Positions 1 through 64,000 of a stretch of 64,000 nucleotides of DNA are shown here, in pieces. The stretch covers positions 186,001-250,000 of the IMG/VR virus record IMGVR_UViG_3300036781_000418. The stretch is one strand, 5' to 3'. The notes beneath the pieces are model-generated. The model did no database searches. It was given only the letters and a program-made list of their open reading frames with translations, and was not told the DNA's origin. The position numbers and the translations under genes are program-made. How positions within the stretch are numbered: the first letter of the stretch is position 1; every line of letters begins with the position of its first letter.

Positions 1-601
1 GGCCTGCACATCCGGCCGCCGTCGCCGCCATCAAGCGCGTTTCCCGGTAAACACGGACTTCTCCTCCGTCGGCCCGAACCTGTGAAGGTCTCGGGCCGAC
101 TCGTCTCCAGATCTGGCCCGTTACACTCGAGTAAGTTTTACTACCTGCCGGCGGCCCCGAGTAAGACTTACTTAAATGTGTAACAAATAGGCGTTGAAGT
201 AGTAACTTTTACAGCGCTATGTTATAGTGGTTCCATCACTTCATAATATGGCGTGTAATAAGCCCGGACAATAAGAAAGCCGGGTAGAGGAGCTCTGTAG
301 TACCCCTTCCCGTTACAAAAGATCGTCATCACGATCCGGCGTAGCTGTACGCGGAAGCTCAGTTTTGACCGAGTAGGGTAGAAGTTTGCCCTTGCGAAGC
401 GTTTGTCGGTCCAGTTAGTTATTGCTTAAGTTTGAGTGGCAGAATATCGAGGCCATATTATGGTTTCGATAATGACGAATATTATCTAGATCTGAACCCA
501 AATTCAGAATCGAAATAAGTGCAGTTTCTATGTTTGTGCTTCGAAATATACGTTAAGATGCTACTCGCAATCACAAACCTTTTGCTCTAAGGCCCACTGC
601 A

Positions 602-1219
602 ATGTCTGATGTGAACACAGCCCGAGAAAATGGCAAGAAGATCCTTCTGGTCTCTTCGCCAGTTCAAGCAATTCTGATGAACAAAGTGCTGATCGATGAG
701 ATTCGATCCGGCTTTTGGGCGAATCACCGACCATCCGGCCATGGTGATCACTGGACTGAAGTCGAAGCGATCGTGTCGACGGACGGTCAACTCGGTCCGA
801 TCAACTGGTCGGCACCACGCACCTACAACGTACTCAACCTCGACTTCTTCAACCCCAACGCTGACAAGCTCGTCGCGCTGGCCAAGTCCGTGAAGCCGAA
901 CTCCAACGAGCGCTCCGTCAAGAAGGAGCTCATCGAACTTGGTCGCATCATCGGCGGCCGCCTGGCTTCGCGCACCTCCGAGCCGATCAAGCTCGAACGC
1001 GGCAACCACAAGCCTGGCACCTTGACCGCCTCGGTCCGCAAAGCCCGTGAAGCTGGTTGCACCTTGGCCGACGTGATCGCCCTCTCGAAAAGCGGTACGG
1101 CCGCCGCGAGCGTGAAGCCGAAGACGACCACCGTCAAGAAGCGCGTTGAAGACGCGGGTCTCGAACTTACCGGTGCGATCGCTGGTCCGATCACCCACGT
1201 CGCCGCCCTCGCCGAGTAA
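602..1219 (+). CDS. hypothetical phage protein
   Basis: 205 aa ORF with the genome's codon bias, following a ~600 bp non-coding region. Confidence 0.7.
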   Translation: MSDVNTARENGKKILLVSSPVQAILMNKVLIDEIRSGFWANHRPSGHGDHWTEVEAIVSTDGQLGPINWSAPRTYNVLNLDFFNPNADKLVALAKSVKPNSNERSVKKELIELGRIIGGRLASRTSEPIKLERGNHKPGTLTASVRKAREAGCTLADVIALSKSGTAAASVKPKTTTVKKRVEDAGLELTGAIAGPITHVAALAE

Positions 1220-1289
1220 ACCTCTGGCGCCTCACAACGGGCCGTAGACCATGTCGGTTCACGGCCTTTGTTTCATCTAGGAGCACACC

Positions 1290-3350
1290 ATGGACTTTGC
1301 CATTTTCAAGGCGGCGGTCTCGAAGCGATTCGAGTTTCTCGCCAGGCACTCGCTGTTTCGCGTCAACCTCGACGCTGACAACGGTCAAGGCACGATCATC
1401 TCGGGCCGCGACCGCATCTGGGCAACCTACCTGAGCGCCTTTCCGGCCGGCGCGGACCCCATCTTCCGTGAACGCACGGAACACGACTGCAACTGCTGCA
1501 AGTCGTTCATCCGCGCGGTCGGCAACTGCGTCGCCATCGTGGACGGCAAGTTGGAAACCCTCTGGGACCTGAAGGTCAGCGATCCAAACTACCAGATCGT
1601 CGCCGACGCGATGGCCGCCTTCGTGCGCAACGGCAAGGTGACCGACATCTTCCTGCACATGGAGTCCACGGCTGGCCGTGACAAGACGTTTGAGCAAGTC
1701 CTCGGCGGCGAGAACATCACGTGGAACCACCTCGCTGTCACGCTGCCGCGCGACACGGTGGTGGACAAGCATGACATCCCGTCGACGCTGAACGGTCCGC
1801 GCGACGACCACCAAGTCCTGCACCGCTCGCTCACCGAGTTCAGTGTGGAAGCCTTGGACATCGTGCGTGAGCTCATCGCGCAGAACTCCCTTTACCGCGG
1901 TGAAGAGGACAAGTACGCCACGACCGAGTTCCACAAGCTGAAGACGGTGTTCGACACCCTGCTCACGGACCAGGCCAAGGACCTCTTCGTCTGGACGAAG
2001 GTCAAGGGCATCTCGGGCGCGGTCTCCCGCATCCGCAACTCGACGATCGGCACCCTGCTCATCGACCTCTCCGCCGGCGTCGAGCTGGACGTTGCGGTGG
2101 CCAAGTACGAGGACAAGAAGTCGGGCACGAAGTACAAGCGCCCCACCGCCCTCGTCACCAAGGGCATGATCGACAAGGCCAAGGAAACCCTGCAGAAGCT
2201 CGGCCTGGTCTCTGCGCTGGAACGTCGCTTCGCCGGTATCAGTGACATCACGGTCGACAACATCCTGTTCGCGGACCGCAGCGCCAAGGCCCTGATGGCC
2301 GACTCCATCATGGACGAGCTGACGCCGACGTCGAACACGCGTCCCAAGAACCTCGACAAGGTCGAGGAGGTGACGATGAACGGCTTCATCACCAACATCC
2401 TGCCGCACGTCAAGACCATCGAGGTGCTGTTGGAAAACCAGCATCTGACCAACATGGTCTCGCTCATCGCGCCTGGTGATCCGACGTCGGGCTCGCTCTT
2501 CAAGTGGGACAACCGCTTCAGCTGGTCCTACAACTCCGGTGTGGCGGACTCGATCAAGGAACGTGTGAAGAACGCCGGTGGTTCGGTCAACGGTGTCCTG
2601 TGCTGCCGCTTGGCCTGGGAATACTCCGACGACCTCGACTTCCACATGTACGAACCGTCGGGCGGCACGCACATCTCCTTCTCCAACAAGCGCCAGAAGT
2701 CCATCTGTGGCGGCATGCTGGACGTTGACGCCAACGGCGGCGACGGTCAACGCCCTGATCCGTGCGAGAACATCTTCTACGAAGACAAGTCCCGCATGAA
2801 GGAAGGCGACTACCGCCTCACCGTGCACAACTGGAACCGTCGCTCGGCGGGTATCGGCTTTGAGGCTCAAGTCGAGTTCGACGGCAAGACGTTCAACTTC
2901 TCCTACCCGCGTGTCGTCGCGGACAAGGAAGAGGTCAACATCGCGGTCATCAACTACTCGAAGACCGCTGGCTTCACCATCAAGTCGGACCTCGGCCAGA
3001 TCAACCTGTCCAAGGAGTTCTGGAACTTGAAGACCCAGAACTTCCACAAGGTCAACGTGCTGATGATGTCGCCCAACTACTGGGACGGCCAAGTCGGCGT
3101 CGGCAACAAGCACTACTTCTTCATGCTCGAGGACTGCCTCAACGACGGTTCCGCGCGTGGCATCTTCAACGAGTTCCTCAAGGATGAACTCAACCCGCAC
3201 CGCAAGGTCTTCGAGATGGTTGGCTCGAAGATCAACCTTGCCAGCACCGAGGCGCAGCTCAGCGGCCTTGGTTTCTCCTCAACCCTCAAGTCCCATGTCG
3301 TGGTTCGCGTTACCGGCGCGTTCACCCGCCTCATCAAGATCGTCTTCTAA
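1290..3350 (+). CDS. large conserved phage protein with a C-terminal YfaP/DUF2135-like segment
   Basis: AGGAG RBS; HDCNCCKSF Cys motif; LAWEYSDDLDFHMYEP..GGMLDVDAN..ENIFY resembles the YfaP-type signature. Confidence 0.6.
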   Translation: MDFAIFKAAVSKRFEFLARHSLFRVNLDADNGQGTIISGRDRIWATYLSAFPAGADPIFRERTEHDCNCCKSFIRAVGNCVAIVDGKLETLWDLKVSDPNYQIVADAMAAFVRNGKVTDIFLHMESTAGRDKTFEQVLGGENITWNHLAVTLPRDTVVDKHDIPSTLNGPRDDHQVLHRSLTEFSVEALDIVRELIAQNSLYRGEEDKYATTEFHKLKTVFDTLLTDQAKDLFVWTKVKGISGAVSRIRNSTIGTLLIDLSAGVELDVAVAKYEDKKSGTKYKRPTALVTKGMIDKAKETLQKLGLVSALERRFAGISDITVDNILFADRSAKALMADSIMDELTPTSNTRPKNLDKVEEVTMNGFITNILPHVKTIEVLLENQHLTNMVSLIAPGDPTSGSLFKWDNRFSWSYNSGVADSIKERVKNAGGSVNGVLCCRLAWEYSDDLDFHMYEPSGGTHISFSNKRQKSICGGMLDVDANGGDGQRPDPCENIFYEDKSRMKEGDYRLTVHNWNRRSAGIGFEAQVEFDGKTFNFSYPRVVADKEEVNIAVINYSKTAGFTIKSDLGQINLSKEFWNLKTQNFHKVNVLMMSPNYWDGQVGVGNKHYFFMLEDCLNDGSARGIFNEFLKDELNPHRKVFEMVGSKINLASTEAQLSGLGFSSTLKSHVVVRVTGAFTRLIKIVF

Positions 3351-3362
3351 AGGAGCTACTCC

Positions 3363-3770
3363 ATGTCTCTCGAAACTCTGTTGATCACCGCCGCCAAGGA
3401 CCAGTGGCGCTTCGCCTCCCCCAAGGGCGACCTCGCCCTGGAAGACCTGTTCGGCCTGTCGCTGCAGTCCAACACGGGCAAGGCCAACCTGAACGACATC
3501 GCCATCGGCCTGCACACGGAAGCCAGCGCTTCGTCCCAAGCCATCTCGTTCGTCGAGCCCGCCATCAAGAACAGCGACTTGCCGGCTCAGAAGCTCGAGC
3601 TGGTCAAGATGGTGATCGCCATCAAGGTCGGTGAACGCGACGCCGCCCTCGCTGCCAAGTCCAAGGCCGAGCAGCGCCAGAAGATCATGCAGCTGATCGA
3701 GGCCAAGAAGAACGAGGCCATGGCCGGCCAGTCGCTCGACGAGCTGACCGCCATGCTCGCCGCGCTGTAA
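3363..3770 (+). CDS. hypothetical coiled-coil phage protein
   Basis: AAGGAG RBS; 135 aa; helical C-terminus. Confidence 0.75.
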   Translation: MSLETLLITAAKDQWRFASPKGDLALEDLFGLSLQSNTGKANLNDIAIGLHTEASASSQAISFVEPAIKNSDLPAQKLELVKMVIAIKVGERDAALAAKSKAEQRQKIMQLIEAKKNEAMAGQSLDELTAMLAAL

Positions 3771-3771
3771 T

Positions 3772-3796
3772 ACGGCGACACGAGGCGACGCCGGTT
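3772..3796 (+). repeat. dispersed intergenic repeat ACGGCGACACGAGGCGACGCCGGTT (copy 1)
   Basis: Same core at 11026-11052(-), 16591-16615, 48495-48511 (partial), 48562-48584(-) and 59838-59857. Confidence 0.85.
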
Positions 3797-3991
3797 GCAA
3801 CGACCGGCTGGTTGCTTAAGGCACCACACCAAAGGGCGACGGCCACCACCGTCGCCCTTTCTGGCACCTGGAGCTGATCCCAAACATGGTCCCAATCTTT
3901 GGGACGCCCCTCGGCCGGCCGCGTTAAATAATTCAGTTAAGCCAACGCGAATAGACGCCGCGGATAACAACCGACAACGAGGAGGTCTCGA

Positions 3992-5134
3992 ATGTCAATC
4001 AAAGGAAAAGCACTTGTCCTTATCGGACGGTGTGAACCACCCCACCTAGGGCACATGCACCTAGTTGCTGAAGCGGCCAAGAAGGCCGAGTTCGTTATCC
4101 TACTGCTGGGAAGCAGTGGTCGACCACGCAACAACAAGAACCCCTTTACCTTTGAAGAGCGCGCGGAGATTTTCTCCACATGGGCCGCCCTCCAAGGTGG
4201 TGGACTGAAGGATCGGTTGTACGTCCTGCCGTTGCGCGACTTCATGTACAACAACAACCACTGGATCCACCAAGTTCAGCAGAAGGTCAAGCACGCGCGC
4301 GACTTGGCTGAGCTGGAGCATGGCTGCACGATCAACGAGGTTCGGCTCACGGGCTCGGACCGCGACTCAACCACGTGGTACCTTCACGCGTTTCCGCAGT
4401 GGCACACCAACTTCCTGCCGCCGTTCACGATGCCTGGAAACTCGGACGTCAACGCCACGGCGATCCGGGCCGCGCTCTTCAACGACCAGTCCGTTGGGCT
4501 GGAGACGCTGCATGAAATCACGGTCGACTTCCTCGTGAACTTCCGTTCAACGGACGAGTTCAAGACGTTGAAGGCCGAGTACGACTTCATGCGTGAGTAC
4601 ATGCGGCCGTACGCCACCCTGCACCACCCACCGACCTTCCAGACCGTCGACGCCGTGATCGTTCAATCAGGTCACACGTTGATGGTGAAGCGCGCCAACC
4701 TACCTGGCTTCGGGCTGTGGGCCCTGCCTGGTGGCCACCTCAACGTCGACGAGTGGATTCGTGACGCGATCGTCCGTGAGTCGATTGAGGAGACTGGCAT
4801 CTGCTTCGGCACTGGCTCACGCGCCCGTGAGTACACCGAGGAGTTCATGAAGTCTCGGATTCGCGAGCTCAAGACGTTCGACCACCCTGAGCGGTCGCTG
4901 CGCAAGCGGTCCATCACGACGGCCGGGTACATTCGGCTGGACGACACGAAGGCCCTGCCACACGTCACTGGACAGAACATGCCGCTCTACGAAACGGGTG
5001 GTGTGATCATTCCTGAAACGTCGAAGGCCGCGTGGATTCCAAACGTGCTGCTTCCCTCCATGATGAATGAGATCTTCGAGGACCACCTCGACATCATCGA
5101 GGACCTGCAAGGTGCGATCTACGGAGTCGTGTGA
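3992..5134 (+). CDS. nadM: bifunctional NMN adenylyltransferase / ADP-ribose pyrophosphatase (NadM-Nudix)
   Basis: GRCEPPHLGH (HxGH), KNPFTFEER, NATAIR, TVDAVIVQSGH and Nudix box GGHLNVDEWIRDAIVRESIEETG. Confidence 0.9.
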   Translation: MSIKGKALVLIGRCEPPHLGHMHLVAEAAKKAEFVILLLGSSGRPRNNKNPFTFEERAEIFSTWAALQGGGLKDRLYVLPLRDFMYNNNHWIHQVQQKVKHARDLAELEHGCTINEVRLTGSDRDSTTWYLHAFPQWHTNFLPPFTMPGNSDVNATAIRAALFNDQSVGLETLHEITVDFLVNFRSTDEFKTLKAEYDFMREYMRPYATLHHPPTFQTVDAVIVQSGHTLMVKRANLPGFGLWALPGGHLNVDEWIRDAIVRESIEETGICFGTGSRAREYTEEFMKSRIRELKTFDHPERSLRKRSITTAGYIRLDDTKALPHVTGQNMPLYETGGVIIPETSKAAWIPNVLLPSMMNEIFEDHLDIIEDLQGAIYGVV

Positions 5135-5502
5135 TGCTCTACTACCTCGCCGCCCCCTACACCCGCGTGGACGATCGTGAAGCGCTGATGCGCGACGTGA
5201 TGCGGTTCAGCGGTGAGCTGATGGTCAAAAACCCGGGACACCATGTCGTCTCACCGTTGTTCAACCACTACTCACTCAACCACGTTCCCGCCCTTGGCGT
5301 GGACTACAACTTTTGGAAGAGCTACTCGCAAGATCTTCTGAAGCGCTGCGACGCCTTGATCGTGCTGACCTACGACGGTTGGCTTGATTCGACTGGCGTC
5401 ACGGATGAAATCAACTTCGCGAGAAGCCTTGGACTGGTGGTACGGTTTGCCGCCCCATCTGAACTTGACCACTGGAAACTTACCCTCTCAACAGGAGAAT
5501 GA
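5131..5502 (+). CDS. DUF1937 / nucleoside 2-deoxyribosyltransferase-like protein
   Basis: YYLAAPYT...CDALIVL..GWLDSTGVTDEINFA pattern. Confidence 0.65.
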   Translation: MMLYYLAAPYTRVDDREALMRDVMRFSGELMVKNPGHHVVSPLFNHYSLNHVPALGVDYNFWKSYSQDLLKRCDALIVLTYDGWLDSTGVTDEINFARSLGLVVRFAAPSELDHWKLTLSTGE

Positions 5503-6179
5503 TGATGACTGCACCTGCAATGAACTTCCCTGGCGCCGACAAACTGATGTCGCGCTTCTTCCGCCCGGCTGAGGGCATCGTCTGGGACTTGATGTCCGGC
5601 AAAGTCGGTGTCCAAACCTCTGAGGGCATCGTGACTCTGTCGGGTGAGGGCGACGACGCTCAAATCTCGATCAACTTGCTCGACGATTTCGGCATGCCGC
5701 TGCCCGCCTTCGCTCAGTCCACCCCCGTCGACGCCATCAAGGTCGGTGACATCATCTACCGCGGCAAGCGCGAGACGGTCTCTTTCGTCATCAAGGCTGA
5801 AGACGGCAAGTTCCGCGTGATGAACGTGGACGGCACCTCCTCCGCCTGGTCGCCGCCGAAGGTCAACGTCCTTGGCTTCGACTCCGGCGTGATGGTCCTC
5901 CGCTCGCTGATGACCATGCTGCCGAACGGCGACAAGGGCCTGGGCCAGATGCAGTCGATGCTGCTGCCCATGATGATGATGGGCGGTGACAACGCCGACC
6001 TCGAGAAGCTGATGCCCCTGATGCTGATGTCCCAGACCGGCAACTTGGGCGGTGGCGCTGACGCCGGCGGCATGGGCAACATGATGCAGATGATGATGCT
6101 CATGAAGATGATGGGCGGTGACAAGGGCGGTACCCCGCTGCTCGGTGGTAAGGGTGGCAACCCTTTCAACCGCGGCTAA
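5499..6179 (+). CDS. hypothetical protein with Met/Gly-rich low-complexity C-terminus
   Basis: AGGAG RBS; repeated LPMMMM/MMQMMML blocks. Confidence 0.75.
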   Translation: MMMTAPAMNFPGADKLMSRFFRPAEGIVWDLMSGKVGVQTSEGIVTLSGEGDDAQISINLLDDFGMPLPAFAQSTPVDAIKVGDIIYRGKRETVSFVIKAEDGKFRVMNVDGTSSAWSPPKVNVLGFDSGVMVLRSLMTMLPNGDKGLGQMQSMLLPMMMMGGDNADLEKLMPLMLMSQTGNLGGGADAGGMGNMMQMMMLMKMMGGDKGGTPLLGGKGGNPFNRG

Positions 6180-6190
6180 CCGCTAAGACG

Positions 6191-6622
6191 GTGTTGGAGG
6201 AGCTGGAGGACGCGTACACCTCCAGCTTGATTCCACTCACCGATGCGGAAAGCCGAATGTTTTCCAGAGTCCTCATCGTCGGTACGAAGTACTACGACGG
6301 ACTCGCAGAGTACGACATGTTTGCGGAAGAGGACAAGTTCCTGTTCCTCCTGCCTGATGTGAAGAACCGCTACGACATCAACGCTGTCATGCTTCACAAC
6401 GGTAAAACCAGGATTGGTCACGTATCTCGAGGGGCTGGACTTTCGAGCATGTGTGAGCAGTTCAAGAGTTGGGGTGTACACCCCAAGGAGCGGACGGCCA
6501 ATACGGTGTTGGTCTGTAAGCTGGTAGCGCGCCTCGGCGAGGATCTGATCATCGCCGCCACGCATCGTGTTAATGAACGGAAAGCGCGTAAGTACGCGCA
6601 GTTGAAACTCAAAGGAGCCTAA
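6191..6622 (+). CDS. HIRAN-domain-like protein
   Basis: IVGTKYY...PDVKNRYDINAVMLH...RIGHV matches the HIRAN pattern; start codon uncertain. Confidence 0.6.
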   Translation: MLEELEDAYTSSLIPLTDAESRMFSRVLIVGTKYYDGLAEYDMFAEEDKFLFLLPDVKNRYDINAVMLHNGKTRIGHVSRGAGLSSMCEQFKSWGVHPKERTANTVLVCKLVARLGEDLIIAATHRVNERKARKYAQLKLKGA

Positions 6623-6624
6623 TC

Positions 6625-7515
6625 ATGGGTGCAGGAAGTTGGTCACGTGATGACTATGAAACGTATGCGACGACGACGAACTACGTCAAGGCCCCGCGGG
6701 CCGAGGTGTTCCGCAACAACCGCATCGTCGATTCGCTGAATCCGGCGAAGGCGCTGCTGCGCGAAAGCTGCGACAGCGCGGACAACCCCAACGCGACGCC
6801 GGTGATCATCGCCCTCGACGTGACGGGATCGATGGGCGAATACGCCGAGCGCATCGCCAAGCAGGCGCTGCCGAAGATCATGACGAGCATCATCGAGGGC
6901 AAGCCCATCAGCGACCCCCACGTCATGTTCATGGCCTTCTCGGACATCAACACGTCGGCCTACATGGACTCCTTCCAGGTGTCGCAGTTCGAAGCCGACA
7001 TCCGCGTGCTCGAGCAGCTGCGTGAAATCTACCTGGCTGGTGGCGGTGGTGGCAACGCCTCCGAGTCGTACGACCTGCCGTGGTACTTCGCCGGCACCCG
7101 CACGAAGACCGACGCGTTCGAAAAGCGCGGCAAGAAGGGCTTCCTCTTCACGATGGGCGATGAACGTGCACCGTACCAGGCTGTCAGCGCCTCCGACTTG
7201 AACCAAGTCTTCGGCGGCCAGCATGAAACCTTCATGCCAATTGAAGCCCTGGCACGGGCCAAGGAGAAGTACAACGTCTTCCACATCGTCATCGAGCAGG
7301 GCAGCGGCTGGCGCAACGACGAGACCGCCATCAAGCAGACATGGAACGCGATGCTTGGCTCCAACGTCCTGTACCTCCGCGACTTCACCCTCCTGCCCGA
7401 GGTGATCACCGCCACGATGCGCATGACCGACGGCTCGGTCACGATCAACGACGTGCTGGCTGAGTCCACCGACCGCCAGGAACTGGCCCACTGCTTCCAG
7501 AACATCCTGGGTTAA
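6625..7515 (+). CDS. vWA (MIDAS) domain protein
   Basis: IIALDVTGSMG (DxTxS), GGGGNASESY, FLFTMGDE. Confidence 0.85.
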   Translation: MGAGSWSRDDYETYATTTNYVKAPRAEVFRNNRIVDSLNPAKALLRESCDSADNPNATPVIIALDVTGSMGEYAERIAKQALPKIMTSIIEGKPISDPHVMFMAFSDINTSAYMDSFQVSQFEADIRVLEQLREIYLAGGGGGNASESYDLPWYFAGTRTKTDAFEKRGKKGFLFTMGDERAPYQAVSASDLNQVFGGQHETFMPIEALARAKEKYNVFHIVIEQGSGWRNDETAIKQTWNAMLGSNVLYLRDFTLLPEVITATMRMTDGSVTINDVLAESTDRQELAHCFQNILG

Positions 7516-7535
7516 GCAACCAACAGCGAGCAACC

Positions 7536-8750
7536 ATGAAAACAGCTTACGTAGTGATCGGCGCCGGCTTCGGCGATGAAGGCAAGGGTTTGATCACCGA
7601 CTACCTCACACGGCGTAGTGGTGGACGAGCGGTTGCTCGCTTCAACGGTGGCGCACAAGCTGGACACACCGTCCAGCTGCCCAACGGGGTGCGCCACGTC
7701 TTTGGACACTACGCGTCTGGCACCTTGGCCAACGCTAACACGATCCTGTCGAACAAGTTCATCGTCAACCCGTTCCTCCTGAAGAAGGAGCACGACGCGC
7801 TGGCGAAGATCACGAAGGGCCGCACCCAAGTCGCCGCGATGGCTGGAGCTCGGGTGACGACCTTCTACGACATGGTCCTCAACCAGCTTAAGGAACGCGC
7901 CCGCGGTAACGACCGCCACGGTTCCTGTGGCTGTGGCATCAACGAGACGGTCACCCGCCACGAAGAGCTTCCGCTTCGCGTCGGTGACCAGGTGTCGGAG
8001 TTCTACGCCGTCCACAAGGCGATGGCCGTCAAGCTCCACAACTACGTTGAGGCGAACAACCTCGACTGGCAAGCACTTGTCCGTGAAAACGGCTCGTTGG
8101 AGCTGGATCCGATCACGCACGCCTGGTCTGCCTACTCGACCATCCAAGACCTGATCGTCAAGGTCTCCGATCGACCAGCCCACCACCTGGTGCCGTCGGT
8201 CTTTGAAGGTGCGCAGGGCCTGATGCTCGACGAACACCTTGGCGCCTTTCCACACGTGACCCGCTCGATGACGGGCCTGCCGCAGGCGGTCGCCGCCGCG
8301 ATGGACATGGGTGTGGATCACCTGATTCCGGTGTACGTCACCCGAGCCTACTCCACGCGCCACGGTGCCGGGTTGTTCAAGTACGAGGACCAGCCGATCT
8401 CCGACGGCTTCGTCTTCGTCGACCCCACCAACGTGGACAACGAGTGGCAAGGCTCGATCCGCAAGGCCCCACTCCGACTTGGTCAACTCCAGCACTTCAT
8501 CGGTTCCGACCTGGTGCGTGGTGAACGGATCGCCGAAGCGTGTGGCGTCACCCTTGGCAAAGCCCAGCTTGCCGTCACGTGCCTTGACCAGCTCGGTCCA
8601 AACGTGAACGTGATCGACATGTTTGGCGAAGTGCTGGACATCAAGACCGAAACCCTCCACAACGTCATCGCGACGGTCTGTGCGTTGGAACCCTTCTTGC
8701 TCAGCTACGGTCCCACCAACCAGGATGTTCGAGTGGCGCCTCGCGTTTAG
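7536..8750 (+). CDS. purA: adenylosuccinate synthetase-like protein (divergent PurA clade)
   Basis: GAGFGDEGKG, RFNGGAQAGHT, FEGAQG, PHVTRS, TRHGAG. Confidence 0.8.
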   Translation: MKTAYVVIGAGFGDEGKGLITDYLTRRSGGRAVARFNGGAQAGHTVQLPNGVRHVFGHYASGTLANANTILSNKFIVNPFLLKKEHDALAKITKGRTQVAAMAGARVTTFYDMVLNQLKERARGNDRHGSCGCGINETVTRHEELPLRVGDQVSEFYAVHKAMAVKLHNYVEANNLDWQALVRENGSLELDPITHAWSAYSTIQDLIVKVSDRPAHHLVPSVFEGAQGLMLDEHLGAFPHVTRSMTGLPQAVAAAMDMGVDHLIPVYVTRAYSTRHGAGLFKYEDQPISDGFVFVDPTNVDNEWQGSIRKAPLRLGQLQHFIGSDLVRGERIAEACGVTLGKAQLAVTCLDQLGPNVNVIDMFGEVLDIKTETLHNVIATVCALEPFLLSYGPTNQDVRVAPRV

Positions 8751-8844
8751 AATGAAGTATGAGGTAAGTTTGTCGTCCACCTCGTTAAGGACGACTTGAC
8801 CGACGCGACCGACGCTTAGGTCCTATGGATAGAGAGGTTCTACC

Positions 8845-10377
8845 ATGCAGACAATTATTCCCAAGAACGACGTCCTCGACGCCTCCAGAATGCGTCGTCG
8901 CGCCACCCCCGCCAAGCCACCGTTGCGCTTCAACATGGTGCTAGCCGCGGACTCCTACAAGTTCTCCCACCCGTTCTCGTACCCCAAGAACATCAGCGGC
9001 TTGTTCTCGTACATCGAGGCCCGGACACATGGTGCACACATCATGATTCCGGCCGGCTTCGAGGCCACGTTGCAGCGCTACCTGTCGGTGCCCATCACGA
9101 TGGAGGACATCGACGAGGCCGAGGCCTTCATGAAGCGCCACGGCGAACCGTTCGCCCGGAACGTCTGGGAGCACGTCCTCACCAAGTACCACGGCTACCT
9201 GCCCGTGATCATCCGTGCCGTGCCTGAGGGAACTCCCGTCAAGAGCAGCAACATCATGGTGTCGATCATGTGCGTCGACGAGCTGGTCGCCGAGAACATC
9301 TTCTGGCTGGCCTCCTTCCTTGAGACCTTCCTGCTCCGTGCCGTCTGGTACCCTACCACGCTGGCCACCAACGATTACGAGTCGAAGCTCGAGATCAAGC
9401 GCTTCTACAAGATTGCCGGTGAGGACCTTGCCGGCATCGACTTCGCCGTCCACTGCTTTGGCGCTCGAGGTACGACCTGTCACGAGCAAGCCGAGATCGC
9501 CGGTGTCCACGCCTTCATGTACAAGGGCTCGGACACGGTTGAGGGCATTCGCTACGTCAACCACTACTACGACTGCGAGATGGCCGCGTTCTCCGTGCCC
9601 GCCACCGAACACTCGGTCGCCACGTCGTTCGGGCTGACGAGTGAAGACGAAGTCCGCTACATCGACCATCAGCTGACGGCGTTCGCGAAGCAAGGTGCGA
9701 TCATCTCGCTGGTGGCCGACTCCAAGGACACGTCGCGCTTCGTGGATCACATCTGCACGACGTTCCATGACCGCATCGTCGACCTCCATGAACGGCTTGG
9801 TGTGAAGGTTGTCGTCCGTCCAGACAGCGGCGATCCGCTTGAGATCGTGCCGATGATCTTGGACAAGCTGGCCAAGGCCTTCCCGACCACTCGCACCGTG
9901 CACGGCTACATCAAACTGTACGGCGGCGTTGGTATCCTACAAGGTGACGGCGTCGACACCATGCTGATCAAGACGTTGCTCGGCAACATCATGGCCCGCA
10001 ACTACTCGCCTGCAAACATCATCTTCGGTTCGGGCGGTGCGCTCCTGCAGAAGGTTAACCGTGACACGCACAAGTGGGCGCAGAAGGGCAGCGCCATCTT
10101 GGTGAGGACTCCTGTCGCGGTCGGCGCGCACGGTGGCACCTTCACGTACGCGTGGCAAGGCATCGCCAAGGACCCCATCACCGACCCTGGCAAGAAGTCG
10201 AAGGAAGGTCTCCTGACCCTGATGCGGAACTCCTTCACCGGCCAGTACGCCACCATCCGCATCGACAAGGATCCGGTGAAAGACGAGTGGGTGGACGTGA
10301 TGGAGGACATCTACGACTGTGGACAGTTCTTCAACCTGTCCAACATGGACCAAATCCGCACACGCTGCGCCATCTGA
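8845..10377 (+). CDS. nadV: nicotinamide phosphoribosyltransferase (NAMPT)
   Basis: ADSYKFSH, SYIEAR, VWYPTT, FGARG, VPATEHS, VVRPDSGDP, LQGDG, FGSGGALLQKVNRDT, KDPITDPGKKSK. Confidence 0.93.
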   Translation: MQTIIPKNDVLDASRMRRRATPAKPPLRFNMVLAADSYKFSHPFSYPKNISGLFSYIEARTHGAHIMIPAGFEATLQRYLSVPITMEDIDEAEAFMKRHGEPFARNVWEHVLTKYHGYLPVIIRAVPEGTPVKSSNIMVSIMCVDELVAENIFWLASFLETFLLRAVWYPTTLATNDYESKLEIKRFYKIAGEDLAGIDFAVHCFGARGTTCHEQAEIAGVHAFMYKGSDTVEGIRYVNHYYDCEMAAFSVPATEHSVATSFGLTSEDEVRYIDHQLTAFAKQGAIISLVADSKDTSRFVDHICTTFHDRIVDLHERLGVKVVVRPDSGDPLEIVPMILDKLAKAFPTTRTVHGYIKLYGGVGILQGDGVDTMLIKTLLGNIMARNYSPANIIFGSGGALLQKVNRDTHKWAQKGSAILVRTPVAVGAHGGTFTYAWQGIAKDPITDPGKKSKEGLLTLMRNSFTGQYATIRIDKDPVKDEWVDVMEDIYDCGQFFNLSNMDQIRTRCAI

Positions 10378-10379
10378 TC

Positions 10380-10406
10380 AAGGGAGCTTCGGCTCCCTTC
10401 CTTCTT
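10380..10406 (+). terminator. putative intrinsic terminator
   Basis: AAGGGAGC-TTCG-GCTCCCTT hairpin right after nadV, followed by a pyrimidine run. Confidence 0.65.
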
Positions 10407-10416
10407 GGAGCTCACC

Positions 10417-10617
10417 ATGATCGTCCTTCTCATCGTCACCAAGCACGTCACCAAAGCCGGTGATGTGGCCGGCATGAACTGCCTTGTTCATGAGACGGAT
10501 CCGTACACCGCCAACATGATGAAGGCTGGCGCGCAAGAGCACAACCGCGGCAAGCCAGGCGTTGTCCGAAGCGAAATGACGACTGTGGAGATCATTGAGC
10601 TCGCCAACACCAACTAG
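10417..10617 (+). CDS. hypothetical protein
   Basis: GGAG RBS before ATG 10417. Confidence 0.55.
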   Translation: MIVLLIVTKHVTKAGDVAGMNCLVHETDPYTANMMKAGAQEHNRGKPGVVRSEMTTVEIIELANTN

Positions 10618-10743
10618 GAGTTGCTCCATGGACCAGAAGTTCGACGACTTGGACGCCGCGTTTCTCACGGCCTGCATCATGTACATCGTGCTGTTTGCGT
10701 TCTGGTGCATTGACACGGACAAGCTGAAAGATCGGATTAAGAG

Positions 10744-10989
10744 ATGGCTGAAAAGATGACCGCACAGCAGATCATTGCGGTGTTGCTGATGAACCAGGGC
10801 ATGGCCCTGCACAACGCCTCCAGCGTGATCGGTGCGAGCGAGATTTTCGAACTTGAGCGACGTGACCTGGCCTACCGTTCGGTCACGTCGCAGACCTGGC
10901 ACTACTCCAAGCTCACGCACTCCGGCGTTGAGCTCGCCCGGAAATTCCTGAACACCGAGCTGCCGAAACGCATCGGTGCACCCGAGTAG
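10744..10989 (+). CDS. hypothetical protein
   Basis: ORF in a co-directional gene run. Confidence 0.5.
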   Translation: MAEKMTAQQIIAVLLMNQGMALHNASSVIGASEIFELERRDLAYRSVTSQTWHYSKLTHSGVELARKFLNTELPKRIGAPE

Positions 10990-11071
10990 GCACCGTTGTA
11001 GGGCGCCTCACGTTATATGATCGAATGCAACCGACGACGCCTCGTGTCGCCGAAACTATGAGGTCGATGAG

Positions 11072-11344
11072 ATGAATACCGCGTTCACCAAGCTGTTCTT
11101 CCTTCACAACTCCGGCGTTCTGCCGGCCCCGACTCCTGAACAGACGGCCAGCGACTACTTCAAGTCGCTGATGAACGTGGAGATCATCCAGGCAACTGGC
11201 GAGAAGAAGGTGATTGGTGAAGCCTACGGCTACCATGAGCTCATGGACTTCTCGAAGCGGCTGATCCTCATCACGCGCATCGACACCGCGGACATGGACG
11301 AACTCCGCGGTATCCTCAAGGAAGTTATCAAGGAACTGACATGA
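11072..11344 (+). CDS. hypothetical protein
   Basis: ORF with ATGA coupling to the next gene. Confidence 0.6.
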   Translation: MNTAFTKLFFLHNSGVLPAPTPEQTASDYFKSLMNVEIIQATGEKKVIGEAYGYHELMDFSKRLILITRIDTADMDELRGILKEVIKELT

Positions 11345-12015
11345 TCTTCAAACCTCGTCCAACGTATGAACTGACCTACCACAAGCCCAACGTGGCCAGG
11401 CTGATCCGAGTCCGTAACTTTCTGGCACAGGTGCCGTTTGAACAGCTCAGCCTGTCAAACTGGGTCGTCGCTGACGGCATGTTAAACGTGGTGCCCAACA
11501 AGAAGCAGCAGATCGGCAACGTCATTGTCGAGGCCGAATGCGGCACGATCGCCTGCGCCGTCGGCTGGGCGTGCGCCGCACCGGAGAACATCGCCGAGGG
11601 GCTGTTCATGAACTACAAGACGGGAGATTATGCTGGCGCGCCAGCATACGTGGTGGATAAACAGATGTGGCTTGGTTGGGAGGCCATTGAGCAGTTCTTT
11701 GACCTTGATCCGATGCAAGCCCGCCTCTTGTTCTACAGTCGTCGCTACCATGGCTTCCTCATGACGACTGAGTCGGACGCTCGCTACGTCGACTTGGAAA
11801 CCCATGAGCTGTGGCATGACCCATTGCGGCGCGGCATCGCGCACACTGACAAGAACTTCATGCCGGCCGTCGTCTTTTTGCAGGACACGTTCAGTATACC
11901 AGCCTTGCATCAAGGCGTTATCAGCGACCATGAGCTGGTCATGAAGCGCCTTGATCGCTTCATCAGCCTGTTCGAGGAACCAAAGCGTGGCCTGATCATC
12001 TCCTCGGAGGACTGA
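11341..12015 (+). CDS. hypothetical phage protein
   Basis: CGTIACAVGWA Cys motif; coupled on both sides. Confidence 0.65.
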   Translation: MIFKPRPTYELTYHKPNVARLIRVRNFLAQVPFEQLSLSNWVVADGMLNVVPNKKQQIGNVIVEAECGTIACAVGWACAAPENIAEGLFMNYKTGDYAGAPAYVVDKQMWLGWEAIEQFFDLDPMQARLLFYSRRYHGFLMTTESDARYVDLETHELWHDPLRRGIAHTDKNFMPAVVFLQDTFSIPALHQGVISDHELVMKRLDRFISLFEEPKRGLIISSED

Positions 12016-12172
12016 TGAAGCGCGTCGTTCAAGTCTTGCTAATCTGCGGCTTGGCCACGGTGGGCACGCTCATCCACACCGTGTTGCTGTTGAATCCACT
12101 GTGGTTCAGGCGGGCGCTGCTGAACCGGTTCTACTGTTCCAACTGGAGCATGCTCACCGTCCTGCCACCGCT

Positions 12173-12574
12173 ATGACCTGGGCTCGACGTCACCACAACG
12201 GCTACGAGTGCTCGTCCAAGGGCGACCGCCGGTTCTCGGCCTTCTACGCGAAGCTGCCTGACGGCCGCTCGATCGAGGAAGCCTACCAGCTCGACGTCAA
12301 GGGTTACCGCGCCAAGGGCGACGACGCGAAGCTTGGCAAGGGTAAGCCGCCTTTGAACGGCAAGTCGCGTGAGGTGCTCTGGGAAGAGTACCTCGCCCTC
12401 TGGAAGGTGTGGGCTGAGCATCACCTGAACGACTTGGTCGACCTTTGCATGCTCCAGCGAGTTCACGTGCTGACTGATCAGTTCGCGACCTCGTCAATCA
12501 ACCAAGCTCGCGCCCTGGACTTCATCTGTGAAGAGGTCTGGGCCGCGGTGAACAATGAACCTTTTACCCTATGA
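12173..12574 (+). CDS. phage protein, possibly NADAR-like fold
   Basis: YECSSKGDRRFSAFYA..IEEAYQLDVKG..LTDQFA..INQARAL; ATG 12173 overlaps the stop of a 53 aa ORF at 12015-12176. Confidence 0.5.
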   Translation: MTWARRHHNGYECSSKGDRRFSAFYAKLPDGRSIEEAYQLDVKGYRAKGDDAKLGKGKPPLNGKSREVLWEEYLALWKVWAEHHLNDLVDLCMLQRVHVLTDQFATSSINQARALDFICEEVWAAVNNEPFTL

Positions 12575-12861
12575 ACACGCTCTCAACGTTGATCTTTGGC
12601 GACGCTCGACTTGAACTTGACGTCATTGAGTCGCTTGACAGTCGAGTTTTCTCAAGAATGTGCGACCACAGCGGCCGCACCGTGGTCACGTTATCCTGCA
12701 AAGGGCTGGGTGCCGGTCATTACTTTGTGGACGGTGACGTGCTGTCCACCAGCGTCACGCTACACAAGCTCCACAACGACAACTTGGTGTTTCCGTCAGG
12801 TAAGATTCTGACCTCGTACAGCCTCGAAGGCACGGTTAAAGAGGTCAAACTGCGTAAATAG
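12571..12861 (+). CDS. hypothetical protein
   Basis: ATGA-coupled ORF. Confidence 0.5.
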   Translation: MNTLSTLIFGDARLELDVIESLDSRVFSRMCDHSGRTVVTLSCKGLGAGHYFVDGDVLSTSVTLHKLHNDNLVFPSGKILTSYSLEGTVKEVKLRK

Positions 12862-12911
12862 ATCCTGACTAACTTGGTGTACGCGTAGCGTCGCCGAGTT
12901 AGAATGTACCT

Positions 12912-13205
12912 ACCATGTCGAAAGACACGGTGATTGTCGTAATTCGGCTTGAGTTGATGAGGGTAACACGGGGGTTCAACTCCCCCCAGCTCCACCAAAA
13001 GGGTTTACTGGAATCTTTCTGATGGGGCTGAACGGGTAATCGACTACGCTACTGAAATGATAGACGCGACATGCAAGGCGATCTGCACCGATGATGTTTG
13101 TCGGAAAGAAGCAAAATCTTTAAATGCTAACAACAGCGTTTACGCTCTCGCCGCTTAAAAACCGTGCGCAGCTGGGGCCGATCGCCTTATAATCCAAAGA
13201 TCACT
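12912..13205 (+). ncRNA. ssrA: circularly permuted (two-piece) tmRNA, tag ANNSVYALAA*
   Basis: T-arm plus CAGCTCCACCA (ends 12997) lies upstream of the GGGGCTG 5' end (13024); G3-U70 pair; resume codon GCT at 13126 after TAAAT; TAA at 13156-13158; outer ends approximate. Confidence 0.92.
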
Positions 13206-13229
13206 CAAGGGGCTTCGGCCCCTTGTTTT
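13206..13229 (+). terminator. intrinsic terminator of tmRNA
   Basis: CAAGGGGC-TTCG-GCCCCTTG-TTTT. Confidence 0.85.
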
Positions 13230-13303
13230 ATGCCCAGACCCAAACAATCTGTTGGCGTAAAACCGTAAATAGTCTATGATGCCTCCATTGGTCGAGGCAC
13301 CCC

Positions 13304-13732
13304 ATGTTTATCAAAGTCGCGCTAGCAGCTCTTACCTTCAGCTCCCTTGCGGTCGCGAGTCTCGTGACGCAACCTGAAGACAACTACCTTTCCGTCGCCA
13401 AGTCGCCGGACCTGGAGTTCACGATTGATAAACGAACGATGGTGGTCGACGTCGAGACCACCTCCTTCGAGTTCGACCTCCACACCAAGTTCGCTCATCC
13501 GATCGAGTACAAGGGTAAGGGTGCGACGGAGGTCGTTGAGCGGACGCTCGTAATGTGTCACGAGCAGGCCATGGTCACGTTGAAGCAGCGAGTCCTGGAC
13601 GAAGACGGCGGTCTGATCGACCAGCGTGACACCTCCAAAATTTACCCGTACGCCAAGCCCGGGTTTCACCGTCAACTCCTGCAGTTCTTCTGCGCCCCTG
13701 CGGAAAAGCGTAAGCCGGACACCACCGTCTGA
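13304..13732 (+). CDS. secreted/periplasmic hypothetical protein
   Basis: N-terminal signal peptide; TAAATA at 13266; GAGG RBS. Confidence 0.65.
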   Translation: MFIKVALAALTFSSLAVASLVTQPEDNYLSVAKSPDLEFTIDKRTMVVDVETTSFEFDLHTKFAHPIEYKGKGATEVVERTLVMCHEQAMVTLKQRVLDEDGGLIDQRDTSKIYPYAKPGFHRQLLQFFCAPAEKRKPDTTV

Positions 13733-13792
13733 ACCTGAACTTTACACTTACCGTTGTCACCGTTACATGACGATGTGTTAAGATGCCGATAC

Positions 13793-13869
13793 GACTCCAT
13801 AGCTCAGTTGGTTAGAGCAGCGGCCTTCAAAGCCGCCGGTCCTCGGTTCGAGCCCGAGTGGAGCCACCA
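13793..13869 (+). tRNA. tRNA with UCA anticodon (opal-reading), copy 1
   Basis: GACTCCA/TGGAGCC-ACCA acceptor; anticodon arm GCGGC-CTTCAAA-GCCGC; canonical D and T arms; short variable loop. Confidence 0.88.
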
Positions 13870-13928
13870 AATGTCGTCGTCCGTGGATGCGACGGATCAG
13901 GAGCTGTTGGCCTGAACTTTAGTCCATT

Positions 13929-14005
13929 GCGCCCATAGCTCAGCGGTCCAGAGCAACTTGCTTCAAACTTGTTGGTCCTCGGTTCGAATCCGAGTGGGCG
14001 CACCA
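13929..14005 (+). tRNA. tRNA with UCA anticodon (opal-reading), copy 2
   Basis: GCGCCCA/TGGGCGC-ACCA; anticodon arm ACTTG-CTTCAAA-CTTGT with two U-U mismatches. Confidence 0.78.
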
Positions 14006-14025
14006 TCAACCTAACGAGGCTTGCC

Positions 14026-14481
14026 ATGCTACCCGCCGTCTGCGTGCTTATCCAGCACCACCAAGACAAGGACTTCTACATCGCCGTCTCGCGTCGCGAC
14101 GACCCCTCCCACTGGGGGCTGCCTGGCGGCAAGGACGACGATGAACACGAGTCGAACATTGAAGCCGCCCAGCGTGAGTGCAACGAGGAGATCGGCATCC
14201 TCGCCGCCCTAACGTCCTTCGAGCCCATGTACGTGGGACTTTGTCCGGGTGACGTGAACTTCTGGGTGACCACCTACGCGTTCATGGACCCTGAGCCGAT
14301 CCACTTCGACGAGCTCGTGGCCGAGAAAGGCCTGGTCGTCGAGTGGAAGTCCGAGCAAGACCTCTGTGATCCGAAGTTGACGCCCTTCGCGGCCTACAAC
14401 GTCGAGGTCTTCAAGTCGCTCCGCAACCGTTGGCCAAGTGGCGTGATTCCAGTTCCTGGTGTCTCCTACTTCAAGGGCTGA
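14026..14481 (+). CDS. Nudix hydrolase
   Basis: WGLPGGK..ESNIEAAQRECNEEIG Nudix box; GAGG RBS before ATG 14026. Confidence 0.85.
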   Translation: MLPAVCVLIQHHQDKDFYIAVSRRDDPSHWGLPGGKDDDEHESNIEAAQRECNEEIGILAALTSFEPMYVGLCPGDVNFWVTTYAFMDPEPIHFDELVAEKGLVVEWKSEQDLCDPKLTPFAAYNVEVFKSLRNRWPSGVIPVPGVSYFKG

Positions 14482-14659
14482 CCATGCGCTGGGTCTACCT
14501 TATCCTGGTGGCGGCGGTGATCATCGCGATCGTCTCAATCACGGGACTCTGCTACTCCTTCGACGACCACAACTACCGCCTGGCCGGCGCGTCGTGCATT
14601 GGGTTGTTCGCGTCGTGGATGGCGATCATCGTCTTCTTTGTCAAGCTAAAGGACTAACC

Positions 14660-15028
14660 ATGCAACGCCTCAAGCTCTTTTTCAAGAAGTGGGGTCTTCG
14701 CGGCCAGCTGCAGACGATCGACGAGCAGGTTGAACGGCTCAAGGATAACTTGATCGAGCTTGAGCGGACGCTCACCTTGCTCCAGGCCGCCGAGACTGGA
14801 ATTGAGCCAGGCCCAGACGCCCCCGCCGCGCTCATGCGCGTGCAGTACCACATTGTTCAGGTGACCGACGCCATGAAGCGCAGCACGAGTCACCTCACTG
14901 AGTTCAAGCGGTTGCAGGCCATGCTTGAAGGGCTGCTGGCCGCCATGGACCTTGATCGCTTAGTCAACCAGAGCAACAGGTTGTCGGGGCCGACGATTGA
15001 TCGTATAATGGCCTCGTCAGATCGCTAA
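14660..15028 (+). CDS. hypothetical coiled-coil protein
   Basis: AAGGA RBS before ATG 14660. Confidence 0.6.
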   Translation: MQRLKLFFKKWGLRGQLQTIDEQVERLKDNLIELERTLTLLQAAETGIEPGPDAPAALMRVQYHIVQVTDAMKRSTSHLTEFKRLQAMLEGLLAAMDLDRLVNQSNRLSGPTIDRIMASSDR

Positions 15029-15057
15029 ATAGTTCCATCAACCCACTGGAGAATACC

Positions 15058-15411
15058 ATGGAATCGTGAGTCACTCAAAAGCACTACCTCTACACCATCT
15101 CCCGCCGCGACCTCCCACTCGCGCAACAGGCTGTCCAAGCTGCTCACGCGGCGATTGAACACGCCTACCAGTACGGCCGATCTCCCGATCACCACCCGTC
15201 GTACATTCACCTCACCGTTCGAAACCAGCACGAGCTGATCAAGCTCAAGGCGCGCCTGCACCTCAACGAGGTCGACACCGCCGAGTTCCACGAGCCCTAC
15301 CTTGATTGGGGACTCACGGCCATCTCTTGCCTCGTCACCGAACAACAACGTCACCTCACTAAAGGGCTCCAACTCTGGCGCCTTCCCACTCAGGAGAATC
15401 ACCATGAATGA
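15058..15411 (+). CDS. Pth2-like peptidyl-tRNA hydrolase with in-frame TGA at codon 4 (putative readthrough); absent from the ORF track
   Basis: GGAGA RBS; MES*VTQKHYLYTISRRDLPLAQQAVQAAHAAIEH...EFHEPYLDWGLTAIS..KGLQLW; RxDL..Q..HA and TA motifs of the PTH2 fold; stop overlaps the next start. Confidence 0.8.
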
Positions 15412-15901
15412 AGAACAGAAAGCCAAGCTTGAGCATCATCTTCCGATCCGCATGATCGTGCGCCTGCAAGATGGCAAGGTCCAAGGTCTGACGGAGGAAT
15501 CGTTCAGCATGAACTGGAGCGACAGCCGTGTGAACGTGTTCTGGTCGGGCAAGGCGTACAGCATGCTTGGTGAACATCAGCTGAATGGCGTGAAGTCTGC
15601 TGAACATAACAGTAAGCCTAACGATCCAAATGAGTTGATCATTGATCCTCTGGCTGAAGATTCACCGATTGAAGTAGACTGGGATAAGTGGCTCTCCGCT
15701 ACCAACAAGTACGACAAGCGAAACGCACCCTTCGTAGTGAAGTCACATGGCACTTGGCAGCTTCGCGCTATTTCAGCCGAAAGACAGGTTGCCAAACACA
15801 AGACCTTGGCGGAACAGTACCAGGCATACTACCAAGAAGAGGCTGACAAAGTCAACAAGATCAACGCAATACTAAACCCGCCAGAGGAGACCGAAGAATG
15901 A
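15404..15901 (+). CDS. hypothetical protein
   Basis: AGGAG RBS before ATG 15404 (MNEEQK). Confidence 0.7.
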   Translation: MNEEQKAKLEHHLPIRMIVRLQDGKVQGLTEESFSMNWSDSRVNVFWSGKAYSMLGEHQLNGVKSAEHNSKPNDPNELIIDPLAEDSPIEVDWDKWLSATNKYDKRNAPFVVKSHGTWQLRAISAERQVAKHKTLAEQYQAYYQEEADKVNKINAILNPPEETEE

Positions 15902-16509
15902 AGATCACCTACACCCCAAACCCGCTGAACACCGTCATCGAACTTGACGCCCATGAGCAGGAGCTGTTCAAGCTGAAGTTGAGGATCGAAGAGTACGAGA
16001 ACATGATGTTCAACGCCCACTGGAACTTGACTCGCTCGTCTGAGTACCTGGCCACCTTGCCGCGGATGAAGACGCTTGAGGACGCTCGTGCTGAAGCCAT
16101 CAAGAGGATCGACCCCGAGTACTGGTGCAGCGACGACCGCACCAAGCTGGACGACCGAATCGACGAGCTCTTTGACCACTACCTTGGTGAACTTAGCATG
16201 AACCACAGCGGTGACTGCACCTGCTTTCCGTGCTCCTGCGGTAAGTGTCACGCTGAGGGCATGCTCGGCCTCGACACGACCAAGGGCCTCAGCAAGTACA
16301 TGGCCTCCAAGATCGAACGTGCCTTCTCCTACAAGGACGGCGACGTGTGGAAGCAGCGTACCCTTGAGGAAGTCCTTGAGCGCATGCGCGGCTACGACCC
16401 GAAGATCACCGACGAAGGTGTTGACCCGGGCTGGCTCAAACGCGGTGAGGCTGAGTTCAACTCGTTCCCAAGTGGAAGGAGGAGAACACGCGTGCCCTCG
16501 CCTGGCTAG
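15898..16509 (+). CDS. hypothetical protein with Cys cluster
   Basis: HSGDCTCFPCSCGKCH putative metal-binding motif. Confidence 0.7.
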   Translation: MKITYTPNPLNTVIELDAHEQELFKLKLRIEEYENMMFNAHWNLTRSSEYLATLPRMKTLEDARAEAIKRIDPEYWCSDDRTKLDDRIDELFDHYLGELSMNHSGDCTCFPCSCGKCHAEGMLGLDTTKGLSKYMASKIERAFSYKDGDVWKQRTLEEVLERMRGYDPKITDEGVDPGWLKRGEAEFNSFPSGRRRTRVPSPG

Positions 16510-16540
16510 AGGCGTACGCCAACGAGCACTTCCCTTCACA

Positions 16541-16615
16541 CAGCGCTCACTCGTAGAGGCATTAGCTGACAGATAGTGCGGGTTCACGTTACGGCGACAC
16601 GAGGCGACGCCGGTT
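16541..16615 (+). repeat. ~75 bp intergenic element, inverted copy at 48562-48635
   Basis: CTCGTAGAGGCATTAGCTGACAGATAGTGCGGGTTCA...CGGCGACACGAGGCGACGCCGGT is nearly identical to the reverse complement of 48562-48635. Confidence 0.9.
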
Positions 16616-16702
16616 CAACCCGAAGAAGCAGTACACATAGTTCACCACAACGACCGAACAAATGCAACCGGTCACCAACCGTTAAGCCGAAAGGACCTTA
16701 CT

Positions 16703-17290
16703 ATGACATGGTCGTGAGTCACTCTACCGACCAGCTTTGAAGAGCTGAAGACCGCCATGCAGGCCGGATACCAGACCACGGGTCTGAGCTTCTGGGACCA
16801 TGGGGTGATGGTGAAGGGTTACTTCGAGGACCTGATGGGCCAGCGCACGCTGACCTGGCGGCTGCCTCAGTGGTACCTCACCCATGAGGATAAGATCAAG
16901 GACGCGCTCCGTCCAAGGATGGACCAGCTGACCACGTATCAGCTCTGGCATGACCTTGGCAAGCCGTACTGTCGCACCGTCGACGAGCAAGGTAAAGTAC
17001 ATTACCCTGACCACGCCGACGTCTCAAGTCACATCTGGCGCAAGCTTGGTGGAGATCCATTGATCGCCGACTTGATTGAACGGGACATGCTGTGTCACCA
17101 GCTTCGTCCAGCGGAGGCCCATGAGTTCGCCTCCAACCCCAACGCACTCGCACTGCTGATCACCGCCCTCTGCGAGCTGCACGCCAACGCCTCAATGTTT
17201 GGTGGCTTGGAATCCGAGTCCTTCAAGATCAAGTGGAAGCGACTCGACAAGTGCGGTAACATCATCCTCAACAGTATCTTCAAGGAGTAA
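16703..17290 (+). CDS. HD-domain phosphohydrolase with in-frame TGA at codon 5 (putative readthrough)
   Basis: AAGGA RBS; MTWS*VTLPTSFEELKTAMQAG.. is in frame with the 16757 ORF; DHG...LWHDLGKP..HYPDHA..DMLCH HD motifs. Confidence 0.75.
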
Positions 17291-17295
17291 TCCAA

Positions 17296-17550
17296 ATGAA
17301 CTTCAATTCCCGTGAAACCTACCTCGTCGCCGTAGCTCAGTGGAAGGCCGAATACGCCGCCCACAGCCTGGCTATCCGCCAGCTCAAGCATGACCGCAGC
17401 AACCTGCAACGCGAGGGGAAGGACGTCTACCGTACGTTGGTCGCCATCACCGTCGCGAAGAACCAAGCGACCGAGATGATCAACGAGCGCCTTGCCAGTA
17501 AGGAGGCGGCTCAAGCTCAGTACGAAGAAGCGCGAGTGAAGGCCGCTTAA
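17296..17550 (+). CDS. hypothetical protein
   Basis: AAGGAG RBS; 84 aa. Confidence 0.7.
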   Translation: MNFNSRETYLVAVAQWKAEYAAHSLAIRQLKHDRSNLQREGKDVYRTLVAITVAKNQATEMINERLASKEAAQAQYEEARVKAA

Positions 17551-18077
17551 CTTCGTTTATCGGCGCTGACCATGAAGCTCAGGATCGGTCGTTGGGCTGG
17601 CCCTGAGCTTCCAGCTGGTGCCACTTTTTCACGCCAACCATGCTCAAGCTGCTTGTCAAGCTCGGCCTTCGTGGCGGCGGCCATGTCAATCTTAAACAGA
17701 CCGCCAACCAGCTGGTGCGACCACTTGTTGAACAAGTTAGCTGGAGGTACGAACACGTAGCGCCCAGCGGCGACTAGTGATTCAAGGTACTCATTGATCG
17801 CCTTCTTAGCTCCCTTGAAGCGCAACTCAGCTGGAAGATAGTCTTGTGGGTTGTCATGCTCGTTACCCCAGCCTGCAATGCTGGTCAACTCACAGTCAAA
17901 CATGATGCACTCCCAGAACTCACCATCACCAAGTAGCGAACGTTCGCTCCCGTTGGTGGATGAGCGCTTCAGGTCATAGCGCTCAAGCAGGCGGTGGAGT
18001 GCGATTGATACTTCCTGCCTAACGTAAGGGAGCTGATCGGCTCCACGCTTCTGCATGTGAATTTCGCGTAGCTTCAT
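17547..18077 (-). CDS. hypothetical protein, last gene of the AAA/vWA operon
   Basis: TAATG-coupled to the vWA gene; ADQLPY motif resembles the paralog family at 22729-25806. Confidence 0.65.
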   Translation of the reverse strand: MKLREIHMQKRGADQLPYVRQEVSIALHRLLERYDLKRSSTNGSERSLLGDGEFWECIMFDCELTSIAGWGNEHDNPQDYLPAELRFKGAKKAINEYLESLVAAGRYVFVPPANLFNKWSHQLVGGLFKIDMAAATKAELDKQLEHGWREKVAPAGSSGPAQRPILSFMVSADKRS

Positions 18078-19867
18078 TAGAAGTGGCTGATGAGGGCGCC
18101 GCCCATACCGAGTTGACGAACGATAGAGTCGTAGGTGCCCACACCGTCGAAGATCGCGCCGAACTGCGATGGGTGCCCCTTGATCAGCTTCTTCAGCGTG
18201 GCGAAGTTTGCGCCTTCGGCCATGTCTGAGTCTGACATGACGATGACGTTGTACTTCTTACGGAGCAGAATTTCCAACTGGCCCGCCAAGTCATCGGTGA
18301 AGTTGGTCGCGCCACCTTGGTGCTCCTTGAACACGTGGTCCAAGCTGAACGAGGTACCGCCACCGCCTTCGTCGGCCTCAGAGGCCGACTTCAGCTTGAT
18401 GGCTGAGCCACCTGAGCCAGAGACTGTGCAGCGGTAGAACGTGTAATCGTCGGAGAACTCGCAGACGATGAACGTCTTGGCGACGCTCGACTGCTTTGAC
18501 GCCTCACGTGCGTTGGCCAACACCTTGTCGATGTGGGTGCCCATGGAACCAGACGAGTCGATGACGAGGCAGAGCTTGACCTTCTGGGCTGGCACGACGA
18601 CCTCACCTGGCTTGACGGCCGCGGCGCCAGTCTTCTGAACCATGTCGATCGAGGTGATGTTGCGACGGTGGACCTTCTGGTAGGTCGTCTCCGTCGTGTC
18701 GGACGAGCGCATCAGGCGGTCCAGCAGCGCGCGCCAGTTGTAGCGTGGCTTGACGGCCTGAACTTCACGGCGTGCGCCGGAGTTGTTACCTTGGCCACCC
18801 TTACTGGCGGTGTTCGTCTTTGGATCGGGCCCGTCTTGGGCACCGTCTTCGTGTTCACCCGCCGCCTTGCTGGTCTTCTTGGAGTGGTTCTCCATGTCGC
18901 TTTCAGACGGGGCTTCACCGGTGCGCGGATCCTCTTGGTTGTCCGAGTCGATGTGATCGTCCGTCAGGTCACCCAGCTGCTGCTCAACCTGCTTCTGTTG
19001 TGGCTTCGTCAGCTTGTCGAACTCAGACTTAACAAGCTCGTACATCTCACGGTAGGTGAGCTGGCGGTCGTAGTTGATCAGGTCGTTGAACAACCCCATC
19101 GGCAGCGGTTGGTGTCCAGCCTTCGTCAGGTCGTAGTTGGAGCGGAAGTCACCAGTCCAGTTGTGGATCAGTGGCGAGCCGCCCATCACCTTCATGTGGT
19201 GGAAGTCGCCGTGCGTGTAGTGGTAGAACTCGTGCAGAATCAGGAACTCAAGGGTCGAGTATTCGTTTGGAAACTCACCACCGTTGGCCTCGTACTTCTT
19301 GGACTTCGGCTTGATCTTTTGGGCGTGCGCGAAGTTCAGCAGGGTCTGCATGAACGGCACGTTGAAGATGAACTCGCCGTTGCCCGTCGCGGCCGCCGTG
19401 TCGACGTCCTTGAACTGCTTGTTGTCCTTCTCATCGTCGCCTGGAATCAAGATGATACGTGGCGAGATGATTGGCTTCTTGTTGTAGTAGTTCCGAAGCG
19501 GGAAGATCGAGCGGTTCTCGGCCTTCACACGACGGACGAGCTTGGAGAACAGCACTGGTGAGAACTGTGGACCGCTGTTGTCGGCGTGCTGGCCTTCTTT
19601 GCGAGCGTCCGAATAGCGCTTGAACAGCTCCTGCTCAATGATGTTCTTTTGGATTGAGTGGTACAGGATCGGCGCCTTCGTCGCGATCGAGCTGAACTTC
19701 GCCGCCTTCGCGTCGATCTCGTCCTTGATCACCGACTCCTTTTTGCCCTCAAGCTGGGCGAGGTACGAGAGCGCCGCCTTGATGCGCGCGTCGGCCCAGG
19801 TCGACTGCGGGGAGACCGTGTCGACCTTGGCCTTGATGTTGTTGATCATCTCGGCTTCATTGATCAC
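18077..19867 (-). CDS. metallopeptidase-vWA fusion (DUF2201-like), MoxR partner
   Basis: ILHEFYH (HExxH); acidic/Gly linker; LVIDSSGSM MIDAS; GGATNF; VMSDSD. Confidence 0.85.
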   Translation of the reverse strand: MINEAEMINNIKAKVDTVSPQSTWADARIKAALSYLAQLEGKKESVIKDEIDAKAAKFSSIATKAPILYHSIQKNIIEQELFKRYSDARKEGQHADNSGPQFSPVLFSKLVRRVKAENRSIFPLRNYYNKKPIISPRIILIPGDDEKDNKQFKDVDTAAATGNGEFIFNVPFMQTLLNFAHAQKIKPKSKKYEANGGEFPNEYSTLEFLILHEFYHYTHGDFHHMKVMGGSPLIHNWTGDFRSNYDLTKAGHQPLPMGLFNDLINYDRQLTYREMYELVKSEFDKLTKPQQKQVEQQLGDLTDDHIDSDNQEDPRTGEAPSESDMENHSKKTSKAAGEHEDGAQDGPDPKTNTASKGGQGNNSGARREVQAVKPRYNWRALLDRLMRSSDTTETTYQKVHRRNITSIDMVQKTGAAAVKPGEVVVPAQKVKLCLVIDSSGSMGTHIDKVLANAREASKQSSVAKTFIVCEFSDDYTFYRCTVSGSGGSAIKLKSASEADEGGGGTSFSLDHVFKEHQGGATNFTDDLAGQLEILLRKKYNVIVMSDSDMAEGANFATLKKLIKGHPSQFGAIFDGVGTYDSIVRQLGMGGALISHF

Positions 19868-22419
19868 TTGAACAGCTCCGTCACGTACTTGCGCATCTTG
19901 CCGTTGAAGTCAACGACGTCGGTGATGATGTCGGCGTCGGCTGACGCCAGGTGGATGACCACCTCACGGAGCGCGGCCTTCGCGGCGTCGACCATCTTGT
20001 TGGAGACGTCGTGCGCCTTCATCGCGTGCACGACTTCACGCATGATGTATTCTAGCTTAGCGATCTCTTCGTCTTGAACCTTGATGGCCAGGGTCTTCTT
20101 GTCCATGTTCTTCGTCTTACCGAAGGCTTGGAAGGCGTTCTTCGCGTCGTTCTTGACGGCGTCCATCAGGAACTCGCTGAGCTCTTCCTTGAACTGGACG
20201 GAGTCGACGGACGTGATGTAGTTCACGAACTCGAGGTCGTTCAGCAGGTGCTTGGAGTGGTCGTCAAACGGACGTTGGAGCAGGCTCTTGAGGTCCTTCA
20301 GCGAGTCGACCTTGCGCTTGAACAGCTCACCAAGGGTGAAGTCGTCCGTCGACATGATCCAGTCGTTGATGCTTTCGATCGACTCAGGGGAGTCGACGCC
20401 GTGCTTGTGCTTGATCACGTACTCAAGGGTGTGCTGCACGGCGCGGGAGATGGCGGTGCGGATAGCCGCTTCGCTCTCAGTCACGTCGTGTTCTGGGTCC
20501 TCAAGCTTCTTGGACTCACGCTTGTACGTGCGGTCGACCGACTTCGCCATGTTCGTCAGCATGTCCGTGTACTCACGAGCGGAGACGTATAGGCCGGTGT
20601 CGGCGATGTTCAAGACGAAGTGCGGGTCGGCGCCGTTGACCTTACCACTGCGGGTGCGGAAGCGGTCCACCAACGCGTAGAGGACGTTGTGCGAGATCTG
20701 TGAAGCCTCTGGTGAGACCTTCAGGTCGACTGTACTCAAGTGCTTCTTGAACTTGTCCCACGACACGCCGACTGGAATCACGTCCATGACGTCGCGCACG
20801 TGCTTGGTCAGCTCCTGCGTACCCTTACCAGTTGGGTTGACGGCGGCCACGACGACGGAGTCGTCCGGCAGCTTGTACTCAGGCGTGAACTCCTTCTCCA
20901 ACAGAACCTTACGGATCGCGTTGAAGACCTTCACGTTGGTGCGGTTCATTTCGTCGAAGAAGATCAGGTAGTGAACGTCTTGGCCCTTCCAAGCGGCGAA
21001 GCGGGCGTCGCCCTTCTCCTTGCCGAAGAACTTGACGAGACGTTCCTTGAGGTTTGCCTCACCGGTCTTCATCTGCTTCTGGATGTCGTCCCAGAGCGGC
21101 GGCTTGGAGAACGAAACCTGCAGGCCGTCCTTACCACGCTTGGAGAGCGGCACGCCGATGACTTCTTCCGCGGAGAGGTTCTGCACGTCGATGAAGACTG
21201 GAACGAGGTTCAAGTCGGTCGCGAGGTCGGTGATGTGCTTCGTCTTACCCGCACCTGGCAGGCCGCCGATGACTGGGATGTACTTGCGGGCGTTGCCCAG
21301 CTTCATCTTCGTCTCGATCTGGTGCTTCAGCGTCGAGCGCCAGTCGGCGTCGTCCACGTTGTCTGGGTTACCCTCGAAGCCGTGGTCTTCCTTGATCAGC
21401 TCGTTGACGGCCTTGATGACCGCTTCGGAGATCGCGGCCTTGTCGCCGGTCTTGTAGTTCTGGAAGTTGATCTGCACGTTCTTCAACAGTGCGTCCGCGT
21501 CTTCCTTGGACTTCAGTGGGAAGGCGGAGTTGATGTAGATCAGGAGCTGTTCCCAACGGCGTGGCGAGACGCGCACGTCCGCGTTGATGTCGTCGTGGGA
21601 GAGGATGCCCTTGTGCTCTTCCTTCGTCATCAAGTCGTAGAACTTCTGGAGCAGCTTCTCGTTCAGCTGAACCTTCTTGTTGTTCTTGTACTTGTTGATG
21701 ATGTAGGCGAACCACTCGTCCGTGCTTGGGGTGTCGAAGTTCAGCATGCGGAAGTCCTCGTTTTCGAGGATGTCGCCCACACCGGAGTCGACCAAGTTCG
21801 ACGCGAAGATCACGTAGAGGTCGTCTGGGAGTGGGTTGGAACCGATGCGACCGTTCAGGATCGAACGCAGCATGTTGCGGATCGAGCTGGACGTCTGACG
21901 GAAGTACTCGTCCAGGAACAGGATGGCGCGGTACTTCGAGCGGATGTCCTTGATCTCGTCTGGAATGGCCTTGTCGGAACCGCCAAGCTCTTCCCAAATT
22001 TGCTTCAAGTCACCACGGGCCATGACGGCCTTGATCACGCCGGAGTCGGTGGCCTTCGAGGCCTCCTTGACTTCGGAGTACAGGGCCGACTTAGCCAGCT
22101 CGATGTCGTACTCTGAGCCACCCTTCGTGTCGATGTGCAGGTGCTCGGTCTTTGAGGCGCCGCTCGGCTTGACCACGATGAACGGGATGTCGATGATGTG
22201 CTCTTCGACGATGTGCGGGGTTTCAATGATGATCAGCTCAAGGCCGAGCAGCGTGGCCATGTCCTTGACGAACGAGGTCTTACCAACCCCGGTGTCGCCA
22301 CCGAGCAGGTAGCCGGCCTGGCTTAGGCCGTCATGCTTGGCGTGCATGTTGTCAAAGATGTGCTCAAGGGTCTCGACTTTGCCGCTAATGTCGAGGTTTG
22401 CAACGTCTAGTTTCTTCAT
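19864..22419 (-). CDS. MoxR-like AAA+ ATPase with two tandem AAA modules
   Basis: Module 1 GDTGVGKT / LFLDEYFR / FASN; module 2 GLPGAGKT / IFFDEMNR / AAVNP. Confidence 0.88.
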   Translation of the reverse strand: MKKLDVANLDISGKVETLEHIFDNMHAKHDGLSQAGYLLGGDTGVGKTSFVKDMATLLGLELIIIETPHIVEEHIIDIPFIVVKPSGASKTEHLHIDTKGGSEYDIELAKSALYSEVKEASKATDSGVIKAVMARGDLKQIWEELGGSDKAIPDEIKDIRSKYRAILFLDEYFRQTSSSIRNMLRSILNGRIGSNPLPDDLYVIFASNLVDSGVGDILENEDFRMLNFDTPSTDEWFAYIINKYKNNKKVQLNEKLLQKFYDLMTKEEHKGILSHDDINADVRVSPRRWEQLLIYINSAFPLKSKEDADALLKNVQINFQNYKTGDKAAISEAVIKAVNELIKEDHGFEGNPDNVDDADWRSTLKHQIETKMKLGNARKYIPVIGGLPGAGKTKHITDLATDLNLVPVFIDVQNLSAEEVIGVPLSKRGKDGLQVSFSKPPLWDDIQKQMKTGEANLKERLVKFFGKEKGDARFAAWKGQDVHYLIFFDEMNRTNVKVFNAIRKVLLEKEFTPEYKLPDDSVVVAAVNPTGKGTQELTKHVRDVMDVIPVGVSWDKFKKHLSTVDLKVSPEASQISHNVLYALVDRFRTRSGKVNGADPHFVLNIADTGLYVSAREYTDMLTNMAKSVDRTYKRESKKLEDPEHDVTESEAAIRTAISRAVQHTLEYVIKHKHGVDSPESIESINDWIMSTDDFTLGELFKRKVDSLKDLKSLLQRPFDDHSKHLLNDLEFVNYITSVDSVQFKEELSEFLMDAVKNDAKNAFQAFGKTKNMDKKTLAIKVQDEEIAKLEYIMREVVHAMKAHDVSNKMVDAAKAALREVVIHLASADADIITDVVDFNGKMRKYVTELFK

Positions 22420-22422
22420 GGC

Positions 22423-22638
22423 TTAGTCGTAGTTGTGGTACTTCTTGTGGGCGACCGGGTGGGTCTTGGCGAGCTGCTGGTGGGCGAAGGCACGGAGCGC
22501 TTCGAGCTCCTCTTCCTCAGTCTTGAACTTCGGCAGCTTCTTGGCTTCTTCCAGCTTGGCGGCCTCGTCTACCTTGACGGTTGGGACGGAGAGCTCGACG
22601 GGCGGCTTGTTCTCTCCTTGGTAGCGAAATAGCTTCAT
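22423..22638 (-). CDS. small hypothetical protein
   Basis: AGGA RBS; first gene after the minus-strand TAAATA. Confidence 0.65.
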   Translation of the reverse strand: MKLFRYQGENKPPVELSVPTVKVDEAAKLEEAKKLPKFKTEEEELEALRAFAHQQLAKTHPVAHKKYHNYD

Positions 22639-22666
22639 TGTTGGGTTCCTGGTAAGGCGATAGGGC

Positions 22667-22702
22667 TATTTACGTCGACATGGCAACACAGCAGCCTAAA
22701 TA
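22667..22702. promoter_or_regulatory. divergent pair of TAAATA late-type promoters
   Basis: TATTTA at 22667-22672 (-) and TAAATA at 22697-22702 (+); the motif recurs upstream of many genes in this GC-rich genome. Confidence 0.65.
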
Positions 22703-22728
22703 TGAAATCTATTGAACTCGTCCTTAAA

Positions 22729-23202
22729 ATGATCCTTCAGCAGCTTTTCGAAGCCGACATGTACAGCGAGGTTGGACCACGGTCTACCGCGTACAAGGAG
22801 TTGGCCAACCGATTCGACCTGACCATGTCGTCCGGTAAGGGGCTCCCAGCAGTCGGCAAATCCAGCGTTCGGTTCGCCTACGGCCTGAAGCCAAAGGGCG
22901 GTGACACTGGCGAGACGAAAGCCGGCGAGGACCGCCTACCGTACAAGCTCCGGCTCAAAGGGTTCCTGAACGAGCTTGTCAAGCTCCTGAAGGACGAGCT
23001 GGCTGAAGGTCGAGGGGTTGACATCCTGTTCGGTGGTGCCGCCAAGGCTAAGCACCCAGTCGACGCTGACACGATCAAGGACATCGTCCACCAGGCCACG
23101 ATGAACGCGATAGTGCCAGGTGGTGCCTACTCGTCGTCCGCCCCACTCGCCTACGCCGACTGTATCGGTTGGGTCATCAACTTTCCAGAGGACGCTAAGT
23201 GA
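22729..23202 (+). CDS. paralog family member 1 (putative virion/internal protein)
   Basis: MILQQLFE start; EDRLPYKLRLKGFL and IGWVI motifs. Confidence 0.65.
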   Translation: MILQQLFEADMYSEVGPRSTAYKELANRFDLTMSSGKGLPAVGKSSVRFAYGLKPKGGDTGETKAGEDRLPYKLRLKGFLNELVKLLKDELAEGRGVDILFGGAAKAKHPVDADTIKDIVHQATMNAIVPGGAYSSSAPLAYADCIGWVINFPEDAK

Positions 23203-24080
23203 AGCTCGACCTACTCTTTGAATCCGCCGCTCAGGTTCGACCGTTCGCGAACGAGATGTACGCCAAGTTCCGAGCCATCGCCAAGAAGTACGACCTGGTC
23301 TTCGACATCCCGCTCGGCTGGCCGCAGATCAGCAGCAAGCAGGTCGGCTTCGGCGGCACCCTCAAGCTGATCAGGGGTAAAGCGGACGCTGAACAGCTGC
23401 CGTTGAACATCCTAGTTAAGGGCTGCCTTAAGGAGATCTCCAACGAGCTTGGTCGACTGATGGACGAAGGCCACACCATCCAGGTGTTGCCTGGCCTGCG
23501 CAGCCAAGACCACAACGTCGGTGGCTACAACGCCCCTAAGGGCACGCCCCGGCCGAACCTACGGGTCAGTGTTACGAACAAGGACGAGATCTTCCGTAAG
23601 CTGATGGACGGTGTCGAGTTCAAGCATGCTGGACACAGCATGGCGGCCGGCCCGACGGTCGGCTGGACGGTCTCCGTTCCAACGGACTACATCAAAGAGA
23701 AGGCCAAGCTCTACGTGCTGAGCGCCACGATCTACACTAGAAACGATCGTGCCAAGGCCTACAAGTTTACAGCGCACGCGTTCGTGCCACTGACTGACAA
23801 GTCAACGCTTGAAGAGATCGGCAAGTTCGGAAACATCGGTTACCACGCCACCACCGACAAGCAGTCACCCGAGCTGGTGCAAAAGCTGTTCACCTTCACC
23901 AAGCAACTTTACGGTGGGTCACCGAAGGTTGACAAGCTGACCTTGGCCGACATCAACTGGTTTGGCGTAAGCTACACCGGTAGCAAGAAGCAGTACCGAC
24001 GCGACTCCAACGAACTATCACTTGCCGAGTTCAAGAAGCTGGCAAAGTTTATCCATGACAACGCAGTGCAAGTACCATGA
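23199..24080 (+). CDS. paralog family member 2
   Basis: MKLDLLFE; AEQLPLNILVKGCL; VGWTV. Confidence 0.7.
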   Translation: MKLDLLFESAAQVRPFANEMYAKFRAIAKKYDLVFDIPLGWPQISSKQVGFGGTLKLIRGKADAEQLPLNILVKGCLKEISNELGRLMDEGHTIQVLPGLRSQDHNVGGYNAPKGTPRPNLRVSVTNKDEIFRKLMDGVEFKHAGHSMAAGPTVGWTVSVPTDYIKEKAKLYVLSATIYTRNDRAKAYKFTAHAFVPLTDKSTLEEIGKFGNIGYHATTDKQSPELVQKLFTFTKQLYGGSPKVDKLTLADINWFGVSYTGSKKQYRRDSNELSLAEFKKLAKFIHDNAVQVP

Positions 24081-24964
24081 AGATTGAACAACTACTCACC
24101 GAACAAGTCGACCACGCGTTGGCCAAGCAACTGACCGCCCAGGTGCGTGAAATGGCGGCCAAGATGGAGTTTGTCATCAGCACCGACAGCGGTTGGCCAG
24201 CGGTAAACCGAAACGAAGTGCTCATTGGCTTTTCCCTCTATGAAAAGGGCGGCCAGTCGGCTAACCTAGACGATCGCCTGCCGTACGCAATCAGAGTCAA
24301 GGGCTTTCTCAGGTTGATGGAGCCGTTGCTCGGTAAGCTGCTTGATGAAGGTCGATCGTTGTCCATCCTTGTTAGGTCTGAAAAGACGAAGCGCATTCCA
24401 GTGTCGAGTAAGGCGGACCTACGCAAGGCGCTTGAAGAAGGCGTCAAGTCGCCGTCCAGTGGCAGCTTTGCAAAGATTGGCTGGGCCGTTGGTGACACGC
24501 CTGAAGGCATTGCTGCGGCCGACGCGGGTGGCCGCACGAAGATCGCACGGGTTGACATCACAATCGGCGAGCTGTCAGGCAAAATCGAATTGATTGGTTC
24601 AGCCAAAACGCCGTCACCTGAACGTGTGTGGAACAGCGTGCAGTTCTTTACGGTGTTGCCTGAAAAAGATCCAATGGTGAAGGCGGTGCGCACCACGCCA
24701 GACACGTCTTCCGTCTACACCATCTTCTACGATCACCAAGGCAAGAAGCCAAACGAAACGATTGCCCGCAAGCTGAACGTGATAGCCAAGAAGTACGGTG
24801 GTCCAGACTTGATGGCTGACCCTGAAAAGCAGCACAAGATCTTTAACTTTGCAGTCAACACGAAGGTTTCACCAAAGGGCCCACGCACCGCGGTCGAGCT
24901 GACGCCTGAGCAGTTGAAGGCCCTGCTTGCCGACCTGTTGAAGCTGAAGAACGAGTACTTCTAA
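24077..24964 (+). CDS. paralog family member 3
   Basis: MKIEQLLTE; DDRLPYAIRVKGFL; IGWAV. Confidence 0.7.
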   Translation: MKIEQLLTEQVDHALAKQLTAQVREMAAKMEFVISTDSGWPAVNRNEVLIGFSLYEKGGQSANLDDRLPYAIRVKGFLRLMEPLLGKLLDEGRSLSILVRSEKTKRIPVSSKADLRKALEEGVKSPSSGSFAKIGWAVGDTPEGIAAADAGGRTKIARVDITIGELSGKIELIGSAKTPSPERVWNSVQFFTVLPEKDPMVKAVRTTPDTSSVYTIFYDHQGKKPNETIARKLNVIAKKYGGPDLMADPEKQHKIFNFAVNTKVSPKGPRTAVELTPEQLKALLADLLKLKNEYF

Positions 24965-25806
24965 TGAAACTAGAAACCCTGCTTGAGACAGCCGACGAAC
25001 GCGAGGCCATCGAGATCCACAAGAAGTTCAAAGAAGTCGCCAAGGGACTTGAAGTTAGGCAGGTCAACGGCCAGGCTGGCCCACACATGACGACCAAGGG
25101 CGCGTGGTACGGTGGCGGCTTCACGCCTGAAGGCGGCCAAACCGCCGAACGCAAGGCGGGTGACGATCGTATTCCGTTCGACCTGCGCGTGCGTGGGTAC
25201 TTGAAGCATGTTGCCAGCGTTCTTGAGCAGCACGTCAAGGCCGGTGACGTCGTCAAGATCGCCAAGGGGCCGAACCGCAACAACGTGACCGATGTCAAGG
25301 CGGGCGACGACGTCTTCAAGCTCCTTCAGCAGAACGTGATCAAGACGTCCTCGTCCATGTGGGACAATGCAATGGACTCCGTGATGTGGTTCATCGGTCA
25401 ACCGGACGACGGCACCCGGTTGGTTCACATGTACGTCTCCGTCTCGCTTCGATACGACACGGCCGCTGGAGCCGTCGGTGATCGTCACAAGGGCATGAAC
25501 TACAGTGCGTCGGTCGACAACGCGGAATACCTAGCACTGCAGCGGAAGTTCAACTCGCTTGCCAAGAAGGCGACGGGTAAGACCTACCTCTACGTCAGTC
25601 AACGAAACGAGTTGCAGGCCAAGCTCATCAAGGCACTGCCACAGCTGATCGACGATAAGGCCAAGCTGTCCTTTATAGCCAAGCACCATGATGACATCGA
25701 TCTGGTGTCCATGGAGCTCAAGCAACATCCATACGAGAAGATCACGAAGCTGTCATCGGAAAAGTTCATGGAGAAGCTCAAGCTTGTCGTTGACCTCCTG
25801 ACCTGA
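24964..25806 (+). CDS. paralog family member 4
   Basis: MKLETLLE; DDRIPFDLRVRGYL; VMWFI. Confidence 0.7.
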   Translation: MKLETLLETADEREAIEIHKKFKEVAKGLEVRQVNGQAGPHMTTKGAWYGGGFTPEGGQTAERKAGDDRIPFDLRVRGYLKHVASVLEQHVKAGDVVKIAKGPNRNNVTDVKAGDDVFKLLQQNVIKTSSSMWDNAMDSVMWFIGQPDDGTRLVHMYVSVSLRYDTAAGAVGDRHKGMNYSASVDNAEYLALQRKFNSLAKKATGKTYLYVSQRNELQAKLIKALPQLIDDKAKLSFIAKHHDDIDLVSMELKQHPYEKITKLSSEKFMEKLKLVVDLLT

Positions 25807-25873
25807 GAAACGTGTTAGAGGGCGCACGCTTCGCGATACAATGTGCACATGCCCTTAGATTAAAAGGGCACTA

Positions 25874-26170
25874 ATGTCTGAACGAATTTGGTACAAGGCT
25901 CGTCTGAAAGAGGCGGCCAGCAACATCTACACCGAGAGCTTCTACCCCGAGGCGAAGAAGCGGACTGGAACCCGATGGGTCTGGTTCACGCAGGAGGACG
26001 TCACCTCCCAAAACCAACGGGTCCTTGTCACTTCCGGCATGAGTCGCAACAAGTTCAGGATGATGACCCTTGAACTGGCGTTGGCCTTCCTTGAACCAGC
26101 GTGCAAGGCGACGAAGGCCGAGACGACCATGTTGAACGACCTGAGCTCACACCTCGAACGAAACATCTGA
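25874..26170 (+). CDS. hypothetical protein
   Basis: TACAAT -10-like box upstream; coupled to the next gene. Confidence 0.6.
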   Translation: MSERIWYKARLKEAASNIYTESFYPEAKKRTGTRWVWFTQEDVTSQNQRVLVTSGMSRNKFRMMTLELALAFLEPACKATKAETTMLNDLSSHLERNI

Positions 26171-26670
26171 TGCCGACCACCCACCTCTACATCGATTTGG
26201 AGGATACGATCATCGCCCCAGTCGCGGAGGGGTGGACGAACGTGCACCTGGTAAACTCAGAGAAGGTGAAGGCCTTCATTCAAGAGCTGAAGCCGGACCA
26301 CGTTCACATCTTCTCGTTCGCGATCCACTCAGACCATGACCGCATGCTGTTCAACATGTGGGTGCGTGAGCGGTTGGAGCGGGCACTTGGTGTCACGTTC
26401 GGCTTCGTTCCAACGACGGACGAGATCACGGAGATGACATGTCGAGGAAAGGGAATCAGCCCCCAGTACACGACCTTCAACGACCTGTGCGACTTCTTCG
26501 GCAAGGCTGAGGCGTTCCGTCAGGTGATGCGACACCAGTGGAAGGGCGTGGTCAACCATCCCAACACCTCGGTCAACGTCATCTTGCTGGACGACGACGT
26601 GATCAACGAGTCGTTCACCTGGCCTGATCTCAAAATTGAGGGACGTACGATCAACGTCAACAAACTATGA
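26170..26670 (+). CDS. HAD-superfamily-like protein
   Basis: LYIDLEDTII motif I; VILLDDD motif IV. Confidence 0.6.
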   Translation: MPTTHLYIDLEDTIIAPVAEGWTNVHLVNSEKVKAFIQELKPDHVHIFSFAIHSDHDRMLFNMWVRERLERALGVTFGFVPTTDEITEMTCRGKGISPQYTTFNDLCDFFGKAEAFRQVMRHQWKGVVNHPNTSVNVILLDDDVINESFTWPDLKIEGRTINVNKL

Positions 26671-26767
26671 TACGTACCTACGGTTCAATGCTCGTCTATC
26701 GTCGTCTGCGGCTGGTCTTGTCCGGAACCGCGAACGACCTTTCATCAGCCTCTCACTTCACACCGCC

Positions 26768-27073
26768 ATGGCCAATATCGCTCAATTTCAAACCTTTGCC
26801 ACCACGCCAACTCCTCAACCAACTCCAGTCCCAGCGAGCAAGCGAGACTTCGTTGTCGGGCAGCTGAAGTTGGGTATCCGTACCGTCACCTTCAAGAAGG
26901 CCGACGGCACGATCGCCATCCATGAAGCCACGTTGGCCGACTTCCTGATGCCGCACCACAAGCGGTCCAGCTTCGCCAACCGCGCTGAGAACGAACACGT
27001 CGTCTCGTTCTACAGCATCACCCGTCAAGACTGGCGCTCCTTCCGCGTCGACAGCCTGATTGCCTGCGTATGA
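26768..27073 (+). CDS. WYL-like/SH3-fold (DUF2693-type) protein
   Basis: VTFKKADGT..ATL...FYSITRQDWRSFRVDSLI. Confidence 0.7.
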   Translation: MANIAQFQTFATTPTPQPTPVPASKRDFVVGQLKLGIRTVTFKKADGTIAIHEATLADFLMPHHKRSSFANRAENEHVVSFYSITRQDWRSFRVDSLIACV

Positions 27074-27411
27074 CCACTGACCTCAACGTCATCATCTTTA
27101 CCGTCCTGGGTTTCAAGGACATCGTCGCCGAGAAGTTCATCAGGGACAGCGTGAGCAACACGACCATCAGCGTCAAGAACCCGCTGTTCGTCGAGCTGAC
27201 CGGTGACAGCACCGCGGCCGGCGTGGCCGTCTCGTTTGACCCAATCAGCCTGATGTACGAGGCCAACCAGGTCCTGGAGATTCCGCTGACCAGCATCCTC
27301 GTGATGCCGGTGTCAGTCGACGCCGAGCTGGAGAAGGCCTACGTCGCCGCCACGGCCGGAATTCGCGCTGGTTCAGGTGGCTCTGGTGCGCCGGCGATCC
27401 TCCACAGCTGA
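27070..27411 (+). CDS. hypothetical protein, possible Sm-like fold
   Basis: ATGA-coupled; beta-rich pattern DIVAE..ISVKNP. Confidence 0.5.
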   Translation: MTTDLNVIIFTVLGFKDIVAEKFIRDSVSNTTISVKNPLFVELTGDSTAAGVAVSFDPISLMYEANQVLEIPLTSILVMPVSVDAELEKAYVAATAGIRAGSGGSGAPAILHS

Positions 27412-27511
27412 TCGACACTGAACCACACAACGACCAGGGCCGGGAGGCCCTGGGGTCGTCTCGGTGAGCCCTAGTGGTGTAAATAGAACACACCAACTTA
27501 GGACGACCCTC

Positions 27512-28318
27512 ATGCAGACCCTACACGAGCTTCTCAACCTGATCAAGGAAGCGGACGACGACACTGACACTGAGACGGAGGCTCCGGAGAAGGACGAACC
27601 GACCGATGAACCGAAGAAGGAGAAGTCGATCGACGTCAACACGTACGCCTACGCCCTTGAGGACATGAAGGACGCGCTGCCGACCAAGCACGGTAAGGCG
27701 ATGGCCGCCCTGTGGTCGAAGCCAGGCAAGCTGCTCTGGCACGGCATGCCGCTGTTCACGACGGACGGCAAGCACCACGAGTACGCTATCCACGGTGAGG
27801 GCTTCGACAAGATCGAGGAAGCCTGCCTGGAAGAGGTGTCCAACTTGACGCTCGAGGAAGAGATTGACGTGGACGGCGTCGGCGAGTTTGAGGACGACAC
27901 CTTCAACATCCAGTGGGAGGTCACCTTCGACCCGAAGGACCACACGAAGATGGAGTGGGTCGGCTACCACAAGGAACAGGACGCCTTCATCATCGGCTAC
28001 GATCTTTGGGCGGACAGCTCAACGGAGGAGGCCTTCAACCAAGCCTTCGACAAGGAGTTCGAACATGTCACCGGTCAAGACCATGACCTCAAGGACGATG
28101 ACGAGGACGACCACAACAAGATCTACAACGCCGCCTGGAAGAAGTACCAGAGCGGTCAGTACGGCTTCTTCGGCGTTGTCTTCGGCGTGAAGTACAAGAA
28201 CGGTGGCCTGGTAGCCAAGGTGCTGACCCCGTTCACTCACTCAGGCGGCTTCCACCGTGGCTCATACCCACTCCTGAAGGAAGACGCGATGTGGCCAAAC
28301 CTCTTCGTGCCGGATTAA
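27512..28318 (+). CDS. acidic hypothetical protein (putative late/virion)
   Basis: TAAATA at 27480; AGGA RBS; MQTLHELLNLIKE. Confidence 0.7.
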   Translation: MQTLHELLNLIKEADDDTDTETEAPEKDEPTDEPKKEKSIDVNTYAYALEDMKDALPTKHGKAMAALWSKPGKLLWHGMPLFTTDGKHHEYAIHGEGFDKIEEACLEEVSNLTLEEEIDVDGVGEFEDDTFNIQWEVTFDPKDHTKMEWVGYHKEQDAFIIGYDLWADSSTEEAFNQAFDKEFEHVTGQDHDLKDDDEDDHNKIYNAAWKKYQSGQYGFFGVVFGVKYKNGGLVAKVLTPFTHSGGFHRGSYPLLKEDAMWPNLFVPD

Positions 28319-28319
28319 G

Positions 28320-28736
28320 ATGAAGCTCAACATCCTACTGGAAGACGACATGTCACATGAGGACATCATGGACGTGCTTGAACTCATCAAGAAGAAGTTT
28401 GAGCGGACGTACGAGGTTGAGATAGACAAGGAAGTCCCACGGCTGATCTTCTACATCGCCTCAACGAAGGACTTTCCGTTTGATGATGACGATCGCGTTG
28501 GTGAGGACTTTGCGGTCAAGGTTGGTCGCGTTGCCGGCAACTGGGCGATCATGTCAAAGGTTCCAAACGGTACGACCCCACAAAGCCGGGGTCGTACGAA
28601 CATCATTGAGGTTGATGAGGACGGCAAGATCATTCCACAGCTTGAACAGATTCTGCCGAAGTTGGTCAAGGACCTGAAGCGGCTGGAAGCCGACAACCAT
28701 TGGAAGATTGAATGGTGCGACAACCATGAAGCTTGA
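28320..28736 (+). CDS. hypothetical protein with MKLNILLE N-terminus
   Basis: Shared N-terminal motif. Confidence 0.65.
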   Translation: MKLNILLEDDMSHEDIMDVLELIKKKFERTYEVEIDKEVPRLIFYIASTKDFPFDDDDRVGEDFAVKVGRVAGNWAIMSKVPNGTTPQSRGRTNIIEVDEDGKIIPQLEQILPKLVKDLKRLEADNHWKIEWCDNHEA

Positions 28737-28763
28737 AAACCTAAATGAGGAACTGTTCGACGT

Positions 28764-29183
28764 ATGAAACTCAACCACCTACTTGAAACCGAGATGGACG
28801 CCGAAGAGTACGACCTTGCGTTGATGCTCATGAAGAAGCAGTTCGATAAAATTCCAGGCGTGAAGGTGATCACGTACCCAGCTAAAAACTCTGGAGTAAG
28901 TCATATTACGCTGAGGTTGGGCGAGGTTAGACGTGTTGGCACCGATGAAATTTCCGACTGTGACATCACAGTTTGGAACCGATTCAAGGATAAGGATAAT
29001 GGCTGGCAAGTCAAGGGTATCTTTTACACCAAAAAAGGTCAAGTGAACCCAGAGCTGATTCATCGAACCACACATGACGACAGCGCCGTTATCAAGGTAG
29101 TGCACTCGGTTATAGATCAGATCAAGGACAATCTTACTACTCTTGAAAATGCCGGTAAGATCGTATGGACGCGCGTCAAGTGA
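28764..29183 (+). CDS. hypothetical protein with MKLNHLLE N-terminus
   Basis: Shared N-terminal motif; more AT-rich than its neighbours. Confidence 0.65.
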   Translation: MKLNHLLETEMDAEEYDLALMLMKKQFDKIPGVKVITYPAKNSGVSHITLRLGEVRRVGTDEISDCDITVWNRFKDKDNGWQVKGIFYTKKGQVNPELIHRTTHDDSAVIKVVHSVIDQIKDNLTTLENAGKIVWTRVK

Positions 29184-29460
29184 AGACCCAGTCCCGAGAA
29201 AAGTGGGCGAACTTTTTGGCGCTTCGCTAAATAGGCGATACAATTACAACTTACGCTGCTTCATTGCAGCACGGGAAGAAACTTCAAATGTCGGTTCTAG
29301 GTTATTCAGTCACATCGTTGCCAGTCAGTGGACTCGGTTGCGGCGCGCCTGCATATGCCTCCCCGCTTACGAGGGCTCTCGGTTAGAAAGTTAGTTTACT
29401 AACATGATTACCGAGGGCCTAGACGAAAGTTTAGGCCCTCGATTGTTATGTGTGCTTTGT

Positions 29461-29534
29461 CAGAGTGTGGTGCCAAGTGGACGGCGACCTGCTTTGGAGA
29501 CAGGAACATGTCGGTTCGAGGCCGACCGCTCTGA
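29461..29534 (+). tRNA. tRNA-Pro(UGG), atypical, no encoded CCA
   Basis: CAGAGTG/CGCTCTG-A; TTTGGAG loop; weak D arm. Confidence 0.55.
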
Positions 29535-29732
29535 CAAAGCACATCTAGCGAGAACCCAAGTGCAAGGTTAGCCAAGCACAACGGTGCGATAGAATGCATT
29601 CATGCAAGTTGATGTTGAAGTTTGACATCGACAAAACAACTGAGGCCTTGCTTCAGTGACCTACCTCGGTAGGTACGCTCATTAAAAATTTGACGTGACA
29701 TCTAGTCCAAGGGCACCAACCCTTGGACATCT

Positions 29733-29806
29733 GCGCCCATAGCTCAATGGTAGAGTATCGCTTTGACATGGCGATTACGAAGGTTCGATTCCTTCTGGGC
29801 GCACCA
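29733..29806 (+). tRNA. tRNA-Val(GAC)
   Basis: TCGCT-TTGACAT-GGCGA; CCA encoded. Confidence 0.9.
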
Positions 29807-29809
29807 TTG

Positions 29810-29957
29810 TTCATAAACCCAAGAGTTACCGCTTGCAATCGGTTATCTACTTTAACTTGGTGTAAAAACCCGGAGTGCGGTTCGAGTCCGCACAACGCCC
29901 ATACTGGCTTCGGGGGCAATCTCCGAGAGCTACTTTTGTTGCTCTTGGGTTTATGAA
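29810..29957 (+). ncRNA. Y-RNA-like element A
   Basis: 16 bp outer stem TTCATAAACCCAAGAG/CTCTTGGGTTTATGAA; TACCG-N9-GGTTATC; internal T-arm GTGCGG-TTCGAGT-CCGCAC. Confidence 0.65.
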
Positions 29958-29966
29958 TTTTTCTGT

Positions 29967-30052
29967 GTGGACATGACTGAGAGGCTGAAGGTGACGGGCT
30001 GTAACCCCGTTCTGTAAAAAGCGCGTAGGTTCGAATCCTACTGGCCACACCA
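29967..30052 (+). tRNA. tRNA-Tyr(GUA)
   Basis: ACGGG-CTGTAAC-CCCGT; long variable arm; CCA. Confidence 0.9.
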
Positions 30053-30061
30053 AGTTTAGAT

Positions 30062-30135
30062 GCGGGATTCGTATAGTGGTATTACCTCAGCCTTCCAAGC
30101 TGATGATGAGGGTTCGATTCCCTTATCCCGCTCCA
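30062..30135 (+). tRNA. tRNA-Gly(UCC)
   Basis: TCAGC-CTTCCAA-GCTGA; U73-CCA. Confidence 0.93.
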
Positions 30136-30150
30136 CATTAAGAGGCTTGA

Positions 30151-30618
30151 ATGGCTAGAGGAAGAATTGAAGTCTCACGTGAGCAACTCCTCCAAGCAAT
30201 TGAATCGACAGATTCTGCCGTTCAAGCTTCTAAGCAGTTAGGATTGATGTACACCACGTTTATTCGCAGGTGTAAAGAGCATCAACTATATGCTCCAAAT
30301 CAAGGTGGTAAAGGAACTCAAAAACCTCGACCACAGATGAAAATCGCTCTTGAGGATATCTTCAACGGTAAACATTTGATGGATTCAAAAGCCATTAAAC
30401 GGAAACTGTTTGAAGCAGGTCTTAAGAAAGAAGAATGCGAGTGTTGTGGAATAGGTCCAGTGTGGAATGGCAAGAAGCTTACGCTTCAGCTTGACCACAT
30501 TGATGGAGATCGAACTCACAATGCTTTTGAGAATCTGAGAATTCTCTGCCCTAACTGTCACACTCAGACAGCCACATTTAGTAAGGGTAAAAATAGGACA
30601 CATGCGTCTGTGGCGTAA
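30151..30618 (+). CDS. HNH endonuclease (free-standing, homing-type)
   Basis: CECCG..LQLDHIDGDRTHNAFENLRILCPNCHTQT; AT-rich; stop lies inside the downstream tRNA-Leu. Confidence 0.9.
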   Translation: MARGRIEVSREQLLQAIESTDSAVQASKQLGLMYTTFIRRCKEHQLYAPNQGGKGTQKPRPQMKIALEDIFNGKHLMDSKAIKRKLFEAGLKKEECECCGIGPVWNGKKLTLQLDHIDGDRTHNAFENLRILCPNCHTQTATFSKGKNRTHASVA

Positions 30619-30689
30619 TTGGTAGCCGCGCTAGGTTGAGGGCCTAGTCCTATAATGGGGTGCAGGTTCGAGTCCTGTCAGACGCACCA
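30604..30689 (+). tRNA. tRNA-Leu(GAG)
   Basis: CTAGG-TTGAGGG-CCTAG; long variable arm; ACCA. Confidence 0.9.
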
Positions 30690-30696
30690 TGTTTTT

Positions 30697-30771
30697 GGGG
30701 GAGTACCTCAGTGTTAGAGGGCCCGCTTTTTAAGCGGAAAGTCGAAGGTTCAACTCCTTCCTCCCCCACCA
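30697..30771 (+). tRNA. tRNA-Lys(UUU)
   Basis: CCCGC-TTTTTAA-GCGGA; ACCA. Confidence 0.85.
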
Positions 30772-30775
30772 GTTT

Positions 30776-30891
30776 GAGAACCGTCGTTGATTGGTTATCG
30801 GAAAAGTCAGGGGTGCTTAAACCCCAGGATGAGCATGGTTCAAGCCCGTGCACCCTCGCAAGAGGTTTTACCGATCTGCATTTTTGTTCTC
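30776..30891 (+). ncRNA. Y-RNA-like element B
   Basis: GAGAAC/GTTCTC outer stem; AACCG-N9-GGTTATC; internal T-arm-like GCATGG-TTCAAGC-CCGTGC. Confidence 0.6.
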
Positions 30892-30901
30892 TCCGTTTTC
30901 C

Positions 30902-30996
30902 GACGAACCGTCGTCGAAGGGTTATCTAGTTCACGACTAAAGGGCGCGTATGTGTCCGGCTGCAGAAGCCATCACCCTTCACATCATTTGTTTGTC
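30902..30996 (+). ncRNA. Y-RNA-like element C
   Basis: GACGAAC/GTTTGTC and GAAGGGT/ACCCTTC stems enclosing three small hairpins; AACCG-N9-GGTTATC. Confidence 0.65.
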
Positions 30997-31000
30997 ACTT

Positions 31001-31075
31001 GGGCTTCTAGTATAGGGGGAATTACTACTGTCTTGCACGCAGTGAATCGGGGTTCGAGTCCCCGGAGGTCCACCA
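31001..31075 (+). tRNA. tRNA-Ala(UGC)
   Basis: ACTGT-CTTGCAC-GCAGT; G3-U70; ACCA. Confidence 0.9.
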
Positions 31076-31084
31076 AGTTTTAAT

Positions 31085-31161
31085 CGGAGTGTAGCGCAGT
31101 CTGGTAGCGCATCTGCTTTGGGAGCAGAGGGTCCCAGGTTCGAATCCTGGTACTCCGACCA
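31085..31161 (+). tRNA. tRNA-Pro(UGG)
   Basis: CGGAGTG; TCTGC-TTTGGGA-GCAGA; ACCA. Confidence 0.95.
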
Positions 31162-31221
31162 CGTTTTCGCACGGCACGGATGACCGTTATCATCCACACT
31201 ACTACGACTACAAGGAACTAA

Positions 31222-31509
31222 ATGGTACACGTAAAGATCATGTCCGGTGAGGACACGCACGATTCTTACCCAGGTAAGAACTACACGCTGATCACAGTCA
31301 ATGACCGAGATCGGATTCAGTTCGGCGAATGGGGTTCGCTCTTCGGTAACCCAGCCAACACAGCTGACGATCGCGGTGGAAACACCGAGGTGATGATCGT
31401 GATTCGCGAGAAGAGTTCAGAGCAGGAGACGTACCCGCTGTTGGGGAACGTCTACATCATGAACGATCAAGGTAAGACGATTGCGACTCGCCAGAAGAGC
31501 ATCAATTAA
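31222..31509 (+). CDS. hypothetical protein
   Basis: AAGGA RBS; 95 aa between tRNAs. Confidence 0.65.
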   Translation: MVHVKIMSGEDTHDSYPGKNYTLITVNDRDRIQFGEWGSLFGNPANTADDRGGNTEVMIVIREKSSEQETYPLLGNVYIMNDQGKTIATRQKSIN

Positions 31510-31516
31510 GAACAAC

Positions 31517-31624
31517 GCGGACGTAGCTCAGTTGGATTAGAGCTCGGCACACAAAACAAAGGCGGCCGGCTTGCCGATCAGTAGTGTGACGCGGTCAGAG
31601 GTTCGAGCCCTCTCGTACGCACCA
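31517..31624 (+). ncRNA. tRNA-like RNA with an expanded anticodon loop
   Basis: Normal acceptor, D and T arms with ACCA; CACAC/GTGTG stem closes a ~31 nt loop with no 7-nt anticodon loop. Confidence 0.7.
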
Positions 31625-31806
31625 AACGCGGACTCTCCCTGCTCACAGCGCTCGGAACGCCCATACAACCCATGGAAGAGCTCCTAGCTAGTACCTAGAG
31701 GCGGACTTTCGGCATCACTTAAAAACTGGTGCGGTTGGTGGTTAGCTTGTATGGTGCTCCCTGAGTAAAGAGGACCCGACCGGACAAGTCGCAAAACTGT
31801 TCCGAT

Positions 31807-31882
31807 GCAGGGGTAGCTCAGTTGGTAGAGTACTTGTTTGCCAAGCAAGACGTCGCGGGTTCGAACCCCGTTCCCTGCTCCA
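31807..31882 (+). tRNA. tRNA-Gly(GCC)
   Basis: CTTGT-TTGCCAA-GCAAG; TCCA. Confidence 0.93.
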
Positions 31883-31888
31883 AATTTT

Positions 31889-31978
31889 GGACACTTGGCC
31901 GAGAGGCTTAAGGCACCGGTCTTGAAAACCGACGGGCCCTTACGGGTCCCGTGAGTTCGAATCTCACAGTGTCCGCCA
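31889..31978 (+). tRNA. tRNA-Ser(UGA)
   Basis: CCGGT-CTTGAAA-ACCGA; long variable arm; GCCA. Confidence 0.92.
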
Positions 31979-31983
31979 GAACA

Positions 31984-32045
31984 TAGCAACCGCACGTGCA
32001 GGGTTATCATCCATTCGCTCTCCCTGTACAACCTCTTTGTTGCTA
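31984..32045 (+). ncRNA. minimal Y-RNA-like element D
   Basis: TAGCAAC/GTTGCTA and GTGCAGGG/CCCTGTAC stems; pyrimidine-rich loop; AACCG-N9-GGTTATC. Confidence 0.65.
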
Positions 32046-32056
32046 GTATTTCAGTT

Positions 32057-32180
32057 AGGGATGTCGTCCAGTGGTAGGACAGCCGCCTCAACGTCGTGAA
32101 TGACATCTTTAGTTGCGCAAGTAACCGCCGCTTCATGGTTATCCAAGCAGCTTACGTGGGTTCGATCCCCACCATCCCTA
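32057..32180 (+). ncRNA. tRNA (Gly-like) with the Y-type stem inserted in the anticodon loop
   Basis: AGGGATG/CATCCCT; D and T arms intact; ~53 nt insert AAC..CTTTAGTTGC-GCAA-GTAACCG-N9-GGTTAT. Confidence 0.7.
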
Positions 32181-32224
32181 ACCCCTTGACTTCAAGGGAA
32201 AGTATCCATTGGGTTCTTTCCTTT

Positions 32225-32354
32225 GGGGTCGTAGTGTAGTGGACAGCACGTTAACATCGATTGCTCCCTTTGTTGGACTTTGAATCCAACCGCTCGTGAT
32301 TGGTTATCTTTCTACAAAAAGACAGGATGGGTTCGAATCCCATCGACTCCACCA
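32225..32354 (+). ncRNA. tRNA-like RNA (G3-U70, ACCA) with the Y-type stem inserted 5' of the anticodon arm
   Basis: GGGGTCG/CGACTCC-ACCA; insert TAAC..CTTTGTTGGA-CTTTGAA-TCCAACCG-N9-GGTTA. Confidence 0.7.
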
Positions 32355-32367
32355 AAATTCTTTCCAT

Positions 32368-32496
32368 GCAGTCTTGGCGTAACGGTAGCGCGCGAACAGT
32401 CGTTCGCATCTTTAGTTGTCGCAAGGCAACCGTTCGTGAATGGTTATCTAAAGTACAAAGACGAGGTCCGTGGTTCAATTCCCGGGGACTGCACCA
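32368..32496 (+). ncRNA. tRNA-like RNA (ACCA) with the Y-type stem inserted in the anticodon stem
   Basis: GCAGTCT/GGACTGC-ACCA; insert AAC..CTTTAGTTGTC-GCAA-GGCAACCG-N9-GGTTA. Confidence 0.7.
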
Positions 32497-32564
32497 ACTA
32501 TTGGAGACGACAATGACAAACGAGAAAGGGCGATTGTGTTAGGTTAACTACACAAGGAGCCCAA

Positions 32565-32942
32565 ATGAGCCGAACCTTTCGGTGCAAGAACTACGAAGAC
32601 ACGCAGAACACGAGCTGGGACCGTCAAGGTCGCAAGATCGGTGGTTTCTACTGCGAGTACAGCTACGCGAACGAAGTCTACGACAGCAACCTTCACTGGG
32701 GCTGGCGGTACGTGCACATCTTTCGCCCTCCAACTCAGGAGGAGCTGATCAAGGCGTACTGGCGGAACCACGGCGAAAGCCGACACCGCTGCGCTCGCTC
32801 TCCCAGTCGGTACCACCGCGGCACGAGGATGGCGGAGAATCGTCGAATCAACAACCAGGAGCTGCATAAGTTCCTGAAGAACCCAGATCACGAGCCGATG
32901 CTCGAGGCCAACCCTCGAAACTGCTGGTGGGACTGGAGCTGA
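32565..32942 (+). CDS. hypothetical basic protein
   Basis: AAGGAG RBS; 125 aa. Confidence 0.7.
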   Translation: MSRTFRCKNYEDTQNTSWDRQGRKIGGFYCEYSYANEVYDSNLHWGWRYVHIFRPPTQEELIKAYWRNHGESRHRCARSPSRYHRGTRMAENRRINNQELHKFLKNPDHEPMLEANPRNCWWDWS

Positions 32943-33048
32943 TTTTCCGTTGTGAGCCTTGATCGGCCAAAGTCGCTGACTTATACGGAACCTGTGCAGC
33001 CTCATCAGCTGCACCGTGGTGACCATGGACAGTCACCGATCATTCAAC

Positions 33049-33135
33049 GCGGGTGTGGCGAAATTGGTGGCCGCGCTAGGTTTAGGTCCTAGTGGATTTA
33101 CATCCTTGCAGGTTCGAATCCTGTCACCCGTACCA
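33049..33135 (+). tRNA. tRNA-Leu(UAG)
   Basis: CTAGG-TTTAGGT-CCTAG; long variable arm; ACCA. Confidence 0.92.
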
Positions 33136-33299
33136 GTTTGGGGAGCATGGTTAGCGCCGTGTTCAGGCTAGCTTGGCCAAGCGGTTTAGTAGCGGACGGC
33201 CGTTCGCGAGCGACTTAGAGATGATGGTAGTGCTGTTCGACTCAGCGCCATCGAAAGCCACCCAAAACCCATAAATACTCCATACGTTTTGGAGTAGCC

Positions 33300-33629
33300 A
33301 TGAAGGTTGCACAGTTGTTCGAAGAGCTGAAAGCCTACACAGGTGGTCGGCTTTCAAAGACTCTCGAGAATGCAATGTTGGAGTTCTGCGATGCGTTTGA
33401 CATCGACAGCTTCTCGGTCTCAACTGAGAAGTTTCATCAGCCGCATCCAACTAAAGGTTGGAGCGATACGGTAAACGTGAAGAACTTCTTCATCAACATG
33501 GGGACTGAAAAGAACGCGACGCTGTTGAAACGGTACTTGAAGGACAAGGGCTTTGGAGTCGAAGATCGATACCGCCCTGAACATGTCGTCAATACTTGGA
33601 ACGTTCCAAAGAAGTTCAAGTCAAAGTAA
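33300..33629 (+). CDS. hypothetical protein with MKVAQLFEE N-terminus
   Basis: TAAATA at 33272; GGAG RBS. Confidence 0.7.
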   Translation: MKVAQLFEELKAYTGGRLSKTLENAMLEFCDAFDIDSFSVSTEKFHQPHPTKGWSDTVNVKNFFINMGTEKNATLLKRYLKDKGFGVEDRYRPEHVVNTWNVPKKFKSK

Positions 33630-33632
33630 CAC

Positions 33633-33720
33633 GCGTCGTGACCCTACATCGGTCTTCTAAGCCGATGACGAAAAAGAGTAGGATGGACGTCCACGGGTTC
33701 GATTCCTGCACGCCGCTCCA
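33633..33720 (+). ncRNA. D-arm-less tRNA-Arg(UCU)-like RNA
   Basis: GCGTCGT/ACGCCGC-TCCA; ATCGGT-CTTCTAA-GCCGAT nested in a CCTAC/GTAGG stem; T-loop TTCGATT. Confidence 0.55.
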
Positions 33721-33738
33721 TAACACAGAGGACCGATC

Positions 33739-34101
33739 ATGATTTTGCTTGAGTACCCCGACAACAAGAGCGCCCGCCAACACCTTACCTTGGGTAAGGA
33801 CTACGCGGTCGTTCGAGAGCTTGGCAACGGTCTCGTGATCGAGGCCGACAACTCAACTCCTGAGTCGCCCAACTTTCACACGCTGTTGGCTTCACGCTTC
33901 AAGGAAGTCGGTGTTGTGGTAAACCGTGACTGCACGAAAGCGAAGCCGATGCCGTTGGAGCTTGGACCGAGAGCGGTCGAGCTCAACATCATCTGGGACC
34001 ATGATGACATTGAAGACCTAGCTCCCGACCTTGACTCACGTTACGCCCACTTCAAGTGTGGTTCATGTGGGCACGATTGGTGGGCGGATTTAGGCGATTA
34101 A
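33739..34101 (+). CDS. hypothetical protein with C-terminal CxxC
   Basis: GAGGA RBS; KCGSCGHDW. Confidence 0.65.
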   Translation: MILLEYPDNKSARQHLTLGKDYAVVRELGNGLVIEADNSTPESPNFHTLLASRFKEVGVVVNRDCTKAKPMPLELGPRAVELNIIWDHDDIEDLAPDLDSRYAHFKCGSCGHDWWADLGD

Positions 34102-34104
34102 CTT

Positions 34105-34192
34105 GGAGATGTGGCAGAGTGGCCTATCGCACAACCTTGGAAAGGTTGAGGACTTTATCGTCCCATGGGTTCGAATCCCATCATCTCCTCCA
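34105..34192 (+). tRNA. tRNA-Ser(GGA)
   Basis: CAACC-TTGGAAA-GGTTG; long variable arm; CCA. Confidence 0.9.
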
Positions 34193-34198
34193 GACAGA

Positions 34199-34276
34199 AG
34201 CAGGGTAGCTCAGCCAGGTAGAGCGCTGGTCTCATAAGCCAGAGGTCGTGGGTTCAAATCCCTCCCGTTGCAACCA
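34199..34276 (+). tRNA. tRNA-Met/Ile2(CAU)
   Basis: CTGGT-CTCATAA-GCCAG; imperfect acceptor stem; ACCA. Confidence 0.75.
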
Positions 34277-34357
34277 ACACGTGGACCCTTGTTCACGGTA
34301 CAGCGACCGTAGCGTCGCAGTAGAATTGACTCATCAACAACGCATTGGACCGATGCT

Positions 34358-34669
34358 ATGCAACACAAGATGAACCAACTGATGCGTGTCAGCAAGACAC
34401 TTGGTTTCACTGAGTTCGCGTTTCCACTCGAACTCACGTACGGTCCAGCCTACGACGGCTACTGGATTGATCGAGTTGGACGTCTCTTTTCCACCAAGCG
34501 TGGTGAAGTTACGCCGCTGATCGCCAAGTGCACGGCCTTCGTCAAGGGCAACAGCTACGGCCTCATCATCCGTGGTAAGAACAAGTCGGTCTCTGGAACC
34601 GAACTGCTCCATGAACTGCGCAGCTCGCCCGAATGGCCGGTGCTGCTCGAACAATGGGGCAACATGTAA
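34358..34669 (+). CDS. hypothetical protein
   Basis: ORF between tRNAs; TAGAAT upstream. Confidence 0.55.
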   Translation: MQHKMNQLMRVSKTLGFTEFAFPLELTYGPAYDGYWIDRVGRLFSTKRGEVTPLIAKCTAFVKGNSYGLIIRGKNKSVSGTELLHELRSSPEWPVLLEQWGNM

Positions 34670-34675
34670 GATCAT

Positions 34676-34761
34676 GCGCATGTGGTGTAATTGGTAGCCA
34701 CACTTCTCTCAAAAGGAAGCGTCCGTAGGGCGTGTCGGTTCGAGTCCGACCATGCGCACCA
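34676..34761 (+). tRNA. tRNA-Leu(CAA)
   Basis: CTTCT-CTCAAAA-GGAAG; ACCA. Confidence 0.92.
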
Positions 34762-34893
34762 GGTGAGACCCCCGAAGTGACTAGGACGCGAGGCGGTCAT
34801 CGAGTAGAGGCGGCCACGGAATCGTGGCGGTAAGTAGTGAACACAACCTCCTCTACCGACCAGTGAGGTGACTGGATGAGAAAGCAGGGTTAA

Positions 34894-34993
34894 ACGCACT
34901 GATGAGCTGGTGAGAGTCCAGCGAAACGGGAAGGTGAACAGCCGATCGAGCGCTAGGTCGCGGCTCTCGACGCAGTATCCTTTCCGTATGCGT
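34894..34993 (+). ncRNA. type I hammerhead ribozyme
   Basis: Stem I ACGCA/TGCGT; core CTGATGA; stem II GCTGG/CCAGC; GAAA; stem III CGGGAAGG/CCTTTCCG; GTA cleavage triplet ending at 34988. Confidence 0.85.
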
Positions 34994-35007
34994 AAATAGA
35001 AACATAT

Positions 35008-35093
35008 GCTGGAGTAGCCAAGTGGTTGACGGCAACTGCCTTGTAAGCAGTCGGAGTTATCCCGCGCAGGTTCGAATCCTGTCTCCAGCTCCA
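35008..35093 (+). tRNA. tRNA-Thr(UGU) with an unusually long variable arm
   Basis: ACTGC-CTTGTAA-GCAGT; extra arm CGGAGTTATCCCGC; TCCA. Confidence 0.8.
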
Positions 35094-35336
35094 AGAAGTT
35101 CCAGGTGACTACGTGTAGGGGGTCTGGCCCAGTGCACACAGAAAATGCGTAGGATATTGGCCGTGAGAACCATGGTTTATGAGGCATGAGAAAAAGATTT
35201 GTCGGGACTGTGCCTCCGGAAACGACATGACCTGCACGAGAATAAGAGCAATGGTAAGCTTTGCAGGGTGCCACAAATATTTGTCAACGCGGAAGCAGTT
35301 GACCGGGGCTCTGTGTTTCATCCCCAACCTATCAAT

Positions 35337-35415
35337 GTCGAAGTGGGAGAGTGGATTACTTCCGACAGGCTGCAACCCTGTAGACGCATCGGTTCGATTC
35401 CGGCCTTCGACTCCA
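35337..35415 (+). tRNA. tRNA-Cys(GCA)
   Basis: ACAGG-CTGCAAC-CCTGT; U73-CCA. Confidence 0.85.
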
Positions 35416-35528
35416 AACGGGACCCTACGTAAGGGTAAAACGTCTGACCTGACGGGGAAACGCTTGAAGGGGCGCCTGACGGTGGGAGAAACAGACGACG
35501 AAACTGTAGGTCCTTCGGTTTCAACAAT

Positions 35529-35614
35529 GCGACTGTGGCGTAATTGGTAGCCGCGCAACGCTCAGAACGTTGTGGTCCTAGACCGTGGAGGTTCGAGTCC
35601 TCTCAGTCGCACCA
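35529..35614 (+). tRNA. tRNA-Leu(CAG)
   Basis: CAACG-CTCAGAA-CGTTG; ACCA. Confidence 0.92.
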
Positions 35615-35623
35615 TTGATCAAT

Positions 35624-35711
35624 AGCGGGGTAGAGCGTAGTTTGGTAGCGTGTTGGGCTCATAACCCAGCGTCGTAAGACCCCGGAGGTTCGAGTCCTCC
35701 TCCCGCAACCA
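35624..35711 (+). tRNA. initiator-like tRNA-fMet(CAU) with an extra arm
   Basis: 1:72 mismatch; GGG/CCC anticodon stem; CTCATAA loop; variable hairpin GTC-GTAA-GAC. Confidence 0.75.
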
Positions 35712-35718
35712 CAACAAT

Positions 35719-35844
35719 GGTCCAATAGTGTAGTAGCACGATCAACAAAAGCACATCATCATGGCGGTAGCCAAGCCTAGGAGAGCGCATCTCCCACTGA
35801 TGAAGGAGCAGGTGGAGAATCGGGACTCCTGCGTTGGATCACCA
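35719..35844 (+). ncRNA. tRNA-like RNA with a large structured central insertion
   Basis: GGTCCAA/TTGGATC-ACCA; short D arm; TCATCA/TGATGA stem; GCAGG/CCTGC T-stem with an oversized loop. Confidence 0.55.
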
Positions 35845-35849
35845 GAATT

Positions 35850-36014
35850 AAGCAACCGATAGATAACGGTTATCAGAAAGTAGCGTCGAAAGACTTGTGG
35901 GTTCGAGTCCCACCTGAGAGTCACCTAAGACGTGATGGTTTGTACTCAGTGGCGGAATTGGTAAACGCACAACTCCGGCCGCAAGGCCATCTCCGTGTCG
36001 CTCCTTTGTTGCTT
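35850..36014 (+). ncRNA. YrlA-like Y RNA (circularly permuted tRNA-Leu-like module)
   Basis: AAGCAAC/GTTGCTT outer stem; AACCG-N9-GGTTATC; then T-arm, loop-closed acceptor stem CTGAG/CTCAG, D-arm TGGCGGAATTGGTAAACGC. Confidence 0.75.
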
Positions 36015-36038
36015 TTCATAAACTAGAGGAACTTTCCC

Positions 36039-36485
36039 ATGTCAACCAAGTATGAACTCCACGTCACCACGTGGGAGTGTGATGCTGATCATCACTTGAC
36101 CAAGATTCTCGAGAATCTTAGCCGTGACGACGTTACCGCGTTCGTTGAACTGGCCAAGAAGTTCGCCTCAACACACGCCACACCACCGGGCGTCGGCAAC
36201 CACAGTGTGGCCGACGACGTGCTCGTTGAGGCGGTCCAGTCGGTGCTGACAAAGTACCCAGACGCTTACTATCTTCAGCTGCTCTTTGAACAAGACGCAC
36301 CTAAAGATTACCAAGGTGACATCAGCCTTGCTGACTTTTACTGGCAGGCCCTATGCGAGTCGCTGTTGGACTATCCAGTGATCGAGCCGTACCAAGACGA
36401 GTACCACTTTTGCCGCGTCTACTGCGTCCACAAGGTCTATGAAGTCCCAGTCGCGAAGGTCGACGTCACGGAGTGTTTCCAATGA
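36039..36485 (+). CDS. hypothetical protein
   Basis: GAGGA RBS. Confidence 0.7.
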   Translation: MSTKYELHVTTWECDADHHLTKILENLSRDDVTAFVELAKKFASTHATPPGVGNHSVADDVLVEAVQSVLTKYPDAYYLQLLFEQDAPKDYQGDISLADFYWQALCESLLDYPVIEPYQDEYHFCRVYCVHKVYEVPVAKVDVTECFQ

Positions 36486-36754
36486 GACCGCTGAACGCAC
36501 GCCAGATCGGCGAGCTTGAAGCCCGTGAGTTTCTCGGCGACGAAACGTGGAAGCGTTGGAAGATCGCGTATGACGAAGCCATGGGCTACCGCAAGACGCT
36601 GAAAGGCAAACCGACGGAGGAGCAGCTGCTGACCCTCCAGAACAACGCAATGGACATCGAGTTCTACGGCTCCGTGCTGTTCCACTCGGCGACCCTTGCA
36701 AACCGAAACATGTGCGGCTGCACTCGATGCGGCCAAGCACGACAGAACAAGTAA
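36473..36754 (+). CDS. hypothetical protein
   Basis: Likely start ATG 36482, coupled to the upstream stop. Confidence 0.55.
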   Translation: MFPMRPLNARQIGELEAREFLGDETWKRWKIAYDEAMGYRKTLKGKPTEEQLLTLQNNAMDIEFYGSVLFHSATLANRNMCGCTRCGQARQNK

Positions 36755-36881
36755 ACCGCTCGTTGTTGATTATCCCTTCCACCCTTAGGGACCTTAGTGT
36801 AACTGGTAGCATTCCGGATTGATACTCCGGGGGATGGGTTCGAATCCCTGGTCAAACTCGACGACACTTCTTTGTTTACTT
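36749..36881 (+). ncRNA. Y-type stem enclosing a near-complete tRNA-Ile(GAU)
   Basis: AAGTAAAC/GTTTACTT and GTTGTTGA/TCGACGAC stems; inner D-arm, CCGGA-TTGATAC-TCCGG, T-arm; no CCA. Confidence 0.65.
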
Positions 36882-37010
36882 CTCAAAAACGCCGGCCTTC
36901 ACGGGTCGGACCTTCGCCGAACGTGGTAGGCGTATCGCTGGCTAAATCGATTATGCGGGCGTAGCTAAGTAAAGACAACTCTTTCTAGTTATCGGACTAA
37001 ACTGGACCAT

Positions 37011-37100
37011 GGAGATATGGCTGAGAGGCTTAAGGCGACGGTTTGCTAAATCGTAGGCCCTTCACCGGGCCCGTGGGTTCGAATCCCACTATCTCCTCCA
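37011..37100 (+). tRNA. tRNA-Ser(GCU)
   Basis: ACGGT-TTGCTAA-ATCGT; long variable arm; CCA. Confidence 0.9.
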
Positions 37101-37280
37101 AACACGATGTCACGTCAGATTTTGAGAACTCCGAGGGCCGCACCTCGATAACTTGCGGTCGGTGGTCACGCCATCGTGAATAACGCGTGACGGGTTCGGC
37201 TCTACCCCAGTTAGCAAATGAGCAGGCACGGCAGGAGTCTTTAACGCATCGTTGGACGGAGGTCCATCATGTCCGCTTAT

Positions 37281-37367
37281 GGGGAGTTGGTAGCGTGGCG
37301 CTTAACCGGTTTCGAAAGCCGGCCGCCCTCTTACGGGGGCAGGGTTCGATTCCCTAACTCCCCTCCA
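37281..37367 (+). tRNA. tRNA-Ser(CGA), 8/4-type fold
   Basis: GGGGAGTT/AACTCCCC 8 bp acceptor; AGGG/CCCT 4 bp T stem; tiny D loop; CCGGT-TTCGAAA-GCCGG. Confidence 0.7.
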
Positions 37368-37380
37368 ACTTTACACCATC

Positions 37381-37680
37381 ATGAAACTTCGCTACGTTCT
37401 TCAGGCACTCAGGGACCAGCTCCCTATTCGCCGCTTCCTACGCAACTTTCTCGTGACGAGAAACGCGTGGGGCCTGTTCCACATCAACTCACACGTCGCA
37501 CAGCGCTCAGGTAAGCCTAAGGTCGGCTACCCAACGAAGGCGTCGGCGATTCGAGCTGGTGAGAATATGGGGAAGAAGACGGGCTACCACTACAGCCCGT
37601 ACAAGTGCTGCCACTGCGCCGACTTTCACATCGGTCGGAACCGCGACTCCATCGCAGCCCGACCTGAACAACGACCTTAG
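37381..37680 (+). CDS. hypothetical protein with C-terminal zinc knuckle
   Basis: YKCCHCADFHIG. Confidence 0.65.
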   Translation: MKLRYVLQALRDQLPIRRFLRNFLVTRNAWGLFHINSHVAQRSGKPKVGYPTKASAIRAGENMGKKTGYHYSPYKCCHCADFHIGRNRDSIAARPEQRP

Positions 37681-38798
37681 ACGGCCGTTGGTGTGCTTGG
37701 CGCGGCCAAGGTGGTCATAGCCGCCGAGATCTGCGTCGAACCGACGAAGCCGGTGTTGATGTACTGGAACGTCGCGCCAGCCACACCCTTAACGGCGAAG
37801 CCAGTGCTGCCGTTCGAGTAGATCGTCGAAGCCAGCGACGCGAAGGTGCCGCCGTTGGCGACCACCGCAACGTCCGCGTTCAGCGAATCGTTCGTCACGT
37901 ACATGCCTTCCACGACCAACGTGCCACCCAGCACCGAGACGGCACCAGTTGCGTTGTTGGCTTCAAGGCCGCCGTTCGACAGGTAGATCTTGCCAGACCG
38001 CATGATGATGGCGGGTGAAGCACCGCACTCGGACACGAAGTTGCGAGCGTAGCCCGACACGTTCAGCAGGTCGACGGCCGCGGTGGAACCGCTGGCGACC
38101 TTGATGTCGACATTGACCCAGTGCATTGGCGAGGCCGTGACCGAGGTGCCGTTCACGAGGATGGCGCGCTGGCCGGCGTTCTGCATGGCGATCTTGACGT
38201 TGCGCAGTTCGAGCAGTCCAGCATTGACGCCGGTCATGGTGATAGCATCACCAGCACTTGGGTTGACCATCACGTCGCACAAGCCAAGGATCGTGTTGAA
38301 CTCGTTGCCGTTCAGCGTGGTCGACGGGTTGTAGGTGACGGAGCCGTTGATCGTGGTGCCAGCACCGGTGGAACCACCGAAGCCGACGATCACGGTGCGA
38401 GGGCGTGACACGCTCACGGCACCTGAGTAGACGCCTGGAAATACGAGGATGGTTGCCAAGGCACCGTCGGCCACGACCGTCAGCGCGTTGTCATGTGCCT
38501 TCTGGATAGTCAGGAACGGCTTGGAGATCGAACCGTCACCAGTCGTGTCGTTGCCGGTCTTGGAGACGAAGATGGCGGGCGTGAACGGTGCGATCGTCGT
38601 TGGCGCGCTGCCGCCACCTTCTTCGAACTCGATCCAGGCGGTGCCGTCCCAGGTGTAGTAGGTACCAGGCGCAACGCCTTCATCCGTAATGAGGATGATG
38701 TTGCCAGGCTTGATGTCGTTTGGGTAGGTCGCGGCGAAGGAGTCGGCGCGAGCACGGGTCATCGTCTGTGGACCCTTACCAATAGCACGATAGGTCAT
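37677..38798 (-). CDS. beta-helix (pectin-lyase-like/DUF1565-type) protein, possibly structural
   Basis: IFVSKTGNDTTGDGSISKPFLTIQKA..VFPGVY; AAGGA RBS; TAAATA at 38827-38832(-). Confidence 0.7.
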   Translation of the reverse strand: MTYRAIGKGPQTMTRARADSFAATYPNDIKPGNIILITDEGVAPGTYYTWDGTAWIEFEEGGGSAPTTIAPFTPAIFVSKTGNDTTGDGSISKPFLTIQKAHDNALTVVADGALATILVFPGVYSGAVSVSRPRTVIVGFGGSTGAGTTINGSVTYNPSTTLNGNEFNTILGLCDVMVNPSAGDAITMTGVNAGLLELRNVKIAMQNAGQRAILVNGTSVTASPMHWVNVDIKVASGSTAAVDLLNVSGYARNFVSECGASPAIIMRSGKIYLSNGGLEANNATGAVSVLGGTLVVEGMYVTNDSLNADVAVVANGGTFASLASTIYSNGSTGFAVKGVAGATFQYINTGFVGSTQISAAMTTLAAPSTPTAV

Positions 38799-38906
38799 AG
38801 TGTTCCTTGTCAGGTAGTCATCCTGGTATTTAGCAAACCAACACACCAGGTTGTTCAACGTGAACCCACCCACGTACAATAGAGCAACCACCACCCAAGG
38901 AACGCT

Positions 38907-39584
38907 ATGCTGCTCGCGGCCCTAGCCCTCTCAACCACGATCTCGACCTGTTCCTGGAACAACCCAGGTGCCGATCCGTACATGGGTCGTTTTGAGGACG
39001 CGATCGACCGCTACGAGTTCATCGACGAAGACGTGCGGGCCAGGCTGAAGGCCAAGGTTGCGGCACATGAGTACGACGACATGGTGGAGATCAAGCGTGA
39101 CGAGATCCACGGACGGCAGGAGTACTCCAACGAGCTCTCCAACATGAACTTCGGCAAGGGTCGGGTCTGCGTGACGGTGGACCGGTCTGGTTGGAAGCCG
39201 GAGCACGTTGAACGTGGCCTGGTGTTCTGTGTCGACGGCACCTGCATCTTGATTCCCACGGTTTGCCGTAACGTGACCGTAATAACTCGGCTTCAACGGC
39301 TGACGGGTGGCGCCTCAGCTGGGCCGCTTGAAGGCCAGACGTTCGGTCTCGGTCCAGCTCCAGTGTCGCCACCCACCTCGCTACCGGTCGATGACGTCAC
39401 GTACGGCCTCTCGGCGACACCGGTGGGGCCGAGTACGTTTAGTTCGCCACCGATGTTGTACCAACCAATCGTCGTTCCACCGTTGCCGCCACTCACCGCG
39501 ATCCCCGTCGTGCCCGAGCCGTCCAGCCTGTGGCTGATGCTCGTCGGGCTGGCCATGATCGCGGTTCGAAAGCTCCGTCGGTAA
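38907..39584 (+). CDS. PEP-CTERM protein (MHFG-family-like)
   Basis: Signal peptide; CSWNNPGADPYMG..MNFGKGRVC..CRNV; C-terminal VPEPSSLWLMLVGLAMIAVRKLRR. Confidence 0.85.
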   Translation: MLLAALALSTTISTCSWNNPGADPYMGRFEDAIDRYEFIDEDVRARLKAKVAAHEYDDMVEIKRDEIHGRQEYSNELSNMNFGKGRVCVTVDRSGWKPEHVERGLVFCVDGTCILIPTVCRNVTVITRLQRLTGGASAGPLEGQTFGLGPAPVSPPTSLPVDDVTYGLSATPVGPSTFSSPPMLYQPIVVPPLPPLTAIPVVPEPSSLWLMLVGLAMIAVRKLRR

Positions 39585-39886
39585 TGGCCACCTACGACTC
39601 CAAGGCTGAGTGCCCGCTCTGTCGTCGTCCGCTCGGTGACGACAAGATTGAGTGGCACCACCTGACACCAAAGTCCAAGGGTGGTGAGACCACCTACCCA
39701 CTCCACGCGATCTGTCACCGCAAGATCCACGCCACCTTCAACAACGACGAGCTTGCCGCGACGTACAACACGTTCGGTGCGCTGCGGTCCCATTCAGCAA
39801 TAGACTCGTTCGTGAAGTGGGTTCGCAAGAAGGACGGCACGTTCTATGATCGGTCAGCTCCAGCCAAACGAAAGAAACGAAAATGA
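39584..39886 (+). CDS. small HNH endonuclease-like protein
   Basis: CPLCRR..EWHHLTPKSKGG..LHAICHRKIH. Confidence 0.8.
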   Translation: MATYDSKAECPLCRRPLGDDKIEWHHLTPKSKGGETTYPLHAICHRKIHATFNNDELAATYNTFGALRSHSAIDSFVKWVRKKDGTFYDRSAPAKRKKRK

Positions 39887-40185
39887 GCGACAAAAACCAG
39901 CTTGAGCCAGACGACCTTGCGATCGTGATCAAGAGCCTTACTGGCAAGTCCATCGGCAAGATAGTCACCTGCCTCCACAAGAACCCCATGGGGCCTGACC
40001 CCGTGTTCGGTGACGTGTGGCTGGTCCAGTCCTCACACGCCGACCTCATGGTCTTCGTGGACGGCACGACCTCGAACCAAGCCCACATGCCGCAGGACTG
40101 GCTGAAGAAGATTCCCAAAGACCCCATCCCGGACGATGAAGACGTCCTTGAACTTAACCCTACTAAGGAACTGGAGAACGTATGA
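39883..40185 (+). CDS. hypothetical protein
   Basis: ATGA-coupled ORF. Confidence 0.6.
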   Translation: MSDKNQLEPDDLAIVIKSLTGKSIGKIVTCLHKNPMGPDPVFGDVWLVQSSHADLMVFVDGTTSNQAHMPQDWLKKIPKDPIPDDEDVLELNPTKELENV

Positions 40186-40487
40186 TCGACCAAACAGTGA
40201 TCACGTACTACGCTATCGTCATGACGCTCAACGTCCTCAACATTGTGTTTTGGATTTGGTACGATCGTACCACGGGTGGACTGACCGACGGCGAGTTCAC
40301 AATCGGCACGTTGCTGTTGTGTATCGCGTTCTTTGCACTTGGTTGGGTGCCTATCTTGGGCTTGATCATCGTGATCATGACAACCTTTGCGGCCATCGGA
40401 ACGGCGTATGACGAAAACCTCTTGCGCTTCAAGGACTTTATCCACATGCCCATCGTGCGTAAGCGAGAACCGAAGAACCCAGATTGA
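40182..40487 (+). CDS. membrane protein
   Basis: Two to three hydrophobic segments; GGAG RBS. Confidence 0.6.
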   Translation: MIDQTVITYYAIVMTLNVLNIVFWIWYDRTTGGLTDGEFTIGTLLLCIAFFALGWVPILGLIIVIMTTFAAIGTAYDENLLRFKDFIHMPIVRKREPKNPD

Positions 40488-40598
40488 GGTTCATGAGTAG
40501 AACCCAAGGGCTTACTATGGTCAGGCGTCGACGCTAAATAGGCAGTCGATCAAGAAGATCGACGCTTTGATCTAACTTTACCTTTTTGGAGATATTTT

Positions 40599-41678
40599 AT
40601 GAAGATGCATCTGATTTTCTTGAACGACCACTCTGGCTCAATGCAGGGTATCACGCGCTACGCGATGGCTGACTACAACTCAGTCACCAAGGCCGCTGCC
40701 GACGCCGCAGCCGCCCACAACATCCCCTCGACCTTCACGACAATTTCCTTCGGCAAGTACAACGGTGGCCGCTTTGCAGGGCGTGGCTACGCACCGATGC
40801 TGGAATCCCAGTTCGTGCCGTCTGACATCGCCAAGGCCATGACGAGCTGGCCAGCCGACGGCGGCACCCCGCTGTGGGAGGCCTTGATCCTTGCGATCAA
40901 CACCGCCATGTCGGCGCCGGACTACGCCGACCCTGAAACCACCTTCAACGTCGTGCTGACGACCGACGGCCAAGCGACCGACGATTACGAGTACGGCGGC
41001 GCAGCCCAGAAGCTGATGAAGGAGTGCATCGCCACCGACCGCTGGACCTTCGTGTTCCGCGTTCCGCGTGGTGGTGCTCGTTCGATCATCCAGAAGGGTG
41101 TGGACGAAGGCAACGTGATCGAGTGGGAACAGTCCGCAAAGGGTGTCGCCGATTCGACGGCCGCCACGTCGCGTGGTATGCAGGACATGTACCTTGGTCG
41201 CACGCAAGGTGTCCGTTCGACGAAGACCTTCTACTCGAGCCTGAAGGACGTCACCTCCGCCGACGTCAAGGCCGTGCTGACGGACATCTCAAAGGAAGTC
41301 CAACTCTGGCCGGTGTCAGCACCGGAAGCTGGCACGCAGATCCGCACGTTCGTCGAGTCCCGTCTTAACGATGGCAAAGGTGGCAAGCTGCTCAAGGGTG
41401 GTGCGTTCTACCAGCTGGTGAAGACCGAGACGAAGATCCAGGACTACAAGCTCATCGCCATCCGCGACAAGACGTCCGCCTCGATCTACTGCGGTGCCGC
41501 AGCCCGTGACATGCTCGGCCTGCCGAAGTACGGTGACGTTCGCGTTGCGCCGCAGGACCACGGCAACTTCGACGTGTTCATCCAGTCAACCAGCGTGAAC
41601 CGCAAGGTCGATGCTGGCACCCAGATCATGTACTGGCCTGGTGTCGGTGTTGCGTACAAGGAGGGCGCCTCAGCCTAA
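40599..41678 (+). CDS. vWA domain protein
   Basis: FLNDHSGSM, GGTPLWEA, VLTTDG; TAAATA at 40535. Confidence 0.85.
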   Translation: MKMHLIFLNDHSGSMQGITRYAMADYNSVTKAAADAAAAHNIPSTFTTISFGKYNGGRFAGRGYAPMLESQFVPSDIAKAMTSWPADGGTPLWEALILAINTAMSAPDYADPETTFNVVLTTDGQATDDYEYGGAAQKLMKECIATDRWTFVFRVPRGGARSIIQKGVDEGNVIEWEQSAKGVADSTAATSRGMQDMYLGRTQGVRSTKTFYSSLKDVTSADVKAVLTDISKEVQLWPVSAPEAGTQIRTFVESRLNDGKGGKLLKGGAFYQLVKTETKIQDYKLIAIRDKTSASIYCGAAARDMLGLPKYGDVRVAPQDHGNFDVFIQSTSVNRKVDAGTQIMYWPGVGVAYKEGASA

Positions 41679-41740
41679 ACTGCTGGGTTACCCCAACCAA
41701 ACAAAGGGGCCTTGTGCCCCTTCTTTCATTTGAGGACAAG

Positions 41741-42241
41741 ATGGCTGGATATCACGTTACCAACATTCCGCGCGGCGAGTACGGCGAGCTCTCAAAGATC
41801 CAAGAGGAGCTGCTTGAGGCGATCGACTCCGAACACCAGGGCGTCAAGCTCATGGTGGCTCAAGAGTTGTCGGACATCATCGGCGCGATTCAAGGCTACC
41901 TGGCCAAGCACATGCCCGACACCACGCTCACCGACCTGGTGCAGATGAGTGAGGTCACCCAGCGCGCCTTCAAGGCCGGGGGTCGCACACCGAAGCCTGA
42001 GACCGATGGCACGGGCAAGTATTCAGTGTCAGACTTGATGAGTCTTACACCAGGTGCTCGAACCAAGACGCCGTTCATCGACGGCCAAGTGATCAAGTCA
42101 TCTTGGGTGCGGGCAAATCGTGAAGGCCACATTGAACTAGTCGTGTTGGAGTTGATGTCGGGCCTGCAGCTGGAACTGCTGGCGGCTGAACGCAACGACC
42201 TGCAAACCATCGGCGTGATCTTTGGAAAGGACACCGTATGA
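41741..42241 (+). CDS. MazG-like nucleotide pyrophosphohydrolase
   Basis: KIQEELLEAID..AQELSDIIGA (EExxE..ExxD). Confidence 0.65.
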   Translation: MAGYHVTNIPRGEYGELSKIQEELLEAIDSEHQGVKLMVAQELSDIIGAIQGYLAKHMPDTTLTDLVQMSEVTQRAFKAGGRTPKPETDGTGKYSVSDLMSLTPGARTKTPFIDGQVIKSSWVRANREGHIELVVLELMSGLQLELLAAERNDLQTIGVIFGKDTV

Positions 42242-42458
42242 GTCACATCAGTCGGGATATTAAGGACTTCAACGACGCGCTCGATGACGAACTGATAAAC
42301 GCCCTTGACCGCGCCATTTTTGATGAACTCATGAATGAGCAGGATTTTCCTGACCGTGAGCTTGTCATGCGAGTGTGGGACGCAACCCTGGCCAACGGCG
42401 TGCGCAACGTCTTTGACGGTCCACTGCTGTACAAAATTATCAAGTGCAAGGACGAAAA

Positions 42459-43193
42459 ATGAACACCATCGACTACTCCCTCCTGGCTGACGCCACCAAG
42501 CACTACCGTGACATGGGCTACGCGGCGATTGAGGTGCCGTGGCGCGTCTCTGTCGAGGTCTTGAACATCACCAAGCCAGCGTACGTCACCAACACGGACT
42601 ACAAGATCGAGGGTACCAACAAGGCCCTGATCGCGTCGGGTGAACAGGGCTTCATGTACCTGATGAACAAGGGCCACCTTCCACCAGGCGGCTACCAGAC
42701 CATCACGCCCTGCTTCCGCAACGAGCAGTACGACGCGACACACTCCAAGCAGTTCATGAAGTTGGAGTTGATCGAAGTGGTGGCGGAGTGCCAGGCGATC
42801 GGCCAGCACCACGTGCGAGCGCTGTTGGACGTCGTACTGAACGCCATGAAGAAGCTGGCGCCGTCGGACTACCACCGTGAACGACTGATGGTCGTGCAGC
42901 AGTCGGAGTGGGACCCGTTGGCGGTGCCCGGCACGGTGCAGCTGGACATCGAGGCTGAGTTCAACGACAAGCGCGTCGAACTTGGTTCCTTCGGTGCACG
43001 TCGCGCCCACTTCGGTGCGTGGGTCTACGGCACCGGCCTCGCTGAACCTCGGTTCTCCAAGACCATGCAGGCCCTGAGCCAACAGCAGTACCTTGAGGCC
43101 ACCGTAAATAGGAGCGATGAAACGAACGACACCCATGTACAAGCTGCTCCTCACCCTATTCTTGAGCGTCTCACTCGACGCGCAGGCACTTGA
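42459..43193 (+). CDS. stand-alone class II aminoacyl-tRNA-synthetase-like catalytic domain
   Basis: Motif 1 GYAAIEVP; LIASGEQ; motif 2 TPCFRNE..FMKLE; motif 3 ELGSFG..GTGLAEPR; no anticodon-binding domain. Confidence 0.7.
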   Translation: MNTIDYSLLADATKHYRDMGYAAIEVPWRVSVEVLNITKPAYVTNTDYKIEGTNKALIASGEQGFMYLMNKGHLPPGGYQTITPCFRNEQYDATHSKQFMKLELIEVVAECQAIGQHHVRALLDVVLNAMKKLAPSDYHRERLMVVQQSEWDPLAVPGTVQLDIEAEFNDKRVELGSFGARRAHFGAWVYGTGLAEPRFSKTMQALSQQQYLEATVNRSDETNDTHVQAAPHPILERLTRRAGT

Positions 43194-43932
43194 CGCTCCA
43201 CTGCCGCTGACGGCCTGCGTGGCGCTGACACCGTACGGTCTGCCCGTCACACAGAAGCAACGCACCACGAAGATCTGTCGCACGGGCTACGTGCTTGAGC
43301 ACGACGACGTCCACCACGTTCCAGTGTGGGTGGCGTACTCGCTCACGCCCGACCAGGCAACGGGCTGCTACCCACGTGTGAGCCACTTCGTGCCTGAGCC
43401 TGGCCTGCCACCTGGTGCGTCCGCTCAGTTAAAGGATTACGCCAAGCACGGCTACGACATCGGCCACCAGGCCAACGACTCCGACATGCGCTGGTCAAAG
43501 CTGACCGAGGAAGAGTCCAACATCTTCGCCAACGCCGCGCCACAGTTGCCCGAGTTCAACCGCGGCATCTGGAAGAAGCTTGAGGACACTACCCGTGGTT
43601 GGGCCATCAGCCGTGGCCACAAGCTTAAGGTCTACATCGCGCCCGTCGTGAACGCCCAAGACAAGGCGATCGGCGTCGACCAAGTTATTGTGCCACACGC
43701 CTTCGTGAAGGTGTTGGTTGACACCCAGACGAACGAGGTGCTGGCGTTCCTGTTCAAGCACGAGGGCTCGAAGGCCGACCTAAGCACGTTCGTGACGAGC
43801 TTGGCTGAAGCGCAGCGTCAGAGCGGCGTCATCTTCCCAGTGCCGCCGAACGCGGTCCTATCCACCACCATTTGGCCGGTGACGTTGAAGTCGAACCGCG
43901 CGGCCAAGTCCAACGTGTGCCTGTTGAAATGA
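43135..43932 (+). CDS. secreted DNA/RNA non-specific endonuclease (NucA/EndoG family)
   Basis: Signal peptide; PVWVAY, GYDIGHQA, NAAPQLPEFNRGIWKKLE, VPHAFVK. Confidence 0.88.
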   Translation: MYKLLLTLFLSVSLDAQALDAPLPLTACVALTPYGLPVTQKQRTTKICRTGYVLEHDDVHHVPVWVAYSLTPDQATGCYPRVSHFVPEPGLPPGASAQLKDYAKHGYDIGHQANDSDMRWSKLTEEESNIFANAAPQLPEFNRGIWKKLEDTTRGWAISRGHKLKVYIAPVVNAQDKAIGVDQVIVPHAFVKVLVDTQTNEVLAFLFKHEGSKADLSTFVTSLAEAQRQSGVIFPVPPNAVLSTTIWPVTLKSNRAAKSNVCLLK

Positions 43933-44119
43933 GCGGCTCTGTCTACGTCGTCATGGACCCTGGCAAGGATGGCATGCACTACCCTGACAAGATCGTCTCC
44001 ATCCATGCCGACTTCACCAAGGCCTACGAGGAACGCAAGCTCCTTCAAGACCGTCGTGAGTATGAGGACACCTTCATGGAGTACGAGCCCTACTACGTTC
44101 GTCACTGGCACCTATCATC

Positions 44120-44386
44120 ATGATCAACATTCCGCCAATCTACCTTCCACTCATCAAGAACCTCGACCCTAAGACGTTAGCGGCTGAGCTCTGCTCGGTG
44201 CAGCCCATGACGCAGGAGACTGGTGACGCCCTCAAGTGCATCATCAAGACAGCGGCGGAAGTTGAAGCCGAGGAACCAGCACAAGGCGCCGAGCGCCACG
44301 TCTTCTGCAAAGGTTGGGAGATCTACTACGGCACTGAGTGGATCGACTACGATGTGTGGGCGAAGATCAAGCGGGCTGGGCTGTGA
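44120..44386 (+). CDS. short protein with a gp23-capsid-like VQPM segment
   Basis: LPLIKNLDPKTLAAELCSVQPMT. Confidence 0.45.
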   Translation: MINIPPIYLPLIKNLDPKTLAAELCSVQPMTQETGDALKCIIKTAAEVEAEEPAQGAERHVFCKGWEIYYGTEWIDYDVWAKIKRAGL

Positions 44387-44578
44387 AGGAGGTCTTCGTC
44401 GATCCACCTAATCGCACGGTGGCAGGCGCCGACTACACTGAGACCAGCCTGGTCTACCGCCTGAGGAAGCGGGCCGAAATTCGTCGGCAAATTCCTACAC
44501 GTAAGTCGGTGCAAGAAGGCACGCCCGACCGACTTGCGGATCTACTTGAAGAGGCCGCCACCGAACTAGAGAGGCTCT

Positions 44579-44857
44579 ATGCTGACCTTCTATCCAAAAG
44601 ACCTGCCGATCTGGGGTGATCGATTCTGCTTCACCAACGACATCACGCTCGTGACGAAGGAGAAGTATGACCACACCAGCTTTGATACTTACCGTGCATT
44701 CTTGACTTTCCTTGAAGAATGCGGTGTGACGTTCACTGACCCAAACAACAAGGTCGAACTCCGTTCGACACCTTACCCATATGAACGGTGGGGCGTTGAT
44801 CCACATACGGTGGTTCAAGGCGACGTCATCTACGGTACAATTACTACTCGATCGTAA
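44579..44857 (+). CDS. hypothetical protein
   Basis: GAGG RBS. Confidence 0.5.
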   Translation: MLTFYPKDLPIWGDRFCFTNDITLVTKEKYDHTSFDTYRAFLTFLEECGVTFTDPNNKVELRSTPYPYERWGVDPHTVVQGDVIYGTITTRS

Positions 44858-44941
44858 GGAGGAAGCTATGTCACAGCTAAACGCGGTTCCAACGGAATCC
44901 CACGACACTCTGTAAACGGAGTCTCACCCAAGTTCCGACGC

Positions 44942-45256
44942 ATGTCGGAACTCTACCGCTTCTTCGCAAGCGGCAAGTCGAGTAAGCTCGACTTCAGCGA
45001 CGAGGCGCTCTTGTCGCTCTACAACCACGAGTCCTACGGCACCCCACTCAGCGAGCAGAACGGCTTCGCGGTGGGTAAGCAGTACCTGAACCTTCAGGTC
45101 ACGATGTGGCGGGAGGACCTTCGCCGCGGTTGGCTCTTCAAGTCCGAGCTGTACGAAGACCCGAACCTGCCGCACTGGTGGTTGGACTCAGTTCTTCAAC
45201 ACACGTACACTGGTGCTACCTGGGCGCAGCTTCAGGCCGAGTGTCGCCGTATTTGA
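44942..45256 (+). CDS. hypothetical protein
   Basis: ORF with the genome's codon bias. Confidence 0.6.
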   Translation: MSELYRFFASGKSSKLDFSDEALLSLYNHESYGTPLSEQNGFAVGKQYLNLQVTMWREDLRRGWLFKSELYEDPNLPHWWLDSVLQHTYTGATWAQLQAECRRI

Positions 45257-45295
45257 GCGCGTAGCGTACAATGCGCTCATACACGAAGGACACAT

Positions 45296-45523
45296 ATGAG
45301 CGCACGCAACGACCTGGGACTTATCGCTGGACTCTTGACGGTTGAACTGGACGTCAAGACACGGCAGTTCACTGAAATCACGGCGATGGAAACGATCAAC
45401 GTCGAGGAGGCGAAGATCAAGGAGTCCATCCTTATGTTCATCCAAGCTGATCTCGTCCGACTGCACAAGATCCACACGGAGGCGGTCATGGCCGTCGCTC
45501 GCTGTGAGAAGGAACCGGCGTGA
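45296..45523 (+). CDS. hypothetical protein
   Basis: TACAAT box; AAGGA RBS. Confidence 0.6.
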   Translation: MSARNDLGLIAGLLTVELDVKTRQFTEITAMETINVEEAKIKESILMFIQADLVRLHKIHTEAVMAVARCEKEPA

Positions 45524-46047
45524 CCCACCTACCACTGCATCCTGACGATCTGACACCGCTCTGGGAGATGGTGCGGCCATGGGCCCAACGTCGCTTCGCT
45601 AAAAGTCAGATTACGCCGGACGAAGGCGTGATTCGCATGGACGTCAACGACTTCGACATCACCGTCAAGAACCGACGCACCTGGTCGTTCTACATGCAAC
45701 TCACCGGTTTTGGTACGGCCAACGGTGAGGTGACCTACGGCTCGGCCAACATCGACGTGATTTTCTCCCCGCCCGACCACTACGACGTCATCGAGTTCCG
45801 GGCCTCAATTCACCAAGGACAGTTCACGGGCGTGCGGCTCGGTCCAAACTTCTTGGGCCTCGGCAACAAGCACCCGGTCACCAGCATCCGCAACGAAACC
45901 ATCTTGCAGGAAGTCGCCGCCATGTTGAAGGGACACTCTACCATCACCCGCACCCGCTTGGCTGACTTCAAGCCGATCGCGCCGCCTCCAATCGCCCCGC
46001 CGCCAGCTACACCGCTCTTGCGCCGTCTGTTTTGGTGGTGGCGCTGA
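45520..46047 (+). CDS. hypothetical protein
   Basis: GTGA-coupled ORF. Confidence 0.6.
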   Translation: MTHLPLHPDDLTPLWEMVRPWAQRRFAKSQITPDEGVIRMDVNDFDITVKNRRTWSFYMQLTGFGTANGEVTYGSANIDVIFSPPDHYDVIEFRASIHQGQFTGVRLGPNFLGLGNKHPVTSIRNETILQEVAAMLKGHSTITRTRLADFKPIAPPPIAPPPATPLLRRLFWWWR

Positions 46048-46466
46048 TGGGCATGATCCGAATTTACCAGGGCAAGAGCAAGCCGAAGCCGAAGAAACCC
46101 GGCTGGGAGCAGGAGAAGCAGCAACACGACGAGTGGCTGGCCAAGGTAAACTCCATGACCCTTGGCGTGACGAAGCCGAAGAAATGGACCAAGGAGAAGA
46201 TCGACCCGGTCGTGAAGAAGCCCGTCGTGAACAAGACAAGGTTAACGAAGGCCGGAAAAAGTGTGATGACGCCTGGCGACACGAGCACGAAACCCGTGCT
46301 GCGGCCGGAAATTCTCTACAGAGACGATCCGGAAATGTTGGCTCGAGAACTCAAAGCCCGGGAACGCCAGTTCAACGTCGCGCCCGCGTACAACAAGGGC
46401 GGTGATCAGTACGTGTCTGAGGAGGAGCTGGTGAAGCTCTTATCCGGCAACAAACGCCGGTCATAA
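46047..46466 (+). CDS. basic phage protein
   Basis: C-terminal VAPAYNKGGDQYV motif. Confidence 0.6.
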   Translation: MGMIRIYQGKSKPKPKKPGWEQEKQQHDEWLAKVNSMTLGVTKPKKWTKEKIDPVVKKPVVNKTRLTKAGKSVMTPGDTSTKPVLRPEILYRDDPEMLARELKARERQFNVAPAYNKGGDQYVSEEELVKLLSGNKRRS

Positions 46467-46605
46467 CGTGTAACGGCCGGCAGACCTGACATTAAAGTGT
46501 AACGCGGGGGAACTTTTGGCCAGAGTGTTAAAAAGTGTTTAGAATGACCATGTTCGCACCAAGCGAACGATCGATCGCTCAACTTGTGTCATAAGGACTT
46601 TCAAC

Positions 46606-47439
46606 ATGAAAAAACTCCTGCTTTCTGTACTGGTGGTCGCGGCGTCGTTCGCCGTCCACGCAGATCCGGTCCCGGATCCTGGCATGCTCACCTTGACCGG
46701 CTATCAGAACGGCTCCGCGCCGATCGGTACCGTGACGGTGAATCCGCCCGGCTTGTTCAACAACCAAAGCGAACTGGTCGCGGTCAGCGGCCTCAAGGGT
46801 TCGTTCGACGATGGCTTTGGTGCTGTCAGTCTCAACGCGCTGTTCTGCGTCGAGCTGTTCGCTCCCACGGGCAACATCGGTCAATCCCTGGCCTACACGC
46901 AGAACACGCCGGGTCTCGGCGCCTACAGCATGGGTTTCACGGCGCTGCAGTCCTCGCGCCTGAACAACCTGTTCGCCAAGGAATTCGCGACCTACGGCGT
47001 CGTTGGTGGAACTACGGCCACGCAGTCGGCCGCCACGCAGCTCTCCATCTGGGAGATCCTGTACGGCGGTGATGCTGGCTTCGGTGATCTGACGGGCAAC
47101 CTGCTGGAAACCCTGGGTGTGGCCGACACGAACGGCTTCTGGTCGACCGACCTGGCCGGTGCACGCACCACGGCTGAAGGCCTGCTGGCTGGCATCGACT
47201 CGTACGACTCCTCGGGCTTCAACGTCTCGCTGACGTCGTACAACAACGGCCTGTCGAAGCCCGGCTACCAGGACTTCATCTCGGTGGACGTCAGTCTCGG
47301 TTCGCAATGCGGTCTGAACCCGCTGGGTTGCGATCCGACCACGGTGCCGGAACCTGACTCGCTCGCTCTCACCGGTGTCGGTCTGATGGGTCTCGGCTTC
47401 GTCGCTCGCCGTCGCAAGGCCAAGCAGCTGCAAAGCTGA
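46606..47439 (+). CDS. PEP-CTERM sorting-domain protein
   Basis: Signal peptide; FCVEL..AATQLSIWEILY; C-terminal VPEPDSLALTGVGLMGLGFVARRRK. Confidence 0.9.
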   Translation: MKKLLLSVLVVAASFAVHADPVPDPGMLTLTGYQNGSAPIGTVTVNPPGLFNNQSELVAVSGLKGSFDDGFGAVSLNALFCVELFAPTGNIGQSLAYTQNTPGLGAYSMGFTALQSSRLNNLFAKEFATYGVVGGTTATQSAATQLSIWEILYGGDAGFGDLTGNLLETLGVADTNGFWSTDLAGARTTAEGLLAGIDSYDSSGFNVSLTSYNNGLSKPGYQDFISVDVSLGSQCGLNPLGCDPTTVPEPDSLALTGVGLMGLGFVARRRKAKQLQS

Positions 47440-47463
47440 TCAGCCACAAGCTGATTCCTGAGC

Positions 47464-47492
47464 AAAGCCCCTGGTAACCCCAGGGGCTTTTT
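47464..47492 (+). terminator. intrinsic terminator
   Basis: AAAGCCCCTGG-TAAC-CCAGGGGCTTT-TT. Confidence 0.85.
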
Positions 47493-47587
47493 GACGTTCG
47501 TAACTCTGTAAAGTTCCAGCAGTCCGGTCAGGGCTGCCACGCGGACCCTCTAAATAATGCATCGCAACCGCATTACTAGGAGAAACC

Positions 47588-48475
47588 ATGTCCGCAATTC
47601 TCACCAAGCTCGTCGCATGGCTGAAGTCCATCTTCGCGTCCGCCGAAGTTCAAGTCAAGCAGGAAGTCACGACCATCGAGGCCGTGGCCAAGCAGAAGAT
47701 TCAGGCCGCTGAACAGACCGTCGTGACCACCTTCGAGCAGAAGCTCCAAGGCTGGATTCCAGACGCGATCGACACGCGCGACCAGGTGTTCACGCTGTCC
47801 GCCCCACTGCCACCGTCCGTCGACCTGCGCTCCCAACTCAAGCCAGTCGACAACCAAGGTGCGCTCAACTCGTGCGTCTCCCACGCCGTCACGTCCGCAC
47901 TTGAAACCGTGCTGAAGGTCTCCGACCTCTCGCGTCTCTTCACGTACTACAACGCACGTTCGCTTGAAGGCCGCACGGGCATGGACGCTGGCTGCGCGAT
48001 TCGAAACGCCGTCAAGGGCGCCGTCACCTACGGCATCGCACCTGAAACCGACTGGCCGTACGTCACCACGCAGGTTCTGGTCGCCCCACCAACGAAGTCT
48101 TACACCGACGGTACCCCGTTGAAGGCACGCATCGGCTACGCCCAAGTCACGACCTTGACCGCGCTGAAGACCGCCCTCGCCACGGGTCTGCCAGTCGTCT
48201 TCGGCTTCACGGTCCCTGACGTCTTCGCCAGCGCCGTTCAGTCCGTCGGCACCGCCTACACGGGCGTCCTGCCGTACCCAACTGCCGCAAACAAGTTCAT
48301 CGGTGCGCACGCGGTCCTGGCCGTCGGCTACGATGACCCGTCGGGCATGGTGATCGTGCGTAACTCGTTCGGTCCTGCATGGGGCAAGTCCGGTTACTTC
48401 ATGATGCCGTATGCATGGTTCGCCAACATGACCGGCCTGGTGTCAGACGCATGGGTGCTGAGCCCTAAGGCCTAA
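47588..48475 (+). CDS. papain-like C1 cysteine peptidase
   Basis: SVDLR..NQGALNSC, HAVLAVGYDD, VRNSFGPAWGKSGYF. Confidence 0.92.
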   Translation: MSAILTKLVAWLKSIFASAEVQVKQEVTTIEAVAKQKIQAAEQTVVTTFEQKLQGWIPDAIDTRDQVFTLSAPLPPSVDLRSQLKPVDNQGALNSCVSHAVTSALETVLKVSDLSRLFTYYNARSLEGRTGMDAGCAIRNAVKGAVTYGIAPETDWPYVTTQVLVAPPTKSYTDGTPLKARIGYAQVTTLTALKTALATGLPVVFGFTVPDVFASAVQSVGTAYTGVLPYPTAANKFIGAHAVLAVGYDDPSGMVIVRNSFGPAWGKSGYFMMPYAWFANMTGLVSDAWVLSPKA

Positions 48476-48561
48476 CACACGTCCGTACGACTCTACGAGG
48501 CGACGCCGGTTCACTCCGGTCGTCGCCTTTGTTGTACCTACTGTCGAACTACGGCGTGTGC

Positions 48562-48635
48562 ACCGGCGTCGCCTCGTGTCGCCGCCAACTGAACCCGCAC
48601 TATCTGTCAGCTAATGCCTCTACGAGCGAGTGCTG
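48562..48635 (-). repeat. ~75 bp intergenic element, second copy
   Basis: Reverse complement of 16541-16614 with few substitutions. Confidence 0.9.
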
Positions 48636-48820
48636 AAGGTAAATACGCCGAACTCTGGAGCACCTCATGAACATCGTCCTTCGTCTGAACGACCTTTACC
48701 TCTCACTCGTCATGACGAACACGTTGGAGCAGTTCACGAACTGCCTGATGCTCGTCGTGTTCTGCACCCTGACCTGATACGAAGGTTGTTCACGGCCGGT
48801 GAGGCCGTTAGAATGGTGGC

Positions 48821-49348
48821 ATGAGCTCGAAACGTCCACCACCAAAGAACCCGTTCCCGATCCAAACCAACACGTTTGGAAAGGCGCCCGCGGCCATCTA
48901 CCTCTGTCACCTGCTGAACGAGGCGAAGGACGTGAACATGCTGCGTCGAATCTCCGCCTTGTTCCAAGCGCAGCGCACCCTCCTCAAAGAGGTCGTGGCC
49001 GCCCACAAGGACTACGACGTGCTGTCAACCAAGTCCTTAGGCGCCCTGCTCACGATGATGGCCAACAACATCCGAGATCAGGTGGGCCAAGGCATCCGTA
49101 AGGACGCACCCTTCTTCGCCGACCTCGTCGTCAACATCCTCGACGGTGACATCAAGACGTGGCGCAACCGCCAAGCTGAAGCCAAGAAGCGCTTCGTCAA
49201 GCTCCAGCGGACCGCCGCCCCAGGCACGGTCTTCGAGCAAAACTGGTGTCCAGCCGACGAGGTGGAGGGCGAGAAGACCGTCGAGCTGCTCAGGGAGCGG
49301 TCGAAGAAGTACCTCGAGCGCAAGGGCAAGAAGGACACGTTGTACTGA
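48821..49348 (+). CDS. hypothetical protein
   Basis: TAGAAT a few nt before ATG (possibly leaderless). Confidence 0.6.
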   Translation: MSSKRPPPKNPFPIQTNTFGKAPAAIYLCHLLNEAKDVNMLRRISALFQAQRTLLKEVVAAHKDYDVLSTKSLGALLTMMANNIRDQVGQGIRKDAPFFADLVVNILDGDIKTWRNRQAEAKKRFVKLQRTAAPGTVFEQNWCPADEVEGEKTVELLRERSKKYLERKGKKDTLY

Positions 49349-49554
49349 CATGACGATCTTCAAACTTATCGGTACATGGGTCTTGGCTGCCAAGGACGCT
49401 CGTGTTGAGCGTGTTAGGTTTAAGTTGTTCCTGGCACAAGCCAGACTCCGTAGCATGCAGCAAAATTCCCGCAGCTTCACGTCCTCAGAGTTCGTCGAGC
49501 AAGACGTTCGCGTGGCCAGACTGCAGTACAGCCTACAACGATTGGAGCGGCGCC

Positions 49555-50046
49555 ATGAAGCCAGTTAAGTTCTTCGCCGTGCTGGCCATGTGCTGTTGGC
49601 TCAACGCCTGGTTTCTCGAGCCTGGCGTCTACAACTTCTACGCGATGGTCACGTTGCCTGGCACGTTCCTCCATGAGTCCGCCCACTACCTGATGGCAGC
49701 CATGTTGGACGGTCACCCTGGCAACTTCAACCTCATTCCATCTGGTGACATTCTTGGCTCGGTAACCTTCTACCCAAACTGGTACAACCCAGCGCCGGTC
49801 AGCTGGGCGCCGCTCCTGCTGATGCCGTTCACCGCCTTCTTCGCGGCCATGGCGGCCCGCGCCCAGCTGCTGATGCTGCCAGTCTGGGGCTACGTCTCAG
49901 CGTGCTCATGGGCGGCCAGCACGCCGTCACCACAAGACTACCACAACGCGCTGGTGATGCCGACCAGCTTTCCGTTTGGCGTCATCATCTTGGCGGCCGT
50001 CACGTGGGCCGTCTACAAGATCACTCGCCGTATGGTGTTCACATGA
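49555..50046 (+). CDS. membrane metallopeptidase (M50B-like)
   Basis: PGTFLHESAH (HExxH) in a TM context; PSPQD. Confidence 0.65.
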   Translation: MKPVKFFAVLAMCCWLNAWFLEPGVYNFYAMVTLPGTFLHESAHYLMAAMLDGHPGNFNLIPSGDILGSVTFYPNWYNPAPVSWAPLLLMPFTAFFAAMAARAQLLMLPVWGYVSACSWAASTPSPQDYHNALVMPTSFPFGVIILAAVTWAVYKITRRMVFT

Positions 50047-50375
50047 GCGTAAATACGGACGAGCCGAAGCTCTGGGAGATCCTAGTTCCGACGGTGCGAC
50101 GTGCTGACGGCAAACCCATCCGCACTCGCTTCCACCGGGTCTGGGACAATAAGGTTCGTGAAATCAGCGGTGGTCTCACGATTCTTACCCCAGCGAAAGG
50201 CCAGTGGGTAGCTCCTGATGGGGAGCTGTTTGTTGAACGCATGATCCCAGTAAGGATACTTGCAACACGGTCCCAGATTGAGGAGATCGTTGATCACACG
50301 CTAGGTTACTATGACCAACTCGCGGTACTCTGTTACTGCGTCAGCAGTGAGGTGATCTTAAAGCACAGGAGTTGA
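50043..50375 (+). CDS. hypothetical protein
   Basis: ATGA-coupled ORF. Confidence 0.6.
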   Translation: MSVNTDEPKLWEILVPTVRRADGKPIRTRFHRVWDNKVREISGGLTILTPAKGQWVAPDGELFVERMIPVRILATRSQIEEIVDHTLGYYDQLAVLCYCVSSEVILKHRS

Positions 50376-50379
50376 AACT

Positions 50380-50766
50380 ATGACGACCATTCTTCGATGG
50401 CCGCCGACCTCGGTAACGCACCATGAAGTCTACAAGGACCAGTTCACCTGGGTCAGCGAAGACGAACGCGACAAGCTGATCGCCGAAGTTCAACGGATCG
50501 CGGCCGACTACATCGTCTTGGCTCCTCGTTCGGCTAACTTGATCCACAGCTTCGCCACCATGGCGGAGACTGCTGGCTACCACTTGTCCATGGGCATGGA
50601 CATTCGCAACCACTACTTGCTCTACCACACGAGCCCGCTGACGAAGCGGTGGCGCGATAACCCCTACTCGCACGACATCCGCTTCGGTATCGACTTTTCA
50701 CCTGACCACCCAGACGCGATCTCAACTCTGATCTTGAAGGAAGTATGGATTCAACTTCATCCGTAA
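50380..50766 (+). CDS. hypothetical protein
   Basis: AGGAG RBS. Confidence 0.6.
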   Translation: MTTILRWPPTSVTHHEVYKDQFTWVSEDERDKLIAEVQRIAADYIVLAPRSANLIHSFATMAETAGYHLSMGMDIRNHYLLYHTSPLTKRWRDNPYSHDIRFGIDFSPDHPDAISTLILKEVWIQLHP

Positions 50767-51365
50767 AGGTGCTGTTCCTCGACGTGGACGGCGTGCTGAA
50801 CACATCGACCAGCTGCCTGCTGAAGTGCGGCATGTACCTGTCGACGTGCGCCCAGCGTGACGCGTGGTGGGAGCTGTTTCACCTGGTCGGTCATGATGAC
50901 CAGGTGCCGTACGGTCCGACCTACAGTGTCAACTCGATCGACCCAATGGCCGTCGGGCTGGTGAACCGCTTGTTGGACAAGGAACCGACCCTGCGGATCG
51001 TATTCTCCAGCTCGCACCGTTCGTTCTTTGCGGCCTCAACCTACGAGTACCCGTGCGAGTTCGCCTCGCCGATTCACTTGGAGCGGCTGACGACGTACCT
51101 CACGTCGCTTGGTATCAAGATTCAGGGTCGGTTGATCGGCATCACACCGCGCCTGCACACTCGCCGTGGTCTGGAGATCAACACCTGGCTGCAGGCCTAC
51201 GACGGTCCGGAGATCACGCACCACGCGGCGGTCGACGACGAGGCGGCTATCTACCCGTACGAGACGACGCTGATCCGAACCGACGCGAAGTTCGGCCTGA
51301 CGGCGGACAAGTACTTCGAGCTCTGCAACGCGCTGGGCATCCACGAATCACCGATCATCTACTGA
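50745..51365 (+). CDS. HAD domain protein (Swiss-army-knife RNA-repair type)
   Basis: VLFLDVDGVLN, IVFSSSHR, RGLEINTWL, AAVDD, GLT. Confidence 0.8.
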   Translation: MDSTSSVKVLFLDVDGVLNTSTSCLLKCGMYLSTCAQRDAWWELFHLVGHDDQVPYGPTYSVNSIDPMAVGLVNRLLDKEPTLRIVFSSSHRSFFAASTYEYPCEFASPIHLERLTTYLTSLGIKIQGRLIGITPRLHTRRGLEINTWLQAYDGPEITHHAAVDDEAAIYPYETTLIRTDAKFGLTADKYFELCNALGIHESPIIY

Positions 51366-51517
51366 CCATGGCTGGAACAAACGACGTCACGGGCGACAAG
51401 CTCATCAACAAGCGAAACTCAGACGCGTACCGCGACAACTGGGACGCGATCTTCGGCAAGAAGGAAGTTCCACCGCCGAAAGAAGAAGAGCCGACTGATG
51501 AGCCGGCTCCTGAATAA

Positions 51518-51593
51518 CTGTCCGTAGCTCAATTGGATAGAGCCACGCCCTCCTAAGGCGTAGATCCCAGTTCGAATCTGGGCGGATGGACCA
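51518..51593 (+). tRNA. tRNA-Arg(CCU)
   Basis: ACGCC-CTCCTAA-GGCGT; A20; ACCA. Confidence 0.9.
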
Positions 51594-52667
51594 TCAGTCC
51601 TCGAACTGATCCATGTAATCCAACCAACGACGACGTGAACGATCCAAGTAGCGGAGCAGCGTTTGACGCGTGTTCTGCACGAAGAACGTTGGGTTGGCAC
51701 GCACCATCGACAGAACCTTCGTGATGTCATGGACGTCAGTAGGGTCAGCGTAGATTGGGTACGACCAGTCGATCTCAGCCGAGGTGACGAGTGGCCGACC
51801 GACGAAGGTCGCGTCCGCGGCCACGATGTTGAACGTCTCGCTGAACGAGACCTGCATCAGAATGTCGATGCCCGCCATCGTCGTCAGGAAGTCCTCGTGG
51901 CTCTGCCACTCGTGAGTCACCAACGTGAACTGGTCCGACGGCAGGACCGCGAACAGGTCATGGATGTTCTTGAACGGCGGTGCGCCACCCTGGTCGATCC
52001 GCGTGTTGACGTGGAAGCGCAGCTTTTGTCCAGTCTGCTTCACCAGCCTGATCGCGGCCATGGCCTGCTGCAGGTGGTTCTTCATTGGGCGCATGGCGCC
52101 GAAGCAGGCGATGTCAAGCGTGTCCTGCTGTGTGTAGTTGTGCGGGTGGCTTGGCAGCGGTTCAAAGTTCGTTGGGTAGTAGTTCATGAGCAGCGGAAGC
52201 AGCTCGTCGAGCTCATCGTCCGTGTAGCCCATCAACGACGCGCACAGCTTGATGTCCTCACGGATGCGTTCGGAGTTGCACGCAACCGTAACACCAGCCG
52301 CGAGGTACCCGAAGATGCGCTCCATCGCTGGACCTTCGGTCGCGATGAACGGCACGTCACTGTGAACCCGCACAACCCACTTACGACCAGCGTGGCGTGG
52401 AAGCGCCATCAGCTCGGTGAACTTCGATGGGAGCACCCAGATGCCTTCAATGAAGACAACCTTCGGGTTGTACGCTACGACCGTCGCGTCAATGGTGTTA
52501 CCGTCGATCGTGATGACCACGTCGCTGGTGACCTCTTCCGCGTTTAGCATGTCACTCACGAACTTAGCGGAGTTGTACATCCCGGTTGCGATTTGATTTG
52601 AACCCGAGTATGAGGGATCAGAAAGATAATCTGCTCGGCGCTTAAGGAGGAAGAGTGCGGTGGTCAT
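51594..52667 (-). CDS. GT-B glycosyltransferase (family 4-like)
   Basis: CFGAMRPMKNH..VSFSETFNIVAADA; TAAATA at 52692-52697(-). Confidence 0.75.
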   Translation of the reverse strand: MTTALFLLKRRADYLSDPSYSGSNQIATGMYNSAKFVSDMLNAEEVTSDVVITIDGNTIDATVVAYNPKVVFIEGIWVLPSKFTELMALPRHAGRKWVVRVHSDVPFIATEGPAMERIFGYLAAGVTVACNSERIREDIKLCASLMGYTDDELDELLPLLMNYYPTNFEPLPSHPHNYTQQDTLDIACFGAMRPMKNHLQQAMAAIRLVKQTGQKLRFHVNTRIDQGGAPPFKNIHDLFAVLPSDQFTLVTHEWQSHEDFLTTMAGIDILMQVSFSETFNIVAADATFVGRPLVTSAEIDWSYPIYADPTDVHDITKVLSMVRANPTFFVQNTRQTLLRYLDRSRRRWLDYMDQFED

Positions 52668-52760
52668 GAACTTTGCTGCTGTTGGTCCTTCTATTTATCG
52701 AAGTGCGCCGTAAAACGGTGCTACAATGACCTTCCCTTCTCAACTTTACGGAGCACCATC

Positions 52761-53684
52761 GTGGAGCTTTTCGGAATCATGTTTAACGGCTTGGCCATGC
52801 TGTGCTTGGTGGTCATCAGCCTCTTCATCTTCGCGGGGATCTGGCTTGATCGTCGCGGAACATGGTGGGCATGGAAATGGGCGGGTACGGCCGCACTGTT
52901 CGCCTACGTCTACTACATCAGCAACCTCCCGTACAACTTCGACGCCGTCCTTGGTGTGTTGACCTCCGCCGCCTTCTGGAAACCAGTCGGTACGTTCATC
53001 GGCGTCGGGCTGCTGTACACCGTCGTTGAGTTCCTCGCTGGCAACTACCGCATGGCCCGCAAGATCGCCGCGCTGTGGCAGTCCTTCCTCTCGAGCCGTC
53101 TGTCGTTGCGGTTGCCTGGTCAGCAACACTCGTCCACTGACCTGTCGTTCCTGCAGTTCGCCGACCCGTCGTACGCCGCCAAGGCCGCCGCGGTCGACGC
53201 TGACCTTGCCACGACCAAGTCGCTGATCGCGAAGTTGGGCAAGCAAGTCTACGTACCGCTCGCCGAACTGGGTGGTGAGAACGCGCAAGCCAGCGAAGAG
53301 TTGGCCGGCCTCATCACCAAGTACGGTTGGAACTACAGCTACGTGGGCCGCCTTGATGAGGGTCACTACGTTGGTGACTACAACGACCAGCTCAAGGAAC
53401 GCCTGGGCGACTTCGTCGGCAGCGTGCGCTTCTACGCGGACTACATCGACTTGAACATCGTGACGTCCTCCGCGCCACCGACCCTCGAACCGTCCGTGAA
53501 CAAGCTGCGCCTCGGCAAGTCCATCTGCGCCTGGGCCCTGCTGTGGCCGTTCTACGCGATCCACCTGCTGCTGGGTGACCTGCTGCAACACGTCGCCGAC
53601 GCCCTCGCCTCCCTGTTCGCCAAGTTCGGCAGCCGCTTCGTGAAGCTCGCCTTCGCCGGCGTCTTCGACATGAAGACCAGCTGA
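52761..53684 (+). CDS. multi-pass membrane protein
   Basis: Several TM segments; GGAG RBS; GTG start. Confidence 0.65.
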   Translation: MELFGIMFNGLAMLCLVVISLFIFAGIWLDRRGTWWAWKWAGTAALFAYVYYISNLPYNFDAVLGVLTSAAFWKPVGTFIGVGLLYTVVEFLAGNYRMARKIAALWQSFLSSRLSLRLPGQQHSSTDLSFLQFADPSYAAKAAAVDADLATTKSLIAKLGKQVYVPLAELGGENAQASEELAGLITKYGWNYSYVGRLDEGHYVGDYNDQLKERLGDFVGSVRFYADYIDLNIVTSSAPPTLEPSVNKLRLGKSICAWALLWPFYAIHLLLGDLLQHVADALASLFAKFGSRFVKLAFAGVFDMKTS

Positions 53685-53734
53685 TCACCAACGCTGTAAC
53701 CTAAATAGGGAGGCGTTGCCTCCCTATTTCCATT

Positions 53735-54802
53735 ATGACCGCTCTCAAAACCTTCGAGCCAAACACCCTTGGTCGTGACATTGTCCTTGGTGACATGCAC
53801 GGCAAGCTTGGGCTCGTGCAGAAGGTGCTGACCCACCTGAACTACGATCCACAAGTTGACCGTCTCTTCTCGGTTGGTGACCTTGTTGACCGTGGCGAGG
53901 ACAACCTCGGCTGCCTACGACTCCTGCGTCAGGGCCTGAACGCCGTACAGTCCAACCATGGCGAGTTCATGTCCCACGCCTACTTCGGTCCGAACGACTC
54001 GACGTTGGCGATGAACTGGCCCAGCAACGGCGGCATGTGGGCGATCGACCAATGGGTTGAGTGGCACGACTTTCTGCACACCAACAAGCACATGAGTCAA
54101 GAGGCGGCCGAGTTGGCCGAACTTGCTGAGCTCCAACGTGAGCTGCCCGTGCTGATCACCATCAACCACCGCAACGGCAAGAAGTACCACATCGTCCACG
54201 CGGAGTTGCCGTACCTTCGGATGTACGAGCCGATCACGGACCGTCAGCTGTCTGACCCTGCCAAGGTACAGTTCATGTCGGATCGAAAGTATGACCGGTA
54301 CAACCTTGAGCGCTGCTTCCTTTGGCTGCGTGACATGTTCGGCTCGTTCCATGAGGCGGACATGTCGAACGAAGCCGTCTTTAAGCGGCGAGTTGCGGGA
54401 ATGGCCCACCACTCGCACATCAACATGCGTGAAATCTTCACGGACCAGCTGAGCCACGTAATCTCAGGCCACACGCCAGTACACCGCCCGTTCACCATGG
54501 TGGGCCAGACGAACATCGACACGGGCTCCTATAAGGAGTTTAAGTACAAGTGGGCCGGTGTCACCGCGTTGGTCCTAGACGACTGGACCTTCTGGAAGGC
54601 TCGATCCGAAGGTGTCGAGCAGGTTCAGCCGATGACTATGACCTTTGAGGACTTTGAAAGCTATGGACAGAACAATGACGTTCAAGTGCTCCCCGGAACA
54701 GGAGGAGTACATCATGGATCACCTACAACGGGGGACGAAGGACGTCCTGATCCATCACTCGGAACGGACGTGGATTGCGAACCACGTACACAAGAAGGTT
54801 GA
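53735..54802 (+). CDS. metallophosphoesterase (NinI/PphA-like Ser/Thr phosphatase)
   Basis: GDMHG, GDLVDRG, SNHG, VHA, GHTP, IDTG. Confidence 0.9.
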   Translation: MTALKTFEPNTLGRDIVLGDMHGKLGLVQKVLTHLNYDPQVDRLFSVGDLVDRGEDNLGCLRLLRQGLNAVQSNHGEFMSHAYFGPNDSTLAMNWPSNGGMWAIDQWVEWHDFLHTNKHMSQEAAELAELAELQRELPVLITINHRNGKKYHIVHAELPYLRMYEPITDRQLSDPAKVQFMSDRKYDRYNLERCFLWLRDMFGSFHEADMSNEAVFKRRVAGMAHHSHINMREIFTDQLSHVISGHTPVHRPFTMVGQTNIDTGSYKEFKYKWAGVTALVLDDWTFWKARSEGVEQVQPMTMTFEDFESYGQNNDVQVLPGTGGVHHGSPTTGDEGRPDPSLGTDVDCEPRTQEG

Positions 54803-55054
54803 AGGTGCCTGTTCCATCAAGGGCGCTGACCTTGACATCACCACGGGAGCATGGACCGTAACCGTTCATACACCCGATAATACTCGCGCCGAACTGTAGG
54901 CCGTCGACTTAAAATGGTGACATGAAACTTGTAGTCAAACAACCGAAGCAGCGCAATAAGCGGCTTCACGAGGTGTTGGGACGATGCAAGAGCGGTAAGA
55001 TGAAGGATCGTCGACGGCTCGCTAAGAACCAGGACGATCGCAACTGGAAGAAGT

Positions 55055-55537
55055 ATGACTGCGAATGACCTAGACGATTTGGACGTGCTGATCACACGGG
55101 CATTGCTCAACGAGCGCATCAACGTCTTCGGTGAAGATGCCGGTGGTCGCAACTACTACCAACCCTTCTTCTCGACGGTGGCCTTGGTTGACACCATCTT
55201 TGGCGCAAAACGGTTTGAGCGCTCTTTTCAAGTGTCCACCATCGTCACCTACGCCATTGAGTTCCTGCTGGTGACGTCAACGATCGGTGAACTCTACGAT
55301 TCATTGGGCATGCGTCGTGAAGAGCAAGGCATGGACGAGCCAGTCGTCGACACCGTGAACAAGCTGAACAACGCCAAGTTGATCGGCGACCGCAACCTCG
55401 AGCTTGGCCTGCGCGCCGCCTTCCAAGGTGTCGGTATTCCGGACGTTGCCTGGACGCTGCCGAACAAAACCATCAAGGGTGCTGACGGCAACGAACGCAC
55501 CCAGATCATCTTCTTCCTCGACAAAATTCCGATGTAG
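55055..55537 (+). CDS. hypothetical protein
   Basis: 160 aa ORF. Confidence 0.6.
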   Translation: MTANDLDDLDVLITRALLNERINVFGEDAGGRNYYQPFFSTVALVDTIFGAKRFERSFQVSTIVTYAIEFLLVTSTIGELYDSLGMRREEQGMDEPVVDTVNKLNNAKLIGDRNLELGLRAAFQGVGIPDVAWTLPNKTIKGADGNERTQIIFFLDKIPM

Positions 55538-55731
55538 GTGACCCTATGCGCTGGCGCTGGTTTATTCGACTCCTTGAATATCTGCACCTTCGGTGCCGTC
55601 ATGAAGACGTGTTCATCGAGACGATCCATGAACAGAGCCTGCGCGGTGGCTACGCCCATTGGTCCAACGTCTTCAAGTGCCAGAAGTGCGGCCGATTCAG
55701 CACTCACGAACTCGACCTTTAGGAGAACCAC

Positions 55732-56835
55732 ATGGAACGATACCTGGTCGGCGGTGCAGTCCGCGACGCGCTGATGAACGTGACACCAAAAGACCGTGAC
55801 TGGGTCCTTGTCGGCGCTACGCAGCAGGACATTGACGACATGGTCAAGGAAGGGTACCAGTGGGTTGGTGCCGACTTCCCCGTGCTGATCCACCCAAAAA
55901 CGAAAGAGGAGCACGCCCTCGCCCGAGTCGAACGTAAAGTCGGCCATGGCTACAACGGCTTTGAGGTGGACACGGAGGGCGTCACCCTCGAGCAGGACCT
56001 GGCACGTCGCGACCTGACCATCAACGCGATGGCTTGGGACACGAGCCCATCGATGGTGTACGAAGACGACATCATCGACCCGTACGGCGGTCGCAATGAC
56101 ATCAAGCACAAGATCATCCGTCACACGACGATGGCCTTCGTTGAAGATCCGCTCCGAGCCCTGCGTGTCGCGCGCTTCGCCGCCCGCCTCAGCTTCAGCG
56201 TCCACCCCACCACACACGACCTCATCAAGCACATGGGAACGTCCGGTGAACTGGAACACCTGACCGACGAACGTGTCTGGGCCGAGGTGAAGAAGGGCCT
56301 AAGCGGTCCGCACCCCACCGTCTTCATGTACCAGCTCTACAACCTCGGCATCATCAAGCACTGCGCAGTACTGCGTGAGGTCTTTCCATGGACCTACGAG
56401 TTCGTCGCCTACGGCGTGACGAAGTACCTGCGCATGGTCAAGGAGGAAGATCGCTTCGAACTGGGCCTGGCCTGCATGATGGCGTGTGGTGACGTTGAAA
56501 AGATCAAGGCCATTCCGTCCAGGACGAAGAAGGTCTACAACAACATCGGCTACCTGAACGAGATCCATGACTGGTCAAACGTGGCGGCCGACAAGTTGGT
56601 GACGGTCATCACGAAGATCGGCGGCCTACGTGAAGGCACGATGTTTGACGACATCGTCACCTGCCTCCAGCTGACGAAGCCAACGCAGATCGAGATCATC
56701 GACATCTTGACGGCCAGCCGCATGGTGATGCAGCAAGTTCGAGCCGACCAGTTCCCAGACCTTGAAGGCCAAGCGCTCGGGGCCGCGATGATCCAAGAAC
56801 GTGCGAAGCGCGTTGCTGAGCTGTTGTTACAATAA
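55732..56835 (+). CDS. cca: tRNA nucleotidyltransferase (CCA-adding enzyme)
   Basis: [53 protein letters not shown]. Confidence 0.93.
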
Positions 56836-56862
56836 CAACATCGACCACCTACAAGGAAAGCA

Positions 56863-57111
56863 ATGTCCCGCAACAGCAAAGGTTACCGCACCGTCGCTCG
56901 CCGCAAGGCCAACACACTGGCCCGTAAGAACGGCAACCCAGGACCGGCAAAGACGATGCCGCAGCACGGCAAGCGCTGGACCTACCGCCACAACCCCGAA
57001 GTCGCGAAGCGCGTCGCGGAAATGATCAAGGCGACGGCGGTCGCCGATCGCCAAGCCAAGACCTCCGGCAAGGCGCTCCTCGCCAAGGCCGGTGGCGCAT
57101 CGAAGGAGTAA
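56863..57111 (+). CDS. small basic protein
   Basis: AAGGA RBS; K/R-rich. Confidence 0.65.
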   Translation: MSRNSKGYRTVARRKANTLARKNGNPGPAKTMPQHGKRWTYRHNPEVAKRVAEMIKATAVADRQAKTSGKALLAKAGGASKE

Positions 57112-57114
57112 TCC

Positions 57115-57615
57115 ATGGAAGCCAAGGTCATCGACTCGAAGACGCTTCGACGTCTTGTGTACTACTACGGGCCATGGCACGAGTACCGTGACACGGTGTG
57201 GAGCGACGAAGAGCACACGTGGGTCGCAACGGGCACCAAGTACACTCGTGACACCGACATCTGCGACCTCTTCGGCGCGATCTGCAAGGCCTTGCTGAAC
57301 ATCAGCATGTTGATGCTCATGCTTTCCGTCGCGGCCTTCGTACTCGGTGACCTTGGTGCTTGGGTTCTGGCTGCCGTTCAAGCACACCACTGGATCGAAG
57401 TAGGTCCAGGCTTCGTGGTGGTCTCTGTCATGTTGGCGATGATCGCGTTTCTTGCCGTCATCATGGGCATCTACTACGGCGGCAACTGGCTGATTAAGAA
57501 GATTGACGAACGTCGTGGCCGTAAGGCCGTGGCGTCAGGTGTCAACTACATGACGATCGGCGACGCCTGGAAAGCATGGCGCGAGAAGTACTGCTTCAAG
57601 TTGGAGATCCGCTGA
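57115..57615 (+). CDS. membrane protein
   Basis: Two TM segments. Confidence 0.6.
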   Translation: MEAKVIDSKTLRRLVYYYGPWHEYRDTVWSDEEHTWVATGTKYTRDTDICDLFGAICKALLNISMLMLMLSVAAFVLGDLGAWVLAAVQAHHWIEVGPGFVVVSVMLAMIAFLAVIMGIYYGGNWLIKKIDERRGRKAVASGVNYMTIGDAWKAWREKYCFKLEIR

Positions 57616-58004
57616 TGTTCGCCGTCCTCACCCTGTTGACGCTGCTGCAGCTCAAGCACTTCATCATCGACTTTCCAATGCAGGGTCCGTTCCAGTACTT
57701 GAACAAGGGAACGTACGGTCACCCAGGCGGCCTGCTCCACGCGCTCAACCACGGCATCGGCACCCTGTTGGCGCTGTGCGGTCTCAGTCTCTTCGGAGTT
57801 CACGTCGCGCTGGTGACGGTGGTGTGGTTGTTCCTGTTCGACATGGTGATTCACTACCACATCGACTGGGCCAAGATGAGCCTCAACAAGAAGCTTGGCT
57901 GGGGACCGACGACGCATGAAGAGTTCTGGTGGCTCCTTGGTCTTGACCAGCTCCTCCACCAACTGACCTACCTCCTGATCGTTTACCTGGCACTTGCACC
58001 ATGA
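57615..58004 (+). CDS. DUF3307 family membrane protein
   Basis: KHFIIDFPMQ..HYHIDWAK..LGLDQLLHQL. Confidence 0.85.
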   Translation: MFAVLTLLTLLQLKHFIIDFPMQGPFQYLNKGTYGHPGGLLHALNHGIGTLLALCGLSLFGVHVALVTVVWLFLFDMVIHYHIDWAKMSLNKKLGWGPTTHEEFWWLLGLDQLLHQLTYLLIVYLALAP

Positions 58005-58504
58005 GCATTCCAAAGAAGTGTGACTTGAACTTCTTCATCGACTCGGACGGCGTCGTCGCTGACTTCGTCACGACGAAGCTGAAGTTGGGCATGACGTCTG
58101 AACAGTTCAAGCACGAGCCCGGCGCCTACACGTACCTTGGCTTCATGCCCGGCGCTGAAGACGCACTGACACGGTTGAAGATGTACGACGACGCGAACAT
58201 CGCCCGTGTTTGGATCGCCACCAAGACACCGGCTGGCGCACCGTACGCATACTCCGAGAAGGCGCTCTGGTACCGTTGGAACGCGCCATGGCTTGAGGAC
58301 CGCGTGATTCTCATCCATGACAAGTCGCTGCTTGGTACGGAGAACGACGTGCTCGTCGACGACCGCGCCCACAAGGGCGGTTGTGAGCACTTCCGCGGCA
58401 CGTTCATCAACTTCGGTTCGGATCAGTACCCCAACTGGTCAGTGGTTCTCCAGAAGCTGGAGGACATCATCATTCAACGTCAACAGGCAAAGGATCAACC
58501 ATGA
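58001..58504 (+). CDS. 5'(3')-deoxyribonucleotidase (NT5C, HAD)
   Basis: FIDSDGVVADF, MPGA, EKALW, LVDDR. Confidence 0.8.
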   Translation: MSIPKKCDLNFFIDSDGVVADFVTTKLKLGMTSEQFKHEPGAYTYLGFMPGAEDALTRLKMYDDANIARVWIATKTPAGAPYAYSEKALWYRWNAPWLEDRVILIHDKSLLGTENDVLVDDRAHKGGCEHFRGTFINFGSDQYPNWSVVLQKLEDIIIQRQQAKDQP

Positions 58505-58773
58505 GTGCTGAACATGAACGTGTCGTCGCGATCAACGAAGCGGTCGACAACCTCGTCAACTACCTGCAATCGTTGCCCAAGGAACAGTACGCCAAGGCGA
58601 TGGTGCTCCAGAACCGCATCTGGGCGGCCATGAACGAAGCCGGTGACGATCCGCAACAGCGCCTCGTCCACTTCATGAAGGTCTTCGCTCAGGTGACCGC
58701 CGAGCAGGCCAACCTGATGGTCGCGGCCGTCTGCAAGTACGTGGGCGACGAAGTTCCGAAAGCGCCGACTTGA
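58501..58773 (+). CDS. hypothetical protein
   Basis: ATGA-coupled ORF. Confidence 0.6.
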   Translation: MSAEHERVVAINEAVDNLVNYLQSLPKEQYAKAMVLQNRIWAAMNEAGDDPQQRLVHFMKVFAQVTAEQANLMVAAVCKYVGDEVPKAPT

Positions 58774-58979
58774 CGTCCATTCTCCGCAAGATCGCGGTCG
58801 ACCTCCTACACGGTCGACTTCCGCCTTCAGCTTCGGTGGAGTTGAAGGAGGAGCGTCTCAAGCTCTGTGAGGGCTGCGACAACTTCAAACCACTGGCTCG
58901 TCAGTGTGGTCTTTGCGGATGTTTCATGGACATCAAGGCCAAGCTCCTCGAAGCCACCTGTCCAATTGACCTATGGTGA
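58770..58979 (+). CDS. small Cys-rich protein (DUF6171-like)
   Basis: RLKLCEGC..QCGLCGCFMDIK..CPIDLW. Confidence 0.65.
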   Translation: MTSILRKIAVDLLHGRLPPSASVELKEERLKLCEGCDNFKPLARQCGLCGCFMDIKAKLLEATCPIDLW

Positions 58980-58983
58980 CCCT

Positions 58984-59784
58984 ATGCACGTAAACATGAA
59001 CACCCCTACCGCCGTGGAAACTCGTTCCGGCCTCTTCATCGACTTGGCTGATCCAGACCCAGCCACCATCCTGACGACCGATATCTTCTGGGCCCTGTCG
59101 CGCCAGCCACGCTTCGGTGGCGCCTCTACCTGCGAGGAGATCTACACGGTCGCCCAGCACTCCGTGCTTGCGGCCCACCTGGTCTACAACCTGCTCTTCA
59201 GCGGCTCCATCTTGGAGGACGCTCCGGTTTACCCCAGTGGTGGTAATACCGTGACCGGCGAGCTGTGGATGCGCTTCCGTCAGTTCGTAATGTACAAGGT
59301 TGGCGAAGGTCGGGCCGATCACGTTGAGACCATCAAGACGATGGAGCTGTTCACGGCCCTGACTCAGGGCGCCCATGAACCCAAGCTGCGCGTCGTCTTG
59401 GAAGGCCTCCGCCACGACTGGGCCGAAGGTTACCTGATCGACTTGCCCACGCCGGTCAAGCGCTACCAAGGAGTTCGTGCCGCCTACGAGGAGCTCGAGC
59501 AGAAGGTCATGGGCGCGATCAACGCGCGCTACGACCTTGATGTCATCACCCCACACCTGCCGATCATGGACATCATGGTCAAGTGGGCCGACGACCAGGC
59601 CTTGGCGATCGAGGCCGCGCAGTTCATTCCATCAGGTGGCATCGGCTGGATGGTGTGGTCGAAGCCCCTGCCGCCTGACTTGACCGTGGAGATGGAGGTC
59701 TGGGACGGAGTATGGGACCAGGTTGAAGCTCGCCGCCAGCTGACCGAGCTCAACGGACACCTGATGCGTCAGTACCACGCGTAA
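58984..59784 (+). CDS. HD-domain 5'-deoxynucleotidase-like (YfbR/YfdR family)
   Basis: ALSRQPRFGG, YTVAQHSV, RHDWAEGYLIDLPTPVK, VKWAD. Confidence 0.8.
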   Translation: MHVNMNTPTAVETRSGLFIDLADPDPATILTTDIFWALSRQPRFGGASTCEEIYTVAQHSVLAAHLVYNLLFSGSILEDAPVYPSGGNTVTGELWMRFRQFVMYKVGEGRADHVETIKTMELFTALTQGAHEPKLRVVLEGLRHDWAEGYLIDLPTPVKRYQGVRAAYEELEQKVMGAINARYDLDVITPHLPIMDIMVKWADDQALAIEAAQFIPSGGIGWMVWSKPLPPDLTVEMEVWDGVWDQVEARRQLTELNGHLMRQYHA

Positions 59785-59942
59785 CCTGACCGACCTCAAC
59801 TGACGGCCTCCTCGTGAGGCCGTCATCGTCTGCACCGTACGGCGACACGAGGCGACGACAGGGCCTTCCGAAGCACGGCGACGTAGAGACATACACGGCA
59901 CGTGCCTGTAAATAGCTGATCACCACCGGTACCTTTGAGCAC

Positions 59943-60698
59943 ATGTACAAGAACCTATCCGATCTTCTCAAGGAAGACTTCGACGACACCGTCCACAAGG
60001 CCTTCGGGACCGTCAACTCCGCCTTCTCTGACGTCTACGGCCGGTTCAAGCGTAAGCAGGACGAAGCTGAGGCCATGGACGCCAAGTCAAAGGCCGCCGC
60101 GGACGCTGAGCAGAAGAAGAACGACAAGGTCAACGCGACCATCTCCGCGGCCGAAGGCGACCAGCACCTGAAGGCCATCATGTACGGTGACCTGTTCGGT
60201 GCACAGACAATGTACGACGAGCATGGTGACTTTGAAGACCCGGCCTGGCACAGCCTGTCGGCCGAGAAGGTGCAGGACCTGCAGAAACTGGCGAAGAACT
60301 TCAAGGCTGACATGACGACCCTCAAGAAACAACTGACCCAGCGCATGGCTAAATCAGACCAGATTAAGGCGTACGAGCGCAGTGAAGTCGCTGGTTGGAT
60401 GAACGACCGCACGGTCAACCGAGGCATCCTTAGCCTCCTACAAAACCCAGTCATCAGCGGCATCTTCGCCAACCTCCTTACAAGTCGAAACGTTGAGACG
60501 GCCGTTGATAAAATCTACAACAACTTCGTCGCTGGCATCGTCAAACAAAACAAGCGTGTTAGCTCAAAGATGTCCTCACCGCTATCTGACGAACGACTGG
60601 TGCGTTTTCAAGGCGCGTTGGTGAATCAAGTTGAGAGCCGTGCCAACCTGTTTGTGGATGCGCTTGAGAAACTTGAGCACGAAACCATCCGTGAGTAA
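59943..60698 (+). CDS. hypothetical late protein
   Basis: TAAATA at 59909; MYKNLSDLLKE. Confidence 0.65.
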   Translation: MYKNLSDLLKEDFDDTVHKAFGTVNSAFSDVYGRFKRKQDEAEAMDAKSKAAADAEQKKNDKVNATISAAEGDQHLKAIMYGDLFGAQTMYDEHGDFEDPAWHSLSAEKVQDLQKLAKNFKADMTTLKKQLTQRMAKSDQIKAYERSEVAGWMNDRTVNRGILSLLQNPVISGIFANLLTSRNVETAVDKIYNNFVAGIVKQNKRVSSKMSSPLSDERLVRFQGALVNQVESRANLFVDALEKLEHETIRE

Positions 60699-60727
60699 AT
60701 AAGAGTACACCACTTGGAGTCCATCCG

Positions 60728-61048
60728 ATGAAATATGAGAACCTACAGACCCTAGCCGCACTGTTCAAGCCACGCTTGGAAGAGTCCGGGGCTGGCAAGT
60801 CGAACGTTGAGCGATCACTAGGTTCCGTAAATGACGCCCTGGCCATGCTGCATCGACTGCTGAAGCCAGGCGGTCAACTCCAAGACGACCTGAAGCGTGG
60901 TCAGTTCATGCACCTTGACAAGGCCGAAGACGAGCACGGTGAGAACGTCACGCAGCGCCTGGCCTCGATTACCAGCACCTACATCAAGGAAGTTGAACGC
61001 CTGACGACGGAGCTGGAGCTCATGGTTCACTCCAAACCTGACACCTGA
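60728..61048 (+). CDS. hypothetical late protein
   Basis: TAAATA at 60696; GGAG RBS. Confidence 0.65.
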   Translation: MKYENLQTLAALFKPRLEESGAGKSNVERSLGSVNDALAMLHRLLKPGGQLQDDLKRGQFMHLDKAEDEHGENVTQRLASITSTYIKEVERLTTELELMVHSKPDT

Positions 61049-61102
61049 TCCTCAGTTTCATTGTCTTCGATCTGCCTCATCAGGTACGTCTCAACGTAGA
61101 AT

Positions 61103-61723
61103 GTGCCTAATGAGGCAGCATCGTTTGGAGAACCTGTGACTAAGATTCTGTACGTGTACGAACATGAGTTGGAGCTTGACGTTGGATTTGAGCTCCTGAA
61201 GCTGGAGCGGTTGGAACGCTACGCGTTCGTCGGTCAGCGCTGTGGATCCCCATCTGGCCGCGCCCTGTTCGCCAGCCTGCGAGACGAGCCGGCGATCCGC
61301 TGTTTCAACTGCGGCCTGAAGGCCAGCGTTTGGATCGTGGACCGCTCCGCGAACGAGCAGTACCCTAACCGACAGCAGGGCGTCATAAATCGTCGGATGA
61401 ACCTCTTCGGCCGGAACGCTGAAGGCGAGCTGGTGATGATGACCCAGGACCACATCATCCCAGTATCCAAGGGTGGTTTCACGGTCCTCGAGAACTTGCG
61501 TCCCGCGTGTGAGCGCTGTAACTCACGACGTGGGAACACGATGAACGCGAACGATCTAAAATTCATGAAGCAGCACCCACACCTGCACCTTCATGGTAAG
61601 GTCAAGAAAGGCAAGAAGCGGCATGCGCCAAGACATGAACAAGCTCCTGACGGAACGGGAGCGCCAACACTCGCACGCGAAGTACCGTGCAATCCGTCAC
61701 ACGAAGTACAACTCGCTGCTTAA
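61103..61723 (+). CDS. HNH endonuclease
   Basis: CFNCG..MTQDHIIPVSKGG..ENLRPACERCNSRRG; start uncertain. Confidence 0.8.
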   Translation: MPNEAASFGEPVTKILYVYEHELELDVGFELLKLERLERYAFVGQRCGSPSGRALFASLRDEPAIRCFNCGLKASVWIVDRSANEQYPNRQQGVINRRMNLFGRNAEGELVMMTQDHIIPVSKGGFTVLENLRPACERCNSRRGNTMNANDLKFMKQHPHLHLHGKVKKGKKRHAPRHEQAPDGTGAPTLAREVPCNPSHEVQLAA

Positions 61724-62618
61724 CGACGGCGAAGTTGGCGGGAAGCAGGGCGTCACCAAGCCCCACAAGCAGCGCTACGACCAGAAGTCCTTCAACGAGA
61801 ACCTCAACCCACTGTTGGGGTACCTCCACCGCAGCGTGGGTCGGCCTTGGGACAAGGTCTACTCCGAGATCTGCGAGGCCTTTGACACACGCAAGGTCAT
61901 CAACCGCCACATCCTCGTGCACCTCGCCGACTTCGTCATCCTTGACGCGGTGATGAGGGACGGGGTCGTGTCCAAGCTTGACACGGGCTACACTGGCAAG
62001 CGTGAGAAGGACTACGAAGCGCGGTGGCGGCCGCTGTCTGAATGGACCGAGTCGCAGTCCTACCCGCTCTACTACAAGCACCCCATCGACGGCCTGTTGA
62101 AGATCCAAAAGGGTCCGTCGTACCGTCAAGTTCGGAAGCAGCGCGATCAAGCCCGTGAAGCTGAACATGCCAAGGTCTACCGTCGCATCGCGCCGTTGGT
62201 TGAGGCGATCAACCACAACGGCATTTGGTACCGCTGCGAGTGGGAGCCCTACCCAGAACCAACCGTCATCTACGTCTGCCCGCCGCTGAGAACTCCTGAG
62301 ATGTACGGCGTCGCCTCTTGGAGCGACCTCTCTGACGAAACCAAGCGCAAGCACGGCCAAGCGGTGAACCGCTACGACTACAAGCCTGGCCACATCCCTG
62401 GTTACGAGCTGTGCAAGGTGATCGAGAACATCAGCCGAGTCGAACGTTTCTCAAAGGAAGTGCTTGGTTCAACCGTGCGGCGCGGCGCCGACGGTAACAA
62501 GCCCAAGCTGGCAAAGTTCTACCTGCGTGACGTCACCCAGTGTTCACACAACCAGCTGCGTGACTACGGCCTGGTGAACACCCACGTCGCCAAACAGCGC
62601 TCGCGCCGCGGTCGCTAA
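61623..62618 (+). CDS. conserved-looking basic hypothetical protein
   Basis: MRQDMNKLLTERER..NENLNPL..VGRPWDKVYSEIC. Confidence 0.65.
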   Translation: MRQDMNKLLTERERQHSHAKYRAIRHTKYNSLLNDGEVGGKQGVTKPHKQRYDQKSFNENLNPLLGYLHRSVGRPWDKVYSEICEAFDTRKVINRHILVHLADFVILDAVMRDGVVSKLDTGYTGKREKDYEARWRPLSEWTESQSYPLYYKHPIDGLLKIQKGPSYRQVRKQRDQAREAEHAKVYRRIAPLVEAINHNGIWYRCEWEPYPEPTVIYVCPPLRTPEMYGVASWSDLSDETKRKHGQAVNRYDYKPGHIPGYELCKVIENISRVERFSKEVLGSTVRRGADGNKPKLAKFYLRDVTQCSHNQLRDYGLVNTHVAKQRSRRGR

Positions 62619-62699
62619 ATACACCGTGCCACCCTGGCACGTCTAAACGGAGTCTTAATTTGGGCTCTTACTCCGTGAGCCGTTTCAATAGGAGATACC

Positions 62700-63527
62700 A
62701 TGATGTATCAACAAAAGCTTGTCGTTTCCGTGAAGGCGAATGGCAAGGTCCTGCGGGAGCAGGGCGACAACGTCTTCGTGCCGTTCGGTTCGGAGTACAG
62801 CCTCTTCATCAAGAACTTGAACACCGTGCGCGCGTCGGTTAGCATCAGCATCGACGGCGAAGACGCCACCAGCGGCTACTCACTGATCGTCGGTCCCAAC
62901 GAGTCGTTGGAGGTTGAGCGCTTCATCAAGGACGGCAACCTTCAGGCTGGCCAGCGCTTCAAGTTCATCGAGCGCACGAACAAGGTTGAGCAGCACCGCG
63001 GTGTCGGCTCCGAGGATGGTCTGATCCGTGTGGAGTACCAGTTCGAAAAGCCGTACGTTCCGCCAGCCTACACGATCACCAGCACCTACTTCAACAACCC
63101 ACCACCAACGTACTACACGTGCGCTCGTGGGCGAATCGGCAGTGTGCAACCTAGTGCACAGGACTATGTAAAGGACTATTCAAAGGGTCTCGACAACGTC
63201 TTCCTGAACAGCACGTTCTGCAGCACTACCGGCGCCGCGACGTTCGACAGCGGTGAGGTCGCTCAAGCGCAGAATGTGGCCTTGAACGACGTGGGTATCA
63301 CGGTCGGCGGCTCGGTCTCGCAGCAGCTGTTTCACCAGGTGCTCGACTTCCAGAAGGAGGCGGCGAAGCACGTGATCGTCATGCACATGCGTGGTCAGGT
63401 TGGTGAGACGGTGATCAAGACTCCAGTCACCGTGAAGCACAAGGTTGAATGCCCAACCTGCGGAACTAAGAACAAGTCGTTCACGAAGTTCTGCGGCGAG
63501 TGCGGCACAGGTTTGTCAATGGTGTGA
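62700..63527 (+). CDS. hypothetical protein with C-terminal double zinc ribbon
   Basis: CPTCG..KFCGECG; AGGAG RBS. Confidence 0.75.
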   Translation: MMYQQKLVVSVKANGKVLREQGDNVFVPFGSEYSLFIKNLNTVRASVSISIDGEDATSGYSLIVGPNESLEVERFIKDGNLQAGQRFKFIERTNKVEQHRGVGSEDGLIRVEYQFEKPYVPPAYTITSTYFNNPPPTYYTCARGRIGSVQPSAQDYVKDYSKGLDNVFLNSTFCSTTGAATFDSGEVAQAQNVALNDVGITVGGSVSQQLFHQVLDFQKEAAKHVIVMHMRGQVGETVIKTPVTVKHKVECPTCGTKNKSFTKFCGECGTGLSMV

Positions 63528-63575
63528 CCCAACTCTAGTTGATCCCCTCGCTCGTGGTGTCGTTAAAATGGCACC

Positions 63576-63989
63576 ATGAAGATCTACCTCAACCGCAAGT
63601 TCACTGAGAACCTCAACACGTTCGGCAACGGTATCCTCATGGGGATCGTCGAGTCGCCGACGATCCTGTGGGCCATCGTTCGATGGCCCTTTCGGCTTGT
63701 CAAGAACATCTGCCTTACCATCTTCGAGTACGGTGGCGCTGAGGTTGGGTTGACGGTGCTCTTGATTGGAACAATTGTTGGGATTATAACCATCCTCATT
63801 GGTGTCCTCACCATGGCAACAAACGGGGCTGACGCCACGCCATCAGAGATCCGCGAGGCTCGAGCGGTCAGCGCCTGCACCGACCAGGCTATCAAGGACG
63901 CTGGCGTCAAGAACGGTGACGTTCCACTGATCCACCTGCAGGTTAAGAACATCGTCAAGGTCTGCGCGACGAAGGAGGCCCTCAAGTGA
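63576..63989 (+). CDS. membrane protein
   Basis: TM segment; TAAAAT box immediately upstream. Confidence 0.55.
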   Translation: MKIYLNRKFTENLNTFGNGILMGIVESPTILWAIVRWPFRLVKNICLTIFEYGGAEVGLTVLLIGTIVGIITILIGVLTMATNGADATPSEIREARAVSACTDQAIKDAGVKNGDVPLIHLQVKNIVKVCATKEALK

Positions 63990-64000
63990 GCTTTAACCCA

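Follow-up and report, generated by a model that had tools for sequence, protein, structure and literature searches.

The region described here lies in a 343-kb phage, within a window of 64,000 nucleotides (positions 186,001 to 250,000 of IMG/VR record IMGVR_UViG_3300036781_000418). Seven co-directional genes are found at positions 3992-10377 of this window, in the order nadM-Nudix, DUF1937, Met-rich, HIRAN-like, vWA, PurA-like and nadV. The genes almost abut, with gaps between neighbours of -4, -4, 11, 2, 20 and 94 bp. The features and the evidence for each of them are listed in Table 1.

Table 1. Genes and sequence features at positions 3992-10377 of the window
Position	Strand	Feature	Evidence
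3992..5134	+	nadM-type bifunctional NMN adenylyltransferase/Nudix (NMNAT half of NARP2)	Pfam CTP_transf_like (residues 10-64) and NUDIX (218-270); phrog_395, E 5e-56; NF003786 250 bits, below the 397 equivalog cut-off
5131..5502	+	DUF1937/nucleoside 2-deoxyribosyltransferase-like protein	PF09152, E 2e-9; phrog_355
5499..6179	+	Met-rich protein: all-beta N-terminal domain (residues ~21-136) and Met/Gly-rich helical tail	Translation and alignment; AF2 model with pLDDT ~85 for the N-domain, no PDB fold match
6191..6622	+	HIRAN-like small protein	PF08797, E 2e-4, 21.5 bits, below the 24.7 cut-off
6625..7515	+	vWA-fold protein with an intact MIDAS site	No Pfam hit; phrog_2971; AF2 pLDDT 91.4; Foldseek hits to integrin beta-I/vWA domains, prob 1.0, TM 0.4-0.5
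6625..6642	+	N-terminal motif M-G-x-x-x-W of the vWA protein (Gly2 codon at 6628-6630)	AAGGAG 8 nt upstream of the ATG
6817..6831	+	MIDAS motif D65-x-T-G-S69 of the vWA protein	Invariant columns D65, T67, G68, S69
7045..7071	+	Further MIDAS element GGGGNxxESY	Invariant columns G141, G142, N144, E147, Y149
7150..7164	+	Further MIDAS element TxGDE	Invariant columns T176, G178, D179
7536..8750	+	PurA-like (adenylosuccinate-synthetase-family) ligase of a separate clade	PF00709 covers residues 6-284 only, E 4e-40; phrog_1211
7572..7589	+	P-loop G13-D-E-G-K-G18, catalytic Asp14 retained	Sequence and clade alignment
7656..7670	+	QAGHT, containing His44	Sequence and clade alignment
7920..7958	+	Clade-specific loop G-S-C-G-x-G-I-N-E-T-V-T-R, replacing G-T-T-G-R-G-I-G-P-A-Y-E-D (IMP 5'-phosphate loop) of PurA	Invariant columns; alignments to PurA
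8445..8462	+	Clade-specific W304-Q-G-x-x-R309, aligned to the aspartate loop T300-T-G-R-R-R305 of PurA	Profile-profile alignment (hhalign); invariant or near-invariant columns
8577..8591	+	T-C-L-D-Q, aligned to the guanine-specificity motif T-K-L-D-V of PurA; Asp kept, Lys replaced by an invariant Cys	Profile-profile alignment; clade alignment
8703..8705	+	S390, aligned to Ser414 of PurA	Profile-profile alignment; clade alignment
8845..10377	+	nadV nicotinamide phosphoribosyltransferase (NAMPT half of NARP2)	Pfam NAMPT_N and NAPRTase; phrog_448, E 2e-114; NF006629 421 bits against a 405 cut-off

A sequence-only reading of this DNA had reported an NAD salvage pair enclosing five co-directional genes, and that observation is confirmed, although the inner genes were listed in a scrambled order. 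It had also treated the five inner genes as one cassette, which they are not. A homologue of DUF1937 lies near the module in only 3 of 83 phage loci, and HIRAN homologues are found in 7-10 of the 83, sitting in the same position, between the Met-rich and vWA genes, in 8-10 loci. Both are lineage-specific passengers. The counterpart of the HIRAN-like protein in Rhizobium phage TM40 is a GenBank 'hypothetical protein' carrying GO terms for nucleic-acid and zinc binding.

The outer pair matches the published phage NARP2 pathway, NAMPT plus NMNAT, as found for example in Vibrio phage KVP40 (PMC13464706; bioRxiv 10.1101/2024.02.11.579819), and has its domain architecture. NARP2 as published is a two-gene pathway that works without extra genes, whereas here five further genes are inserted between the two. 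The same nadM ... nadV bracket recurs in independent contigs at 40-47% protein identity (L004, L005 and L010/L011 in our set of phage loci).

The real unit within the bracket is the vWA gene together with the PurA-like gene. A vWA gene lies directly upstream of the PurA-like gene in 80/83 phage loci and in 75/80 bacterial loci, most of the bacterial exceptions lying at contig ends. When we started from vWA instead, 78/79 loci held a PurA-like gene, and no locus with enough downstream DNA lacked it. The median gap between the two genes is 18 bp in phages, with 11 overlapping stop/start pairs. This linkage is far beyond chance. The sequence-only reading had named a linkage that is not conserved, together with a plain IMP-aspartate ligase with no defence phenotype, as what would refute it, and with the linkage conserved that refutation fails.

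A third gene precedes the pair. It is a J-domain/kinase-like protein in 54/80 bacterial and 23/83 phage loci, or a Met-rich protein (the type found here or a second Met-rich type) in about 42/83 phage loci. The kinase-like partner lacks the catalytic Asp and the DFG motif, and its J-domain carries an invariant HPD motif that suggests Hsp70 recruitment. A subclade of shorter phage enzymes (~350 aa) lacks both kinds of third partner. The module is not phage-specific and is shared by hundreds of large phages and bacteria. In bacteria, NrtR-family regulators (Nudix plus NrtR_WHD), an ADP-ribose-sensing type, are adjacent in 21/80 loci, and 15 of the 21 lie on the opposite strand. These regulators score below the NCBIfam cut-off (137-149 bits against 400) and a search for the canonical GT-N7-AC operator core did not find it, so that their ligand may not be ADP-ribose. 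In phages, nadV lies within 8 kb in 18/83 loci, and the vWA-PurA-like pair is found with NARP2 genes in only about a fifth of phage loci.

The PurA-like enzyme belongs to the same fold family as adenylosuccinate synthetase PurA (EC 6.3.4.4) of the bacterial long type. A profile-profile alignment gives probability 100 over the full length, and in a profile search against PDB, E. coli PurA is the best solved relative (E 1e-36). It is nevertheless not a housekeeping PurA. It scores 108-122 bits against PurA equivalog cut-offs of 395-402 in NCBIfam, and in a tree its clade of 136 sequences is separated from canonical PurA, with phages and bacteria interleaved. In 5 of 5 bacteria tested, a canonical PurA scoring 509-589 bits co-exists with the PurA-like gene, which scores 99-141 bits.

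An alignment of the clade gives 80+ invariant columns and allows the active site to be compared with that of E. coli PurA. D13, K16, H41, Q224 (the GAQG Gln), T239, D333 and S414 (the Ser of the SxGP motif) are kept, covering the P-loop, the catalytic Asp/His and the guanine-binding Asp/Ser. The changes are N38 to Q, T128/T129 to S/C, S240 to R, V273 to H, T300/T301 to W/Q, R303 to a variable residue and K331 to C, while R143 aligns to a gap. The positions that we assign to binding of the IMP 5'-phosphate (N38, T128/T129, R143) and of L-aspartate (V273, T300/T301, R303) are thus largely replaced by other, invariant or near-invariant residues, and the phosphate pocket gains invariant Arg/His residues (R127, H128, R141, H240, R243, H276). 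The C-terminal part of this comparison rests on a profile-profile alignment at low identity.

The enzyme is also not PurZ, the succino-amino-deoxyadenylate synthase of Z-genome phages, as the sequence-only reading had stated from the retained GDEGKG. Both are PurA-family paralogues carried by phages, with a changed substrate in PurZ and an inferred change of substrate here, and PHROGs lumps them together in phrog_1211, labelled '2-aminooxy adenylosuccinate synthetase'. However, the protein scores 41.8 bits against the 300 cut-off of the PurZ model, and PDB PurZ chains score only E 1e-6 to 1e-2. PurZ descends from the short archaeal type (343 aa in phiVC8), and phiVC8 PurZ has GSTGKG in place of GDEGKG, with Ser replacing the P-loop Asp. 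PurZ lacks the guanine-binding Asp, yet it still uses aspartate and keeps N38, T129 and the TT..RR loop; the clade described here shows the opposite pattern at the P-loop Asp, the guanine-binding Asp and the aspartate loop. Searches of the complete phage genome found no DatZ homologue (best E 0.31) and no second PurA-family gene.

The vWA fold and the MIDAS site of the partner are confirmed by its predicted structure and its conserved MIDAS motifs. Its N-terminus is Met-Gly in 39/40 phage and 70/72 bacterial homologues, that is 109/112 across many phyla, with a bacterial consensus of MGxxRWxxxDW and strong Shine-Dalgarno sites fixing the start. Structure prediction of the complex between the enzyme and the vWA protein gave weak support for an interaction. 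The median score is 0.47 against a best control of 0.00. The mark was reached by 58 of 80 solved complexes and 2 of 110 mismatched pairs, but at 0.60 or under it was reached by only 7 of those 80 solved complexes and by both mismatches that passed. The runs agree in at least 35% of contacts and the partner's pLDDT is at least 74, but no interface was obtained, so nothing places the vWA N-terminus in the active site.

We see two separate things in this span: a NAD+ reconstitution pair of a known kind and, between its two genes, a member of a widespread and apparently undescribed module, for which we found no paper in the literature. The analysis establishes the near-obligate and reciprocal pairing, the separation of the clade from PurA and PurZ, the co-existence with canonical PurA in bacteria, the pattern of kept and replaced residues, and the linkage to NrtR regulators in bacteria and to nadV/nadM in phages. 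The function, by contrast, is inferred from sequence and predicted structure alone. We infer that the enzyme, probably not doing the normal job of PurA, still uses GTP to phosphorylate a lactam oxygen of a purine-type nucleotide and then displaces the phosphate with an amine, that neither the nucleotide pocket nor the amine is that of PurA, and that it works in complex with the vWA protein.

Our preferred explanation, which we hold only tentatively, is that the ligase joins a purine nucleotide to an amine other than free aspartate. Its most specific form is speculative and held with slightly less confidence: the amine would be the free alpha-amino group of the vWA partner's N-terminal glycine, exposed after Met removal, and the product would be the vWA protein linked through N6 to a purine nucleotide, with the J-domain or Met-rich partner then delivering or handling the protein. 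The precedent is the QueC family (Cap9 in type IV CBASS; QatC-QatB), in which a paralogue of a nucleotide-biosynthesis enzyme, encoded next to its partner, modifies the partner's N-terminal glycine (PMC13279940; bioRxiv 10.1101/2025.04.06.647259). There too the partner has a strongly conserved N-terminal Met-Gly motif (MGTS in QatB; MGxxRW here), and the ancestral chemistry activates an oxygen and couples it to an amine. The enzyme folds are unrelated, however (PP-loop ATPase against P-loop AdSS), the partner here is a vWA/MIDAS protein, and the context is NAD/ADP-ribose genes and lytic phages rather than defence islands. The conserved Met-Gly could also serve another purpose, such as docking, stability or start-codon context.

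A small-molecule version of this chemistry is possible, though we consider it somewhat less likely. The enzyme would make a free nucleotide metabolite from an amine other than aspartate and a 6-oxopurine substrate larger or more charged than IMP, such as a hypoxanthine dinucleotide like deamino-NAD, an IDP-ribose-type compound, or a di- or triphosphate, and the product would feed or signal NAD/ADP-ribose homeostasis. The vWA protein, with the J-domain or Met-rich partner, would act as adaptor or activase for the enzyme, as vWA adaptors do for other enzymes. The kept catalytic core and GTP-base residues, the invariant Arg/His residues of the phosphate pocket, the adjacency to NrtR and nadV/nadM and the HPD motif all fit this view, and vWA proteins as peptide-binding co-chaperones are discussed in PMC9503650 and PMC7824862. 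In vWA adaptor systems such as MoxR/AAA+ with vWA, or vWA-kinase-phosphatase triads (PMC7824862), a MIDAS-bearing vWA protein is likewise encoded in an operon with an NTPase-type partner and a chaperone-related or kinase-like protein, although here there is no AAA+ ATPase and the NTPase is an AdSS-family ligase. This version does not explain the near-invariant Met-Gly of the vWA protein, and no downstream lyase (PurB) is encoded in the phage, although the host has one.

The sequence-only reading had proposed that the enzyme may restore adenine nucleotides after ATP deamination or depletion, or ligate an amino acid to a different nucleotide; overall, its interpretation is partly supported. The NARP2 assignment, the exclusion of PurZ and the vWA linkage hold, and the evidence points toward ligation to a different substrate. 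A plain, if divergent, IMP-aspartate ligase that boosts or restores AMP/ATP pools during infection, with vWA as a mere neighbour, is unlikely: the PF00709 match and the retained catalytic residues fit it, and NAD resynthesis consumes ATP and PRPP, but the low equivalog scores, the replaced residues that PurZ keeps, the normal purA in bacteria and the reciprocal vWA linkage speak against it. About equally unlikely is a bacterial anti-phage defence system, borrowed by phages for inter-phage competition, in which the enzyme would make a toxic or signalling nucleotide. The distribution is patchy with repeated phage-bacterium exchange, the QueC-type precedents are defence systems and an ADP-ribose-type sensor is adjacent. 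Yet none of the components hits PADLOC, the bacterial neighbourhoods hold ordinary housekeeping or signalling genes rather than defence islands, and the module is fixed in whole lytic phage groups (201 mycobacteriophage records) and embedded in phage NAD salvage operons, both of which fit a pro-phage role. A PurZ-like or other DNA-base modification pathway, such as 2-aminoadenine or another purine hypermodification, is very improbable; it is suggested only by the phrog_1211 label and by the HIRAN-like protein, of a DNA-end-binding type, two genes upstream in this sub-lineage, and is countered by the differences from PurZ, the lack of DatZ and the presence of the module next to NrtR in bacterial chromosomes.

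As to its role, a point against our preferred explanation is that the two KVP40 NARP2 genes suffice to counter Thoeris and DSR2 without this module (bioRxiv 10.1101/2024.02.11.579819). Our inference is that the module is switched on under, or serves, NAD/ADP-ribose stress, which would be why phages with NAD salvage carry it.

The window is bases 186001-250000 of a single-contig virus record of 342,591 bp, which has direct terminal repeats and is rated 100% complete. The virus is a jumbo phage, with only short DNA matches, at 60-80% identity, to Caulobacter, Rhizobium, Stenotrophomonas and Vibrio phages. The seven genes of interest are separated by gaps of -4, -4, 11, 2, 20 and 94 bp, and their coordinates are collected in the table together with those of the other features observed. 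A consensus scan found no promoter-like site on the + strand within 3300-11200, and no more terminator-like sites than in shuffled sequence. The observation made in the sequence-only reading, of a nadM-Nudix and nadV pair bracketing five co-directional genes, is therefore correct, apart from the gene order given in its title (vWA, PurA-like, Met-rich, DUF1937, HIRAN).

Coordinates of the features described (window coordinates unless stated otherwise)
Feature	Coordinates	Strand	Remarks
205-aa protein	602-1219	+	No family match; homologues (42-62% identity) recur 5-7 kb upstream of the PurA-like gene, before nadM, in 6 viral loci
Two conserved proteins of unknown function	1290-3350 and 3363-3770	+	phrog_1735, 686 aa; phrog_2018, 135 aa; just upstream of nadM
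nadM-Nudix	3992-5134	+	Adenylyltransferase (cytidylyltransferase-like) + Nudix architecture
DUF1937 / deoxyribosyltransferase-like protein	5131-5502	+	
Met-rich protein	5499-6179	+	No Pfam or NCBIfam hit above threshold
HIRAN-like protein	6191-6622	+	PF08797, 21.5 bits, E 2e-4, just under the gathering score of 24.7
vWA protein (predicted fold)	6625-7515	+	No Pfam hit
PurA-like protein	7536-8750	+	PF00709 covers only residues 6-284 of 404
nadV	8845-10377	+	NAMPT_N + NAPRTase; phrog_448, E 2e-114
Stand-alone second Nudix hydrolase	13969-14481	+	PF00293, E 4e-9; 3.6 kb downstream of nadV
851-aa AAA+-type ATPase followed by a 596-aa protein with an HNH-endonuclease match	18077-22419	-	ATPase: phrog_1297, weak 'porphyrin biosynthesis'/CobS-like phrog_249; AT skew inverts here (18-22 kb)
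Region of lower G+C	28001-34000		0.50-0.52, against 0.56-0.60 elsewhere in the window
NinI-like Ser/Thr phosphatase and tRNA nucleotidyltransferase	53735-54802 and 55732-56835	+	phrog_246; phrog_2244, E 3e-93
Two J-domain proteins	333673-333834 and 337948-338085 of the phage contig (G000:C1), outside the window		DnaJ 53 and 40 bits; open frames of 290 and 284 aa

The outer pair corresponds to the published NARP2 pathway, in which a NAMPT-type phosphoribosyltransferase and an NMN adenylyltransferase rebuild NAD+. NadV passes the cut-off of its NCBIfam model, NF006629 (421 bits against 405), whereas NadM-type models score 250 bits, below the equivalog cut-off of 397 but with full-length alignment. 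In Vibrio phage KVP40, the two genes alone overcome Thoeris and DSR2 (bioRxiv 10.1101/2024.02.11.579819; PMC13464706). Restoration of NAD+ and the overcoming of NAD-depleting defence have been shown for the KVP40 genes only, and for the genes in this phage they are inferred from their families. This part of the locus is already known in kind.

The gene directly upstream of the PurA-like gene encodes a protein that no Pfam model detects, but whose assignment as vWA in the sequence-only reading is right. Its AlphaFold2 model is confident (pLDDT 91.4, pTM 0.91), and the top Foldseek matches in the PDB are integrin beta-I and other vWA domains (probability 1.0, E 4e-6, TM 0.4-0.5). An alignment of 40 homologues shows three invariant elements of the MIDAS site, namely D65-x-T-G-S69, a GGGGNxxESY loop and T176-x-G-D179, the last followed by Glu. 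These were read by eye against the textbook motif (DxSxS ... T ... D).

The conserved unit within the bracket is the vWA gene together with the PurA-like gene. A tblastn search with the PurA-like protein finds 238 phage records, including 201 mycobacteriophages of the Bxz1/Catera group, 10 Rhizobium phages and 6 Vibrio phages, and in representatives of all three groups a vWA homologue lies just upstream. In IMG/VR, 526 stretches encode a relative. Of the 80 best of these loci plus the three reference phages, 80/83 have the vWA gene directly upstream. Among bacterial genomes sampled at one per species, 564 stretches encode a relative, and 75 of the 80 best loci have the pair, with most of those lacking it lying at contig ends. 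Starting instead from the vWA protein, 78 of 79 viral loci have the PurA-like gene, and no locus with enough downstream DNA lacks it. The median spacing is 18 bp in phages, with frequent stop/start overlaps. Lack of conservation of this linkage had been named beforehand as a ground for rejecting the sequence-only reading, and the linkage is clearly conserved. In one viral contig (locus L024), homologues of the two conserved proteins found just upstream of nadM in the window lie directly upstream of a PurA-like gene for which no vWA homologue was detected. The other inner genes are not part of the core, since DUF1937 accompanies the pair in 3/83 loci and HIRAN in 7-10/83. The HIRAN-like protein of the window, although below the Pfam gathering score, shows an N-x-Y-D-x-N-A-V core in its translation.

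Upstream of the vWA gene, there is usually a third protein of one of two kinds. In bacteria (54/80) and some phages (23/83, including Catera gp249), it is a protein of ~345 aa with a J-domain, detected as DnaJ hits of only 19-27 bits against a cut-off of 27.8 but with an invariant W-H-P-D motif. Its C-terminal domain resembles a kinase, a label that rests on the GenBank 'kinase' annotation of Catera gp249 and on motif resemblance. Kinase activity is doubtful, as the consensus lacks the HRD Asp and the DFG motif. In about 42/83 phage loci, including this window, the third protein is instead a Met-rich protein of two related types, with an all-beta N-domain and a Met/Gly-rich tail. Its N-domain has no PDB match at E <= 0.001, a protein atlas search returned only unnamed viral clusters, and it has no known fold or family. 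Neither the vWA, the Met-rich nor the kinase-like protein has a Pfam or NCBIfam hit above threshold. The J-domain/kinase-like partner is absent from this phage, whose two J-domain proteins lie elsewhere in the genome and are unrelated to it by BLAST. A phage subclade with shorter PurA-like proteins of 347-361 aa (loci L031, L034, L035, L037, L039, L044, L061, L066, L069 and L077) still has the vWA gene upstream, but has neither a Met-rich nor a J-domain partner.

The enzyme is not PurZ. The clade profile hits E. coli PurA at 1e-36 but PurZ chains in the PDB only at E 2e-6 to 9e-3, and the PurZ model NF038379 gives 41.8 bits against a cut-off of 300. The protein has GDEGKG where phiVC8 PurZ has GSTGKG, and the complete phage genome has no DatZ homologue, the best tblastn hit having an E of 0.31. 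Nevertheless, members of the clade are labelled '2-aminooxy adenylosuccinate synthetase' (PurZ) in PHROGs (phrog_1211) and in PHROGs-derived annotation of RefSeq phage records, for example Catera gp252 in NC_008207. Nothing here indicates that these phages have a Z-genome pathway, so this is likely to be a systematic misannotation.

Nor is it an orthologue of PurA. It scores 107.6 and 121.9 bits against the equivalog cut-offs of 395.6 (TIGR00184) and 402 (NF002223), and the match covers only profile positions ~1-282. In a FastTree phylogeny, 136 clade members separate from canonical PurA (support 99/89). Phage and bacterial sequences are interleaved, so several exchanges must have occurred, although the tree was rooted at the midpoint and we make no claim about the direction of transfer. 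In all five bacterial genomes tested, a canonical PurA (509-589 bits) coexists with the PurA-like gene (99-141 bits). Searches of the phage genome found no second PurA-family gene and no PurB.

Thirty-five clade members share about 80 invariant positions, so the protein is under strong selection and is not a decaying copy. We mapped these positions onto Salmonella/E. coli PurA using HMMER, MAFFT and hhalign. The P-loop (G13-D-E-G-K-G18, with the catalytic Asp13 of PurA) and H44, equivalent to His41 in the (N)AGHT motif, are invariant in the clade, and Lys16, Gln224 and Thr239 are also kept. In PurA, the IMP 5'-phosphate is bound by N38, T128/T129 and R143 of the partner subunit. Here N38 becomes Q41, the GTTGRGIGP loop becomes GSCGxGINE, and R143 aligns to a gap. 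L-aspartate is recognised in PurA by V273, T300/T301 and R303. Here V273 becomes H276, T300 becomes W304, T301 becomes Q305 and R303 is variable, so that the T300-T-G-R303 loop reads W-Q-G-x, and only R305 is kept, as R309. Ser240 becomes Arg. Of the residues that recognise the GTP base (K331, D333 and S414), the Asp and Ser are kept and invariant as D351 and S390, while K331 is replaced by the invariant C349. As an internal control, PurZ, which still uses aspartate, shows the opposite pattern, keeping Asn38, Thr129 and the TT..RR loop while losing Asp13 and Asp333.

The vWA protein begins with Met-Gly in 39/40 phage and 70/72 bacterial homologues (consensus MGxxRWxxxDW). Strong Shine-Dalgarno sites fix the start codon, and in the window AAGGAG lies 8 nt upstream. 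Such conservation of residue 2 across about ten phyla is unusual. It recalls the QueC-family systems, in which Cap9 conjugates a deazaguanine to the N-terminal glycine of its partner, and the related QatC-QatB system, in which the N-terminal MGTS motif of QatB is essential for defence (PMC13279940; bioRxiv 10.1101/2025.04.06.647259). The comparison is an analogy in how the proteins might work, as the enzyme here belongs to PF00709 and not to the QueC family (PF06508). The nucleophile of PurA is an alpha-amino group, and a peptide N-terminal glycine would need exactly the loss of carboxylate-binding residues that is seen here. A structure prediction for the complex of the window's pair gave only weak support and reported no interface. 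The median score was 0.47 against a best control of 0.00. The mark was reached by 58 of 80 solved complexes and 2 of 110 mismatched pairs. At 0.60 or under, however, it was reached by only 7 of those 80 solved complexes and by both mismatches that passed. The runs agree in at least 35% of contacts, and the partner's pLDDT is at least 74.

The module is also found beside genes related to NAD and ADP-ribose. In 21 of 80 bacterial loci, it is flanked by an NrtR-family regulator (Nudix + NrtR_WHD winged helix), with 15 of the 21 lying on the opposite strand. As the genomes are one per species and such regulators are rare, we estimate that chance adjacency should be well under one locus in 80. NrtR proteins sense ADP-ribose and control NAD synthesis and salvage (PMC2330246), although the regulators found here score 137-149 bits to the ADPR-responsive repressor model NF050029, below its cut-off of 400. 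The published 21-bp operator core, GT-N7-AC, was not found in the regulator-operon intergenic regions. Lineage-specific perfect or near-perfect palindromes are visible by eye between the NrtR-like gene and the module in six loci (L094, L116, L130, L150, L155 and L158), for example TTAGTA-N6-TACTAA in L116 and CTTAGACG-N7-CGTCTAAG in L155. These are candidate operators, picked without statistical support, and do not fit the published core. In phages, nadV lies within 8 kb in 18/83 loci, mostly in the window's own Met-rich-type clade, and one bacterial locus has nadM immediately downstream. No component of the module matches PADLOC. The literature searched, including the NARP papers, the NrtR paper and comparative-genomics papers, holds no description of the pair. 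The NrtR paper does list an unexplained NrtR-controlled two-gene operon, nrtX-nrtY, in Streptomyces, Frankia, Proteus and Hahella (PMC2330246, Table 1), which may or may not correspond to it.

Taken together, inside a known NARP2 pair sits a member of a large, apparently undescribed module, consisting of a third partner, then vWA, then an adenylosuccinate-synthetase-family ligase, which is shared by bacteria and large phages. The gene linkage, the separateness of the enzyme clade, its coexistence with canonical PurA and the pattern of kept and replaced residues rest on direct sequence comparison, whereas everything mechanistic, including the reaction catalysed, is inference. We infer that GTP-dependent activation of a lactam oxygen is retained, but that both the nucleotide pocket and the amine nucleophile differ from those of PurA. 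Our best explanation, which remains tentative, is a neofunctionalised ligase acting with, and possibly on, its vWA partner under NAD/ADP-ribose stress. The more specific idea, that an adenylosuccinate-synthetase-family enzyme has been converted into a protein-modifying ligase, using GTP to attach a purine nucleotide through C6/N6 to the N-terminal glycine of its vWA partner, is our preferred specific mechanism but more speculative still, given the weak complex prediction. If true, it would be a new kind of nucleotide-protein conjugation, controlled in bacteria by an ADP-ribose-type sensor and used by large phages alongside NAD+ reconstitution. The main rival, a small-molecule product, is somewhat less likely than our best explanation and is itself no more than a possibility. 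The interpretation offered in the sequence-only reading is thus only partly supported. The NAD salvage pair and the distinction from PurZ hold, but the five enclosed genes are not one cassette, and the plain reading that the enzyme restores adenine nucleotides is unlikely. The finding is real and of more interest than that reading proposed, but for a different reason.

The NAD salvage pair is already understood, whereas the pair inside it is not. The vWA and PurA-like module, counted by relatives of its enzyme, occurs in more than 500 viral contigs, among them all cluster C mycobacteriophages found here and T4-like Rhizobium and Vibrio phages, and in more than 500 bacterial species representatives from about ten phyla, and it is annotated in databases as 'adenylosuccinate synthetase' or as PurZ. 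If it is shown to be a distinct enzyme system tied to NAD/ADP-ribose stress, a widespread misannotation would be corrected and a new player would be added to the NAD-centred conflict between phages and their hosts. If the protein-modification reading holds, a second enzyme family would be known that writes nucleotides onto protein N-termini.

What the first reader, a model, noticed from the sequence alone, without database searches (positions are those of the whole stretch)
12912..13229. Phage-encoded circularly permuted two-piece tmRNA
Seen: the acceptor piece (T-arm, CAGCTCCACCA ending 12997) precedes a 26-nt intervening hairpin and the coding piece (GGGGCTG at 13024, tag ANNSVYALAA, terminator). 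Known: permuted tmRNAs occur in Alphaproteobacteria, some cyanobacteria and a betaproteobacterial lineage. A phage copy is unusual and may be either captured or independently permuted.
Basis: partly seen in the sequence, partly recalled or inferred. Interest (0 to 1): 0.7.

Follow-up and report, generated by a model that had tools for sequence, protein, structure and literature searches.

The report
Two-piece tmRNA gene in huge phage
A 343-kb soil phage carries a real, apparently working copy of the bacterial ribosome-rescue RNA (tmRNA) in its rearranged two-piece form; the gene came from Azoarcus-like bacteria and is shared by a clade of huge phages, so it is a new example of something already known, not a new kind of thing.

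Summary
Window 12886-13232 (+) holds a circularly permuted tmRNA gene in this order: T-arm, CAGCTCCACCA ending at 12997, a 26-nt spacer hairpin, GGGGCTG at 13024, tag ANNSVYALAA, terminator.

- **Detection:** ARAGORN calls it. Rfam beta_tmRNA scores 113.9 bits (cut-off 84) over the full model; the alpha, cyano and standard models all fail.
- **Genome:** a complete 342.6-kb phage with terminal repeats, 40 tRNAs and no SmpB.
- **Relatives:** seven further lineages of 315-350-kb phages carry the same gene. Across the eight sequences, 21 of 48 base pairs show compensatory changes, G3·U never changes, and every tag frame is intact.
- **Spacer:** it ranges from 26 to 584 nt, and one holds a GIY-YIG homing-endonuclease gene. 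This is indirect evidence that the spacer is removed.
- **Origin:** the phage clade is sister (99/98) to the tmRNAs of the Azoarcus MAG's bacterial family and shares their spacer design. That points to one old capture, not an independent permutation.
- **Novelty:** phage two-piece tmRNAs are published, including one in the relative XacN1, so this is a new member of a known kind.
- **Untested:** no RNA data were available, so processing is not shown.
- **Side finding:** nonsense-suppressor tRNAs usually sit beside the gene, here two tRNA(UCA) in a genome whose commonest stop is TGA.

The parts
12877..12905 (+). Promoter-like element: weak -35-like GTGTAC (12877-12882), a 17-nt spacer, and -10-like TAGAAT (12900-12905). 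It predicts a transcript start near 12912.
   Evidence: TAnAAT sits at the same position in all clade members: TAGAAT, TAAAAT, TACAAT, TATAAT. The consensus scanner did not list it because the -35 is weak. This part is inferred.
12913..12930 (+). 5' hairpin of the acceptor piece with a GAAA tetraloop. Relatives have a GCAA tetraloop.
   Evidence: The helix 12911-12916/12927-12932 is 90% canonical, with 4 covarying pairs of which 3 are compensatory, across 8 sequences.
12935..12966 (+). 5' strands of helix P2 on the acceptor piece. They pair with 13044-13050 and 13066-13071 on the coding piece and so hold the two RNAs together.
   Evidence: From the Rfam alignment. The outer helix 12935-12940/13066-13071 is 100% canonical with 3 compensatory pairs. 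The inner helix 12960-12966/13044-13050 is 93% canonical with 5 compensatory pairs. The window's own copy has 2 mismatches in the inner helix.
12970..12986 (+). T-arm: a 5-bp stem and the loop UUCAACU.
   Evidence: The stem is 100% canonical with 2 compensatory pairs.
12987..12997 (+). 3' strand of the acceptor stem (12987-12993), discriminator A (12994) and an encoded CCA (12995-12997). This is the 3' end of the acceptor piece.
   Evidence: The stem has 7 bp. U12991 pairs with G13026, giving the G3·U pair that is invariant in all 8 clade sequences.
12998..13023 (+). 26-nt intervening spacer. It forms a hairpin whose two ends pair and stack on the acceptor stem, and it is predicted to be removed during maturation.
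   Evidence: Fold. Spacer length is 26 to 584 nt in the clade and about 13 to 147 nt in the cultured relatives. L120 has a GIY-YIG gene in its spacer. Bacterial beta genes have the same stem design.
13024..13043 (+). 5' end of the coding piece: the 5' strand of the acceptor stem GGGGCUG (13024-13030; the predicted RNase P cut is before G13024) and the D-loop-like segment AACGGGUAAUCGA.
13044..13071 (+). 3' strands of helix P2 on the coding piece.
13072..13125 (+). Region between P2 and the resume codon, where PK1 is expected. It contains small hairpins at 13088-13104 and 13105-13121. A full pseudoknot could not be resolved in this copy.
   Evidence: One helix at 13078-13083/13093-13097 has 5 covarying pairs, 4 of them compensatory, in the clade alignment. 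This region differs most among relatives.
13126..13158 (+). Tag reading frame: resume codon GCU, peptide ANNSVYALAA, stop TAA.
   Evidence: ARAGORN. Intact tag frames are present in all relatives.
13172..13204 (+). Pseudoknot after the tag (PK2-like). Stem 1 is 13172-13178 with 13184-13190. Stem 2 is GAUC 13180-13183 with GAUC 13199-13202.
   Evidence: Stem 1 is 96% canonical with 3 compensatory pairs. Stem 2 corresponds to the Rfam beta hairpin and changes in a compensatory way among the sequences; I read that by eye.
13206..13231 (+). Intrinsic terminator: an 8-bp G+C-rich hairpin followed by UUUUAU. This is the 3' end of the coding piece.
   Evidence: Each relative has an equivalent hairpin.
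13793..14005 (+). Two tandem tRNA(UCA) genes of opal-suppressor type (13793-13869 and 13929-14005). They are neighbours of the tmRNA and only possibly part of one functional module.
   Evidence: ARAGORN and Rfam tRNA at 64.2 and 62.5 bits. Relatives carry tRNA(CUA) in the equivalent place.

Best explanation
This is a functional ssrA gene of the betaproteobacterial two-piece type, carried by a 342.6-kb soil huge phage related to the jumbo phages RsoM2USA and XacN1.

Proposed mechanism, with each step marked as shown or inferred:

1. The gene is its own transcription unit of about 320 nt, running from a conserved -10-like box to an intrinsic terminator. The terminator is shown; the promoter is inferred.
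2. In the precursor, the acceptor-piece sequence comes first and the coding-piece sequence second. They are joined by a 26-nt hairpin that stacks on the acceptor stem (shown by sequence and folding).
3. Host RNase P cuts before G13024, and host 3'-end enzymes trim back to CCA12997. That releases the spacer and leaves two RNAs held together by the 7-bp acceptor stem and helix P2. This step is inferred from how bacterial two-piece tmRNAs mature and from the free variation in spacer length.
4. Host alanyl-tRNA synthetase charges the RNA through the G3·U pair. Host SmpB and EF-Tu then deliver it to ribosomes stalled on broken mRNAs (inferred; the phage has no SmpB).
5. Translation resumes at GCU13126 and appends ANNSVYALAA. 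This tag ends in YALAA, the same C-terminus as the E. coli degradation tag, so the stalled products would go to host proteases (inferred).

The likely benefit is a larger free ribosome pool and cleared truncated products during a long infection in which mRNAs are being degraded. The phage's 40 tRNA genes fit the same logic.

The gene was captured once from a bacterium close to the Azoarcus MAG's family, before this phage clade diversified. It has been kept under selection since.
For: **Identity**
- ARAGORN calls a permuted tmRNA with a tag.
- RF01850 scores 113.9 bits against a cut-off of 84 over the full model, and RF04321 scores 105.8.
- Alpha scores 20.6 (local match only), cyano 31 and the standard model 30.1, all below their cut-offs.

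**Phage context**
- The record is 342,591 bp with terminal repeats and is rated 100% complete.
- It has 40 tRNAs and a TerL with Terminase_6N and 6C domains.
- The TerL is 45.9% identical to that of Ralstonia phage RsoM2USA and 42% to XacN1.
- No SmpB was found.

**Selection for function**
- The same gene occurs in seven further lineages: L084, G001/G004, G002, G003, L120, L167 and L169. Their flanks are in the same gene order at 58-64% amino-acid identity.
- Across the 8 sequences there are 48 consensus pairs, 96.8% canonical. 21 have compensatory double changes, against 1-4 when the 3' partners are shifted.
- G3·U is invariant, while acceptor position 5 occurs as G-C, C-G and U-A.
- All tags are intact, start with AN and end in hydrophobic-A/V-A: ANDSQIRVAA, ANSDSFRLVA, ANDSQFAIAA, ANEANYRMAA, ANDANFRIAA, ANESSFRLAA and ANDDSFGALRLAA.

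**Spacer is dispensable**
- Spacer lengths are 26, 30, 32, 39, 74, 88, 96 and 584 nt. The 584-nt spacer carries an intact GIY-YIG/NUMOD3 gene between two conserved halves.

**Capture**
- Bacterial beta genes have the same spacer stem design.
- The phage clade is monophyletic (100/98). Together with 12 genes of the Azoarcus MAG's family it forms a 99/98 group.

**Background**
- Two-piece maturation by RNase P and tRNase Z, and the usual retention of PK1 and PK2, are described in Himeno et al. 2014, PMC3985003.
Against: - No RNA evidence exists. Only one DNA run from a soil metagenome holds the locus, and no RNA run was listed. Transcription, cleavage into two pieces, charging and tagging are therefore all unobserved.
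- The window's copy is the most divergent of its clade. Its terminal branch is 0.58, its best identity to another member is 65%, and it has a low Rfam score for the clade (only G002, at 110.9, is lower).
- It has 2 mismatches in the inner P2 helix, a D-loop-like segment with an insertion, and no clear PK1.
- No canonical sigma-70 promoter was found by the scanner.
- The host is unknown, so compatibility with its SmpB cannot be assessed.
- The benefit to the phage is conjecture.
Confidence: 0.8

Rival explanations
1. Subversion instead of rescue. The phage RNA competes with the host tmRNA for SmpB and stalled ribosomes. It would either dampen host trans-translation or attach a phage-chosen tag with a different fate, for example to spare phage products or to mark host proteins for recycling.
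For: - The phage has no SmpB, so it must draw on the host pool.
- A tRNA-like-domain-only phage molecule (mycobacteriophage DS6A) inhibits tmRNA when expressed in E. coli (PMC4131195; PMC11915505).
- Tag C-termini vary within the clade (RLVA, RVAA, RMAA, RIAA, AIAA) and some depart from the canonical LAA.
- Buchholz et al. also raise selective tagging of host proteins as a possibility.
Against: - The window's tag ends in YALAA, a canonical degradation ending.
- The full messenger part (resume codon, frame, stop) is conserved in all lineages. A pure decoy would not need it.
- Nothing in the data separates a tag with a changed fate from ordinary tagging.
Confidence: 0.1
2. This phage's copy is decaying. 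The clade's gene works, but the window's version has lost function and survives only as a recognisable remnant.
For: - It has the longest branch in the clade (0.52-0.58).
- Its RF01850 score is 113.9, against 130-173 in most relatives.
- There are mismatches in P2 and in the 5' hairpin.
- The D-loop-like segment is altered and PK1 is unresolved.
Against: - Every element that is individually essential is intact: a 7-bp acceptor stem with G3·U, the T-arm, an encoded CCA, the resume codon, a 10-codon frame with a canonical ending, PK2 stem 1 and the terminator.
- The fold z-score is -3.4.
- Many of the changes relative to the clade are compensatory, which is not what decay produces.
Confidence: 0.06
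3. Independent permutation. A standard one-piece tmRNA gene was rearranged within the phage lineage, and its likeness to the beta type is convergent.
For: Permuted genes arose separately in three bacterial lineages, so the rearrangement can recur (reviewed in PMC3985003 and PMC11915505).
Against: - The match to the beta model is full-length. It includes lineage-specific parts outside the tRNA-like domain, such as the post-tag pseudoknot with its CCUUAUAA..AAAG loop.
- The discarded spacer has the same stem design and similar end sequences as in the bacterial genes.
- The phage clade and one bacterial family form a 99/98 group within a wider beta group.
Confidence: 0.02
4. Not a phage gene at all. 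It is host DNA on a chimeric contig, or the tmRNA-derived part of an attachment site.
For: tmRNA genes are common integration sites, and fragments of them occur in prophages (PMC4383910 listed). Some IMG/VR contigs with permuted tmRNAs are short and could be host flanks.
Against: - The gene is complete, not a 3' fragment.
- It lies mid-genome, at 198.9 kb of a 342.6-kb record with terminal repeats.
- Its neighbours are phage-type or unknown genes.
- It sits at the syntenic place in seven other huge-phage lineages.
Confidence: 0.02

Closest known systems
Betaproteobacterial two-piece tmRNA (Rfam RF01850; Sharkady & Williams 2004, as cited in PMC9004378 and PMC3985003), for example the gene of the Azoarcus sp. 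MAG JAISSY010000045.1
   Same: - The gene order is the same: acceptor piece, spacer, coding piece.
- It has a 7-bp acceptor stem with G3·U.
- P2 holds the two pieces together.
- The tag has the form AN....AA.
- It has the post-tag pseudoknot with a CCUU..AAAG loop, and a terminator.
- The spacer forms a stem stacked on the acceptor stem.
- It aligns full-length to the model above the cut-off, and the phage clade is the sister group in the tree.
   Different: - It scores 113.9 bits, against 240-305 for most full-length bacterial genes (lowest 160-169).
- It has an extra 5' GNRA hairpin.
- CCA is always encoded in the phage genes, whereas several bacterial genes end in CCT or CCC.
- The PK1 region is divergent.
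- It is carried by a virus with no SmpB of its own.
Permuted tmRNAs of cultured jumbo phages: Xanthomonas phage XacN1, Ralstonia phage RsoM2USA and Xanthomonas phage Xoo-sp13
   Same: - They belong to a related phage group: the TerL proteins are 39-46% identical.
- All carry permuted tmRNAs. XacN1 scores 123.2 on RF04321 and 107.8 on RF01850, RsoM2USA scores 96.7 and 92, and Xoo-sp13 scores 65.7 on RF04321.
- Their tags are ANANTFDYALAA, ANDSRYAVAA and ...DSFDFAMAA.
- In XacN1 and Xoo-sp13, tRNA(CUA) genes are the nearest upstream tRNA genes.
- XacN1 is listed as 'Permuted' in Buchholz 2022 Table S1.
   Different: - Their tmRNAs do not group with the window's clade in the tree. XacN1 and Xoo-sp13 form their own branch within the wider beta group, and RsoM2USA is unresolved. 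The family may therefore have acquired or replaced the gene more than once, or the RNAs may have diverged beyond what 255 columns can resolve.
- Their spacers are about 13 to 147 nt.
- The genes are not annotated in GenBank and are not mentioned in the genome papers.
Two-piece tmRNA of marine phages such as Methylophilales phage Melnitz and the pelagimyophages (Buchholz et al. 2022, PMC9004378)
   Same: These are phage-borne, permuted and complete ssrA genes without a phage SmpB. The lineage of the tmRNA there, as here, records a past or present host class.
   Different: Melnitz carries an alpha-type gene with a glutamine riboswitch in its 3' part, in a 141.5-kb marine phage. The window's gene is beta-type, Rfam finds no riboswitch in it, and it sits in a 343-kb soil phage.
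One-piece phage tmRNAs (mycobacteriophage Bxz1 group, Bacillus phage G) and the tRNA-like-domain-only molecule of phage DS6A (PMC4131195)
   Same: These are phage-encoded components of the trans-translation system.
   Different: They are not permuted. DS6A also lacks a tag frame and acts as an inhibitor, whereas the window's gene has a complete tag frame.

Membership tests
tmRNA (ssrA) in general | A tRNA-like domain: a 7-bp acceptor stem with the G3·U alanine identity pair, a T-arm, a discriminator base and a 3' CCA. | tested here: met
   The stem is 13024-13030 paired with 12987-12993, with G13026·U12991. The T-arm is 12970-12986 and ACCA is 12994-12997. G3·U is invariant in the clade and the other stem positions covary.
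tmRNA (ssrA) in general | A messenger-like part: a resume codon, a short tag frame ending in a hydrophobic-Ala-Ala motif, and a stop codon. | tested here: met
   13126-13158 encodes ANNSVYALAA plus a stop. The frame is intact in all 8 clade lineages and in 3 cultured relatives.
tmRNA (ssrA) in general | A pseudoknot (PK1) between helix P2 and the resume codon. | tested here: inconclusive
   The window has only hairpins at 13088-13104 and 13105-13121, plus one clade-supported helix at 13078-13083/13093-13097. I found no second stem.
tmRNA (ssrA) in general | Acts together with SmpB, is charged with alanine, and tags stalled nascent chains. | not testable with these tools
   The phage genome has no SmpB, so a host SmpB would be required. 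No RNA or proteome data were available.
Circularly permuted (two-piece) tmRNA | Permuted gene order: the acceptor (3') piece lies upstream of the coding (5') piece on the same strand, separated by a spacer. | tested here: met
   The CCA ends at 12997 and G1 is at 13024. ARAGORN flags the gene as permuted. RF04321 scores 105.8 bits against a cut-off of 47.
Circularly permuted (two-piece) tmRNA | The precursor is cleaved into two RNAs that stay base-paired. | not testable with these tools
   No RNA run was listed. Indirect support comes from spacers of 26 to 584 nt between conserved halves, including a homing-endonuclease gene in L120, and from covarying inter-piece helices.
Beta-type two-piece tmRNA (RF01850) | A full-length match to the lineage-specific model above its gathering score, and better than to the other lineage models. 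| tested here: met
   It scores 113.9 bits against a cut-off of 84 over positions 1-331. Alpha scores 20.6 (cut-off 50), cyano 31 (cut-off 70) and the standard model 30.1 (cut-off 47).
Beta-type two-piece tmRNA (RF01850) | Shared descent with the bacterial beta-type genes. | tested here: met
   The best non-clade hits of the clade profile are bacterial beta genes at 73-84 bits. In the tree, the phage clade plus 12 genes of the Azoarcus MAG's family group at 99/98, inside a wider beta group at 98/97. The tree rests on 255 columns and has only a midpoint root.
Alpha-type (RF01849) and cyanobacterial (RF01851) two-piece tmRNA | A match to the lineage model above its gathering score. | tested here: not met
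   Alpha scores 20.6 bits and matches only the T-arm and acceptor part. Cyano scores 31 bits.
tRNA-like-domain-only phage decoy (DS6A type) | It lacks a tag reading frame. | tested here: not met
   A complete tag frame is present and conserved.
Attachment-site fragment of a host tmRNA gene | Only the 3' part of the gene is present, next to an integrase, at the edge of an integrated element. | tested here: not met
   The gene is complete. It lies mid-genome in a record with terminal repeats, at a syntenic position in related phages. I did not search for an integrase.

The most novel reading that the evidence does not exclude
The tmRNA and the neighbouring nonsense-suppressor tRNAs form one functional module in this group of huge phages. 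The phage would express suppressor tRNAs that make ribosomes read through stop codons and run to the ends of messages. Its own tmRNA would then rescue those ribosomes and tag the extended products for destruction. The effect could be a host shut-off and recycling device, or a buffer against the cost of suppressors kept for another purpose.

The window's phage would be an anticodon variant of this module, with UCA in place of CUA. It is odd because TGA is its own commonest stop codon.
Probability: 0.18. Interest if true: 0.7.

Novelty: new member of a known kind. Interest (0 to 1): 0.4.

Why it matters
**What it adds**
- It is a well-supported case of a ribosome-rescue RNA being kept under selection in huge phages. 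That fits the picture of large phages carrying their own translation toolkit.
- It extends phage two-piece tmRNAs, so far reported mostly from marine and aquatic phages (50 of the 53 counted), to a clade of 315-350-kb phages from metagenomes (the window's own from soil).
- It shows that the cultured jumbo phages XacN1 and RsoM2USA have unannotated beta-type ssrA genes. Those phages are therefore usable laboratory models.

**Natural experiments in the clade**
- Spacers range from 26 to 584 nt, and one holds a homing-endonuclease gene. This bears on how permuted tmRNA precursors mature.
- The repeated pairing with suppressor tRNAs suggests a testable link between stop-codon read-through and trans-translation during infection.

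**Host history**
- The tmRNA's affinity to Azoarcus-like bacteria gives a hint about past hosts of a phage clade whose present host is unknown.

Tried and rejected
- **No DNA relatives in INPHARED.** blastn and megablast of the locus and of 12 kb around it found nothing.
- **Relatives not offered.** The 'relatives' option is not available for virus records.
- **Protein search failed.** The search for related loci with the neighbouring 177-aa protein found no relative. The clade was found with a DNA motif instead.
- **Beta paper not held.** The paper that first described the beta lineage (PMC516066) is not in the library. I took its content only as cited by others.
- **Genome scan too narrow.** The one genome-contig scan gave a single hit, the Azoarcus MAG, because the pattern was too strict. 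I compensated with order-level and family-level Rfam surveys.
- **No RNA runs.** None were listed.
- **TGA or TAG recoding rejected.** Code 11 gives 91.5% coding coverage, and TGA ends 229 of 437 ORFs. Long in-frame extensions are not enriched after TGA or TAG.
- **TAA read-through rejected.** The apparent excess after TAA is caused by adjacent same-frame genes in the pattern TAA-nnn-ATG.
- **Long-range pairing rejected.** A perfect 9-bp complement between 13075-13083 and 13180-13188 looked like a long-range helix, but 18% of shuffles give one and relatives lack it.
- **No obvious tRNA ancestor.** The tRNA(UCA) genes are closest to each other (75%) and not clearly derived from any other tRNA of the phage.
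- **No sigma-70 promoter.** The scanner found none upstream of the gene.
- **No prior link in the literature.** No paper holds 'suppressor tRNA', 'tmRNA' and 'jumbo phage' together.
Full report
**1. The observation**

- CAGCTCCACCA occupies 12987-12997.
- A 26-nt stretch at 12998-13023 follows it.
- GGGGCTG starts at 13024.
- A frame at 13126-13158 encodes ANNSVYALAA followed by TAA.
- An 8-bp G+C-rich hairpin at 13206-13225 is followed by TTTTAT.

ARAGORN calls a permuted tmRNA at 12905-13249 with that tag. Rfam gives beta_tmRNA (RF01850) 113.9 bits against a gathering score of 84, E = 6.6e-34, over model positions 1-331. The merged permuted model RF04321 gives 105.8 bits against 47. Co-folding the two pieces recovers the 7-bp acceptor stem with G13026·U12991, the T-arm and the terminator. 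The predicted primary transcript 12912-13232 folds with z = -3.4, and none of 100 shuffles did as well.

**2. Which kind of tmRNA**

I scored the same genome with the other models.
- The alphaproteobacterial model reaches 20.6 bits, and only on the T-arm and acceptor part.
- The cyanobacterial model reaches 31 bits.
- The standard one-piece model reaches 30.1 bits.

All three are below their cut-offs. Only the beta model fits, and it fits end to end. The fit includes parts outside the tRNA-like domain: helix P2, the context of the resume codon, a post-tag hairpin with a CCUUAUAA..AAAG loop, and the terminator.

**3. The genome**

- The window is positions 186001-250000 of an IMG/VR virus record of 342,591 bp with direct terminal repeats, rated 100% complete.
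- It has 57% G+C, 40 tRNA genes and this one tmRNA.
- It encodes a large terminase with Terminase_6N and 6C domains.
- The nearest cultured relatives of that terminase are all jumbo phages: Ralstonia phage RsoM2USA (45.9% identity, 343.8 kb), Xanthomonas phage XacN1 (42%), then Stenotrophomonas, Xanthomonas and Pseudomonas phages.
- The only public run that holds the locus is a soil metagenome.
- The tmRNA lies in an intergenic gap between two same-strand ORFs of unknown function, 12571-12861 and 13304-13732. Neither has a Pfam or PHROG match.
- The phage has no SmpB, so any activity depends on the host protein.

**4. A clade of huge phages shares the gene**

A motif from the P2 strand and T-arm found the same type of gene on several contigs.
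- IMG/VR contigs of 349.7, 336.1, 331.8 and 234.5 kb.
- Two short IMG/VR contigs, L084 and L120.
- Metagenome contigs of 315.7 kb (L169) and 33 kb (L167).

Together with the window, this makes eight distinct sequences. Their RF01850 scores are 111-173 bits. L084's flanking genes match the window's genome in the same order at 58-64% amino-acid identity, so the locus is inherited within the clade.

**5. Evidence of selection**

On a spacer-less alignment of the eight sequences, the consensus fold has 48 pairs that are 96.8% canonical.
- 23 pairs show more than one canonical pair type.
- 21 pairs show compensatory double changes, against 1-4 when the 3' partners are shifted by one to three columns.
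- The compensatory changes fall in the acceptor stem (position 5 occurs as G-C, C-G and U-A), the T-stem, both P2 helices that join the two pieces, a 5' hairpin with a GNRA loop, one helix in the PK1 region, and stem 1 of the post-tag pseudoknot.
- G3·U never changes.

Every lineage keeps an intact tag frame that starts with Ala-Asn and ends in a hydrophobic residue followed by Ala or Val, then Ala: ANNSVYALAA, ANDSQIRVAA, ANSDSFRLVA, ANDSQFAIAA, ANEANYRMAA, ANDDSFGALRLAA, ANDANFRIAA and ANESSFRLAA. A TAnAAT box sits at the same place upstream in all members, and each has a terminator. This is the signature of an RNA that is used both as a tRNA mimic and as a message.

**6. Is it really two pieces?**

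No RNA run was listed for this sequence, so cleavage is not shown. The comparative evidence is nevertheless telling.
- The spacer measures 26, 30, 32, 39, 74, 88, 96 and 584 nt in the eight lineages.
- In each case the two ends of the spacer pair into a stem that stacks on the acceptor stem, capped by a loop that varies freely.
- In L120 the spacer holds an intact 190-codon gene for a GIY-YIG/NUMOD3 homing endonuclease, while both tmRNA halves remain conserved at 111 and 162 bits against the clade profile.

A segment that tolerates a 22-fold change in length and an inserted gene is unlikely to be part of the mature RNA. Maturation of permuted precursors by RNase P and a 3' processing enzyme is the accepted model for bacterial two-piece tmRNAs (Himeno et al. 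2014, PMC3985003).

**7. Captured or independently permuted?**

- The bacterial beta-type genes have the same spacer design, with similar end sequences (AAG.GCAU ... GUGUUU.GAU).
- Outside the clade, the best hits of a clade profile are bacterial beta genes: the Azoarcus sp. MAG at 83.6 bits, and others at 82 and 73 bits.
- In a sample of 151 genomes of that MAG's order, only 4 had a beta-type gene above the cut-off. In its family, 14 of 37 did.
- A maximum-likelihood tree of 37 spacer-less genes (255 columns) gives three results. The eight phage genes are monophyletic (100/98). The 12 genes of the bacterial family are monophyletic (94/90). The two groups join at 99/98, inside a wider beta group at 98/97.

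The simplest reading is one capture from a bacterium close to that family before the phage clade diversified. The capture does not come from within the sampled family. Independent permutation is not supported.

There are caveats.

**8. The cultured relatives**

XacN1, RsoM2USA and Xoo-sp13 also carry permuted tmRNAs.

| Phage | RF04321 bits | RF01850 bits | Tag |
|---|---|---|---|
| XacN1 (one copy in each terminal repeat) | 123.2 | 107.8 | ANANTFDYALAA |
| RsoM2USA | 96.7 | 92 | ANDSRYAVAA (ARAGORN miscalls it) |
| Xoo-sp13 | 65.7 | below threshold | ...DSFDFAMAA |

- The scores come, and the tags.
- RAS14 and PA5oct have no permuted tmRNA.
- The genes are not annotated in the GenBank records, and the genome papers do not mention them (PMC8504454; PMC5852040).
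- Their RNAs do not group with the window's clade in the tree. The wider family may therefore have gained or replaced the gene more than once, or the signal may be too weak to tell.

**9. What is already known**

- Buchholz et al. 2022 (PMC9004378) found tmRNA genes in 402 of 18,146 phage genomes. These made 133 distinct structures, 53 of them two-piece, and 50 of those 53 came from marine or aquatic phages.
- Their Table S1 lists XacN1 (soil) as 'Permuted'.
- Al-Shayeb et al. 2020 (PMC7162821) reported tmRNAs and SmpB in huge phages.
- The 2025 tmRNA database update lists 79 unique bacteriophage tmRNA sequences.
- In my own sample of viral contigs with permuted genes, several others are beta-type: L087 at 180.6 bits, L088 at 166.6, and L045, L052, L073 and L094.

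The finding is therefore a new member of a known kind. The new elements are the clade, the donor affinity, the spacer series with a homing-endonuclease gene, and the unannotated genes in cultured phages.

**10. Mechanism and rivals**

The best explanation is ordinary trans-translation with host partners, serving to keep ribosomes free during infection (confidence about 0.8).

| Rival | Confidence |
|---|---|
| Competition with or re-direction of host tagging | about 0.1 |
| Decay of this particular copy, which is the most divergent of its clade | about 0.06 |
| Independent permutation | about 0.02 |
| Host DNA or an attachment-site fragment | about 0.02 |

**11. Side observation: suppressor tRNAs**

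Two tandem tRNA(UCA) genes lie 0.55-0.7 kb downstream of the tmRNA, at 13793-13869 and 13929-14005, and 15 kb from the main tRNA arrays. In the relatives the equivalent place holds tRNA(CUA).

| Lineage | tRNA(CUA) relative to the tmRNA |
|---|---|
| L084 | about 1.1 kb downstream |
| G002 | two copies, 0.5 kb downstream |
| G003 | 2.9 kb downstream |
| L167 | 0.5 kb downstream |
| L169 | 1.9 kb downstream |
| XacN1 | two copies, 1 kb upstream; the nearest tRNA genes on that side |
| Xoo-sp13 | 2.2 kb upstream; the nearest tRNA gene on that side |
| G001/G004, L120, RsoM2USA | none nearby |

The genome is not recoded.
- Code 11 gives 91.5% coding coverage.
- TGA ends 229 of 437 ORFs.
- Long in-frame extensions are not enriched after TGA or TAG.
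- The excess after TAA comes from adjacent same-frame genes.

An opal suppressor in a genome whose commonest stop is TGA remains unexplained. The XacN1 authors likewise found no targets for its amber suppressors. Read-through caused by suppressor tRNAs is known to feed trans-translation in E. coli (Ueda et al. 2002, as cited in PMC3985003). A functional link between the two kinds of gene is therefore possible. It is unproven, and because the arrangement is largely inherited it amounts to few independent events.

Noticed in passing
window 13793-13869 and 13929-14005: Two tandem 77-nt tRNA genes with anticodon UCA (opal-suppressor type, CCA encoded) lie just downstream of the tmRNA and 15 kb from the main tRNA arrays. 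The genome uses the standard code, and TGA is its commonest stop (229 of 437 ORFs), so these tRNAs would read through many of the phage's own stops. Their role is unexplained.
   Followed up: partly
L084 11222-11297; L135 (G002) 9112-9270; L134 (G003) 6861-6936; L167 995-1070; L169 8002-8077; L186 (XacN1) 8648-8806; L185 (Xoo-sp13) 7592-7667: In most related phages the tRNA gene nearest the tmRNA is an amber-suppressor type tRNA(CUA), downstream in the window's clade and upstream in XacN1 and Xoo-sp13. TAG stops are rare there: 0 of 36 ORFs in L135, and the XacN1 paper counts 18 amber stops. The window's phage has UCA in place of CUA.
   Followed up: partly
L120 6428-7000 (+): An intact 190-codon GIY-YIG/SegE plus NUMOD3 homing-endonuclease gene sits inside the 584-nt spacer between the acceptor and coding pieces of a permuted tmRNA gene. 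I found no report of a free-standing endonuclease gene in that position.
   Followed up: partly
L177 2840-3253 (Xanthomonas phage XacN1, AP018399.1, about 38570-38983): A GOLLD RNA (RF02032, 227.3 bits against a cut-off of 150) lies about 1 kb downstream of the XacN1 tmRNA, inside the tRNA island of the terminal repeat. No GOLLD match was found in the window.
   Followed up: no
MG752970.1 about 331650-331960; AP018399.1 about 37177-37621 and a second copy near 356000: The beta-type permuted tmRNA genes of the cultured jumbo phages RsoM2USA and XacN1 are not annotated in their GenBank records and are not mentioned in the genome papers. ARAGORN also miscalls the RsoM2USA tag; the plausible tag is ANDSRYAVAA.
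   Followed up: yes
window 29461-37367 and 51518-51593; G000 253642-259459: The phage carries 40 tRNA genes in two large arrays. Several are unusually long or carry odd anticodon-loop positions, and Rfam finds extra tRNA-like matches of 105-124 nt (for example 32057-32180 and 31517-31621) that ARAGORN does not call. These may be intron-containing or degenerate tRNA genes.
   Followed up: no
window 8845-10377 (+): A nicotinamide phosphoribosyltransferase gene (phrog_448, E = 1.8e-114) lies 2.5 kb upstream of the tmRNA. It is an NAD-salvage auxiliary gene.
   Followed up: no
L191, L194, L195 (bacterial genomes G190, G170, G180): In three bacterial beta-type genes my extraction found only about 4 nt between the CCA and the 5' end of the coding piece. 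If this is real, the precursor's acceptor stem is closed by a very short loop. I did not check whether it is an artefact of the extraction rule.
   Followed up: no

Follow-up and report, generated by a model that had tools for sequence, protein, structure and literature searches.

Putative suppressor-tRNA gating of genes for a predicted Pth2-fold enzyme and a predicted HD-domain enzyme in giant phages

Results

Two genes with early in-frame TGA codons lie downstream of two tRNA(UCA) genes and a permuted tmRNA

We analyzed a 64,000-nt stretch of the 342-kb genome of a giant phage (IMG/VR record IMGVR_UViG_3300036781_000418, positions 186,001 to 250,000; hereafter, the window). A gene for a predicted Pth2-fold protein and a gene for a predicted HD-domain protein each start with a ribosome-binding site (RBS), an ATG, two or three sense codons, and an in-frame TGA (Table 1). 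They lie 1-3 kb downstream of two genes for tRNAs with anticodon UCA and a two-piece tmRNA. An initial annotation, which was made from the sequence alone, had pointed out this arrangement, and we found every element of it where it had been placed. Thus, the observation is confirmed.

Table 1. Features of the locus, in window coordinates
Position	Strand	Feature	Details
12886..13249	+	Two-piece (permuted) tmRNA	Tag ANNSVYALAA; ARAGORN 12905-13249; Rfam beta_tmRNA 113.9 bits at 12886-13228, tmRNA_permuted 105.8 bits
13793..13869	+	tRNA, anticodon UCA (opal suppressor type), copy 1	77 nt; loop CUUCAAA; CCA encoded; generic Rfam tRNA model (not tRNA-Sec) 64.2 bits; minimum-energy fold is a cloverleaf with one A2.C71 mismatch
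13929..14005	+	tRNA, anticodon UCA, copy 2	77 nt; 71% identical to copy 1; generic Rfam tRNA model (not tRNA-Sec) 62.5 bits; two U.U mismatches in the anticodon stem; minimum-energy fold is not a clean cloverleaf; function less certain
15058..15069	+	Leader of gene 1	ATG GAA TCG TGA (TGA at 15067-15069); GGAGA 7 nt upstream
15058..15411	+	Predicted Pth2-fold gene (gene 1), leader included	113 codons after the TGA, with no ATG, GTG, or TTG
15064..15076	+	13-nt context, first copy	TCGTGAGTCACTC, around the stop
15898..16509	+	Cys-rich 203-aa ORF between the two gated genes	Conserved accessory in this clade and in RsoM2USA (gp92); tblastn hits in 11 loci at the same position; no Pfam or PHROG family found
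16585..16625	+	Repeated intergenic motif upstream of gene 2	TACGGCGACACGAGGCGACGCCGGTT; four copies in the window; may be a phage promoter or regulatory repeat; many contig ends of the source sequencing run pile up at 16538-16614
16703..16717	+	Leader of gene 2	ATG ACA TGG TCG TGA (TGA at 16715-16717); preceded by AAAGGA
16703..17290	+	Predicted HD-domain gene (gene 2), leader included	190 codons after the TGA
16712..16724	+	13-nt context, second copy	TCGTGAGTCACTC

The 13-mer around the two stops occurs exactly twice in the window. However, near-matches with up to 2 mismatches are at chance level, and the exact pair is only meaningful because both copies sit at the same place in two gene leaders. 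A scan of the window for ATG, 1-8 codons, a stop, and a long ORF found no other convincing case with an RBS. TGA is the commonest ordinary stop of this phage, ending 40 of 79 ORFs in the window, and the code is therefore not reassigned. Although raw reads did not confirm the two TGAs, sequencing error is excluded by the presence of the same feature in about 90 homologous gene starts, including those of independently sequenced cultured phages.

The two genes encode predicted enzymes that act on tRNA 3' ends

The alignment profile of the gene 1 product matches the archaeal Pth2 structure 2zv3 (E 6.4e-9). Its AF2 model has a pLDDT of 92.8, and the top Foldseek matches of the model are Pth2/Bit1 proteins (TM 0.65-0.74). 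The Gly-Lys loop of archaeal Pth2 is absent, however, which leaves the substrate of the Pth2-like enzyme uncertain. The gene 2 product is predicted to be an HD domain of the type found at the C-terminus of CC-/A-/CCA-adding tRNA nucleotidyltransferases, with invariant H28, H78-D79, H99, D123, and H127. Its profile matches 3wfp (E 7.6e-5), its AF2 model has a pLDDT of 96.8, and Foldseek returned 3wfr/3wfq (TMq 0.6) and O67911, Q9RV39, and the multifunctional CCA proteins. By contrast to the initial annotation, which considered the two genes unrelated, we found that one PHROG family (phrog_14850) spans both, that they are fused in either order in phages pT24 and XacN1, and that they are adjacent in most phages, implying a functional linkage of the two enzymes.

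Leader stops are conserved and their type co-varies with the neighboring suppressor anticodon

We next tested whether the leader stop is conserved in homologues and co-occurs with suppressor tRNAs, a check that the initial annotation had proposed for UCA tRNAs. Of 108 distinct homologous gene starts, 90 have ATG, 0-7 codons, and a stop, compared to a background of about 5-6% for other ORFs. Most leaders have 2-3 sense codons. The stop is TAG in 85, TGA in 5, and TAA in 0 of the 90 leaders, and the base after the stop is A in 66, G in 19, C in 5, and T in 0, so that it is a purine in 85 of 90. The identical 13-nt context is lineage-specific, and the closest relatives use TAG with other flanks. 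What is conserved instead is a very short leader, the stop type, and a purine after the stop. The tmRNA lies within 10 kb of the module in 15 related loci, and is thus a frequent neighbor but not a constant part.

The type of leader stop matches the nearby suppressor tRNA. A tRNA(CUA) gene lies within 10 kb, and often within 2 kb, in about 37 TAG-gated loci. A tRNA(UCA) gene accompanies the TGA-gated loci L007 (this window), L074, and L082 of the comparison set, and no TGA-gated locus has a tRNA(CUA). These counts are not phylogenetically independent. On a tree of the HD proteins, the TGA label needs 3 changes, at least 2 of which are forced by well-supported branches, and the window is nested in a TAG-using clade. 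About a third of the TAG-gated loci show no suppressor tRNA inside the flank that was retrieved, although it may lie elsewhere in these 200-500 kb genomes, and the TGA-gated locus L034 shows none. Locus L060 pairs a TAG leader with a tRNA that ARAGORN called as UCA, although that call has an atypical loop.

This covariation was further supported by cultured phages. The match between stop and anticodon predicts a TGA leader in phage Atu_ph07, which is reported to carry a UCA suppressor (PMC6102473), and we found ATG ATT GGC GAA CAC TTT TGA ATT in front of its Pth2 gene. GAP32 has ATG GCA CAA TAG with a tRNA(CUA) 3.1 kb away. ME3, Arash, pT24, XacN1, RsoM2USA, and fHe-Yen9-04 all have TAG leaders, and XacN1 and RsoM2USA are reported to carry CUA suppressors (PMC5852040, PMC8504454). 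The papers that we read on four of these phages name no target for their suppressor tRNAs, and the XacN1 authors looked for one and found none. Bacterial genomes provide a natural control, in that six loci in bacterial chromosomes or megaplasmids have the gene pair without leader stops and without a suppressor tRNA. By contrast, 13 of 15 gated contigs from metagenome-assembled genomes (MAGs) have a tRNA(CUA), which in several is the only tRNA found in the locus, about 70-190 nt after the HD gene.

Coding appears to start at the leader stop. The residues between the stop and a conserved downstream Met are themselves conserved and align with the N-termini of ungated genes. Some lineages also have TAGs in mid-gene. 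Reading TAG as sense barely lengthens ORFs in the related loci, which argues against genome-wide recoding there as well.

Discussion

We propose, with reasonably high confidence, that both enzymes are translated only when the suppressor tRNA of the phage reads the early stop. In this three-part translational gate, the phage encodes a suppressor tRNA, a predicted Pth2-fold ester hydrolase, and a predicted CCA-enzyme-type HD phosphohydrolase, and the mRNAs of both enzymes begin with an RBS, an ATG, one to three sense codons, and the stop codon that this tRNA would read. Ribosomes that start at the leader ATG would terminate after 3-4 residues unless the charged suppressor tRNA wins against the release factor, which would be RF2 here and RF1 in TAG lineages. 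Our analysis establishes the architecture, its conservation, the match between stop type and anticodon, the physical linkage to the tRNA, the purine after the stop, the lack of any alternative ATG, GTG, or TTG start in the Pth2-like gene of the window, and the absence of genome-wide recoding; by contrast, readthrough itself is inferred from comparative sequence evidence alone, without proteomic, ribosome-profiling, or reporter data. That a stop at codon 3-5 is a good place for a gate is inferred from established knowledge: release factors act poorly on very short peptidyl-tRNAs (the minigene and peptidyl-tRNA drop-off literature), a 3' purine favors decoding by suppressors (Bossi; Miller and Albertini), and no truncated protein is wasted. 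Because an efficient opal suppressor would read through half of the genes of this phage, suppression must be weak or context-dependent. Nearest-neighbor comparison of the tRNAs did not indicate which amino acid would be inserted.

The interpretation in the initial annotation is therefore only partly supported. Its proposals that the in-frame TGAs are functional and that the opal tRNAs of the phage may read them are supported by the comparative evidence, which makes these tRNAs the most likely readers, and its Pth2 and HD assignments and its exclusion of genome-wide recoding also held. By contrast, we found no evidence for its proposed emergency switch, in which low RF2 activity or an attack on termination or tRNA supply turns on rescue enzymes. 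Moreover, what had been described from a single genome is a widespread module.

Four other explanations were considered, and each seems unlikely. The leader could be a mini upstream ORF of the start-stop type, with the enzymes initiated downstream by reinitiation and the suppressor tRNA irrelevant. Consistent with this possibility, most HD genes have a nearly invariant Met 6-13 codons after the stop that could in principle serve as a start, three leaders have ATG directly after the TAG, and ATT, a rare initiator, is the commonest next codon. However, an upstream ORF could end in any stop, yet none of the 90 leaders uses TAA, even in AT-rich phages, and the stop type tracks the tRNA anticodon. 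In the Pth2-like ORF of the window, the codon after the stop is GTC and no usual start codon follows. The Met of the HD genes is also conserved inside fusion proteins, where it cannot be a start, the residues before it are modeled as a confident helix, and GAP32-like HD genes carry a TAG at about codon 47. It is about equally doubtful that readthrough occurs without the phage tRNA, such that the early UGA senses RF2 activity and near-cognate host tRNAs read it when termination is impaired, while the UCA tRNAs serve another purpose. UGA is the leakiest stop, early stops are poorly terminated, and competition with the release factor must modulate any suppression, so this idea cannot be excluded for fine-tuning. 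However, it does not explain why relatives use TAG with CUA tRNAs and TGA only with UCA tRNAs, why the cognate suppressor is in several MAG loci the only tRNA found, next to the gated gene, or why ungated copies occur where no suppressor is present.

The remaining alternatives are still less likely. Decaying pseudogenes or assembly errors might be suspected in a single metagenomic assembly whose raw reads were uninformative at the two sites, but this explanation is effectively refuted by the recurrence of the feature in many independently sequenced cultured phages and by otherwise intact ORFs with invariant catalytic motifs and confident AF2 models. Likewise, ARAGORN labels both tRNAs as tRNA-SeC because of the UCA anticodon, which might suggest selenocysteine tRNAs or UGA as a sense codon genome-wide. 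However, only two genes in the window have in-frame TGAs, the tRNAs have a short variable loop and match the generic tRNA model, and relatives use TAG at the same site.

The proposed gate can be compared with several described systems. In crAss-like and Lak phages with reassigned TAG or TGA (Ivanova 2014; Borges/Peters et al., bioRxiv 10.1101/2021.08.26.457843), a phage-encoded suppressor tRNA also reads in-frame stops in phage genes while the host uses the standard code, and timing of gene expression is the proposed role. There, dozens to hundreds of in-frame stops are spread through late genes and the codon is largely lost as a terminator, whereas here one stop sits at codon 2-8 of one or two specific genes, the codon remains an ordinary terminator, and the rest of the locus reads normally in code 11. 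In Streptomyces, the bldA tRNA-Leu(UAA) controls translation of a few genes that carry its TTA codon, so that tRNA abundance becomes a regulatory input, but bldA reads a rare sense codon, whereas here the codon is a stop, so that the tRNA would compete with a release factor and the off state would be termination after 3-4 residues. Expression of prfB (RF2) likewise depends on a termination contest at an early in-frame UGA, but prfB needs a +1 frameshift, has no dedicated tRNA, and encodes the terminator itself, whereas here the downstream frame is the zero frame and the readout is a tRNA. Synthetic suppressor-tRNA feed-forward gates (PMC7969014; PMC13276491) use the same logic, in that a target gene with an early amber codon is expressed only if the suppressor tRNA is co-expressed; the module described here would be a natural, widely conserved counterpart. 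Lambda bar minigenes are also two-to-four-codon ORFs whose translation produces very short peptidyl-tRNAs, the substrate class of Pth enzymes, but they are stand-alone and toxic when Pth is limiting, whereas here the mini-ORF is in frame with, and directly abuts, a Pth2-fold coding sequence and its stop type matches a phage tRNA. Finally, PTH2 in group 2/3 jumbo phages has already been noted, together with a proposed rescue of cleaved peptidyl-tRNAs (Iyer et al. 2021, PMC7824862), and in Atu_ph07 the gated Pth2 sits beside an RnlA ligase and a phosphatase. That paper does not contain the word suppressor and makes no link between PTH2 and the suppressor tRNAs.

The purpose of the gate is inferred only. 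We favor the possibility that output of the two enzymes is tied to the amount of functional, charged phage tRNA. This would give either a delay timer, as bldA does for TTA genes, or a self-limiting loop in which excess enzyme damages or deacylates tRNA 3' ends, including those of the suppressor, and so shuts off its own synthesis. We rank lower the possibility that the enzymes are made in proportion to suppressor activity to clean up its side effects, which fits the neighboring tmRNA. The likely job of the module is tRNA 3'-end repair or peptidyl/acyl-tRNA recycling during infection. The pairing of early leader stops with cognate suppressor tRNAs recurs and co-varies in scores of giant phages, and probably explains why such phages keep suppressor tRNAs.

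Architecture of the proposed gated locus

The window belongs to a 342,591-bp IMG/VR viral contig, that is, a jumbo phage, with 55-60% G+C. The two-piece (permuted) tmRNA scored above the gathering score in two Rfam covariance models (beta_tmRNA, 113.9 bits, gathering score 84; tmRNA_permuted, 105.8 bits, gathering score 47), and ARAGORN assigned it the tag ANNSVYALAA. Downstream of it are two 77-nt tRNAs with anticodon UCA, each in a normal 7-nt CUUCAAA loop with U33 and a purine at position 37. Both have a short variable loop and reached more than 60 bits on the generic Rfam tRNA model, which was the best family for both, instead of matching the tRNA-Sec model. Copy 1 folds as a cloverleaf with one A.C mismatch, whereas copy 2 has a weak anticodon stem with two U.U mismatches, and its minimum-energy fold differs. 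A NUDIX hydrolase gene (Pfam E 3.3e-9) starts 21 nt after the second tRNA(UCA), but is not conserved in related loci. Further downstream is an array of 21 additional tRNA genes in a lower-GC stretch (50-54%). ARAGORN found no tRNA for Trp, Phe, Ile, Asn, Asp, Glu, Gln, or His in the window, and the L-shaped repeats detected in the array are simply the tRNA T-arms.

Gene 1 reads ggagaatacc ATG GAA TCG TGA GTC ACT, after which the frame stays open for 113 codons that contain no ATG, GTG, or TTG. Gene 2 reads aaaggaccttact ATG ACA TGG TCG TGA GTC ACT C, after which the frame stays open for 190 codons. The 13-mer TCGTGAGTCACTC is exact at both sites and occurs nowhere else in the window, and a third GTGAGTCAC site lies inside a minus-strand ORF and is due to chance. 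No other ORF in the 64 kb shows a credible leader consisting of an RBS, ATG, a few codons, and a stop. Thus, the initial annotation, which reported two genes interrupted by an early in-frame TGA in the same 13-nt context close to a tmRNA and two tRNA(UCA) genes, is confirmed as an observation. The contigs of the source sequencing run were uninformative about the two TGA codons and exposed only a repeat just upstream of gene 2, where more than 40 contigs end. This region overlaps one of four copies in the window of a motif of about 26-41 nt (core ACGAGGCGACGCCGGTT, often preceded by TACGGCGAC), and the contig ends there suggest many more copies in the genome; the motif may be a phage promoter or another regulatory repeat.

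Positions of features in the window and in related loci (L numbers denote loci of the survey; L087 is from phage Atu_ph07)
Locus	Position	Feature
Window	3766-3806, 16585-16625, 48481-48521, 59833-59873	Repeated motif, four copies; one in the intergenic region just upstream of the HD gene
Window	12886-13249	Two-piece tmRNA
Window	13793-13869	tRNA(UCA), copy 1
Window	13929-14005	tRNA(UCA), copy 2
Window	14026-14481	NUDIX hydrolase gene
Window	to 15411	Gene 1, predicted Pth2-like protein
Window	15898-16509	Cys-rich ORF
Window	16538-16614	Repeat at which contigs of the source run end
Window	to 17290	Gene 2, predicted HD phosphohydrolase
Window	29461-37367 and 51518-51593	Array of 21 further tRNA genes
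Window	51912	Third GTGAGTCAC site, inside a minus-strand ORF
L005 and 9 other loci	2437-2997 (L005)	Cys-rich ORF
L001	1483-1815 and 1818-2384	Genes mishandled in public annotations
L002	1480-1815	Gene mishandled in public annotations
L087	2501-2902	Gene mishandled in public annotations
L111	328-1228	Gene mishandled in public annotations
L087	1-784 and 3782-5038	RnlA RNA ligase and metallophosphatase on either side of the TGA-gated Pth2 gene
L078	10647-10724	ARAGORN 'tta' tRNA call
L060	7956-8031	ARAGORN 'tca' tRNA call
L025	7850-8008	Two tRNA(CUA) genes
L072	5509-5663	Two tRNA(CUA) genes
L022, L026, L056, L058, L064, L068		Two tRNA(CUA) genes
L059	5443-6033	195-aa ORF family preceded by ATG TAG ATG
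L036 and relatives	882-1466 (L036)	195-aa ORF family preceded by ATG(+0-3 codons) TAG

Predicted identities of the two proteins

A megablast of the 4.4-kb region against 50,697 phage records found nothing, so relatives are detectable only at the protein level. Likewise, neither protein gave a Pfam hit as a single sequence, and profiles of aligned homologues and structure models were needed to place them. The profile of the first protein matches archaeal Pth2 (2zv3) at E 6.4e-9, and also 24bt, 1rzw, 1rlk, 1wn2, and 1q7s. Its AF2 model has a pLDDT of 92.8, and the top 15 PDB matches are all Pth2/Bit1 or Pth2-like, at TM 0.65-0.74. Together with the absence of a Pfam hit, these results imply that the protein belongs to a distant branch of Pth2. 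R-x-D, Q-x-x-H-A, an acidic residue (E75), and T83 are conserved and align with Pth2 motifs, but the Gly-Lys loop of archaeal Pth2 falls in a 2-residue gap. The second protein is predicted to be an HD phosphohydrolase, in which H28, H78-D79, H99, D123, and H127 are invariant in 53 sequences. Its nearest relatives by profile and by fold are the HD regions of CC-, A-, and CCA-adding tRNA nucleotidyltransferases: the profile matches residues 261-367 of 3wfp at E 7.6e-5, and Foldseek returned 3wfr/3wfq at TMq of about 0.6 and probability 1.0, as well as O67911, Q9RV39, Q72K91, and the multifunctional CCA proteins. Both enzymes are therefore predicted, from fold and motifs, to work on tRNA 3' ends.

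The initial annotation described the two genes as unrelated, and this claim did not hold. One PHROG family (phrog_14850, 270 positions) covers both, the genes are adjacent in GAP32-like phages, ME3, and Arash, and they are fused as Pth2-HD in pT24 and as HD-Pth2 in XacN1. A structure-based prediction of a complex between the HD and Pth2-like proteins scored 0.02 against a mark of 0.32, which is no evidence either way. A Cys-rich ORF (motif GDCT..CSC..CHAE) without a Pfam or PHROG family sits between the Pth2-like and HD genes in this clade and in RsoM2USA (gp92), and it may be a third, ungated component of the module.

An early in-frame stop is conserved in both gene families

We next determined whether the leader stop occurs in homologous genes. 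The first cultured phages examined all had it: fHe-Yen9-04 (ATG TCT CAC TAG), ME3 (ATG ACT TAG), Arash (ATG CTG TAG), XacN1 (ATG AAG TAG), RsoM2USA (ATG TTG TAG and ATG AAA TCG TAG), pT24 (ATG AAA TAG), and GAP32 (ATG GCA CAA TAG). A scan of IMG/VR with the HD alignment then returned 80 loci, which were surveyed together with six loci from phage records. Of 108 distinct gene starts of the two families, 90 have ATG + 0-7 codons + stop directly before the homology, comprising 85 TAG, 5 TGA, and 0 TAA, and 68 of the leaders have only 2 or 3 sense codons. The base after the stop is A in 66, G in 19, C in 5, and T in 0. By contrast, an ATG 1-4 codons before the upstream stop occurs in about 5-6% of other ORFs in the same loci. 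A few lineages have extra TAGs in mid-gene, for example at about codon 47 of the HD gene in all GAP32-like phages. Reading TAG as sense hardly changes ORF lengths in these loci, so they use the standard code and the stops are gene-specific.

A search for further gated gene families in the loci recovered a divergent Pth2 family with the same TAG leader, which accounted for loci that had seemed to lack Pth2. It also recovered a 195-aa ORF family of unknown function without a Pfam hit, which is preceded by ATG(+0-3 codons) TAG and in locus L059 by ATG TAG ATG; this is either a further gated gene or a chance start-stop, and it looks like chance. The identical 13-mer in the two genes of the window is specific to this lineage, since the closest relatives have ATG CAA TCG TAG ATC (Pth2) and ATG ACG TAG GTT (HD). 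Speculatively, the HD leader may have been patched from the Pth2 leader when the lineage moved from TAG to TGA.

Gene callers miss, truncate, or split these genes in public records. fHe-Yen9-04 has no CDS for the Pth2-like gene, and its HD gene is split into g408 and g409. The HD gene of GAP32 is split into GAP32_398 and GAP32_399, with a spurious overlapping 'membrane protein', and the starts of ME3_195 and Atu_ph07 AUZ95035.1 are truncated.

The stop type matches the neighbouring suppressor tRNA

ARAGORN analysis of all loci, which covered 10-kb flanks rather than whole genomes, placed tRNA(CUA) within 10 kb of about 37 TAG-gated modules, often within 2 kb. tRNA(UCA) accompanies the TGA-gated modules of this window and of two related loci, L074 and L082, and no TGA-gated module has a CUA tRNA. 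The only apparent mismatch is the TAG-gated locus L060, where the nearby 'tca' call has an atypical loop, CGTCATG. This call and a 'tta' (ochre) call in locus L078 both have atypical anticodon loops or arms and may be false calls or unusual tRNAs. Several modules carry two tRNA(CUA) genes, tandem in most and up to about 0.7 kb apart in L064, which mirrors the two UCA copies in the window, where both copies now have UCA. Comparison of the suppressor tRNAs with canonical tRNAs for amino-acid identity, with the anticodon masked, gave Met, Val, Thr, and Arg as top neighbours at similar scores. Moreover, identity to other suppressors (71-79%) is no higher than to canonical tRNAs, so we do not claim orthology of the UCA and CUA tRNAs.

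On a maximum-likelihood tree of the HD proteins, the TGA state needs three changes, at least two of them forced by well-supported branches, and the window is nested in a TAG-using clade with 100/98 support. TAG to TGA switches therefore happened more than once, each time with the matching tRNA. We then predicted that Atu_ph07, which is reported to carry a UCA suppressor with no known target (PMC6102473), should have a TGA leader. This prediction was borne out by ATG ATT GGC GAA CAC TTT TGA ATT in front of a Pth2 gene. This gene lies between a T4-like RnlA RNA ligase and a metallophosphatase, which is an RNA heal-and-seal neighbourhood, and no HD homologue was detected there.

Bacterial genome assemblies provided a natural control. 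Six loci on genuine chromosomes or megaplasmids (L090, L091, L092, L097, L101, and L108) carry the Pth2+HD pair with ordinary starts and no suppressor tRNA. They are in Sphingomonas, Pseudomonas nitroreducens, Bosea, Psychromonas, and the P. serbica and P. fluorescens megaplasmids of about 1 Mb. The Sphingomonas pair is a single fused ORF, and L091 has 8 tRNA genes nearby. These loci could be the cellular source of the phage module, or a sink for it. In contrast, fifteen MAG contigs carry TAG-gated copies, and 13 of these have tRNA(CUA). In eight MAG contigs labelled Obscuribacterales, Melainabacteria, or Cyanobacteria (L094-L096, L098-L100, L102, and L103), a minimal cassette is present, in which a TAG-gated HD gene, mostly with the leader ATG ACG TAG GTA, is followed about 70-190 nt later by tRNA(CUA). 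This is the only tRNA found in these loci (4.9-12.6 kb), and no Pth2 gene was detected in them; the contigs may be phage DNA binned into MAGs. Simple Fisher tests gave p of about 4e-4 for stop type against anticodon and 5e-4 for gated against suppressor nearby, but these counts are not phylogenetically independent, and the tree and the Atu_ph07 prediction are the stronger arguments.

Probable translation across the leader stop

For the Pth2-like gene there is often no alternative to translation across the stop, because the ORF has no canonical start in this window or in many relatives. In the HD gene, a nearly invariant Met lies 6-13 codons after the stop and could be a start. However, the same Met is conserved inside fusion proteins, where it cannot be a start, and the residues between the stop and that Met are conserved (x-F-E/D-E-L-x-x-x-M), form a confidently modelled helix, and align with the N-termini of ungated genes, which begin about where the gated ones have their stop. 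A plain uORF would also have no reason to avoid TAA or to track a tRNA anticodon. A prfB-type +1 frameshift is excluded because leader ATG, stop, and domain share one frame in both genes. Selenocysteine insertion is excluded by the shape of the tRNAs, which are 77 nt long with a short variable loop, whereas tRNA-Sec has a length of about 90 nt or more, a long variable arm, and an extended acceptor stem. Genome-wide reassignment of the kind found in code 4, 25, or 15-type phages is excluded because TGA ends 40 of 79 ORFs in the window and only two genes in the 64 kb carry it in frame. The possibility that the genes are pseudogenes was likewise considered and rejected.

Discussion

The data support a gate, in which the two enzymes would be made only when the phage's own suppressor tRNA out-competes the release factor at an early stop. 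The arrangement of the leaders, their conservation, and the correspondence between stop type and anticodon were observed directly, whereas readthrough itself, charging of the tRNAs and their decoding of UGA, the activities of both enzymes on tRNA, and the purpose of the gate are inferred. Release factors act poorly on very short peptidyl-tRNAs, as seen with minigenes and drop-off, and a 3' purine improves suppressor decoding, so that a stop at codon 3-5 followed by a purine is consistent with such a gate. In this phage the gate cannot be very efficient or context-free, because TGA is the commonest terminator. The initial annotation proposed that UGA is read through either by the phage opal tRNAs or when RF2 activity is low, as an emergency switch, and this interpretation is partly supported: low RF2 is not excluded as a modulator, but it does not explain the covariation with the tRNA.

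We consider three versions of the purpose. The gate may be a delay or lock that ties enzyme production to the build-up of functional phage tRNA, as in bldA; it may be a self-limiting loop, in which enzymes that attack tRNA 3' ends shut off their own synthesis once they deplete the charged suppressor; or it may produce rescue or repair enzymes in proportion to suppressor side effects, which would fit the tmRNA that lies nearby in 15 of the loci. A further possibility, which we regard as unlikely on present evidence although it is not excluded, is that the suppressor tRNA is both the regulator and a substrate-like reporter. In this view, synthesis of the two enzymes, which needs a charged and intact suppressor, is switched off as soon as they start to harm the tRNA pool. 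The module would then be a tRNA-based homeostat with no known natural precedent. It would also be what keeps 'orphan' suppressor tRNAs alive in standard-code phages, and so a stable first step toward full stop-codon reassignment, with at least two independent coordinated switches from TAG/CUA to TGA/UCA showing how easily such a pair can move between stop codons.

PTH2 in jumbo phages has been described, with a proposed role in rescuing cleaved tRNAs, although the word 'suppressor' does not occur in that paper (PMC7824862). Read-through of amber stops revealed no targets for the two CUA suppressors of XacN1 (PMC5852040), and the RsoM2USA and Atu_ph07 papers only suggest many possible targets ('several potential genes'). 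Full-text literature searches found no description of leader-stop gating of these genes, although subscription journals were not covered and prior description cannot be ruled out. We place the module within phage suppressor-tRNA recoding and tRNA-gated translation, and not in a category of its own; what sets it apart is that the stops are gene-specific in loci that use the standard code.

The module gives a concrete and testable answer to a question left open in several jumbo-phage genome papers, namely what suppressor tRNAs do in phages that use the standard code. It would be a natural, conserved example of a tRNA/stop-codon AND gate, a device that synthetic biologists have built by hand, and the pairs (TAG/CUA versus TGA/UCA) appear to be easy to re-target. 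It also has practical value for the annotation of these genes. Moreover, it links the gate to two predicted enzymes of tRNA 3'-end chemistry that sit near tRNA arrays, tmRNA, and, in Atu_ph07, an RNA ligase, which points to phage-run tRNA repair or recycling during the contest with host tRNA-targeting defences. Finally, it offers a plausible intermediate on the road to stop-codon reassignment in phages.
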